Source: Desulfotalea psychrophila LSv54 (GTDB taxonomy: Bacteria > Desulfobacterota > Desulfobulbia > Desulfobulbales > Desulfocapsaceae). From it: DNA of 32,000 bases. Every line of letters starts with the position of its first letter. The first letter of the stretch is position 1. Made by a program: the position numbers and the translations under genes. This document shows, in pieces, positions 1 to 32,000 of this stretch. The notes beneath the pieces are model-generated. The model had not been told where the DNA came from. It was given only the letters and a program-made list of their open reading frames with translations, and did no database searches. The stretch covers positions 1,170,001 through 1,202,000 of the forward strand of contig NC_006138.1 in NCBI RefSeq assembly GCF_000025945.1, in the 5' to 3' direction.

Positions 1-324
1 GAGTTTGGCGATGGGGGACAGGCTAGTTCCGGACGAAAAGAGCTGGTGGTTCAGGGCTTTGTCACAGCCGTTGCCAATCCTAAGGGTTGGGCCTTTTTTG
101 TCTCTCTCTTGCCGCCCTTTATCGATGCCAGCCAGCCTCTTACGCTTCAGCTGAGTATGCTTGTCTCTTTTATTCTGATCATTGAGTTCTGCTTTCTCCT
201 CTTCTATGCTCAGGGCGGTAAGACCCTGCGCAAGTTTTTGCAGAAGAGGGGCAATGTGCAACGGATTAACCGTCTTGCCGGAGTGATGATGGTGGCTGTT
301 GGCTTCTGGCTGGCCCTGGGCTAG
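1..324 (+). CDS. LysE/RhtB-family amino-acid exporter, C-terminal part (5' end lies outside the window)
   Basis: Frame 1 is open from base 1 to the stop at 322-324. The hydrophobic C-terminus has the motif NPKGWAFFVSLLP, matching NPKVIFFYIAFLP in the complete paralog at 19065-19679. Confidence 0.7.
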   Translation, partial: EFGDGGQASSGRKELVVQGFVTAVANPKGWAFFVSLLPPFIDASQPLTLQLSMLVSFILIIEFCFLLFYAQGGKTLRKFLQKRGNVQRINRLAGVMMVAVGFWLALG

Positions 325-339
325 TACAGTATAACAGTT

Positions 340-517
340 AACCACAGAGAGCACTGAGGACACAGAGGGAATTAATTAAAAAGCAACAGCGAAGCGTAGC
401 GAAGTGGCGAAAAGCGAAAAACGGTTAATCAGATAGAGGAAAAAATTGTAGCCGCTCTTACTCGCTAACTAATTTTATCTCATACAAAAACTCCGTGTTC
501 TCTGTGCTTCTGTGGTT
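340..517. repeat. Long imperfect inverted repeat (arms 340-368 and 491-517, ~120-nt spacer) between convergent genes
   Basis: Arm aaccacagagagcactgaggacacagagg pairs with the reverse complement of ctccgtgttctctgtgcttctgtggtt (about 23 of 27 positions). The 3' arm is followed by TTTTTTAAAAAAA. The spacer carries reiterated GCGAA units. Confidence 0.6.
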
Positions 518-541
518 TTTTAAAAAAAGTCCGACAGACTC

Positions 542-1864
542 CTAGGGCTTTTTCTTGAGTTGTTCTGCCTTCAGTGCCTGCCACCAGTCCAGGCGTTTCT
601 GGATATCTTTTTCAAAGCCGAAGGATGAGGGCTTGTAGTACTCCTGTTCCTCCATTTCCTCTGGGAAGTATCGTTGGTAGCTGTAGCTGTTTTCGTAGTC
701 GTGGGAGTAGCGGTAGTTCTTCTTGTATCCCAGTTCAGCCATAAGTCTGGTGGGGGCGTTGCAGATATCCAGAGGCACCTTGTGTTGTCCGGTTTTCAGG
801 GCATCTTCCCGAGCCTGGAGGTAGGCAATTTCAACCCGGTTGCTCTTTGGGGCGGTGGCCAGATAGATAACCAGTTGGGTCATGACCGTATTGGCCTCCG
901 GCATGCCCAAGAAGTGGACTGCATCTTTGCAGGCCACGGCTTGAACAAGTGCCTGTGGGTCGGCAAGGCCAACATCTTCCGTGGCGATTCGAACCAGCCT
1001 GCGGGTGATATACATGGGGTCTTCCCCCGACTCTAACATTCGGGCCAGCCAGTATATTGCCGCCTGTGGGTCACTGCCACGGATGGATTTCTGTAGGGCG
1101 GAGATGAGGTTGAAGTGCTCCTCTCCCCGTTTATCGTAAAAGAGTGATCGCTGCGAGATTGCCTGTATCGCCTTTTCTATGTCAATACTGTCTCCCGTCG
1201 CTCCGCTCCTGGCAACTGTTTCCAAGTGGTTGAGGGCCTTGCGTCCGTCTCCTCCGGATTTTTCGGCAAGCATTGTTAGGGCCTGATCGCTTATATGAAT
1301 CTCTCTGGGGATCTCTTTTAGGGCTCTGGTCATGATGGATTTTATATCTTCAATAGAGAGTGGCTGAAGGGTGAAGACATGGCAGCGGGAGAGAAGGGCG
1401 GAGATTACCTCAAAGGAGGGGTTTTCTGTGGTCGCCCCTAAAAGAACAATGGCACCTGATTCCACATAGGGAAGAAAGGCATCCTGTTGTGATTTGTTAA
1501 AGCGGTGAATTTCATCGACAAAGACCAGAGTCTTTTGCCCTTCTGCCTGTAGGCGAAAGCGGGCCTGTTCCATCAGGGCCTTTACCTCGGCAATTTTAGT
1601 AAGGACGGCACTGAGAGAGGCGAAGATATGTTTGGTGTGGGTTTCGATGAAGCGGGCGATGGTGGTCTTGCCGGTGCCGGGAGGGCCCCAGAGAATGAAG
1701 GATGAGTAGTCATCCTGCTCTATCATGGAACGTAGGATAGAACCTTTTTCCAGTAGCTTGTTCTGGCCATGGATCTCTTCAAGTTTCTGTGGACGGGCGC
1801 GTTCTGCGAGGGGGGCCTTGGTTGATGCGGGTATAGAATCAACCAGGCTGAACTGTTTTGACAT
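542..1864 (-). CDS. rarA: Replication-associated recombination protein A (AAA+ ATPase RarA/MgsA)
   Basis: 440-aa ORF with an ATG start. Walker A is GPPGTGKTT and Walker B is VFVDEIHRF. The MgsA-type C-terminal domain is present (SIRGSDPQAAIYWLARM, RGEEHFNLISAL). Confidence 0.9.
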   Translation of the reverse strand: MSKQFSLVDSIPASTKAPLAERARPQKLEEIHGQNKLLEKGSILRSMIEQDDYSSFILWGPPGTGKTTIARFIETHTKHIFASLSAVLTKIAEVKALMEQARFRLQAEGQKTLVFVDEIHRFNKSQQDAFLPYVESGAIVLLGATTENPSFEVISALLSRCHVFTLQPLSIEDIKSIMTRALKEIPREIHISDQALTMLAEKSGGDGRKALNHLETVARSGATGDSIDIEKAIQAISQRSLFYDKRGEEHFNLISALQKSIRGSDPQAAIYWLARMLESGEDPMYITRRLVRIATEDVGLADPQALVQAVACKDAVHFLGMPEANTVMTQLVIYLATAPKSNRVEIAYLQAREDALKTGQHKVPLDICNAPTRLMAELGYKKNYRYSHDYENSYSYQRYFPEEMEEQEYYKPSSFGFEKDIQKRLDWWQALKAEQLKKKP

Positions 1865-1897
1865 GGCGCAAACCTCCTGTAGTGTACAGCAGAAACA

Positions 1898-1931
1898 GCA
1901 ATGCCCAGTATGAAAACATACTGGGCATTGC
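1898..1931 (-). terminator. Perfect 15-bp stem / 4-nt loop hairpin just 3' of the tRNA gene
   Basis: gcaatgcccagtatg-aaaa-catactgggcattgc. It lies between the tRNA 3' end (1942) and the rarA start (1864). There is no strong U-tract, so terminator function is inferred. Confidence 0.55.
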
Positions 1932-1941
1932 GGATAATTTC

Positions 1942-2018
1942 TGGTGCACCCGAAGGGATTCGAACCCCTGACACCCAGGTTCGAAGCCTGGTGCTCTATC
2001 CAGCTGAGCTACGAGTGC
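1942..2018 (-). tRNA. tRNA-Arg (anticodon UCG), CCA encoded
   Basis: The reverse complement GCACTCGTAGCTCAGCTGGATAGAGCACCAGGCTTCGAACCTGGGTGTCAGGGGTTCGAATCCCTTCGGGTGCACCA folds by hand into a 77-nt cloverleaf. The stems are 7-bp acceptor, GCTC/GAGC D stem, CCAGG/CCTGG anticodon stem and a TTCGAAT T-loop. The anticodon loop is CTTCGAA. Confidence 0.9.
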
Positions 2019-2695
2019 ACAACGTGCACAATAAATACCATGTTATTTTCTTTCGGTCAAGGATAAAGGTTGAGCTTAAGTTCTGGTTGCGTCCGGGGCA
2101 TAACTCAAAGAAATTCTATGAAAAATATATGGGTTGAGTCTTCTCTTTTATCCTGGCGATTTTCTGGGGCAAACGCATGGGCAAGGGACTGCCTTCTGGG
2201 GTGCCTCTTACGCTTTTGTCGTTTTTTTAGGGTAGAAATTTTATACGGGCGTATTTTATGTGGCCTTGAGGCTAATAAAATCAAATTTTAACAGTATGTT
2301 TATCTGTGCTTCCGGGGCTGGGTCGAGGGGCTGGGGCGATAGTTTTCTTGCGCAAACAAGATAAAGATGCTATTTTAAAATGTTTAACTTTTTCTTCTTA
2401 CTCTGTTCTGAGTAGATTACTCACTTTTAGACTGACACGTCTAGTAGCTGATGGCTCTTTGCCTCTGCTTTGAGTGTAATCGTGCGGATGTGAATATGGC
2501 ATTGCCTCTGAGGGGTCCATTAAAGTAGCTTACTATCCTGAGACCAGACTCCTCTTCTTCTGCCCTGTCTTGCAGATGATTCTCTTGACCCTATAGGAAC
2601 CTTGCTAGAAAAGAAACATTATGCCTTAAGGCATTGAATTTATAATTTGTTATATTGTATTTATATTAATTTTTATTTTTGAAGGACGAGAGATA

Positions 2696-3880
2696 ATGTG
2701 TAATCAGACGACAAAGCCTGTTGAGTTTATTATGCCACCGATAACGGTTATAGGTTCAGGAGCAATCAGAGAGTTACCGGAACGACTTGTTGCAATTCAG
2801 GGAACAAAGCCCCTGGTTGTTACTGATAAGGGGATGACTGCTCTTGGCGTTACTGCAACCATCGTAGGTATATTAGAAAAGGCTGGCATGGCCTGTGCTG
2901 TTTATGATGAGACTGTGCCCAACCCAACCGATAAAAATGTTGAAGCTGGTCTTGCCGCATATGTGGCCCATGGTTGTGACTCTATTATTACCCTTGGTGG
3001 TGGTAGTGCCCATGATTGTGGTAAGGGTATTGGCCTGGTGGCAACCAACGGTGGCAGAATTCATGACTATGAAGGTGTCAATAAATCTCATGCTCGTATG
3101 CCGAGTTTTATTGCGATTAACACCACAGCAGGAACTGCCTCGGAGATGACTCGTTTCTGTATCATCACCGACAGTGTGCGTAAGGTGAAGATGACAATTG
3201 TCGATCGTCGTGTAACTCCTCGCCTTGCCATGGATGATCCTGATCTGATGTTGGGCCTTCCTCCCGGTCTTACCGCTGCAACCGGTCTTGACGCCCTGAC
3301 TCACGCTATTGAAGCATTTGTCTCCACCGATGCTACCCATATGACCGATGCCAATGCTGAAAAGGCAATTAAGTTGATTGCCAAGTATCTGCGTCGTGCC
3401 GTGGGGAATGGTCGCAATGTTGAGGCTCGTGAGGCGATGTGTTATGCCCAGTATCAGGCGGGGATGGCCTTTAATAACGCAGGGCTTGGCTATGTGCATG
3501 CCATGGCCCATCAGCTTGGCGGTTATCTCAATTTACCCCATGGTGAGTGTAACGCAATCCTTCTGCCCTATGTCTGTGAGTTCAATATGATTGCCTGTAT
3601 GGATCGTTTTGCCGAGATGGCAGACCTCCTTGGGGTCAAAGAGGGGGCCCGCACTCAGAGGGAGATGGCTCTTAATGTAATTAAGGCGATCAGGGATCTG
3701 ATGGATGATGTGGCTATTCCACCAAGCCTTACCGCTCTGGCAGCTAAGTATGGTAAGACAGTCAATCCGGAAGATTTTGTTATGATGGCCGAAAATGCCA
3801 TGAAGGATGCCTGTGCTGCCACCAATCCGCGGCGGATGAGCATGGAAAATATTATTGCCATCTACCAGGCCGTTCTCTAG
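2696..3880 (+). CDS. Iron-containing (group III) alcohol dehydrogenase (FucO/DhaT/methanol-DH-like)
   Basis: 394 aa. Motifs include GGGSAHDCGKGIG, the metal and nucleotide region DALTHAIEAF, and HAMAHQLGGYLNLPHGECNA. SD GAAGGA lies 9 nt before the ATG. Confidence 0.85.
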   Translation: MCNQTTKPVEFIMPPITVIGSGAIRELPERLVAIQGTKPLVVTDKGMTALGVTATIVGILEKAGMACAVYDETVPNPTDKNVEAGLAAYVAHGCDSIITLGGGSAHDCGKGIGLVATNGGRIHDYEGVNKSHARMPSFIAINTTAGTASEMTRFCIITDSVRKVKMTIVDRRVTPRLAMDDPDLMLGLPPGLTAATGLDALTHAIEAFVSTDATHMTDANAEKAIKLIAKYLRRAVGNGRNVEAREAMCYAQYQAGMAFNNAGLGYVHAMAHQLGGYLNLPHGECNAILLPYVCEFNMIACMDRFAEMADLLGVKEGARTQREMALNVIKAIRDLMDDVAIPPSLTALAAKYGKTVNPEDFVMMAENAMKDACAATNPRRMSMENIIAIYQAVL

Positions 3881-3917
3881 GGTTCTAGGCTGGAGTATCG
3901 GTTGTTATGCTTTTAAG

Positions 3918-3960
3918 AAAAGAGCCCCCGAAGCCTTTAAGGTTCGGGGGCTCTTTTTGT
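3918..3960 (+). terminator. Rho-independent terminator of the alcohol dehydrogenase gene
   Basis: aaaagagcccccgaa / ttcgggggctct stem (12+ bp, GC-rich) followed by TTTTT, 38 nt after the stop codon. Confidence 0.85.
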
Positions 3961-4005
3961 TATGCTCTCTTGCCCTGCCAGTCGGTATTTCCTTAGGGCT
4001 GGGTA

Positions 4006-5133
4006 TTGCCGTTGAGATATGGTAATTTACCTTTTAAATTTCTAACCGTGCCGGAATTACCCTGTTTTTCTGGTGCTCTCATAAAGTCTTATCTAATCGG
4101 GTGCCTCTCCTTGAAATCCAATCCATTTCCTGAAAACGCCGCAGGCCTTGCCAAAAAATACCTCAGCCCGGAGATCTTGCAGGCGCTCAAAGGTGAAACA
4201 ACGGACAGTGGCTTTACCCTGGCCATGGCCATCCGCTCCGGAGTGCTTAATCCGGATAGTTCCATTGGCATATATGCGGGCGATGCCCAATCTTATCGGA
4301 CATTCGCAGCGATTTTACATCCCATCATTGAGGAATACCATGGGGTTTCTGGGGAGGTGCGTCAGGAGTCTGATCTGGCCGCAGTAACTCTTGCGAACCT
4401 TGACCCCGAGGGCAGATATATTCGCTCCAGCCGGGTACGGGTGGCCAGAAACCTCAGGGGCTTTCCCTTTACCAACCATCTTAAGCTGGAGGAGAGAAGA
4501 CGGTTGGAGGAGAAGATTGTAGCGGCCCTCTCCGTTCTTGCAGATGATCTCAGGGGGGAGTATCACTCCTTTGAACTGCTTGGGGCGGAGAAGATGGCCG
4601 CGCTCAGGGCTGAGAAGCTCATCTTTTCTAAGGGGGACAGGTTTCAGGAGGCGGCTGGCTTTAATGCCGATTTTCCAAAATCGAGGGGGATTTTCTTTTC
4701 AGCGGATAAGGGCCTTAGGATATGGCTGGGGGAAGAGGATCATATGCGTATTATCAGCCAAGAGGGATCGGCTGATCTGGCCGCAGTCTTCAACCGTCTT
4801 GGTCGGGCTCTTACGACTCTTGAGGCGAGCCTGGACTTTGTTCGGGATGAGAGCTATGGCTACTTGAGCTCCTGTCCCACCAATATTGGTACCACCATGA
4901 GGGCCGGCGTCCATATTTATCTGGAAAAGCTTAACTGTAACCGGCAGCTACTTGATGCTCTCACCGAAAAACATGATTTGCAGATTCGGGGCACAGGCGG
5001 TGAGAAGACCGAGGTGGATGGTGCCGTCTTTGATATTAGCAATAGAAGGCGTCTGGGCATCTCCGAACGACAGATTATCACTGGCCTCCATGCCGGCCTG
5101 CAGGAGATCATCGAAGCGGAAAAATCCCTCTGA
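4006..5133 (+). CDS. Arginine-kinase-type phosphagen (ATP:guanidino) kinase
   Basis: Signature blocks of eukaryote-type arginine kinases are present. These are the N-terminal domain SGVLNPDSSIGIYAGDAQSYRTF..PIIEEYHG, plus EEDHMRIIS, CPTNIGTTMRAGVHI and RGTGGEKTEVDGAVFDISNRRRLG. The start is uncertain. 4006 is TTG, in-frame GTG 4048 and TTG 4111 are alternatives, and there is no in-frame ATG or clear SD. Confidence 0.85.
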   Translation: MPLRYGNLPFKFLTVPELPCFSGALIKSYLIGCLSLKSNPFPENAAGLAKKYLSPEILQALKGETTDSGFTLAMAIRSGVLNPDSSIGIYAGDAQSYRTFAAILHPIIEEYHGVSGEVRQESDLAAVTLANLDPEGRYIRSSRVRVARNLRGFPFTNHLKLEERRRLEEKIVAALSVLADDLRGEYHSFELLGAEKMAALRAEKLIFSKGDRFQEAAGFNADFPKSRGIFFSADKGLRIWLGEEDHMRIISQEGSADLAAVFNRLGRALTTLEASLDFVRDESYGYLSSCPTNIGTTMRAGVHIYLEKLNCNRQLLDALTEKHDLQIRGTGGEKTEVDGAVFDISNRRRLGISERQIITGLHAGLQEIIEAEKSL

Positions 5134-5291
5134 TTCTAAGGCAGGTCCAGAAACGAAGAAAGTGGCTTATAGCAAGATGCTGTGAGTCCTTTTGAAATTG
5201 TGGTGTGGGCGTGGACGGGAGGTTGTGTGGCGGCTTGTCGAAGCCATAGAAAGACTTTTGTTGAGCGGCCCTGTTCAGCCATTATCTGCCC

Positions 5292-5528
5292 TTATTGGAG
5301 AAGATCTTTTTTTATCTGTGCAAATTCTTCTTTGCTTATCTCTCCTCTGGCGTATCGTTTTTTCAGGATATCGAGGGCAGACTCTGGACCCTGCGCATGA
5401 TCGGAGTCAGACCATGGTCCTCTGGCAGTTCCCCGGCCAAATATCAGGTAGATGACAACCAGTAGGGCAACAATCACAGAAATCGGAAACATCCACATTC
5501 CACCCATCCAAAAAAATTCCGGTCCCAT
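5292..5528 (-). CDS. Small membrane protein with C-terminal SHOCT domain
   Basis: One N-terminal TM helix followed by ILKKRYARGEISKEEFAQIKKDL, the SHOCT motif. The start is reassigned to ATG 5528 because SD GGAGA lies 6 nt upstream. The ORF-track start 5534 is GTG. Confidence 0.7.
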   Translation of the reverse strand: MGPEFFWMGGMWMFPISVIVALLVVIYLIFGRGTARGPWSDSDHAQGPESALDILKKRYARGEISKEEFAQIKKDLLQ

Positions 5529-5704
5529 TTTCACTCTCCTCTGTTTTTACATAGGGGCGATACATGGCATTGTACGCATGTTGGAATGGTATCACGGGGC
5601 CCTGGAAAAACAAAACTTAGGGCAAGGTCTAACTTGGGTGAGTAGAGCTCTTTTGGGAAGGGAAGGTGGCGATAGTTGTAGAGGGGCATCATGGGTACAG
5701 GTGA

Positions 5705-5728
5705 GCGGAAGAGGCTTGCCTCTTCCGC
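5705..5728 (-). terminator. GC-rich stem-loop 12 nt downstream of the small lipoprotein gene
   Basis: gcggaagagg-cttg-cctcttccgc is a 10-bp perfect stem. Neither strand has a U-tract, so terminator function is uncertain. Confidence 0.3.
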
Positions 5729-5739
5729 AAGGGCTGAGC

Positions 5740-5931
5740 CTATTCTGTGGCCTCGTGGATCTTTTCTTTTACTGAGCTGAAGATTGTGTCGATTTTTTTA
5801 CCAGCTTGCTCTGCGTTAAAGGCCTTATCTATTTTTTTGCCTACTTTTTCTGCGCCGCCCTCTTGGTCACAGGCCGTGATTGAAAATGCTAAGGCCAGCA
5901 GGGCGATAAGCAGTATTGTCTTAATTTTCAT
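5740..5931 (-). CDS. Small secreted lipoprotein (63 aa) of unknown function
   Basis: An internal ATG at 5931 is preceded by SD AAGGAGAG. The signal peptide MKIKTILLIALLALAFSITAC carries a lipobox. The mature part has reiterated GKKIDxxF units. Confidence 0.6.
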   Translation of the reverse strand: MKIKTILLIALLALAFSITACDQEGGAEKVGKKIDKAFNAEQAGKKIDTIFSSVKEKIHEATE

Positions 5932-5942
5932 CTCTTCTCTCC

Positions 5943-6104
5943 TTATTTGTTTTTTGCCACAACCCATACGGCATGGACAATCCCGGGGATATATCCGCAT
6001 AGGGTTAAAATAATATTAATCCAGAAGTGTTTGCCGATACCAACCTGGAGAAAGGCGCCTAAGGGTGGCAGTATGATTGCGCATATGATTTTGATAAGTT
6101 CCAT
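5943..6104 (-). CDS. Pmp3/YqaE (UPF0057) family stress-induced proteolipid
   Basis: 53 aa from ATG 6104: MELIKIICAIILPPLGAFLQVG..HFWINIILTLCGYIPGIVHAVWVV. This is the characteristic two-TM Pmp3 pattern. Confidence 0.8.
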   Translation of the reverse strand: MELIKIICAIILPPLGAFLQVGIGKHFWINIILTLCGYIPGIVHAVWVVAKNK

Positions 6105-6178
6105 GGATGTATCCCTATGTCTCAAATGTGGTTAATGGCTGGGGCCTGTATTAGGCCTTTCGCCTATGAGCTCTGTTT

Positions 6179-6210
6179 GTAATAAATAGAGTGGACTGTG
6201 ACAAGTGAAG
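6179..6210 (-). promoter_or_regulatory. Conserved 32-nt upstream box (copy 1), ~75 nt upstream of the Pmp3-like gene
   Basis: gtaataaatagagtggactgtgacaagtgaag matches 18901-18932 at 29 of 32 positions. On the minus strand it reads CTTCACTTGTCACAGTCCACTCTATTTATTAC, with -35-like TTGTCA and an AT-rich downstream part. Confidence 0.4.
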
Positions 6211-6257
6211 TTTTTAGAGTTGTTTGGTAGGGGGGCGGGAAAAACGGGGACGAGCGG

Positions 6258-6287
6258 AAATTCAAAAGGAATTCAGGGGAAAATTCC
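6258..6287 (-). terminator. Weak hairpin plus U-run downstream of the response-regulator gene
   Basis: On the minus strand, ggaatt-ttcccctg-aattcc is followed by TTTTGAATTT. It lies inside repeat copy F (6262-6330). Confidence 0.35.
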
Positions 6288-6365
6288 ATAAGTGCCTTGC
6301 CCATTGTGGTGGAGATGGTTGTGCAGGATTTGTCTGCCAGCCCGTTGGAATGTCAGGTTTACCGA

Positions 6366-7730
6366 CTATCCCTGGCTTTCTTCATAGCGTTGCAACTTAC
6401 GGTAGAGGGTTTTTCGGTCAAGCTGAAGAATTCGCGCGGCCAGGGTTCTGTTATTATCTGAAACTTTTAATACATGGGTAATATAGCGTCTCTCCATCTC
6501 TTCCATGGAGACAAGTTCCATGGGGTCCTGGTCTCCCAGAAGGATGCAGTCGCCCCGGAAATGCCGAATCTTTTCAGGAAGATCTTCTGGCATAAGTGTG
6601 TCAAAAGCAGTGAGCGCTACTGCGTGCTCGATGGCATTGCGCAGTTCTCGAACATTACCCGGCCAGGCGTAGCGCAGGAGTTTCCCGGCCACAGTATCGG
6701 AAAACCCTATAACCTTCTTCTCTTGCCGAGTGGCAAAGGCATCCATGAACTTCTTGGCCAGGAGCAAAATATCCGCTCCTCGTGAGCGCAGGGGGGGGAG
6801 TTCAATCTTGATAACATTGAGACGGTAGTAAAGGTCTTCTCGAAAAAGGCCATCCTCCACAGCCGACTCAAGATCACGATTGGTAGCGGCAATGATTCGT
6901 ACATCAAAGGGAAGCTCTCTTTGCCCACCTACGGGCCGCACGCACCGCTCCTCAAGGGCCCGTAAAAGTTTAGGCTGAAGCTTCAACGGAATTTCACCCA
7001 CCTCGTCGAGAAAAAGGGTGCCACCGTTTGCTGCCATAAAGAGGCCTGAATTATGGTTTTGGGCATCGGTAAAGGCACCTTTTTTATGTCCAAAGAGTTC
7101 ACTTTCAAGAAGCTGGCCGGGCATAGCGGCACAGTTGATGGTGATCAGGGGATTGTCTCTGCGACGACTATGCGTATGCACAGCCTTGGCAGTAAGTTCT
7201 TTGCCTGAACCACTTTCCCCGCTAATAAGAAGTGATGCCTCTGAATCTGCAATGCGGGCAAGCTGAGAAAAGAGTTTTTCCATAACAGGGCTTTCGCCCA
7301 TGAGGTTGTCAAAATGCTGTGGTTGCCCGATTTGATCACTGAGCTTTTTGACCCGGACCTTGAGTTCGCGATACTGTACAGCTCGCTCAAGACTCAGGGC
7401 CAGGATATCAATATCAAGGGGTTTGGTTACAAAGTCATAGGCACCTGAACGAATGGCTGATATAGCCGTATCCATACTACCGAAGGCGGTCATTATAATA
7501 ACCGGTATATCCGGCGTATTGGCCACAACCTCTTTACAAATATCAAGACCATTGGCATCGGGGAGATTGATATCTGACAGAACCACGTCTGTTGTTTCAG
7601 GATTGATGGCAGCCAGCCCCTCCTGCCCTGAAATATAGGTGGAGACGGCAAAACCACGCCGACGCAAACCCATCGCCAGCATATCACACATATCCTGATC
7701 ATCTTCTATGATGAGGATATTAGATTTCAT
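6366..7730 (-). CDS. Sigma54-dependent response regulator (NtrC family: REC + AAA+ + Fis-type HTH)
   Basis: REC domain (ILIIEDD..., LSDINLPDANG). AAA+ motifs are GESGSGKE, ESELFGH, the loop GAFTDA, and a TLFLDEVGE Walker B. The C-terminal HTH is NNRTLAARILQLDRKTLYRKL. Confidence 0.9.
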   Translation of the reverse strand: MKSNILIIEDDQDMCDMLAMGLRRRGFAVSTYISGQEGLAAINPETTDVVLSDINLPDANGLDICKEVVANTPDIPVIIMTAFGSMDTAISAIRSGAYDFVTKPLDIDILALSLERAVQYRELKVRVKKLSDQIGQPQHFDNLMGESPVMEKLFSQLARIADSEASLLISGESGSGKELTAKAVHTHSRRRDNPLITINCAAMPGQLLESELFGHKKGAFTDAQNHNSGLFMAANGGTLFLDEVGEIPLKLQPKLLRALEERCVRPVGGQRELPFDVRIIAATNRDLESAVEDGLFREDLYYRLNVIKIELPPLRSRGADILLLAKKFMDAFATRQEKKVIGFSDTVAGKLLRYAWPGNVRELRNAIEHAVALTAFDTLMPEDLPEKIRHFRGDCILLGDQDPMELVSMEEMERRYITHVLKVSDNNRTLAARILQLDRKTLYRKLQRYEESQG

Positions 7731-9195
7731 CTATGGTCTCCTGCATGGGGAGGTAGACGGAAAAGCAGGAACCATTGTCTGCCTCGCTTTTTACATCAAT
7801 CCAACCACCGTGTTCTTCAACCATGCCATGGGCAATGGAGAGTCCCAGTCCTGTACCGGTGCCTAAACCCTTGGTGGTAAAAAATGGAGTAAAAATATGG
7901 GCAAGATCGTCCTTGCTTATCCCTTCTCCCTCATCACGTATTCGTATCTTAAGATATTTTTGCTCTCTTCCATCCTCGTTTTCAAAGAGAGGTAGGATGG
8001 GATTGGTCAGACTAATATATATCTTGCCGCCGGATGGCATTGCCTGCACACTGTTCATAAGGAGGTTAATGAGGACCTGTTGGATTTGGGTAGCATCACA
8101 GTAGAGAGTACACTCACTTTTTTCCAGGCTATCGAGCTCAAAACTGACAGCCTGCTTGTTTCCCATGGGATGGAGAAGCTGAATGATCTGTTTGACCAGA
8201 AGACCCACATTGGTGTTTGAGGCTTTTTGTTTGGGGCATCTGGTGAATTCAAGCAGTTGACGTATAATTACCGCCATCCGCTCGGATTGACTCTTGATGA
8301 TGGTTGCGCACTCCTTAATTTCTTGCGGATTCAGCTCTTCGCGTATAATCATTTTTGCCCGTCCATCCACAACATTGAGAGGTGTTCCCAGTTCATGGGC
8401 AATCTCTGCTGCCAGCAGGCCAAAGGTGGAGAGGCGTTCAGTATGTCGCAGTTGATCAAGGGTTCTCAGTCGGGCGTCATGTTCAAAGCCAATTTTTTCT
8501 TTGGCGATAAGAAGCCGTGAACACATATCATTCATAACTGTGCTCATCTTGGCAAATTCACCCTCTCCTACTATCTGTTCATAGGCAGTAATCTCACCGT
8601 TACCTATCCTGCGTGCCTGCGCCATGAGTTTGCCCAGTGGCATCCGTATGTTTCGATTAATAATGATATAGAGAATAATACCGGAAATCAGGGCAAAAAG
8701 TCCTGCCATAATAAGTGCATGGAGAAGAAGATTCCTGGAATAGTGCTGCAAAAAGAAGAGGGTTTGATTAAGTTCCAGTGCACCCTTTCGCCCTGGACTC
8801 ACATCTACAGGAACATAGGTGTAACGATGAGTGGCACCATTTTTGTTTCGCATCTTCACCGAAACGATATTATCTGCAAGTAGGTTTTCGAGCTGGGCTT
8901 CTTTTTTGAGATTTGCCAGCGCATCTTCTGCAAGAGAATCAAACCATACCCAACGAATATCAATGCCACCTGCTTCACTGGCATCATGTATCAGCTCGAT
9001 AGCTTTTTCTTCACCACTTTCACGCCACACATGAGAAATCATGCCGGAGATGCTTTTCCCATCCTGAATAGCACTGGTAATCATATCAGTCTCATATTGA
9101 GCAATCGCTGCCCGAAAGCGTAGGTAGCTATCTGCACCAATCAGGAGAAGTACGCCCAGGAAGATAGAGACAAAAAGTTGATAAAAGAGTTTCAT
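7720..9195 (-). CDS. Membrane sensor histidine kinase (periplasmic sensor, HAMP, HisKA, HATPase_c)
   Basis: Two TM segments flank a ~140-aa loop. H-box is AAEIAHELGTPLNV, N-box is LLMNSVQAM, and G-boxes are RDEGEGI and GTGLGLSIA. Its stop overlaps the regulator start by 11 nt. Confidence 0.85.
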   Translation of the reverse strand: MKLFYQLFVSIFLGVLLLIGADSYLRFRAAIAQYETDMITSAIQDGKSISGMISHVWRESGEEKAIELIHDASEAGGIDIRWVWFDSLAEDALANLKKEAQLENLLADNIVSVKMRNKNGATHRYTYVPVDVSPGRKGALELNQTLFFLQHYSRNLLLHALIMAGLFALISGIILYIIINRNIRMPLGKLMAQARRIGNGEITAYEQIVGEGEFAKMSTVMNDMCSRLLIAKEKIGFEHDARLRTLDQLRHTERLSTFGLLAAEIAHELGTPLNVVDGRAKMIIREELNPQEIKECATIIKSQSERMAVIIRQLLEFTRCPKQKASNTNVGLLVKQIIQLLHPMGNKQAVSFELDSLEKSECTLYCDATQIQQVLINLLMNSVQAMPSGGKIYISLTNPILPLFENEDGREQKYLKIRIRDEGEGISKDDLAHIFTPFFTTKGLGTGTGLGLSIAHGMVEEHGGWIDVKSEADNGSCFSVYLPMQETIDEI

Positions 9196-9321
9196 AATGC
9201 CCTTGTAGGTTACTTATATCCTGAATTATCAGACCAGATATTAACAGCTTACTCAATTGCGAAAAAATTGCATGACAAAATGCAGAGGTATAGAACGTAC
9301 CAGAGAATTTATAAAACAGGG

Positions 9322-9346
9322 ATTGATGGCGGGCTCTGCCATCAAT
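9322..9346 (-). terminator. Hairpin downstream of the last gene of the hydrogenase-like operon
   Basis: attgatggc-gggctct-gccatcaat is a 9-bp stem, 35 nt after the stop at 9381. On the minus strand it is followed by CCCTGTTTTAT, a weak U-run. Confidence 0.45.
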
Positions 9347-9380
9347 TCTTGTACCGCCTTCGGCTCTGCCCGGGACGAGC

Positions 9381-10127
9381 TTATTTGAAATAGTTCAACA
9401 GGGCATGCAGGGTGGTGAGGGGATGAGGAGGGCAACCGGGAATATAGAGGTCTACGGGAAGCAAGCTATTCAAATCGCCCACAACTTCGCTGCTTCCGTA
9501 AAAAGGTCCACCAGAGATAGAGCAGCAGCCGCTGGCAATGACAACCTTGGGAGAGGCAACTGCCTCATAGGTGGTGATGAGCGCCTGTCTCATATTATGG
9601 GAAATGGGTCCAGTCACATGGAGACCATCAGCGTGGCGAGGGGAGGCAACAAAATCAATCCCGAACCTGGATAGATCAAAAAATGGGGTGTTCAGTACGT
9701 TGGTATCAGCTTCACAGGAGTTACAGCCGCCAGCGGATACCTGACGGAGTTGCAGGGATCTGCCAAAGAGCTTCTTGAAATGTGCCTTTGACTGTTTTGC
9801 CAGGGCAGGAAGCCCTGTGCTGCCAACAATCAATTCATCTCGATTGGCTGCACCCAATTCAAAGTTCTGGCTGAATTTTACAAAATTCCCCTCGGCAACC
9901 GTTTCGCATTGGCCGCAAAAGGTACATCTCCCCAGATCAATGGTTTTTGCCTCTGGATCAATACACTCTTGAGGACAGATATCTAGACATTGCCTTGCAA
10001 TCTCCGCTGAGCAATCCTTGTTGATAACAGGCATTCCTCGGTAGCGGTGGTAGAGGGAAATCGGCTCCTTGGGATACTTGGCGGTTTTATTCCCCTGCTC
10101 CATTTTATTCTTTATTATTTTCAGCAT
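9381..10127 (-). CDS. NuoB/HycG-type small subunit fused to an N-terminal ferredoxin-like (HycF/NuoI-like) segment
   Basis: 248 aa. The N-terminal segment has CLDICPQEC and CTFCGQCETV. The NuoB-like core has GGCNSCE, ASGCCSISGG and IPGCPPHP, the four Cys of the proximal 4Fe-4S cluster. SD GAAGGGG lies 6 nt before the ATG. Confidence 0.8.
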   Translation of the reverse strand: MLKIIKNKMEQGNKTAKYPKEPISLYHRYRGMPVINKDCSAEIARQCLDICPQECIDPEAKTIDLGRCTFCGQCETVAEGNFVKFSQNFELGAANRDELIVGSTGLPALAKQSKAHFKKLFGRSLQLRQVSAGGCNSCEADTNVLNTPFFDLSRFGIDFVASPRHADGLHVTGPISHNMRQALITTYEAVASPKVVIASGCCSISGGPFYGSSEVVGDLNSLLPVDLYIPGCPPHPLTTLHALLNYFK

Positions 10128-10183
10128 AGCAAACCCCTTCTCTTCACTCTATTTGTCTATGGCCCATAGGGGCCGAAGTTCGT

Positions 10184-11698
10184 TTACAGATCAAACCCGC
10201 AATAGGAGAGATTAAAGCTCTTATTACAGAGAGGAAAATCAGATATCTCCTGGTTTCTGAGGGACATCGCCAGTCCAGTCCAGTTGTGAAAGGAAGGATC
10301 CTTTATCTTATAGCGTTGCACCTTACCCTTTTTATCCGTTAAAATGCAGTGGGATATCTCCCCTCTCCAGCCCTCATTCAGGGTGATAATAAAGGCGTTT
10401 GGCGCCAGTATCTGATCCTGCATATGTACCTCGGAGGCAGTGTTCTCAGACTCTTCAATGAGGATGTTAATAAGTTTTAGAGAGTGCATAATTTCTTCTA
10501 CCCGCACCATACCGCGACTATTGACATCACCATTGGTTACCCGGTTCTCATTGGCAGGAAGTTCTCTGTAACATTCGGTGGGAAAACTGTTTCGAACGTC
10601 GTAGGCAATACCGGAGGCCCTTCCCGAATAGCCCACCAGGCCAAGATCTTTCGCCATTTCATGCTGCACTGTTCCGGTATGTTCAAAACGTGCCTGAACC
10701 GTATGGGCTGAAAAGATGAGATCACAGATATTTTCAATTTCGCCGGTCACCTCTAACAGCTTTTCGCGAATCAGTTTTCGTTGCTCCTCTCTCATGATAT
10801 GGGTAACTCCGCCCGGTCTCACCAGGCCCTTACCAAAGCGATTGCCACTCAGCACCTGAAGAAGATTGAGGAATTCACCCCTGATCCTGCCAAAATAGGC
10901 AGCCGGAGGGTTAAAGGCCGCATCACCTGCGAGAGCGCCAAGATCACCTATGTGATTACATATCCTCTCAAGTTCCAGCGCAGTGGTACGAATAATTTTG
11001 GCGCCTCTGTCAACAGAGATGCCAGCCAGCCCCTCTATGGCCTGACACATGGAGAGGCCGTGGCCAATGGAGGTGTCTCCTGCAATAGATTCGCAGATAA
11101 TAGGAAAACGTTTTTGGGGCAGGGTTGGCAGCATCTTTTCAATACCCCGGTGCTGATAGCCCAGTTGAATTTCCAGATGCAGTACCTCTTCACCGGCACA
11201 TTGGAAGCGAAAATGGCCGGGCTCAATAATACCTGCATGAACAGGTCCGACAGCAACTTCGTGAATAGATTCGCCCTCGACACTAAAGAAAGGGTAATTA
11301 CCTGGAATGTTTTCTTTTCCATAGTTATTACCAAAGACATCTTTAGCACCTGCATAATTTTTATGGTAGCGAACCATCTTTAACCACGGATGACCGTCGG
11401 GAGTTATCCCATATTGCTCTGCAATCTCCCGCTCAAACATATGAAATTTTTCACTTACTGCTCCAGTAAGAGACTGAAAAGATTTCCCTACTTCAGTGCC
11501 AATGACATAGAGATCTCTGTTTCTCACCACCGCCAGAAGGTGTTTCTTTTGCCCTTCCTCATAGGCGAAGAACTGGACAATAAAACCCTCATTTCTGACA
11601 AAGTCTGAGAGAGTTGTAAAAAAAACCTCATAGCTCACATGGGGAATAAGGCTTCGGTCTATGGCCTGCCCATTGTCTATTTTTAGGAGATTATCCAT
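10184..11698 (-). CDS. HycE/HyfG/NuoCD-like large subunit lacking all NiFe-ligating CxxC motifs
   Basis: An N-terminal NuoC-like part is followed by a NuoD/large-subunit part (VGPVHAGIIEPGHFRF, YQHRGIEKM, LELERICNHIGDLG). The start is reassigned to ATG 11698, with SD GGAGG 8 nt upstream. The track start 11713 is TTG. The protein has 9 Cys but no CxxC anywhere. Expected motif positions read ESIAGDTSIGH and NLSYCGFDL-stop. Confidence 0.8.
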   Translation of the reverse strand: MDNLLKIDNGQAIDRSLIPHVSYEVFFTTLSDFVRNEGFIVQFFAYEEGQKKHLLAVVRNRDLYVIGTEVGKSFQSLTGAVSEKFHMFEREIAEQYGITPDGHPWLKMVRYHKNYAGAKDVFGNNYGKENIPGNYPFFSVEGESIHEVAVGPVHAGIIEPGHFRFQCAGEEVLHLEIQLGYQHRGIEKMLPTLPQKRFPIICESIAGDTSIGHGLSMCQAIEGLAGISVDRGAKIIRTTALELERICNHIGDLGALAGDAAFNPPAAYFGRIRGEFLNLLQVLSGNRFGKGLVRPGGVTHIMREEQRKLIREKLLEVTGEIENICDLIFSAHTVQARFEHTGTVQHEMAKDLGLVGYSGRASGIAYDVRNSFPTECYRELPANENRVTNGDVNSRGMVRVEEIMHSLKLINILIEESENTASEVHMQDQILAPNAFIITLNEGWRGEISHCILTDKKGKVQRYKIKDPSFHNWTGLAMSLRNQEISDFPLCNKSFNLSYCGFDL

Positions 11699-13118
11699 TG
11701 ATCGTACCTCCAATCAGGGAAATGGAATTAATAATAGCCTTATAAAGGGCATCCGGCATCCATATGCAGATGGTGGCTGACATTAAGAGCAGGGCATAGG
11801 GCGGTATCAGACGGAGAATGTTCTCCTTGGTTCGTACAGGGGAGCCACCGTCGCCAAAGGACATGGACATGAAGATGCGACCCGATCCGGCACAAACCAG
11901 GGTTATGGCAAAGAGGAAGAGTCCGGCTGGCAGGTATCGGCCGTTTTGCAAGGCCCCGATAGTAATGATGACCTCACTTATAAAAAGGCCAAAGGGAGGA
12001 AGCCCTGAGATGCCCACAAAACCGGCAAAAAGGGAGATAAATGTCTTAGGCAGGTGGCGTACTACCCCGCCGATCTTCTGTACCTTTTTGCTGTCAAAAC
12101 CTAGGAGGACATTGCCTGCCGAGAGAAAGAGGGAAGATTTAATTAGTGAGTGATGGAGGATATGGAGAAAAGCCCCATAGACGGCAAAACCACCAATTCC
12201 TACCCCGAAGGCAATAACGCCCATATTCTTAATACTGGAATAGGCAAGCATTCTCTTATAATCAGGTTGGCTGATGATGAAAATTGCCCCGACAAACATG
12301 GAGAAGAGACCAAAACCGACCAGTACATTTCCTGAAAATCCGCCAAGCCCTGCCATGGTCATCAGCACATGTACCTTATAGATGCCAAGAAAGGCACAGT
12401 TCAAAAGAGCGCCGGATAAAAGTGCTGAAGCCGGACTTGGCGCCTGGCTATGGGCATCCGGTAACCAGGTATGCATGGGGGCAAGCCCCATCTTGGTTCC
12501 GAAACCAATGACTACAAAGATGAAGCCGGTTTTTAACCAGAGAGGGTCAAGTTGAGGAGCTACCTGATAAAGAGAGTTAAAGGTTAGAGGTGCATCGATA
12601 TTGCCAAGATCCATGGAGAGGGTAATGAAAAAACAGCCAAGGAGGGCAAGGGCAATCCCCACTGAACAGATCAGCACATACTTCCAAGTTGCTTCCAAAG
12701 CTTCCTGAGAGCGATGAATAAAGATCAGAGGAGCACTGACAAGGGTGGTGGCTTCAACGGCAATCCATAAAACAATTGGGTGATCCGAAAGGGTTACCAT
12801 GGACATGGTGCCGAGAAAGAGCATCATGCAACAGTTAAAGAGGGGTTTATTCTCAACCTCTGTTTCCTCTATATAGGAAAAGGCATATATGGAGATACAG
12901 ATAAAAATAAAAGAGGTGAGCAGGAGAATGAGTAAACCCTCAGGAGAAATCCCAAAGAGTTGGGGATAAGAAGGACTCAGGGCACCTAGCCAGGCCATCG
13001 CAGTCAGAACCAAATGCAGGCCCGCCACCGCAAGCAGAAGCACCCTCCCCATCTGTACAGGTAGGATCAGGACTGAAATCCCGGTAACAAAGGGAATTAT
13101 AAATATTAATTCTAGCAT
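11691..13118 (-). CDS. Mrp/NuoN/HyfF-type antiporter-like membrane subunit
   Basis: 475 aa and polytopic. Motifs WLPDAHSQAPSPASALLSG and LAYSSIKNMG are typical of the proton-conducting NuoL/M/N-MrpD family. Its stop overlaps the next gene's start (ATGGATAA). Confidence 0.8.
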   Translation of the reverse strand: MLELIFIIPFVTGISVLILPVQMGRVLLLAVAGLHLVLTAMAWLGALSPSYPQLFGISPEGLLILLLTSFIFICISIYAFSYIEETEVENKPLFNCCMMLFLGTMSMVTLSDHPIVLWIAVEATTLVSAPLIFIHRSQEALEATWKYVLICSVGIALALLGCFFITLSMDLGNIDAPLTFNSLYQVAPQLDPLWLKTGFIFVVIGFGTKMGLAPMHTWLPDAHSQAPSPASALLSGALLNCAFLGIYKVHVLMTMAGLGGFSGNVLVGFGLFSMFVGAIFIISQPDYKRMLAYSSIKNMGVIAFGVGIGGFAVYGAFLHILHHSLIKSSLFLSAGNVLLGFDSKKVQKIGGVVRHLPKTFISLFAGFVGISGLPPFGLFISEVIITIGALQNGRYLPAGLFLFAITLVCAGSGRIFMSMSFGDGGSPVRTKENILRLIPPYALLLMSATICIWMPDALYKAIINSISLIGGTING

Positions 13119-13122
13119 ATTA

Positions 13123-13776
13123 TCAATCCTTTAGGCGTCCGAGTAAAGTGGTGTCAACATCATCAAAGGCACTGTTGATGTTGTGCAGGATGATTCCCAT
13201 AACCATGACCCCTACCAGGATGTCGAGCAGGATACCAAACTCCACTATATAGAGGGTATGGCTATGCTTGGTCAGGGCAGTACCAATGAGATAGATGCCA
13301 TTTTCAAGCATCAGGTAGCCAATAACCTGAGTAATGGCTTTGGTTCTTGCCATCATTAGAAAAAATCCTGAGGCCATGGTGGTGATGGCGGTAATCAGCA
13401 CTATTTCCTCTCCGCCATTAAGGGATGGACGCAGGTAATTGGTGATGAAAACGGAAACGAGGATAATGCCAAGCCCGGTGAAAATAGACGCGTGATAGCC
13501 GATAATGGGCACGATCTCCCGTTTAATGACTACTCGCTTTAGGGCTACATAAAGTAGACCCGGTATAATTATTCCCTTAACGATGAGCATGAGTAGAAAG
13601 AAACCAATTGCTCCAGCGCCGAAATCGCCATGATCCCTTAAAAAGAGAGGGATGATGGAAACAGCAGCTCCCTGCCAAGCCATAATTGTCACCAAAGTCT
13701 TCAATCTAGACGTTCCAAGGGAGAACATTACCGAGAGAAGAATGATGACCAGGGTTACCTCTGTAAAATTTATCAT
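13123..13776 (-). CDS. HyfE-like small polytopic membrane subunit (NuoK-related)
   Basis: 217 aa, matching the size of E. coli HyfE. It is entirely hydrophobic with about 7 helices. It has an ATGA start/stop overlap with the upstream gene. The call rests on position and size within a hyf-like gene order. Confidence 0.65.
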   Translation of the reverse strand: MINFTEVTLVIILLSVMFSLGTSRLKTLVTIMAWQGAAVSIIPLFLRDHGDFGAGAIGFFLLMLIVKGIIIPGLLYVALKRVVIKREIVPIIGYHASIFTGLGIILVSVFITNYLRPSLNGGEEIVLITAITTMASGFFLMMARTKAITQVIGYLMLENGIYLIGTALTKHSHTLYIVEFGILLDILVGVMVMGIILHNINSAFDDVDTTLLGRLKD

Positions 13777-14690
13777 TGAAAGACTCCCATGGTTAAGATG
13801 GCAGCAAAGAATGCCAGGGCGAAGGAGGTGAGGATGAACTTCGGTACTCCATCCATCTTGAAGCGAGCAGTAATGGACTCGGTTACCCCAATGCTCACAT
13901 AGAGCAGAGCCATAATAGTGTAGAAGACCAATGCGTTGACGATACCGGCGCCCCCGCTGAATGGATAGATAACATGGGTGATAAAAGCGGAATAAAAGAA
14001 CAGTTTATAAAAGGCTCCCAGCTCGATTAAGGCCAGATCAGGGCCACTGTGGTCAAGGATCATGGCCTCATGAATCATGGTCAGTTCAAGATGAGTTTGA
14101 GGGTCATCAACCGGTACTCTGGAGTTTTCGGTGAGAAGTACCATGAACAGGGAAACGATAACGAAAACCATCAGGGCCCCGGAAACAGCAAAGAGAGAAA
14201 GAGGATTGTCTCCCGTAAAGTATTCCGCAAAACTCAAAGATCCATTGAGGCGATAAAAGAGGATGAGAACGGCAAAGAGGGTGATTTCAGCAAGGGTTGA
14301 AAAAAACACCTCACGGGCAGCGCCCATACCTGCAAAAGGAGACGCTGTATCAAGTGCTGCGAGCACTGTAAAGAATCGGCCTATTCCCATGATATAGAAG
14401 AGGACAATCACGTCTCCATGGAAGGAGAAGAGAGGCGCTGCCCCGGCAAAGGGGAAAAAGAGGAGAACAATAAGAGCCGATGTAAACGAGACAGTAGGCC
14501 CCATTTTAAAGATAAAACTGGTGCTGGTGCTATATACGGAGCCCTTTTTTAAGAGTTTGCTCAGGGTATAGTACTTAATTAAAAGTGGTGGCCCCTGTTT
14601 ACCTGCAAAAAATGCCTTTACCTTGCCGATTATACCCGGAAAAAGGGGTGCTGACAGCATGGCTACGGCTAGTGATATATATGATTCCAT
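13773..14690 (-). CDS. HycD/HyfC/NuoH-like membrane subunit
   Basis: 305 aa and polytopic, with a size and hydropathy pattern like HycD/NuoH. It follows the NuoL-like subunit as in the hyf and hyc operons. SD AGAGAGG precedes the ATG. Confidence 0.7.
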   Translation of the reverse strand: MESYISLAVAMLSAPLFPGIIGKVKAFFAGKQGPPLLIKYYTLSKLLKKGSVYSTSTSFIFKMGPTVSFTSALIVLLFFPFAGAAPLFSFHGDVIVLFYIMGIGRFFTVLAALDTASPFAGMGAAREVFFSTLAEITLFAVLILFYRLNGSLSFAEYFTGDNPLSLFAVSGALMVFVIVSLFMVLLTENSRVPVDDPQTHLELTMIHEAMILDHSGPDLALIELGAFYKLFFYSAFITHVIYPFSGGAGIVNALVFYTIMALLYVSIGVTESITARFKMDGVPKFILTSFALAFFAAILTMGVFQ

Positions 14691-14722
14691 GGTTTACCTC
14701 TCTAAAATGTTCCTCTCTTCTC

Positions 14723-16681
14723 TTAAACGCAGAGAAGAAGGACGATGATTGTCACAGCTATATAGGCAATATAGAGTTGAATATGGCCATGTTGAATCCA
14801 ACGGAATTTGCCTAAAAAGTAGAGAAGAGGCGTTACAATTCGCTCAATCAGACAGACCTCTGCTATATCGTCCACCTCGGTTTTATAGGTGGTCTTCCTG
14901 GGGAATATTCTTTTGATCCCCGAATAGTTTGTCTTTATTTGAATAAATGGCCTAAAGAAGGCGATGATGCTCATCGCATAAGAGGTCCCTGTGTATTGCA
15001 TCTTTACGCTGGGTTGGGCAAAAGCACAGCCCCAGGTTGGCGCTTGTACAACCACCTTATTGCGGTATAAAAGTTTACGTAGCAATGTGCTGAAAATGAG
15101 CACAGCAAGGAAGAGCCGGGCTGCAAGGCCAAGGTTTTCGGCGAGTAGTGTTACCTCTGCTCCGTCTATAGGCGTTAAAGCGGGAATGCTTGCAAGGGCG
15201 CTAAAGACAATACCGACAAAGGGCGCTGGGAAAAGGCCAATAAACAGACAGGAGGCAGCGAGGAAAATCATGGGAAGGGTCATGGTAAATCCTGCCTCAG
15301 TAGCCTTTGCCGCCTTGGCAGTCCGTGGCTCACCAAGGAAAATTATCCCCATCATTCGGGTAAAACAGGAGGCGGCAAGGCCACCGATGATGGCGAGTGC
15401 GAGGATGGACAGCATGGCGAAAAGAAAGGCTGAACCCTTAAGGCTCAGGCCATGAAAGGCACCATAATAAATCAAAAACTCACTAATAAAGCCATTAAAG
15501 GGAGGCAGACCAGAGATGGAGACACTGCCTGCGAGAAAACTCTTACCGGTAAGGGGCAGACGTTTTATCAAGCCGCCCAGTTCGTCGAGGCGTCTGGTTC
15601 CTGTCTTTTGTACGATAGCGCCGGCACCAAGAAAAAGTAGGGTTTTAAAGAGGGAGTGGTTGAGCACATGGAGGAGGCAGCCTGCAAAGCCAAAACTTGC
15701 CATCACCATATTTCCCGTGCTCATACCCATCATGCCAATACCGGCACCAATGAGGATGACACCTATATTTTCCACACTACTATAGGCGAGTACCTTCTTG
15801 ATGTCCTGCTTGCCAAGGGCGTAAACCACACCTAAAATCCCTGAGATCATACCCAGGGTGAGCACTGTTTGACCGATTATAAGGCTGGTGTCTTCAAGCT
15901 CAACATAGAGGCGGATAATCCCGTAGATACCCATCTTAATCATTACCCCGGACATAATCGCCGAGATATGACATGGTGCGGCCGGGTGAGCATGGGGTAA
16001 CCACATATGCAGGGGAAAGATGCCTGCTTTTGAACCAAATCCTACCAGGGCGAGGAAGAAAACAATCAATTTGATATGGGCTGGCAAGGTGGCAAATGCT
16101 GCAAAATCATGGATTCCTGTTTGGCTATAGGCTAAGGCGAGTGCTGCAATGATGAACATTGCACCTGCCTGGGCAAAGACAAAGTAGATATATCCAGCTC
16201 TGCGTGTATCCTCTTCCTGATAGTCGTGAATGACAAGAAAAAAGGAAGAGAGCGACATCAACTCCCATACCAAAAGAAAGCTGATAATATTATCAGCTGC
16301 TGTCACCAGGGCCATAGATATGAGGAGAAGATTAAAGAAAAAGAAACTCACACCGATTCGTCCCTTCTCTTCAATCTTGTCCATATAATGATAGCTGTAG
16401 AGTGCTGCTAAAGGGCATACGACAAAGATAGGAATCAGGAAAAATGCGGAAAGAGCATCTAGGGAAAAAGAGAGGGTGAAAAGATGTAGCCATGGCCTTG
16501 AAAAGCTGGGCACTACAGCACCGTGCAGGGGGATTGTGATTGCATATATACCAATCGCACAGCCTACAGCTGTAATTATCACATAGCCGACCTTCATTAC
16601 ATTAAAATGGCGATAGCTCAGTAATGAAAAAATCCCACCGACAAATAACACTGTGAGTGAAAGTAGAAAGATGTTCATCAT
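14723..16681 (-). CDS. HyfB/HycC/NuoL-type antiporter-like membrane subunit
   Basis: 652 aa. Motifs WLPHAHPAAPCHISAIMSG and LAYSSVENIG mark the NuoL/MrpA family. It is the first gene of the six-gene block. Confidence 0.8.
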   Translation of the reverse strand: MMNIFLLSLTVLFVGGIFSLLSYRHFNVMKVGYVIITAVGCAIGIYAITIPLHGAVVPSFSRPWLHLFTLSFSLDALSAFFLIPIFVVCPLAALYSYHYMDKIEEKGRIGVSFFFFNLLLISMALVTAADNIISFLLVWELMSLSSFFLVIHDYQEEDTRRAGYIYFVFAQAGAMFIIAALALAYSQTGIHDFAAFATLPAHIKLIVFFLALVGFGSKAGIFPLHMWLPHAHPAAPCHISAIMSGVMIKMGIYGIIRLYVELEDTSLIIGQTVLTLGMISGILGVVYALGKQDIKKVLAYSSVENIGVILIGAGIGMMGMSTGNMVMASFGFAGCLLHVLNHSLFKTLLFLGAGAIVQKTGTRRLDELGGLIKRLPLTGKSFLAGSVSISGLPPFNGFISEFLIYYGAFHGLSLKGSAFLFAMLSILALAIIGGLAASCFTRMMGIIFLGEPRTAKAAKATEAGFTMTLPMIFLAASCLFIGLFPAPFVGIVFSALASIPALTPIDGAEVTLLAENLGLAARLFLAVLIFSTLLRKLLYRNKVVVQAPTWGCAFAQPSVKMQYTGTSYAMSIIAFFRPFIQIKTNYSGIKRIFPRKTTYKTEVDDIAEVCLIERIVTPLLYFLGKFRWIQHGHIQLYIAYIAVTIIVLLLCV

Positions 16682-16975
16682 TCCTCGTTTTAAAAAAGTT
16701 AGTCACTAGGGTGAATGTTGTCTTGTCTGAGAACTTTGGTGAGTTATCATTTGGTCATAAAACCTCCATCTTCGTGGTGTTAAATCTGTCATTATATTGC
16801 TTATATCCTTAAGTAATTTATCTTTTCGTGTGAGCCTTATCTGGGCTAAGGCAGGCATCCTCTCAGTCTGAGATGGTTGCCTGCGGGGGGCTCTCTGGGA
16901 GCTGGAGACCTGGTGGCCTTGTAACAGACCTCCAATAAAGAGGCTTATATTTCCAGTATTAATGTCTCTAAAGGG

Positions 16976-17224
16976 CTAGAGGATGTCAGAGCCTGCATCT
17001 TCAAGGGTATACCCATACCATGCACTTCCTTGAGAGATGGCGGGGAGAGGGAGTATGGGGATCATATTCTCGCTTCTGGCTATCATGAATTCCATCCATT
17101 GGCTGGCATCGGATGAGGAGATAAAGGGTCCGAGCTCTGTACAGATCTGCATTCCCTGAAAATCTTTACTAATGTTTTTGCTAGCTTCTTGCAGGTCTTG
17201 GGTGATGCCAATGAACATTTTCAT
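16976..17224 (-). CDS. Hypothetical 82-aa protein, paralog B of a tandem pair
   Basis: ATG with SD GAGGAAGG. It shares MKxFIGITQ, TELGPFxSxxDAxxW and WYGxTxE with the ORF at 17293-17526. Confidence 0.6.
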   Translation of the reverse strand: MKMFIGITQDLQEASKNISKDFQGMQICTELGPFISSSDASQWMEFMIARSENMIPILPLPAISQGSAWYGYTLEDAGSDIL

Positions 17225-17292
17225 GATGCCTTCCTCTCTCTTGAGTGATACATAGAATGGGTAAAGTGCTGCGCAGGGAGCCCAGCCGACAA

Positions 17293-17526
17293 TTAGATCT
17301 GCTCAAAGGTGAAACCATACCACCCGCCATCTTTAGAGGTGTTCTCCATGCTGGAGAGCTCTTCAAGATTTCTGATCTTCTCCTTCAGGTGGTTCAACCA
17401 AAGAAGTGCATCTTCTTGAGAAAGAAAGGGACCGAGCTCGGTTAAAGAGTCTTTCGTTCCGCCTTGATAAGTAAGAAGTCTCTGTATCTCTTCTTGATTT
17501 TGGGTAATACCAATAAAAATTTTCAC
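17293..17526 (-). CDS. Hypothetical 77-aa protein, paralog A of a tandem pair
   Basis: GTG start with AAAGG 8 nt upstream. It is the first ORF downstream of the sigma54 promoter. About one third of its residues are identical to the ORF at 16976-17224. Confidence 0.6.
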   Translation of the reverse strand: MKIFIGITQNQEEIQRLLTYQGGTKDSLTELGPFLSQEDALLWLNHLKEKIRNLEELSSMENTSKDGGWYGFTFEQI

Positions 17527-17580
17527 ATTTGACCTTTATGAAAATAAAATAATAACAACATCTTAACCTTGACCTTCTGA

Positions 17581-17596
17581 TACAAAATCAGTGCCA
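17581..17596 (-). promoter_or_regulatory. Sigma54 (-24/-12) promoter
   Basis: The minus strand reads TGGCAC-TGATT-TTGTA, against consensus TGGCAC-N5-TTGCA (one mismatch, correct spacing). It lies ~55 nt upstream of the GTG at 17526. Confidence 0.6.
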
Positions 17597-17724
17597 GAAA
17601 GAGGTTGTTCTGTTTAAGTAATTGATATTGTGTGAAAAAATTTAGTGTGGAATGTCCAACCACTTGTTTTTAAGGGTCTTTTGTTTTTGGATCGCAGAGA
17701 TGAAGGGAAAAGCGAGGGGAAAAC

Positions 17725-17741
17725 TGAGGCATCGTGCCCCA
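17725..17741. promoter_or_regulatory. Candidate enhancer (UAS) half 1: TGAGGCATCGTGCCCCA
   Basis: Palindromic core GGCA-TCG-TGCC, ~135 bp upstream of the -24 element. It matches 17881-17897 at 14 of 17 positions. Confidence 0.35.
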
Positions 17742-17880
17742 ATTTTAGAAAAAGAGAGGCGATATGAGCTGGGTAAAAACGAAGGATTATGAGAGTGGCA
17801 GGGTGAGGTGTAGTAAAATGGGGGCTAGAGAAGGATGAATGGAGTTCATACCTTTTACTGATCGTTGAATAATTCAGGTA

Positions 17881-17897
17881 TGTGGCATTATGCCCCA
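17881..17897. promoter_or_regulatory. Candidate enhancer (UAS) half 2: TGTGGCATTATGCCCCA
   Basis: Palindromic core GGCAT-T-ATGCC, ~290 bp upstream of the -24 element. Confidence 0.35.
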
Positions 17898-18106
17898 TAA
17901 AGGCAAAACGCTACAGAAGGGGATGGGAAGTCGATAAAACCTTCTTCTGCAAATATGATCGGAGCTTGACCTGTGCTCAACTGGAGTAATGACTTTATTC
18001 GCCCCCCCCCCTCGCTAAAGACCTGCTTCTTTAGAGTGGCGGGGCTCCGGGGTCTGATAGTCTATCTTCAAGGATCAATGAGGGTGAAAGCTCTGGCTCC
18101 ACCTAA

Positions 18107-18820
18107 TCATCCCACGCTGAAGCGAAAGACACCATCTCCAGGTCGATTAAGAGAGGAGCTACCTAGGCTTATCCTGCGCTCGGAGAGTTGCTCGATGACG
18201 TGTTTCAGGTGGTCGCCGGGTAAGATGACATTGAGGTGAGCATCTTCAGATGCGCTGTGTCTGGAGCAGCAGGCCGGGGATATTTTGGCTAGGTTTTTAT
18301 TGTGGACCAGGACACAATCCGCACAGGAGGCGGAGTTGCTATTTACCTCTAGTGGCTGAGCGCCGGATGCCAATGTCCACTGGTCAATAAGCTCATCGGC
18401 CTGGGCCTTGGTGCAGTAACAGTGAACTGTATCCGCTACAAATTGAGCAACCGTGAGCGGGGCGATAGCAATACCTAAAACCCCATGTTGCAGTTGTTGC
18501 CTCGGATGATTGCTTGCCTGAGCAGTGGCATCCTGCCAGTTGAAGCGATACTTCGCATCATCACAGCCAAGAGTTTTTGCCTCTAAATAGATGATCTGTT
18601 TTTCTAGGTGGGCGGTATCCATCAGGGTGCAGAAGGGTGTTGCCTGTGTTGGCTCATGGTAATCATGCCATTTTTTGAAGTAATCAACTTCAATCTGGGC
18701 GTAGAAAAATTTTACTGCAACTGGAGGATGGCAGAGCTTGAGCTCTGTCATCAGGGTTTCCTGCATATTTTGATAGTTGCGTCTATAGAGTGGTTTCTCG
18801 TCTAGTGGCTTTTCATACAT
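18107..18820 (-). CDS. Hypothetical protein, possibly DUF169 (COG2043) family
   Basis: 237 aa, ATG with SD AAAGGAA. The N-terminal LKLCHPPVAVKFF and scattered Cys resemble DUF169 proteins as recalled from memory. The family assignment is tentative. Confidence 0.45.
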   Translation of the reverse strand: MYEKPLDEKPLYRRNYQNMQETLMTELKLCHPPVAVKFFYAQIEVDYFKKWHDYHEPTQATPFCTLMDTAHLEKQIIYLEAKTLGCDDAKYRFNWQDATAQASNHPRQQLQHGVLGIAIAPLTVAQFVADTVHCYCTKAQADELIDQWTLASGAQPLEVNSNSASCADCVLVHNKNLAKISPACCSRHSASEDAHLNVILPGDHLKHVIEQLSERRISLGSSSLNRPGDGVFRFSVG

Positions 18821-18900
18821 GAGATGTTCCTTTTCTAGAGTGTTTCATAATGATTCGGGCAGGAAAAAAAGTTGGGTCCCCGATGAAGTTGTTTCTAGTG

Positions 18901-18932
18901 GTAATAAATATAGTGAACTGTGACAAGCGAAG
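18901..18932 (-). promoter_or_regulatory. Conserved 32-nt upstream box (copy 2), ~80 nt upstream of the DUF169-like gene
   Basis: gtaataaatatagtgaactgtgacaagcgaag matches 6179-6210 at 29 of 32 positions, with the same orientation and similar distance to a minus-strand start codon. Confidence 0.4.
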
Positions 18933-19064
18933 ATTTTTTGGGTGAGAAGGTCATCGGCTCAGTTCAGGCTGTGTTGGCGTAATTATAGTCAGCTCATTCA
19001 CCTTGCAAATTAGGCAGCTGACTGTATAAAGAGATCAATATCAAAAAATAAGGGGATAGCCATC

Positions 19065-19679
19065 ATGTCAGCCGAGAGTGCAGTGTCATTTTTATGTATT
19101 ATTTTTGTCTTTGCCATTACTCCCGGGCCGGGTGTCTTTGCCCTCTTGGCCAGGTCTCTCTCCTCTGGGATTAAGCCCTCTATTCATCTGGCCTTAGGTA
19201 TGGCTCTCAGTGATGTCTGTTATCTGGTTTTTGCCTGTTTGGGGCTTGCCGTTATTGCAGAACAGTGGGCTGGCCTCTTTATGCTTATTCGTATTGCCGG
19301 TGCTTTTTATCTGCTCTATCTGGGTTGGAAGATGTGGAACGCCTCTCCCGCGGCCATGGTAAAAGACAGTGGTAGTGCGCCTAAGGCGGTTAGAGGTCTG
19401 CTTCAGGGCTTTATGATCTCAGCCTCAAATCCCAAGGTTATTTTCTTTTATATAGCATTTTTACCCACTATTCTGGATCTTAACAGTTTGACAACCTTTG
19501 ATATAGCTTTGGCCTCGGTGATAACACTTCTGGGCCTTATGCTGGGGCTGATGACGGTTGCCATCTCTGCCTCCTCGGCCAGACGATTTTTTACCTCGAC
19601 CACGGCGGTTAAAAAGCTGAACCGTACCTCCGGTGGAATTATGATAGGGGCAGGCTGCTACCTCGGTCTTCATGGCTAA
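19065..19679 (+). CDS. LysE/RhtB-family amino-acid exporter
   Basis: 204 aa with six hydrophobic helices. Motifs are ITPGPGVFALLARS at the N-terminus and NPKVIFFYIAFLP. Confidence 0.85.
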   Translation: MSAESAVSFLCIIFVFAITPGPGVFALLARSLSSGIKPSIHLALGMALSDVCYLVFACLGLAVIAEQWAGLFMLIRIAGAFYLLYLGWKMWNASPAAMVKDSGSAPKAVRGLLQGFMISASNPKVIFFYIAFLPTILDLNSLTTFDIALASVITLLGLMLGLMTVAISASSARRFFTSTTAVKKLNRTSGGIMIGAGCYLGLHG

Positions 19680-20100
19680 GGGGGAGTAGGCGGTTGCCCT
19701 TCCGCTACTACGGCCATCCCCAGCTTTTGTTTACTCTTCTCGCCCCTTACCCTCCTTCGTCTTTTCTCCGTTTGTAGACGTAGCAATTTTACGCTTCGCT
19801 AAAAACCCCATGTTCTCCGCTCAATAGGCCTCTACAGCCTCTCTTATAGGGGAAACCTGTCTTTTGCTATCTCTCTGAACTTGGCTCTTGTTTTCCGCTT
19901 TGCGGCAGAGTATGAGGACGTGGCAAAAGAGACAGGGGCTTATCAGGGCCGCCTGTTTTCTCCATGCCTTGGTGTAAAGAGTGGGGGAGGCATTGGTTGA
20001 AATTCAACTGGATCGGTTTTCTGTTTTTGTAATTATTTAAAAGTCATTCAGAGTATTTTGCATAGATTGTCAGTTCGACTATGACTCATGAGGAAGAAAT

Positions 20101-20853
20101 ATGCCGATAGAATATTATATATTTATAGCCATTTGCTGGGGATTGGGTGGTGTTATTACTGGTTTTGCCGGATTTGGTGCCGCCCTTATCGCCATGCCCA
20201 TTATTGCCATGGTGGTTCCCATGCATATAGCTGTTCCCTGCGGAACCATCGTTGCGTTTTTCATGAATATCCAAATGATCCGTAATTATTGGAGACATAT
20301 TGACTGGAAACGTCTGCTACCAATGGTATGCGCAACGCCTTTTGGCGCCTTTACTGGTGTCTCTTTTGCCCGTTCAGTGGATGGGGCCTATTTGCAGTTG
20401 GGCTTGGGCATTTTGCTGGCCTGTTTTTCCATTTGGGCCCTTCTTTTTGAAGAGAGAAAAGAACGTAGGCCTGTTCATAGAGCCTGGGGAGTTCTCGCCG
20501 GTTTTAGTTCTTCTGCCATAGGGAGTTCCATTGGTATGGGAGGGCCCCCCACCATTGTTTTTACCTCTCTTTCTGGTTGGTCAAAGGATAGGATTAAGGC
20601 AGGGATTTCCGGGTATTTTCTTGTTGCTGGTGCTGTCATGTTGTCATTTCAGATCTGGGCAGGATTGCAGAACACCTCCGCCCTCTTGGCTGCCTGTGTA
20701 AGCATCCCCACCATTTATCTGGGGATTCGCTTAGGTATCAACCTTTCCAAAAAGGTGGGGGAACGTTCCTATCGCAAGAATCTCTTTCGTATGCTCATTC
20801 TTTTTGCTGTGATCATTCTCTATAAGGCAATAACTCAGCTGTGGTTCTCCTAA
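20101..20853 (+). CDS. TauE/SafE (TSUP, DUF81) family anion/sulfite exporter
   Basis: 250 aa and polytopic, with GFAGFGAALIAMP and GMGGPP motifs in two repeated halves. Confidence 0.8.
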   Translation: MPIEYYIFIAICWGLGGVITGFAGFGAALIAMPIIAMVVPMHIAVPCGTIVAFFMNIQMIRNYWRHIDWKRLLPMVCATPFGAFTGVSFARSVDGAYLQLGLGILLACFSIWALLFEERKERRPVHRAWGVLAGFSSSAIGSSIGMGGPPTIVFTSLSGWSKDRIKAGISGYFLVAGAVMLSFQIWAGLQNTSALLAACVSIPTIYLGIRLGINLSKKVGERSYRKNLFRMLILFAVIILYKAITQLWFS

Positions 20854-21033
20854 CCATTTTGTTGTCTCTTTCCGAAAAGGGGTGGCCCTACCCTGCCTTC
20901 TGCTCTGGCAGATGGGGGGCACTCTCTGACACACCCAGGATAATTAGGTAACTTTTTTTTCTAGCCAATGGCAAACTTACGGGCTTTGCTCACGGACTTG
21001 CCATCAAAGAACAGCTTTTGACATTTGAAAAAA

Positions 21034-21059
21034 GCTGAGCTCAAGCAATAAGCGCAACA
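21034..21059 (-). repeat. TIR-like 27-bp motif, copy a (reverse orientation)
   Basis: gctgagctcaagcaataagcgcaaca is the reverse complement of the consensus TGTTGCACTTATTGTAyTnAnTCAGCC. About 130 bp around it (20990-21125) also resemble 24490-24625. Confidence 0.6.
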
Positions 21060-21199
21060 CGTTTGCCAGTAAAACTGGAGCTGGTTTTATCCCATTTTTA
21101 ATGTTTTAGTTTAGAAGAATTACCTGGCGTAACTCGTTGTTTGAGGTTGTGAGTGACCGATTAGGCTAAGAAGAATTGTATTCTTCTTTGGCTATGGCA

Positions 21200-22345
21200 T
21201 TAAAGAAATTTCCTGAGCAGGAAGGCAAAGGGAATCGAGCCAATGGCGAAGACGTTGCAGATAATATAGGTTGTTTCCAGGCCAAAATTATCTCCTGACA
21301 GGCCGACAGCAAAGACAACCAGGGAGGTGATACTAAAGCTGATTGTCATATATATGCTATTCATAAATGTTGGCATATGGGTATTGGTATCCTGCACACT
21401 TGCCATAAGAACCGGGCCAGAAGATAAAAGAAACAAGCCCAAGAAGGCAAGTATATAAATACTACCAAAGTGGATAAAAAGCCCCATACAGAGAGCTGAA
21501 CCTATACTTGTTATTACCAGGGTATTTTTTCGACCTATTCGATCCGATAGATTTCCAGCAAAAAAAGCGCCCAACACACCAAAAAACTGGAGGATAGATA
21601 GAGAGAAACCTGCGTGCCAGAGACTCTCCCCCTGGCTTATGAGATAGACGGGCAGATAAAGGGTTAAAGCACTTTTCATCCCAGCCTGAAAGAACAGATA
21701 AGATGCTAATACCGTAAAAAACGGGGTGTATCTCTTGAGCAGTTTTCGTGTATCCCCCTTCTCTTTTGCTTTGCTAACTGGTCGATCAAAATCGAAATCT
21801 TTAAGTTTCAGATATAAGATAAAAGATGCGACAAGCCCTAAAGGCATGAGTTTATAGATACCCTCCAAACCCCAAAGAGAAACAGCTGCTGTTACCAGTA
21901 ATGGACCGATTGTTCGTGCTGATTCTCCGCCTACCATAAACCAGCTCATGCCTGTACCGATTCTGTTTCCAGAGGCTTCTTTTACCATCACTGGAGAGGG
22001 TACATGGAAAAGTGCCGAACTTATGCCGGACACGAATAACAGAATAAAAAGGATGGTGTAGGATGAGGCAAGGCCAATCAAGCTCATTGCTATTGCGGTG
22101 ATTGCCGGGGTAAAAATGACAAAATATTTTACCTCTGTTTTTTCAGCAAGCAGACCAAAAAATGGATTAAAAAGTGTCGGTATCCTTCTGGCAATCTCTA
22201 ATAAAGCACTTGTTGATAAAGACATGCCGAGCTTTTCGATCAAAAGGGGCAATAATGGTGCTAAAAATGCTGAATATGTGTCATGTAACATATGTGCAGC
22301 AGAAATAGTAAATACGTCTGATTTTCTGAATTTTTTGTAGTTCAT
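21200..22345 (-). CDS. MFS transporter
   Basis: 381 aa with about 12 TM helices. The loop 2-3 motif is LAEKTEVKYF-like, and GNLSDRIGRK is an MFS signature in the second half. Confidence 0.8.
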   Translation of the reverse strand: MNYKKFRKSDVFTISAAHMLHDTYSAFLAPLLPLLIEKLGMSLSTSALLEIARRIPTLFNPFFGLLAEKTEVKYFVIFTPAITAIAMSLIGLASSYTILFILLFVSGISSALFHVPSPVMVKEASGNRIGTGMSWFMVGGESARTIGPLLVTAAVSLWGLEGIYKLMPLGLVASFILYLKLKDFDFDRPVSKAKEKGDTRKLLKRYTPFFTVLASYLFFQAGMKSALTLYLPVYLISQGESLWHAGFSLSILQFFGVLGAFFAGNLSDRIGRKNTLVITSIGSALCMGLFIHFGSIYILAFLGLFLLSSGPVLMASVQDTNTHMPTFMNSIYMTISFSITSLVVFAVGLSGDNFGLETTYIICNVFAIGSIPFAFLLRKFL

Positions 22346-22513
22346 GTTTGTCCGTTAGTTTTTGCAGTTTTTCTGTATGGTTAAGCCATCTCACTATACA
22401 TTAAGAAAATACAATTAACTACCGTCCTAATTGATTTTTATTCCCCTCTTTTATCGCCCATCATCTTCACTCATTGATTGCTCTAGACCTAAACTCCTCT
22501 GATATATGTGCAC

Positions 22514-22540
22514 GGCTGGATTAGTACAATAAGTGCAATA
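22514..22540 (-). repeat. TIR-like 27-bp motif, copy g (reverse orientation)
   Basis: ggctggattagtacaataagtgcaata, 168 nt upstream of the MFS start codon. Confidence 0.6.
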
Positions 22541-22577
22541 GTCTGCTGAGGTGGGTGATCCTCCCCCCTCTGCACCC

Positions 22578-22700
22578 ATGCCTCACTAAGGGAGACCTCG
22601 GCAGTAGCATCAATTATTGACTTGTTCTCAAAATGAGCATGCCGTATCCTGCTGGTGTGGTGCCCTGAAGATTTCTGAATTTCGTAGATGTTAGATGTGG
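22578..22700 (-). pseudogene. Degenerate ORF remnant family, copy 1
   Basis: The minus-frame peptide HFENKSIIDATAEVSLSEA matches HFEDKTILDATDEVTLGKA at 26238-26415. Several differences are synonymous (aca/act, gtg/gtc). The original protein is unidentified. Confidence 0.35.
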
Positions 22701-22779
22701 CAGGGTAGGGACTGATGATAGGGAGGTTGTGCGTCTGGTTTAAGGTGAAGCGGCAGATAATAGTTACGATCGGAAACAA

Positions 22780-22950
22780 AAAAAGGCACTTACAGGAAAA
22801 TCCCATAAGTGCCTTTACCAGTGGTGGAGGTTGGAGTAAACCGTTTAACTGCTCCTTGGAATTCTTACATAAAATCACTTTAAGTCTATCTTGCAGCTTG
22901 TAAGGTAGATTCATCCCAGGACCAATCTTTCCTGTAATACCCTTCCTCGG
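22780..22950. repeat. ~170-bp dispersed repeat, copy D
   Basis: About 75 percent identical by eye to 25130-25305. It starts with the hairpin ggcactta-N13-taagtgcc, flanked by an A-run (a U-run on the minus strand), then cagtggtggaggttgg. Confidence 0.65.
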
Positions 22951-23092
22951 TTATCATATGCTCTGCTTTTGTAGACTATTTGCAACCATAAAACAGTCTG
23001 CTGGAGATCTCTTGCCGATCACCTCTATTACTTATAATGAGACCTGGGAGCGCTTGACCGGTGTGGCGTTTATGGGTCTTTTTATTGATAAT

Positions 23093-23281
23093 TTGAACTG
23101 TGATTTTAGGCGATTATGGAGCGTTCGAAGGGGATTTTCTGTTGGGGACATAATGCTTCTTGTTACAAAGGGCATGGGGGGGGGCGTACTGTCTTGCGGG
23201 ATGTTGTGGGGCAACTTATTCACTATACGTAATATTATGTTTAAGACGCTGTCATGTTGTACTGATTTAGCACTTAATAAG
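23093..23281 (+). repeat. ~190-bp dispersed repeat, copy A (degenerate 3' TIR-like end)
   Basis: Shares ordered blocks with 29780-29974 and 30899-31080: aactgtgattttag, catggg, gtcttgcg.gatgttgtgggg, cactat.cg, attatgtttaagacgctgt. Confidence 0.65.
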
Positions 23282-23358
23282 TTCAAAAAATGTTTTCCCA
23301 TGCTGAAAGCATCCCCAGCATCAGAGAGCAGGGGATGCTTGATTGAGCAGCTTAGAGT

Positions 23359-24453
23359 TTACATGCCGACAGATAAGGCCTGAAGTGTTTCAATGGTCAA
23401 ATACTTGGTTACGGAAAGTTTTTTAGCTGCCTGAAATTTATTGACAGCTTTCATGGTTTGACTTCCGATCACGCCATCAATGGAACCTGGATTATAACCG
23501 GCTTTAAGCAGGGCCCGTTGAACTTGGCTGATCTTTACCTGAGTCATATTGGTCGCACAAAGGATCTGCGTCCATTCTAAATGACCGGCATTGGTCATTA
23601 CCCGTCGTTGAACGGTTTCATAAACAGCAGGCTGGGTGACTTTTTCAGACGTGGCTGAAGAGACCATTCGGGTGACGTTTACCTTGCCGTATTCAGCCGG
23701 AATAACGATTTCCTTAGTTACAGGAGGTGTAACCAGGACTCGTTTTTTGATAATTTTTGTTACGGCCGGCTGGATGACTTCACGGGTGGTTGCCTCGGTT
23801 TTTAATACCTGTTTGCTAATGGTTTTGTAAACAGCAGGTTCGGTAACCAGGCACATGATTTCACCTGTAGTTTCGTTTACCTTCTGGATCGGTCCTGTCC
23901 CCTTTTTCCATTCTGTGTGGGCTGCTCGTACCAGAACCTTTTCAGTTATTGTTTTGTAAACCGCAGGAACAGCGACTAGCATTGTTTTGGCTGGAGAAAC
24001 CATCTTGGTCTCTTCGATCCATTTATACTGAGCCGGTTCTACGATCAGTTTCGTGCTGGCTTCCTTTGCCAGTACCGTCTCTTCAACGGTTTCGTAACGG
24101 GCCGGAATAATTTTAATTTTTTCCTTAGGGTCATGAGTTAGAACCGTTTCGGTTTCAAAAGTATATTTACTGGGGATGAAAATCCGAGCATAGCATTCCC
24201 CGGATTTTGCGTTGGGAGGAAACAGGTCTGAGGTTCCCATCATTTTTTGTTTTTTCTGGGCCATGGCCAGTTCCTGTTCCTTCTGGGTCAACATCTGCTG
24301 CTGTGCTGTAAGTGACTGTTCCTGTTCTTCAATCGCTGCCATTTTTTGTGTCATGGTGTTGTCTGTTTTCGGGGTCGTGGCGCATGCCGACAAGGTCAAC
24401 GCACACATCACCATAAGCCCGCCCGTGAAAAATGATTTCGTCTTGATTTCCAT
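23359..24453 (-). CDS. Lipoprotein with seven internal PAxYxT-type repeats and a C-terminal peptidoglycan-binding (PG_binding_1-like) domain
   Basis: Strong SD AAGGAGGG. The signal peptide has lipobox LTLSAC, followed by a Q/E-rich coiled segment. Repeats include IPARYETVEETVL, VPAVYKTITEKVLV, EPAVYKTISKQVL and QPAVYETVQRRVM. The C-terminus reads VQRALLKAGYNPGSIDGVIGSQTMKAVNKFQ. Confidence 0.75.
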   Translation of the reverse strand: MEIKTKSFFTGGLMVMCALTLSACATTPKTDNTMTQKMAAIEEQEQSLTAQQQMLTQKEQELAMAQKKQKMMGTSDLFPPNAKSGECYARIFIPSKYTFETETVLTHDPKEKIKIIPARYETVEETVLAKEASTKLIVEPAQYKWIEETKMVSPAKTMLVAVPAVYKTITEKVLVRAAHTEWKKGTGPIQKVNETTGEIMCLVTEPAVYKTISKQVLKTEATTREVIQPAVTKIIKKRVLVTPPVTKEIVIPAEYGKVNVTRMVSSATSEKVTQPAVYETVQRRVMTNAGHLEWTQILCATNMTQVKISQVQRALLKAGYNPGSIDGVIGSQTMKAVNKFQAAKKLSVTKYLTIETLQALSVGM

Positions 24454-24521
24454 GGTACCCTCCTTTTGTGAGATTATTGTCTACTCTTGCCTTGAGCTGC
24501 TCACATCAAACGAACACGAAA

Positions 24522-24706
24522 GCTGAGCTCAAATAATAAGTGCAACATTGCTACCAGCAAAGACTTCCATCGGAGTTAGATCTCCCAACACTTTTCTTAA
24601 AGTTAGGTTTAAACAGACCTTTGTTTGAAGTGTAGGAGCGGAAAATAGCTCCCGCTCACTCACTTTTTAAATTTTAGCCTGTTGCACTTATTGTATTACT
24701 CCAGCC
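24522..24706. repeat. MITE-like unit bounded by an inverted pair of the 27-bp motif (copies b and c)
   Basis: gctgagctcaaataataagtgcaaca (24522-24547) and tgttgcacttattgtattactccagcc (24680-24706) face each other across ~130 bp. The left end is 68 nt upstream of the lipoprotein start. Confidence 0.6.
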
Positions 24707-24833
24707 CAAGTTAAGCAAAAAAAAATCATTTGTTATTTCTTCTTCTGATACTGTTGTCACAGCAATTTTTTTTGGCCAATGGTGTATGAGGCGTTCGTTG
24801 GTATGGTGCTTAGATTTTCGTGTCAGTAACTGC

Positions 24834-25030
24834 CTTGTAGCATAAATCATGAAGGAATAAAATCAACTCCCCTCTACTTCATTCCATCTTAGCAAACAAC
24901 CTCTCGAACAGGAATTCTTAAAGCATTAATTTTATTCAAAGCCTTGATTACAGATGACTTACCTGCTTGACCCTTATGTTTCCTGAGGCTTAGTTTATCA
25001 CCTATTAACTACTTGTAGCGAGTTGATAAG
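24834..25030 (-). mobile_element. IS5-family (IS903-group-like) right-end relic, ~200 bp
   Basis: gccttgtagcataaatcatgaagg and the following ~170 bp align with the end of the larger relic at 28868 onward. Confidence 0.7.
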
Positions 25031-25129
25031 CATAACAAAATTGTGTTAGGAATTGGGTAGGGGGAGAGGCTGTTTGGGTAGGGTAAGGCAAAATTTAGCA
25101 AGGGATGCCGAGGACGACTGGACATTAAT

Positions 25130-25305
25130 CAAAAGAGGCACTTACAGGGAAATCTCATAAGCGCCTTTATCAGTGGTGGAGGTTGGGGAAAACCGTTGAA
25201 CTGCCTCTTTGTAATTGTTAGATATATTTTTATTTAAGTCGATGTCATAGCTTGCAAAATAGATTCATTTCAGAATCAATCTTTCTCGTAATACCTGCCC
25301 TTGTT
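25130..25305. repeat. ~170-bp dispersed repeat, copy E
   Basis: Homologous to copy D, with hairpin ggcactta..taagcgcc followed by cagtggtggaggttgg. Its minus frame is closed by stop codons, so it is non-coding. Confidence 0.65.
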
Positions 25306-25548
25306 GCCAATTTTATTTATTACTTAGGATAGGGATTCTCGGCTACGATTGAAGCTTGACCCGTGGAACGCTTCAATGTTGATAGGTTAAGGTCTTTCTC
25401 ACTTTATAGTACCTTGCAAAGGTCTTGTTTGTTGTGACGCAATGTTGCATAATTTTAGTGGCACGGCAGTAGTCAAACCAGGTTGGATCGAATGAAGTAG
25501 TTGGGTGTCCATATAGCACATCTGACTGGTATAGGTGATTAGGGCGCA

Positions 25549-26046
25549 TTGGTAGCGGCTATGGGAGGGGTTATGCAGGCTATTACGTTAAAGATAGTTC
25601 AGGAACTTATCGAGTCATTTTATGAGCTTAATGCTGGCAGAGCTCTGCTCAGAGATTTCCTGCCCATTTTGGATCACGAAGGTTTTTTTATGGAACTTGC
25701 GGGTACGGATATCCGTTTTTTGGGAATAGCCGGACTGGCCGATCACCAGATGGGCAAGCTGATATTTTTTGATCAAAAGTTTATTCTTCTCGATATCGAA
25801 GTAAAGTTGGACGGAGACACCGCTTTGGCTCAGACTAATGCTGAATGGCATGCATCGACATGGAGCAGCCCCGACCCTTACAGCCATCGTATAAAAGTCG
25901 CCCTGCTTCATACATGGCACGTGGGTCGCGCCAAGGATGATTCCCGACCTATCCTTCTGGGTCACGTGTGTGAAGAGTTTCACTATCTGCCCGGCTTTGC
26001 ACCTAAGGAACAGGCAAAGGAGTTCCATTTAACTCAGGAGAGTTGA
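25549..26046 (+). CDS. Hypothetical protein, possibly NTF2-like/SnoaL-like fold
   Basis: 165-aa ORF whose track start is TTG. ATG 25573 preceded by GGGAGG is more likely. The N-terminal pattern IVQELIESFYELNAG and the later DGDTALAQ..W pattern are reminiscent of NTF2-like proteins. The functional call is weak. Confidence 0.4.
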   Translation: MVAAMGGVMQAITLKIVQELIESFYELNAGRALLRDFLPILDHEGFFMELAGTDIRFLGIAGLADHQMGKLIFFDQKFILLDIEVKLDGDTALAQTNAEWHASTWSSPDPYSHRIKVALLHTWHVGRAKDDSRPILLGHVCEEFHYLPGFAPKEQAKEFHLTQES

Positions 26047-26131
26047 TTCGTTAAGACCATTTCCTTTGCCGAGTCGATATCTCCCTGCAGTTCTAATGCT
26101 TTGACTCTTTTAACCATAACATACACCAGAT

Positions 26132-26573
26132 GGCTGGATTGTTACAAAAAGTGCAATAAGCTGCGCTGAGGATGCAAAAGAATCCTAGCCAAGTAGGCCA
26201 CCCATTCAGGCAATGTTTTTCTTGTACCCTATTAGGCCCTAGCCTTGCCAAGGGTCACCTCATCTGTAGCATCAAGTATAGTCTTATCCTCAAAATGAAC
26301 GAATGCATTTCGTTGGTATGATGCCCTAAAGCTTTTGAATCTCGCAGAGAGAGGAACTATTGTCGGCCGCAATACTTGCAAATATATGTCGGAAATCGTG
26401 AATCCGTAGATGCTCAAGGCCTGCCAGTGTACGAGGAGCTGAATATTCTTCTGGGGGTAGTCAGATGACCGACACCACTACGCCCAGTAGAGATAGAGTT
26501 GTGCTTTCTTCCCATCGTTTGTTGGGGGACTCTCTCCTGTATTGAGTGTTGCCCTTATTGCTTAAACTCAGCT
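26132..26573. mobile_element. ~440-bp IS-derived/MITE-like unit bounded by inverted 27-bp motifs (copies h and i), containing ORF-remnant copy 2
   Basis: ggctggattgttacaaaaagtgcaata (26132-26158) and tgttgcccttattgcttaaactcagc (26548-26573) are inverted. The remnant peptide lies at 26238-26415 on the minus strand. The right end is 34 nt upstream of the glucokinase ATG. No target-site duplication is visible. Confidence 0.5.
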
Positions 26574-26607
26574 GTGTTTACAGTATACGTGTTTATGGAG
26601 GATTACA

Positions 26608-27606
26608 ATGATACTTGCCGGTGATATCGGTGGTACAAAAACAAATCTAGCGCTTTACACCTGTTCATGTCCGGCGGGTAATGGCTCATTGATCGATAGC
26701 TCAGCAAAGACCTATTTGAATGCAGATTTCGCCAGCGGCGAAGAGTTGGTGTGTGGCTATCTGGCAGGCATCGACACTACAATTAAAAGGGCGGTATTCG
26801 CTGTGGCCGGGCCGATACGGGATGGGCAGGTAAAAATCACCAATCTGCCTTGGCTGATAAGTGTAGAACAGTTAAGCGTTGCGACGGGTATCGCGACAAT
26901 TCACCTGATGAACGATTTGGAGGCGACCGCGTACGCTGTGCCTTTTCTTTCGCGGGACGAGTTGTACACCCTCAATCAGGGGATATCGGTAGAGAGGGGA
27001 AATATTGCTCTTATTGCCCCGGGGACAGGACTGGGGGAGTCCTTCCTGACATGGGAAGGGACGCGTTATAGTGCCCATGCCACAGAGGGGAGTCATGTCG
27101 ATTTCGCCCCCACCAATGCGCTTCAGATAAAACTGCTGGATTATCTGCTCAGGGGCTATGAGCATGTGAGCTATGAACGGATCTGTTCGGGAATAGGAAT
27201 TCCCAATATCTATGGCTTTTTGAAACACAGCCAGAACATTGAGGAGCCGGAATGGCTACGCGAGCAACTCTCACAGGAGAAAGACCACACCGCTGTGATA
27301 GTCAATGCCGCTCTCGATGCTCAACGGCCATGCCCCATCTGCAGGATGACAGTTGAAATTTTTCTCTCAGTTCTCGGTGCGGAGGCGGGGAATATCGCTC
27401 TGAAAGTTATGGCGGCTGGCGGTGTGTATGTGGGAGGAGGTATTGTTCCCCGCATTCTGTCTTTGTTAGGAAACGGCCTCTTCATGGAAACCTTTAACAG
27501 TAAGGGGCGAATGTCCGAACTCCTGGTCGACGTTCCGGTACATATAATTCTCAATCCTAAAGTTGCGGTTTTTGGCGCTGCGCGTTACGGGATGGAAATT
27601 TGTTGA
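26608..27606 (+). CDS. glk: Glucokinase
   Basis: 332 aa. The N-terminal ILAGDIGGTKTNLAL phosphate-1 motif, NDLEATAY, APGTGLGE and GGVYVGGGI are typical of the bacterial Glk family. SD GGAGG precedes the ATG. Confidence 0.85.
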   Translation: MILAGDIGGTKTNLALYTCSCPAGNGSLIDSSAKTYLNADFASGEELVCGYLAGIDTTIKRAVFAVAGPIRDGQVKITNLPWLISVEQLSVATGIATIHLMNDLEATAYAVPFLSRDELYTLNQGISVERGNIALIAPGTGLGESFLTWEGTRYSAHATEGSHVDFAPTNALQIKLLDYLLRGYEHVSYERICSGIGIPNIYGFLKHSQNIEEPEWLREQLSQEKDHTAVIVNAALDAQRPCPICRMTVEIFLSVLGAEAGNIALKVMAAGGVYVGGGIVPRILSLLGNGLFMETFNSKGRMSELLVDVPVHIILNPKVAVFGAARYGMEIC

Positions 27607-27640
27607 GGCCTAGTCAATCCAAATCAACAATCTGTTTTTG

Positions 27641-27750
27641 CAAGATAAATTCTGGAGTAGTGCAAGAAATTGCATTATCAGCGTACTTGTGGCTACGACC
27701 ACGTTGTCCTGATACCGTGGTACTGTTCCAATCCAGATTGACCATCCAAA
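27641..27750 (-). mobile_element. IS5/IS903-like internal relic (~110 bp)
   Basis: Aligns with 29533-29620 of the larger relic. The minus frame gives WMVNLDWNSTTVSGQRGRSHKYADNAI, resembling the IS903-type transposase N-terminal region. Confidence 0.55.
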
Positions 27751-27782
27751 TATAGTCATTTATTTAGATGGTCAAATTCATC

Positions 27783-28535
27783 TTAATAGAGTTTTGCTTC
27801 TATACTGGTAATTGTTCGATATTTCAGGTCAGCTTGAATTTCATCAGCTTTTGATATTTCTTTGACCACCACGACTTGCCGACTACCTTTGCGTACGGTT
27901 TTAATTTTTTCTGAACCTATCGCAACGAAAAGATTTTTAGGCAAAACCTCCCCTGATTCTGTGACAAGCTGTTCTATAAATGGATGTTTACAGAAGGTTT
28001 CAACACTAAGAGTAGTCCCGGGATTTCCAAGGTGGTACCAGCCTCGATATCTTCCGTCGTTTCCGGTAAGTCGTAAACCAACTCCAGCAATTGCGCCAAT
28101 AATACCATCACCTGTACCTCCGTGTTCTGACAGATGTATGCCAATTTTATCTGCGAGATTGTAGGCCAGATCTTTTGAGAGAACCCTTCTCTTCGCTGCC
28201 TTGCCAAAGTCCAATAAAGCTTGGTTTGCGAGTACATCAGATTTGCGTGCAACACAAAGACCAGGATCTGATCCGTCCATAGCACGGTCTTTGATAAAAC
28301 TTATTATTGTATTGATTGCTGAAGGAAGATCATTTTGAACTAAGTTCATTTCAAAACACATTGATGAGTTGTGTGAAGTGTATGGAATATCTTTGTGAAC
28401 AAAAAGTTGGTGACGACTGATGGGGGAACTGTTTGAAATGATACCTTCCATATGTTCACACATATCCTGCACAAGCCAACCAGTACCTTTGGTTCCCGGC
28501 ATATCGGTATCATCAATACACACTAAATAATCCAT
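27783..28535 (-). CDS. Stand-alone protein resembling the N-terminal kinase domain (TCKD) of archaeal tRNA(Ile2) agmatidine synthetase TiaS
   Basis: 250 aa with SD AAAGGAA. The N-terminal motif LVCIDDTD occupies residues 4-11, with Thr at residue 18. Later blocks are DIPYTSHN, GSDPGLCV and HGGTGDGIIGAIAGVGL. These parallel recalled A. fulgidus TiaS blocks GIDDTD..MCT18, IPYKTRGN, NPG and GRGLIGALAAVGA. No OB-fold or Zn-ribbon tail is present. Confidence 0.5.
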   Translation of the reverse strand: MDYLVCIDDTDMPGTKGTGWLVQDMCEHMEGIISNSSPISRHQLFVHKDIPYTSHNSSMCFEMNLVQNDLPSAINTIISFIKDRAMDGSDPGLCVARKSDVLANQALLDFGKAAKRRVLSKDLAYNLADKIGIHLSEHGGTGDGIIGAIAGVGLRLTGNDGRYRGWYHLGNPGTTLSVETFCKHPFIEQLVTESGEVLPKNLFVAIGSEKIKTVRKGSRQVVVVKEISKADEIQADLKYRTITSIEAKLY

Positions 28536-28569
28536 AACGTTCCTTTATGTTGAGCAATTTGTTAAACTA

Positions 28570-28867
28570 CTATCTTTTCTGCCGCATACCTTTGCCACTT
28601 AAAATCTGCTCGATATCCTTGTCACTAACAGATAAGTTGAAAAACTTCTGATAAAAAAAACGGATCTCTTGTTCTAGGTTAATATCCTTAAAATATTCAG
28701 GATATACCGTCTTGGCAGTCCATAAAATAGCAAGTGGTGTCTCTAGACCTCCTGGATGCCCCAACGAGAAATACTGATTGGTATCGAATAGACGAGTTTA
28801 TTTTTTACAGCATCAATCTGCGCCCATTTTTTGTCCCGATTAATGTCTTCTTTTACGGATGATTCAT
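28570..28867 (-). pseudogene. 3' remnant of a FecB/BtuF-type ABC substrate-binding protein gene, truncated by the IS relic and frameshifted
   Basis: The minus frames give VKEDINRDKKWAQIDAVKNKLVYSIPISISRW, then a frameshift near 28770, then GHPGGLETPLAILWTAKTVYPEYFKDINLEQEIRFFYQKFF. This is the typical C-terminus of siderophore/cobalamin-type binding proteins. The N-terminal ~200 aa are absent. Confidence 0.65.
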
Positions 28868-29765
28868 GGCCTTGTCGCATAAATCATGAGGGAAGAAAAT
28901 TATCTGCCCTCTACTCCATTCCATCTTAGCAAACAGCCTCTCGAACAGGCATTCCTAAAGCGGTAATCTTGTTTAAAGCTTTGATCGCAGCCCTAGCTGC
29001 TGGCACCCCGTATTCGCGGAGGCTTAATTTGTCACAGATCAACTGTTTGTAGCGATACATCGCTGTTTCAGTAAGAGACCATACGTGGATGAGCAAACAC
29101 CTTTGACTGCAATATGATAGCACTCTTTCGTATCCGGCGAATCGCCTGATATCTGCTCTATGCGTCGTCAAAGAGGATTCAAGAGATGCCCTAAAACTTT
29201 GGAGTATGAACGCGCTCTAGAGAGATTTCGCCACTTAGGCGATCAGTCTCGGCATCGATTGCAAGGTGAAGCTTACGCCAGGTTCTACGTTTGGAAGCCC
29301 CATGTTTTCTGACGATCCACTCTCCTTCGCCATGGTTTAGCCCCGTCGAATCGATATGCTTAATCGGCCCACGGCTTGGTAGTCTGTAATTCACCTAAAC
29401 TGTTTGGGCACGCCTGCTGACAGGTATATCAGGTGCCTGGAAGGTCGATATCCATCAGTTCTAAAAGTGAATTAAGAAAATCTTCAGTACCTCTGAGAGA
29501 AAGGCTGTAAATGGTTCCACATCAAACAGGTCGTGCATCATCAGTATACTTGCGACTACGGCCACGCTGTGCCGATGGTGTCGTGCTGTACCAACTTTTA
29601 GTCGCTTTCTTGTCCATCCAAAACGTCAACGCCATTGCTTTAGCGCTCTGTTGTATTCAGGCCAATTTGTCATCCTCTACTCTCTCTCATAACTCCCCCA
29701 ATGCTCTCCGTTACAAGAAAACATCATCGAGCAATGCCAGCAACTTCTATTTGTGCAACAAGGCC
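28868..29765 (-). mobile_element. Decayed IS5-family (IS903-group-like) insertion sequence, ~0.9 kb, transposase broken by frameshifts
   Basis: The terminal inverted repeats are ggccttgtcgcataaatcatg (28868 onward) and atttgtgcaacaaggcc (ending 29765). Transposase fragments are TNWPEYNRALKQ (about 29650), IDSTGLNHGEGEWIVRKHGASKRRTWRKLHLAID (29191-29394) and ETAMYRYKQLICDKLSLREY..ALNKITALGMPV (28926-29171). There is no flanking 9-bp duplication. Confidence 0.8.
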
Positions 29766-29779
29766 TCCTGTTATGACAG

Positions 29780-29974
29780 TTTAAACTGTGATTTTAGTTG
29801 ATTATGGGCCCTTGAAGAATATTTGCTGTTAGGGTATTAATGTCTCTTGTGTCAAGGGACATGGGGATGCGCATCTCTCTTGCGAGAGACTGTGGGTGGA
29901 GGTTTTCGTGACCTATTCACTATGCGCAACATTATGTTTTAAGACGCTGTTGCACTTATTGTATTAACTCAGCA
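29780..29974 (+). repeat. ~190-bp dispersed repeat, copy B, ending in TIR-like motif copy d (29949-29974)
   Basis: Shares ordered blocks with copies A and C. It ends tgttgcacttattgtattaactcagc, 31 nt upstream of the rhodanese ATG. It abuts the IS relic on its left. Confidence 0.65.
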
Positions 29975-30005
29975 CTATGTAAACAAAATAAAAGGAGCTT
30001 TTTTT

Positions 30006-30398
30006 ATGAAGCAGTTAGATGATGTTTATCGTTCTTGTACACTGGAATATTTTGAAAGTGGAAAATATCGCATCATGATGCCAGAATTTCTTGCCCTCAA
30101 GAAAGAGGACAAAGCCATGATGTTGGATCTGCGTTCCAAAGAAGAAGCTGAGCTGGTGAGCCTGTCCTTCGCGCATAACATTCCCATTGCAGAGCTACCC
30201 GACCGTTTGGCTGAATTACCCCGGGACAAGGTCATCGTTACCTTCTGTGCCAGCAGCGTTCGTGCTGTGATGGCATTTGTCTATTTACAGGCTGCTGGCT
30301 TTAAAAATGTAAAAATTTTAACTGATAAATTGCAGGATTTGACCGCAAACTTCATGCCTCCGTTTGTTGCCAAGAATTACGATATCCTGAAGAAGTAA
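30006..30398 (+). CDS. Single-domain rhodanese-like sulfurtransferase
   Basis: 130 aa with SD AAGGAG. The active-site loop is VTFCASSVRA (CxxxxR), followed by YLQAAGFKNVKIL. Confidence 0.8.
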   Translation: MKQLDDVYRSCTLEYFESGKYRIMMPEFLALKKEDKAMMLDLRSKEEAELVSLSFAHNIPIAELPDRLAELPRDKVIVTFCASSVRAVMAFVYLQAAGFKNVKILTDKLQDLTANFMPPFVAKNYDILKK

Positions 30399-30685
30399 TC
30401 TTCCTGCCTTCACAAAACCATTGTCCCGGTTTAATTTGGGCCAATGGTTTTCTCTCTTGCGCTAAACTTCCGCACAGAAAACAAAATAGCCATCTAACAG
30501 CATATTGAGGCTGTCCCTGTTAAGCCAGACACGGCTTTTATGCTTTTGATCCTGTCCGGATATTGTGGAGAGGGAACTAAGTCTTTGTAGTCATAGCAGA
30601 ATGAAGAGGTTTTTTATCTACGGTGTCCAGGTGCTTGGGCAACTGACCTTGAAAACTACCAGATCCAGCCAAACCCACTTACACT

Positions 30686-30757
30686 CGGGTGAATCCTCCA
30701 GGATCTTCTCTCTACGTCATAGCCTCACTAAGGGGCAACCATCCGTAGATCGTCGCC
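30686..30757 (-). pseudogene. Degenerate ORF remnant family, copy 3 (short)
   Basis: gggtgaatcctcc ... catagcctcactaaggggcaaccatccgtagatcgtcgcc aligns with 22550-22615 and 26238-26275. The frame is interrupted. Confidence 0.3.
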
Positions 30758-30898
30758 TTTTAGGTACATTTCTCGACCGCTCCCTTCCCTTGGTTGCGAC
30801 ATTCTCTACCCATGTAGATATATTTTACCTATAAAACAGTGTTCTAGGGGCATTTGCCCCGGTGGAGTTTTTAAATCTCCTGGTCTGGTAGCTTAGGC

Positions 30899-31080
30899 AT
30901 TGATTTTAGGTAATTATTGACCGCTTGAAATTCTTCCGTGCTAGGCATACAATGATTCTTATAATAAAAGACATGGGTGGAGGGAGTACCGTCTTGCGAG
31001 ATGTTGTGGGTGGAGGTTTCTGCGATCTATCCATTGCACTATGTTTAAGGTGCTGTTGCACTTATTGTACTCATTCAGCC
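30899..31080 (+). repeat. ~190-bp dispersed repeat, copy C, ending in TIR-like motif copy e (31054-31080)
   Basis: Contains tgattttagg, catgggtggaggg, gtcttgcgagatgttgtgggtggaggttt, and the end tgttgcacttattgtactcattcagcc. Confidence 0.65.
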
Positions 31081-31262
31081 ATTGAAGCATTTAACTCCCC
31101 TGAATAAGCTGAAAGAGTTTCATCAACTCAAACCAAATTTATTTAAGAAGCGACCAACCAATCGTCGGGAACCTAACATGTAAGTTTGTTCATTGCCTAT
31201 CTGGTGATGATTTTTGATCGCTACAACATGTTATGAGATGTTTTTATATAGGGGGCGTGTGG

Positions 31263-32000
31263 ATGAAGTGTAAACTGCTTTCGAATCGTTTTTCTAGGAT
31301 CATATGTGTCGTCAGCATCATTATGCTTGGTCTGTGGGGAGGTTCTCTCTATGCTGCGCAGGTATCGCAAAAATCTGATAATATAGTAGAAAAAGTTGTG
31401 GTGGAGGCAGCGAAAGATTCCTCGAAATCCGCTACATCGAGTCCACGTGCCACCCTACAGAATTTTCTTTCTGACGTTGATCGAGCTGTTGCTGATTGGC
31501 AACAAGGTATTCGTACCGAAGAGAGCGCTTGGGCATTTTTTCGTGCAACACAAATGCTTGATTTTGCTGGAGTTCCTGATAACGTCTCAGGAATTACTAA
31601 AATATCACGTATCCTTTTATTAAAAGATATCCTCGATCGGGTCAAGATCCCGGCAAGTGATCTGGTTCCCGGTGAGGCAGAAGTAGCTTCGAAAGATATT
31701 TCTACCTGGACCATTCCCGGAACACAAATAACTATTGCAAAGGTTGAGGATGGTTCCAAGGCAGGTGATTTTTTATTTTCCAAATATACCGTTGAAAATC
31801 TTGGCAGATTCCACCGGCAGATGGAGGATATACCTTACTCCTCTGGTGTCTCTTCCGGTTTATATGAACAGTTTAGAGATACTGCGCGTTCTAGTGACTA
31901 TTTTTCATCAAAAATTAGGATGCGCGATTTGTTACGAGGGGTTGATACATCAAGTCCTCGGTCAACCTTTGAGAGTTTTTTAAGTAATATCAATCAATCA
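31263..32000 (+). CDS. N-terminal periplasmic part of an MscS-family mechanosensitive channel-like protein (3' end outside the window)
   Basis: This ORF is not in the track because it runs off the end. ATG 31263 follows AGGGGG. The frame stays open for 246 codons. It has a signal/TM segment IICVVSIIMLGLWGG and repeated SPRATLQNFL and SSPRSTFESFL motifs, recalled from N-terminal domains of large MscS-like proteins. The antisense track ORF 31349-31783 is a shadow. Confidence 0.55.
   Translation, partial: MKCKLLSNRFSRIICVVSIIMLGLWGGSLYAAQVSQKSDNIVEKVVVEAAKDSSKSATSSPRATLQNFLSDVDRAVADWQQGIRTEESAWAFFRATQMLDFAGVPDNVSGITKISRILLLKDILDRVKIPASDLVPGEAEVASKDISTWTIPGTQITIAKVEDGSKAGDFLFSKYTVENLGRFHRQMEDIPYSSGVSSGLYEQFRDTARSSDYFSSKIRMRDLLRGVDTSSPRSTFESFLSNINQS

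Follow-up and report, generated by a model that had tools for sequence, protein, structure and literature searches.

Ehr complexes are relatives of the group 4 hydrogenases that lie near group 4f, lack CxxC motifs and are of unknown function (PMC6349859; PMC10284858; PMC13194489). A complex of FDH with Ehr has been put forward for Margulisbacteria (PMC6349859), and the Ehr subunits of Geobacter reached their highest abundance in formate-grown cells (PMC7894505); in a 2026 paper the Geobacter complex is regarded as non-functional (PMC13194489). The subunit types named for the Geobacter complex, which comprise NuoL-like, NuoH-like, HyfE-like and NuoN-like proteins together with a large and a small subunit (PMC7894505), correspond to the six-gene make-up of the locus described here in Desulfotalea psychrophila.

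This locus lies within a 32,000-nt stretch of D. psychrophila DNA, hereafter the window. The minus strand from 9381 to 16681 carries six co-oriented, head-to-tail ORFs (ORF listing), whose products resemble, in order, HyfB, HyfC/NuoH, HyfE, HyfF, HycE/NuoCD and a joined HycF and HycG (NuoI and NuoB) in Pfam and NCBIfam comparisons, all NCBIfam scores falling under the curated equivalog cut-offs. These matches agree with the hydrogenase-4-like order given by the first-pass annotation, an earlier reading of this DNA (NuoL-, NuoH-, HyfE-, NuoN- and NuoCD-like subunits, then a ferredoxin-NuoB fusion). The region is the ehrABCDLS operon of D. psychrophila, and its product is a hydrogenase-4-derived, complex-I-like membrane complex with a large subunit that cannot bind an NiFe centre; the complex is therefore almost certainly a member of the Ehr class and not a hydrogenase. 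The class itself is already described and the D. psychrophila complex falls within it, an assignment the first-pass annotation had also made and which is borne out by group 4 homology without the four ligand cysteines, by the six-gene make-up and by the distribution of the replacement motifs discussed below. Homologues of fdhF, hycB, hyp and hycI, reported missing in that annotation, are indeed absent among the ORFs of at least 100 aa in the window. The features of the locus are as follows.

17581..17596, minus strand: sigma-54-type promoter, -24/-12 TGGCAC-N5-TTGTA (read from the sequence and by pattern scan)
17526..17293, minus strand: sp1, 77-aa small protein with a GTG start, first gene of the operon (translation)
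17224..16976, minus strand: sp2, 82-aa paralogue of sp1 (ORF listing)
16681..14723, minus strand: ehrA, HyfB/HycC/NuoL-related antiporter-like subunit, 652 aa (NCBIfam, PDB)
14690..13773, minus strand: ehrB, NuoH/HycD/HyfC-like subunit, 305 aa (Pfam NADHdh, 9e-30)
13776..13123, minus strand: ehrC, HyfE-like small membrane subunit with a NuoK-like core, 217 aa (NCBIfam)
13118..11691, minus strand: ehrD, HyfF/NuoN-related antiporter-like subunit, 475 aa (NCBIfam)
11698..10184, minus strand: ehrL, HycE/NuoCD-like large subunit without NiFe ligands, 504 aa from ATG (PDB, NCBI, Pfam)
11060..11092, minus strand: EhrL residues 203-213, ESIAGDTSIGH, in place of L1 RxCGxCxxxH (HycE alignment)
10187..10213, minus strand: EhrL residues 496-504, NLSYCGFDL, in place of L2 DPCxxCxxH/R (HycE alignment)
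10127..9381, minus strand: ehrS, HycF/NuoI-like ferredoxin domain fused to a HycG/MbhJ/NuoB-like small subunit, 248 aa (Pfam, PDB)
9322..9346, minus strand: predicted terminator-like hairpin, 9 bp stem and T-rich tail (consensus scan)
7720..9195, minus strand: sensor histidine kinase, putative cognate sensor (Pfam, NCBIfam)
6366..7730, minus strand: NtrC/AtoC-type sigma-54-dependent response regulator, putative activator of 17581-17596 (Pfam Response_reg, Sigma54_activat, HTH_8)

Large subunit, small subunit and membrane arm

EhrL is 100% identical to the NCBI entry 'hydrogenase large subunit [Desulfotalea psychrophila]' and matches Pfam Complex1_49kDa and, weakly, Complex1_30kDa, with no match to Pfam NiFeSe_Hases. 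The start of ehrL is overlapped by the 3' end of ehrD, and an alternative reading from an upstream TTG would give 509 aa. Its best PDB match in phmmer searches is E. coli HycE (7z0s_E, 8e-42), and alignment to known large subunits in the PDB places no cysteine pairs at the NiFe positions. At L1, HycE RVCGICGFAH stands opposite EhrL SIAGDTSIGH, the two cysteines being replaced by Ala and Thr; at L2, SLDPCY stands opposite SFNLSY, with Cys replaced by Ser, and the fourth ligand position, three residues further on, is Gly. The loss of all four ligands, the motifs ESIAGDTSIGH and NLSYCGFDL at these places, and the count of nine cysteines (167, 202, 218, 247, 325, 376, 451, 491 and 500) with no CxxC all stand as first reported. 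NLSYCGFDL is the very C-terminus, with no cleavable extension, and the hydrogenase-type Glu-Pro-Gly-His loop is retained. The first-pass annotation also placed Ehr between group 4 hydrogenases and complex I; at the active site, however, the quinone head-group ligands of complex I are absent as well, His38 and Tyr87 of T. thermophilus Nqo4 aligning with Ile and Gly in EhrL, so that here Ehr is not simply an intermediate.

The EhrL pocket has instead been remodelled around E203, G207-D208-T209, H213 and the terminal SYCGFDL-COOH, all invariant or nearly so in an orthologue set of 81 Desulfobulbales sequences and loci (63-100% identity). E203, I205, A206, G207, D208, T209 and H213 do not vary in this set, nor do residues 496-501 and 503, with slight variation at 502 and 504. 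Among the 121 nearest full-length representative clusters of a more distant set (33-52% identity), 118 retain the replacement motifs; across these 118, E-x-I-A-G-D-T-x-I-G-H and the C-terminal KSFNLSYCGFDL are near-invariant, G207 and D208 are kept in 94%, and the protein ends at the same position in 113.

The small subunit EhrS combines an N-terminal HycF/HyfH/NuoI-like part (residues 2-100; HycF, 8e-11) with an Oxidored_q6 (NuoB) domain, residues 110-245 matching MbhJ (1.7e-30) and HycG (1e-29) in the PDB. C135 and C138 (GGCNSCE), C202 and C232 (PGCPP) align with the proximal-cluster cysteines of MbhJ and HycG and are invariant, in keeping with the earlier statement that all four are present. 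The fusion to a ferredoxin domain was likewise recovered, with the refinement that this half holds a single complete 4Fe-4S motif (Cys 68, 71 and 74 plus 51, invariant); the distal, surface motif is degenerate, its sole remaining cysteines being the invariant 39 and 47. Of its clusters EhrS thus keeps the proximal [4Fe-4S] and a single ferredoxin-type [4Fe-4S], the latter corresponding by motif position to N6b of complex I.

In the membrane arm, EhrA carries Proton_antipo_M, scores 571 bits against NCBIfam hydrogenase 4 subunit B, below the 667-bit cut-off, and finds HycC (9e-64) and MbhH (3.5e-56) as its best PDB matches; none of E140, K218, K249, H338, H342 and K346 varies across 66 orthologues. 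EhrD, also with Proton_antipo_M, reaches 308 bits against hydrogenase 4 subunit F (below cut-off), and 73 orthologues all share its E122, K209, H322, H323 and K327. The acidic loop of EhrB (E188, D195, D196, E202 and E208) is invariant in 75, and EhrC, whose gene overlaps ehrB by 4 nt, matches NCBIfam hydrogenase 4 membrane subunit HyfE (64 bits, 1.4e-17) and conserves E158 and E179. EhrA, EhrB, EhrC and EhrD thus retain all the canonical Glu, Lys, His and acidic-loop residues of a membrane arm that translocates ions, and Ehr is probably a functional ion-translocating complex.

Conservation, regulation and gene neighbourhood

A decaying hydrogenase relic, as the treatment of Geobacter Ehr as non-functional might suggest, or a sequencing artefact hiding real cysteines, is scarcely credible. 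The same non-cysteine motifs recur in the 118 distant clusters as well as in the 81 orthologues, no reading frame is disrupted, and against the closest relative pN (0.10-0.14) is far below pS (0.70-0.85, synonymous sites being saturated). All related loci with contigs spanning the operon share the six-gene order, as do the distant loci L082 and L085, and promoter and regulator are conserved with it; these data effectively refute both versions.

To the six genes described earlier can now be added a sigma-54 promoter, two small genes, a linked two-component system, the degenerate distal cluster and carbonic-anhydrase neighbours in relatives. The promoter sits 55 nt upstream of sp1 and is one of two matches in the window to the sigma-54 pattern, with 0.22 expected; of the 39 related loci that carry the orthologous small ORF, 30 have a TGGCAY-N5-(T)TGCW-like site 54-108 nt ahead of it. 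The upper limit of the region in the first-pass annotation, 17596, coincides with this promoter, and the two small ORFs between it and ehrA (sp1 and sp2) went unmentioned there. Homologues of sp1 occupy the same position in about 40 related loci and share the motif M-K-I-x-I-G-I-T-Q...GPF...A..W...WYGFTFE. The protein has no Pfam or PDB match, and its AF2 model (pLDDT 72; beta-alpha-beta-alpha-beta-beta topology) gave no significant fold match. The sp2 product shares 34% identity with sp1 and matches a D. psychrophila hypothetical protein at NCBI with 100% identity. The terminator-like hairpin is predicted 35 nt past the ehrS stop codon. Beyond it, the histidine kinase has two predicted TM helices (sequence inspection), an unassigned N-terminal sensor region, HisKA and HATPase_c. 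In about 26 related loci a kinase orthologue (43-61% identity) adjoins the ehr genes, and response regulator orthologues (60-79%) are linked to the operon in about 26; the pair is usually upstream in relatives and downstream in D. psychrophila.

A further gene, X, with a product of about 393 aa, is present in 42 of the 81 loci, placed either between the small gene and ehrA or directly after ehrS. Its AF2 model (pLDDT 78, pTM 0.80) matches only LCIB-family structures (6kfs, 5b5y, 5k5w and 5b5x; Foldseek probability 1.0), C52-S53-D54, H104 and C131 are invariant, and some relatives carry Pfam LCIB_C_CA, one UniRef entry being named accordingly. From fold and conserved residues we infer that X would be a zinc-binding anhydrase. 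In Desulfofustis glycolicus a single co-oriented block comprises beta-CA, SulP, histidine kinase, response regulator, small gene, X and ehrABCDLS, and of the 57 related loci flanked on each side by 3 kb or more of sequence, 38 show X, beta-CA and/or SulP in the same orientation within the flanking sequence retrieved, mostly less than 500 nt away; a SulP gene also follows the distant Ehr locus L084. SulP scores as generic SulP, DauA-like and BicA-like, and in sulfate reducers its cargo could be sulfate. The D. psychrophila window itself contains no carbonic anhydrase, LCIB-like or SulP gene. Among its nearest relatives (L001-L016 and L067) X occurs only in L001 and L015, the other 15 lacking X, beta-CA and SulP. 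No X homologue of D. psychrophila is among the best 120 matches listed, and core Ehr function therefore cannot depend on X.

Possible functions of the complex

Ehr might be a ferredoxin:menaquinone oxidoreductase, a minimal analogue of complex I or NDH-1L, in which electrons from reduced ferredoxin would pass over the two clusters to menaquinone bound where EhrL, EhrS and EhrB meet, driving proton pumping, the carbonic-anhydrase neighbours being add-ons or coincidence. None of the Q- and P-module homologues is missing (NuoB, C, D, H and I, a NuoK-like core and two antiporter-like subunits), the pump residues do not vary, nor, within the D. psychrophila clade, do the proximal-cluster cysteines, and D. 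psychrophila keeps the core with no anhydrase gene nearby. NDH-1L and NDH-1MS have one redox core in common, which offers an analogy. This explanation is nonetheless unlikely, given the lost quinone ligands, the degeneracy of the distal cluster that would face ferredoxin, and closest sequence relatives that are hydrogenases and not NuoD; moreover, two distant Ehr lineages have lost all proximal-cluster cysteines and still keep the EhrL pocket motif, so that there, at least, function does not depend on electrons passing through that cluster, a point that also speaks for the inorganic-carbon link considered below. Such progressive loss of iron-sulfur ligands would suit a non-redox, Mrp-like cation/proton antiporter with a hydrogenase-like cap as structural plug and purely structural clusters, as would the matches of the antiporter-like subunits to MrpA and MrpD and the lack of a partner dehydrogenase in the operon. 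A plug hardly explains a pocket and remaining cluster ligands invariant in 81 orthologues, however, and a dedicated sigma-54 two-component switch with carbonic-anhydrase partners points to specific chemistry, which makes this alternative improbable.

Two further proposals are both very unlikely. An MBS/Mbx-like sulfur or polysulfide reductase, in which ferredoxin electrons would reduce sulfane sulfur close to the proximal cluster or at the cluster itself, would suit the sulfur-cycling lifestyle of the Desulfobulbales, whose sulfur-disproportionating and sulfide-oxidising members are rich in this family; MBS is a precedent for an NiFe-less group 4 derivative (6u8y was matched in PDB searches), and a rhodanese and a TauE-family gene occur elsewhere in the window. 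Yet EhrL resembles MbsL (2e-17) much less than HycE or MbhL, the Mrp-type extra subunits of MBS are missing, and no sulfur-metabolism gene is conserved beside the operon across the 81 loci. A formate-hydrogenlyase-like membrane module, with its formate dehydrogenase encoded elsewhere and electrons going to an unknown acceptor or to H2 at an unrecognised site, would fit the hyf gene order and the Geobacter and Margulisbacteria reports cited above, and CO2 from formate oxidation would suit an anhydrase partner. Against it, fdh, hycB and hyfA are neither in the window nor conserved across the 81 related loci, the distal cluster for a HycB-like wire is degenerate, and H2 production requires the NiFe site that is absent here.

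The best overall reading, a tentative one, is an ion-translocating non-hydrogenase complex tied to CO2/bicarbonate handling, a role proposed because of the LCIB-type gene in the operon and the flanking beta-CA and/or SulP in most Desulfobulbales. For the D. psychrophila clade the inorganic-carbon link, circumstantial and drawn from the gene neighbourhood of relatives, is nearly evenly balanced; the Geobacter expression link, being to growth on formate (PMC7894505) and not explicitly to CO2, counts against it. The linked kinase and the NtrC-type activator would switch on transcription from the sigma-54 promoter ahead of the two small accessory genes. Transport of H+ or Na+ by the membrane arm would be coupled to a reaction where EhrL, EhrS and EhrB join, which would be either electron flow from a low-potential cytoplasmic donor over the two clusters to a non-proton acceptor or a non-redox, proton-consuming step. 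Vectorial CO2 hydration as the mechanism is doubtful. Within the D. psychrophila clade the iron-sulfur cysteines do not vary, which speaks for a redox step. Judging from the relatives, Ehr may energise CO2/bicarbonate interconversion or uptake, or linked pH homeostasis, with D. psychrophila retaining the core machine and no locus-encoded anhydrase. In such a role its analogues would be the cyanobacterial NDH-1MS (CupA) and DabAB.

Operon layout and the pocket of the large subunit

Six open reading frames called head to tail on the minus strand, from 16681 to 9381, make up the ehr locus, and their products are assigned by Pfam and NCBIfam as follows.

16681..14723, minus strand: ehrA, 652 aa, HyfB/NuoL-like antiporter subunit
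14690..13773, minus strand: ehrB, 305 aa, NuoH/HycD-like subunit
13776..13123, minus strand: ehrC, 217 aa, HyfE-like subunit
13118..11691, minus strand: ehrD, 475 aa, HyfF/NuoN-like antiporter subunit
11698..10184, minus strand: ehrL, 504 aa, NuoCD/HycE-like large subunit
10127..9381, minus strand: ehrS, 248 aa, small subunit with a HycF/NuoI-like N-terminus fused to a NuoB/HycG-like C-terminus

Start and stop codons overlap between ehrB and ehrC and between ehrD and ehrL, in line with the ehr genes forming a single operon. The subunit types are those of the Hyf/Hyc-like six-gene module proposed in the first-pass annotation, as the ORF calls and both family libraries confirm, and the locus carries the whole set by which an Ehr operon is recognised (NuoL-, NuoH- and HyfE-like subunits, a second antiporter-like subunit, and the large and small subunits). 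The NCBIfam scores of all six proteins lie below the curated equivalog cut-off, and none of the six can therefore be called orthologous to a named Hyf or Nuo subunit. EhrL is represented at NCBI, at 100% identity, by an entry named 'hydrogenase large subunit [Desulfotalea psychrophila]'.

Among all PDB chains, phmmer places E. coli HycE at the top for EhrL (7z0s_E, 8e-42), followed by MbhL (1.5e-36), chains of the NuoD/Nqo4 type (1e-30 and weaker) and MbsL (2e-17). The L1 motif RxCGxCxxxH is missing from EhrL, with SIAGDTSIGH standing opposite HycE RVCGICGFAH (Cys to Ala and Cys to Thr), as is the L2 motif DPCxxCxx(H/R), where SFNLSY stands opposite SLDPCY and the C-terminus reads NLSYCGFDL; at the four NiFe-ligand positions of the HycE alignment EhrL thus has Ala, Thr, Ser and Gly. 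With nine cysteines and no CxxC in EhrL, the loss of ligands claimed in the first-pass annotation stands, and alignment with HycE places no cysteine at any NiFe position. Pfam returns no NiFeSe_Hases (PF00374) match for EhrL, only Complex1_49kDa and a weak Complex1_30kDa, and PF00374 is present in the neighbouring cluster P0206, which bears CxxC. Judged by these alignments, the D. psychrophila complex cannot be a [NiFe] hydrogenase. The hydrogenase-type loop GPVHAGIIEPGHFRF is kept in EhrL, and with it the Glu found beside the active site of HycE and MbhL.

The quinone head group of complex I is held by two residues of Nqo4, His38 and Tyr87. Aligned to the Thermus thermophilus protein (2fug_4), EhrL has Ile and Gly in their place, and a canonical quinone site was ruled out on the loss of these two equivalents. 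As the NiFe cysteines and the Nqo4 quinone ligands are both missing, the EhrL pocket is neither hydrogenase-like nor complex-I-like.

Complexes of this kind received the name Ehr, for Ech-/energy-converting-hydrogenase-related, in Geobacter (Coppi 2005), and Marreiros et al. 2013 extended the class more generally, both as cited in PMC7894505, PMC13194489 and PMC6349859. They are related to group 4, lack the Ni/Fe-coordinating residues and are suspected of coupling redox chemistry to charge translocation (PMC6349859); they stand close to group 4f, have no CxxC motifs and are of unknown function (PMC10284858). Their physiology has never been investigated (PMC7894505), and they have also been called 'nonfunctional' (PMC13194489). 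EhrL of the window fits this definition of a group-4 homologue without NiFe cysteines (as in PMC6349859 and PMC10284858). Together with the ehrABCDLS make-up and the replacement motifs shared with other members, the missing cysteines uphold the earlier assignment to what is an already known class, and by sequence the D. psychrophila complex is Ehr-type.

Conservation and iron-sulfur ligands

When one genome of each GTDB species was scanned, 303 genomes proved to encode a close relative. The 80 best loci share 63-82% identity, their labels being almost all Desulfobulbales genera, families or unclassified delta-/Proteobacteria, and the six-gene order is intact in all loci whose contigs span the operon. 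In the 81-sequence EhrL alignment, E203, I205, A206, G207, D208, T209 and H213 are invariant or nearly so, as are the C-terminus K-S-[FY]-N-L-S-Y-C-G-F-D-[LI] and the whole GPVHAGIIEPGHFRF loop. In an exhaustive HMMER search, 5449 of 1.84 billion cluster representatives matched at E<=1e-3 and 727 at E<=1e-30. Within the 150 nearest representatives (33-52% identity), the motifs E-x-x-[ASC]-G-D-[TS]...H and NLSY-x-G-x-DL occur in 118 of 121 full-length clusters, 113 of those 118 ending at the same C-terminal position as EhrL, and CGxC plus CxxC is found in only three clusters (34-38% identity). A sequencing error or frameshift masking the cysteines was ruled out, the same residues being found in 81 orthologues and 118 distant clusters.

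Comparison with the closest relative, a Desulfotalea sp. MAG (locus L001), gives pS values of 0.70-0.85, which are saturated, against pN values of 0.10-0.14 across the six ehr genes. By these measures the Ehr complex is under strong purifying selection, and a non-functional relic was ruled out both by the conservation and by pN values far lower than pS. The canonical membrane-arm residues do not vary: both antiporter-like subunits keep TM5 Glu, TM7 Lys, TM8 Lys/His and TM12 Lys, the HyfE/NuoK-like subunit keeps its two Glu, and the NuoH-like subunit keeps its acidic loop. On these residues a complete pump-type membrane arm is retained.

The NuoB-like half of EhrS finds MbhJ as its best PDB match (1.7e-30), with HycG just behind (1e-29). 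All ligands of the proximal [4Fe-4S] cluster are present and aligned with those of MbhJ and HycG, namely C135 and C138 in a hydrogenase-type GGCNSCE motif, C202, and C232 in PGCPP; these four cysteines, whose retention had been noticed at first reading, are invariant in 80 EhrS sequences. In place of the tandem CC of NuoB (cluster N2), EhrS has a CxxC like that of MbhJ and HycG. The ferredoxin-like half, for which HycF is the match (8e-11), carries the motifs C39-x7-C47-x3-C51-P and C68-x2-C71-x2-C74-x3-Ala, of which all six cysteines are likewise invariant in the 80 orthologues. Because ferredoxins with 2x[4Fe-4S] usually cross-ligate their clusters, the retained C68, C71 and C74 would together with C51 form the cluster adjoining the proximal one, equivalent to N6b of complex I; just two cysteines are left of the distal surface cluster. 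Small subunits of three outgroup Ehr loci (L081-L083) have two complete CxxCxxCxxxCP-type motifs. On this ligand pattern, two iron-sulfur clusters are retained by the D. psychrophila complex.

Regulation and gene neighbourhoods

The six genes are accompanied on both sides by the following features.

17596..17581, minus strand: sigma-54 -24/-12 element TGGCAC-N5-TTGTA, 55 nt upstream of sp1
17526..17293, minus strand: sp1, small gene of 77 aa between the sigma-54 promoter and ehrA
17224..16976, minus strand: sp2, 82 aa, paralogue of sp1, upstream of ehrA
9346..9322, minus strand: terminator-like hairpin downstream of ehrS
9195..7720, minus strand: histidine kinase (HK) downstream of ehrS
7730..6366, minus strand: NtrC/AtoC-type sigma-54 activator, the response regulator (RR), downstream of HK

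The sigma-54 pattern has two matches in the window, with 0.22 expected. What decides the promoter assignment is its recurrence: of the 39 related loci with an orthologue of the small gene, 30 have an equivalent site 54-108 nt ahead of it. The second exact match (TGGCACCATTTTTGTT, 8832-8847, plus strand) lies antisense within the HK gene and is probably due to chance. In about 26 loci, orthologues of HK (43-61% identity) and RR (60-79%) accompany the operon, usually directly upstream of the small gene, and downstream in the window and in L001; the linkage outlasts rearrangement and therefore supports a regulatory relationship with ehr. On this genomic evidence the operon is preceded by a sigma-54 promoter and linked to a two-component system. 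The pocket, the pump residues, the gene order and the dedicated regulator are under strong purifying selection, and the complex therefore has a specific job.

The small genes belong to an unannotated family with the motif MKIxIGITQ...GPF...A..W...WYGFTFE, found at the same position in about 40 Desulfobulbales loci. A word-index homology search with sp1 and sp2 returned just two matches, Pfam gave only a weak DUF4170 match in 3 of 21 family members, and a profile search of the PDB gave none. An AF2 model built from a three-sequence alignment is alpha/beta and of medium confidence (pLDDT 72), and Foldseek found no match to it below E=0.36.

No enhancer-like repeats were seen upstream of the sigma-54 promoter, only one hairpin (18005-18044) with 17-nt arms and a run of nine G, which is probably the terminator of a DUF169 protein gene (18107-18820, minus strand) lying directly upstream of the ehr promoter region; the linkage of this gene to ehr is not kept in relatives. 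An Rfam search of the window found no riboswitch or known RNA in the leader and only a tRNA gene elsewhere (1945-2018, minus strand, RF00005, 67.8 bits). The roughly 1.5 kb at 28536-30005, in which no ORF is longer than 96 aa, are likewise free of Rfam matches. At 4006-5133 (plus strand) the window encodes an ATP:guanido phosphotransferase of the phosphagen/arginine-kinase type with both Pfam domains, unusual in bacteria, which is probably the bacterial arginine kinase characterised from D. psychrophila.

Clustering all ORFs of the 81 loci brought out gene X, which encodes about 393 aa, is annotated as hypothetical, and in 42 of them directly precedes ehrA or comes right behind ehrS; it spans 3700-4878 in L001 and 9001-10182 in L088. 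It is missing from the window and most of its nearest relatives, yet present in L001; tblastn and blastn of the 294 bp that separate sp2 from ehrA (16682-16975) picked up no remains of it, and HMM searches detected neither X nor sp in distant Ehr loci (L081-L084). The match of X to Pfam LCIB_C_CA is sub-threshold (E=0.007), the domain appears in the precomputed annotation of some X relatives, one of which is named accordingly in UniRef, and X has no match to solved LCIB structures at sequence level, the link being by fold comparison only. With an AF2 model of X (pLDDT 78, pTM 0.80), Foldseek returned probability 1.0 for LCIB-family structures only (6kfs, PtLCIB4 5b5y/5b5z/5b60, LCIB 5k5w, LCIC 5b5x) at target-normalised TM-scores of 0.62-0.72, and no other structure reached E=0.09. 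X is therefore predicted from its model to have an LCIB-type beta-carbonic-anhydrase fold. Across 50 X sequences, C52-S53-D54, H104 and C131 do not vary. Their spacing resembles that of the reported zinc ligands of PtLCIB4, Cys46, His102 and Cys126 (Jin et al. 2016). A Cys46-Ser47-Asp48 motif in PtLCIB4 would agree with the mutant names S47R and H88A in the PDB, and C52, D54, H104 and C131 are candidate zinc ligands in X.

Other neighbours recur with X. Desulfofustis glycolicus has one co-oriented block of beta-carbonic anhydrase (beta-CA, Pro_CA), SulP/STAS transporter, HK, RR, small gene, X and ehrABCDLS, and related loci show the orders sp-X-ehrABCDLS-beta-CA (L051, L056, L063, L066), X-ehrABCDLS-SulP (L052, L057, L065, L070) and SulP-ehrA (L019, L024). 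Orthologues of beta-CA and/or SulP flank the operon in many other loci, mostly less than 500 nt away. Of 57 loci with 3 kb or more on each side, 38 have one or more of X, beta-CA and SulP on the same strand within the fetched flanks, mostly directly adjoining. Further afield, a SulP gene follows the operon in the distant Ehr locus L084 (38% identity), and split CHR-family (anion) transporter genes follow it in L085; by sequence, SulP resembles generic SulP, DauA-like and BicA-like transporters. In the window, no carbonic-anhydrase-like gene is encoded with the antiporter-like subunits. A cytidylate-kinase-like protein of some 280 aa, with a Pfam Cytidylate_kin2 domain and a weak match to (d)CMP kinase, is encoded in 24 related loci (L002 12462-13298 among them), mostly just downstream of ehrS, and in L088 at 17903-18739; it is absent from the window. 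In the cable bacterium Candidatus Electrothrix sp. YB6 (L089 9001-10188) an X homologue sits away from ehr, between CbiM/CbiQ-type and ZnuA/ABC-3 metal-uptake genes and beside a transposase-associated gene.

Possible function and comparison with known systems

The proposed mechanism starts from a hydrogenase-4-derived core whose NiFe pocket would have been rebuilt into a new, strictly conserved site. A reaction at this remodelled EhrL pocket would be coupled to ion translocation, the dedicated sigma-54 two-component system acting as the on switch for ehr. Gene neighbourhoods suggest that the physiological context in the order Desulfobulbales may be CO2/bicarbonate chemistry, and in these anaerobes the Ehr core, X, beta-CA and SulP could form an energised system for CO2 hydration or bicarbonate accumulation (or pH control). 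D. psychrophila would have kept core and regulator and lost the locus-encoded anhydrase; there are no partner genes at its locus, and the core function must therefore stand alone. That Ehr of the Desulfobulbales, cable bacteria included, might be a third, independently evolved coupling of a complex-I-type ion-translocating module to carbonic anhydrase chemistry, with LCIB-type X, beta-CA and SulP, under sigma-54 two-component control and with the locus anhydrase lost in D. psychrophila, is a reading we regard as rather unlikely.

Other readings of the same core differ in whether and where a redox step takes place. Ehr might be a ferredoxin:menaquinone oxidoreductase; its cluster ligands are invariant and therefore argue for a redox step, and the Nqo4 quinone ligands are missing from its pocket. 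The same invariance speaks against a Mrp-like non-redox antiporter, a reading that is favoured by two distant loci, L084 (1799-2560) and L085 (8644-9429), whose small subunits have lost all four proximal-cluster cysteines (reading DNSA / TSA / PGNPP and DASV / SEA / PGAPT) and whose EhrL keeps the Ehr pocket motif. A sulfur reductase like Pyrococcus MBS/Mbx (6u8y) would share with Ehr the descent of a respiratory complex from group 4 and the lack of a functional NiFe site, but the similarity of EhrL to MBS is much lower (2e-17), and MBS has extra Mrp-type subunits and separate NuoI-like and NuoB-like proteins. Ehr might also be an FHL-like module with its formate dehydrogenase encoded remotely, which is favoured by the Ehr subunits of Geobacter, most abundant on formate (PMC7894505); compared with Hyf/Hyc, the window holds no HycB, formate dehydrogenase or maturation protease, an absence recorded from the outset.

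Ehr complexes have stood in genome listings since 2005 without an assigned function, and one recent paper treats them as dead hydrogenases. The missing cysteines define the class; what is added here is the conservation pattern, the dedicated regulation and the association with carbonic anhydrase and SulP. Repeated direct adjacency, in most Desulfobulbales, to two unrelated carbonic-anhydrase families and SulP gives a concrete, testable hypothesis for the Ehr substrate. Among the papers searched, none ties Ehr to carbonic anhydrase or LCIB homologues to Desulfobulbales, and nothing relevant came up on carbonic anhydrase in cable bacteria. If the CO2/bicarbonate reading is true, Ehr would be an anaerobic, hydrogenase-derived counterpart of the cyanobacterial NDH-1MS and DAB carbon pumps, with a bearing on the carbon and pH physiology of sulfate reducers, sulfur disproportionators and cable bacteria; should it fail, the invariant pocket would still mark a catalytic site along the path of descent that links hydrogenases with complex I.

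By published description, EhrABCDLS of Geobacter sulfurreducens (GSU0739-45) has like subunit types (NuoL-like A, NuoH-like B, HyfE-like C, antiporter-like D, L and S). As in the window complex, the large subunit of the class is without the NiFe CxxC, and the replacement motifs GD[TS]..H and C-terminal NLSY.G.DL are common to window EhrL and 118 representative clusters. To this the Desulfobulbales clade adds the sigma-54 promoter, one or two small genes, the two-component system and a degenerate distal cluster motif, and most Desulfobulbales relatives, unlike the window, add carbonic-anhydrase and SulP neighbours.

In NDH-1MS (CupA on NdhF3/D3) and DabAB, antiporter-like subunits render carbonic-anhydrase chemistry vectorial. 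Their encoding of such subunits with a carbonic-anhydrase-like protein (CupA/CupS in NDH-1MS) may be paralleled by X and ehr in 42 of 81 loci, the Ehr likeness being one of genes; unlike CupA and DabA, the partner X has a predicted LCIB-type beta-CA fold and the core derives from a group-4 hydrogenase, and the D. psychrophila locus itself is without an anhydrase gene. Complex I/NDH-1 (Nuo, Nqo) has homologous Q-module and membrane-arm subunits, and its pump residues are conserved in Ehr, whereas the Nqo4 His38/Tyr87 quinone ligands are missing, the small subunit has CxxC rather than tandem CC, and the ehr operon is without NuoA, NuoEFG or a separate NuoJ. Compared with E. coli Hyf/Hyc (7z0s, group 4a), the window ehr is without the four NiFe cysteines, HyfA/HycB, HyfD, formate dehydrogenase, maturation protease and the C-terminal extension, and EhrS is a fused protein with only one complete ferredoxin-type cluster where HyfH and HyfI are separate. 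Hyf/Hyc nonetheless provides the best PDB matches for both EhrL and EhrA, shares the proximal-cluster CxxC and the Glu-Pro-Gly-His loop with the Ehr of the window, and has in hyfB-C-E-F-G-H/I the same gene order as ehr.
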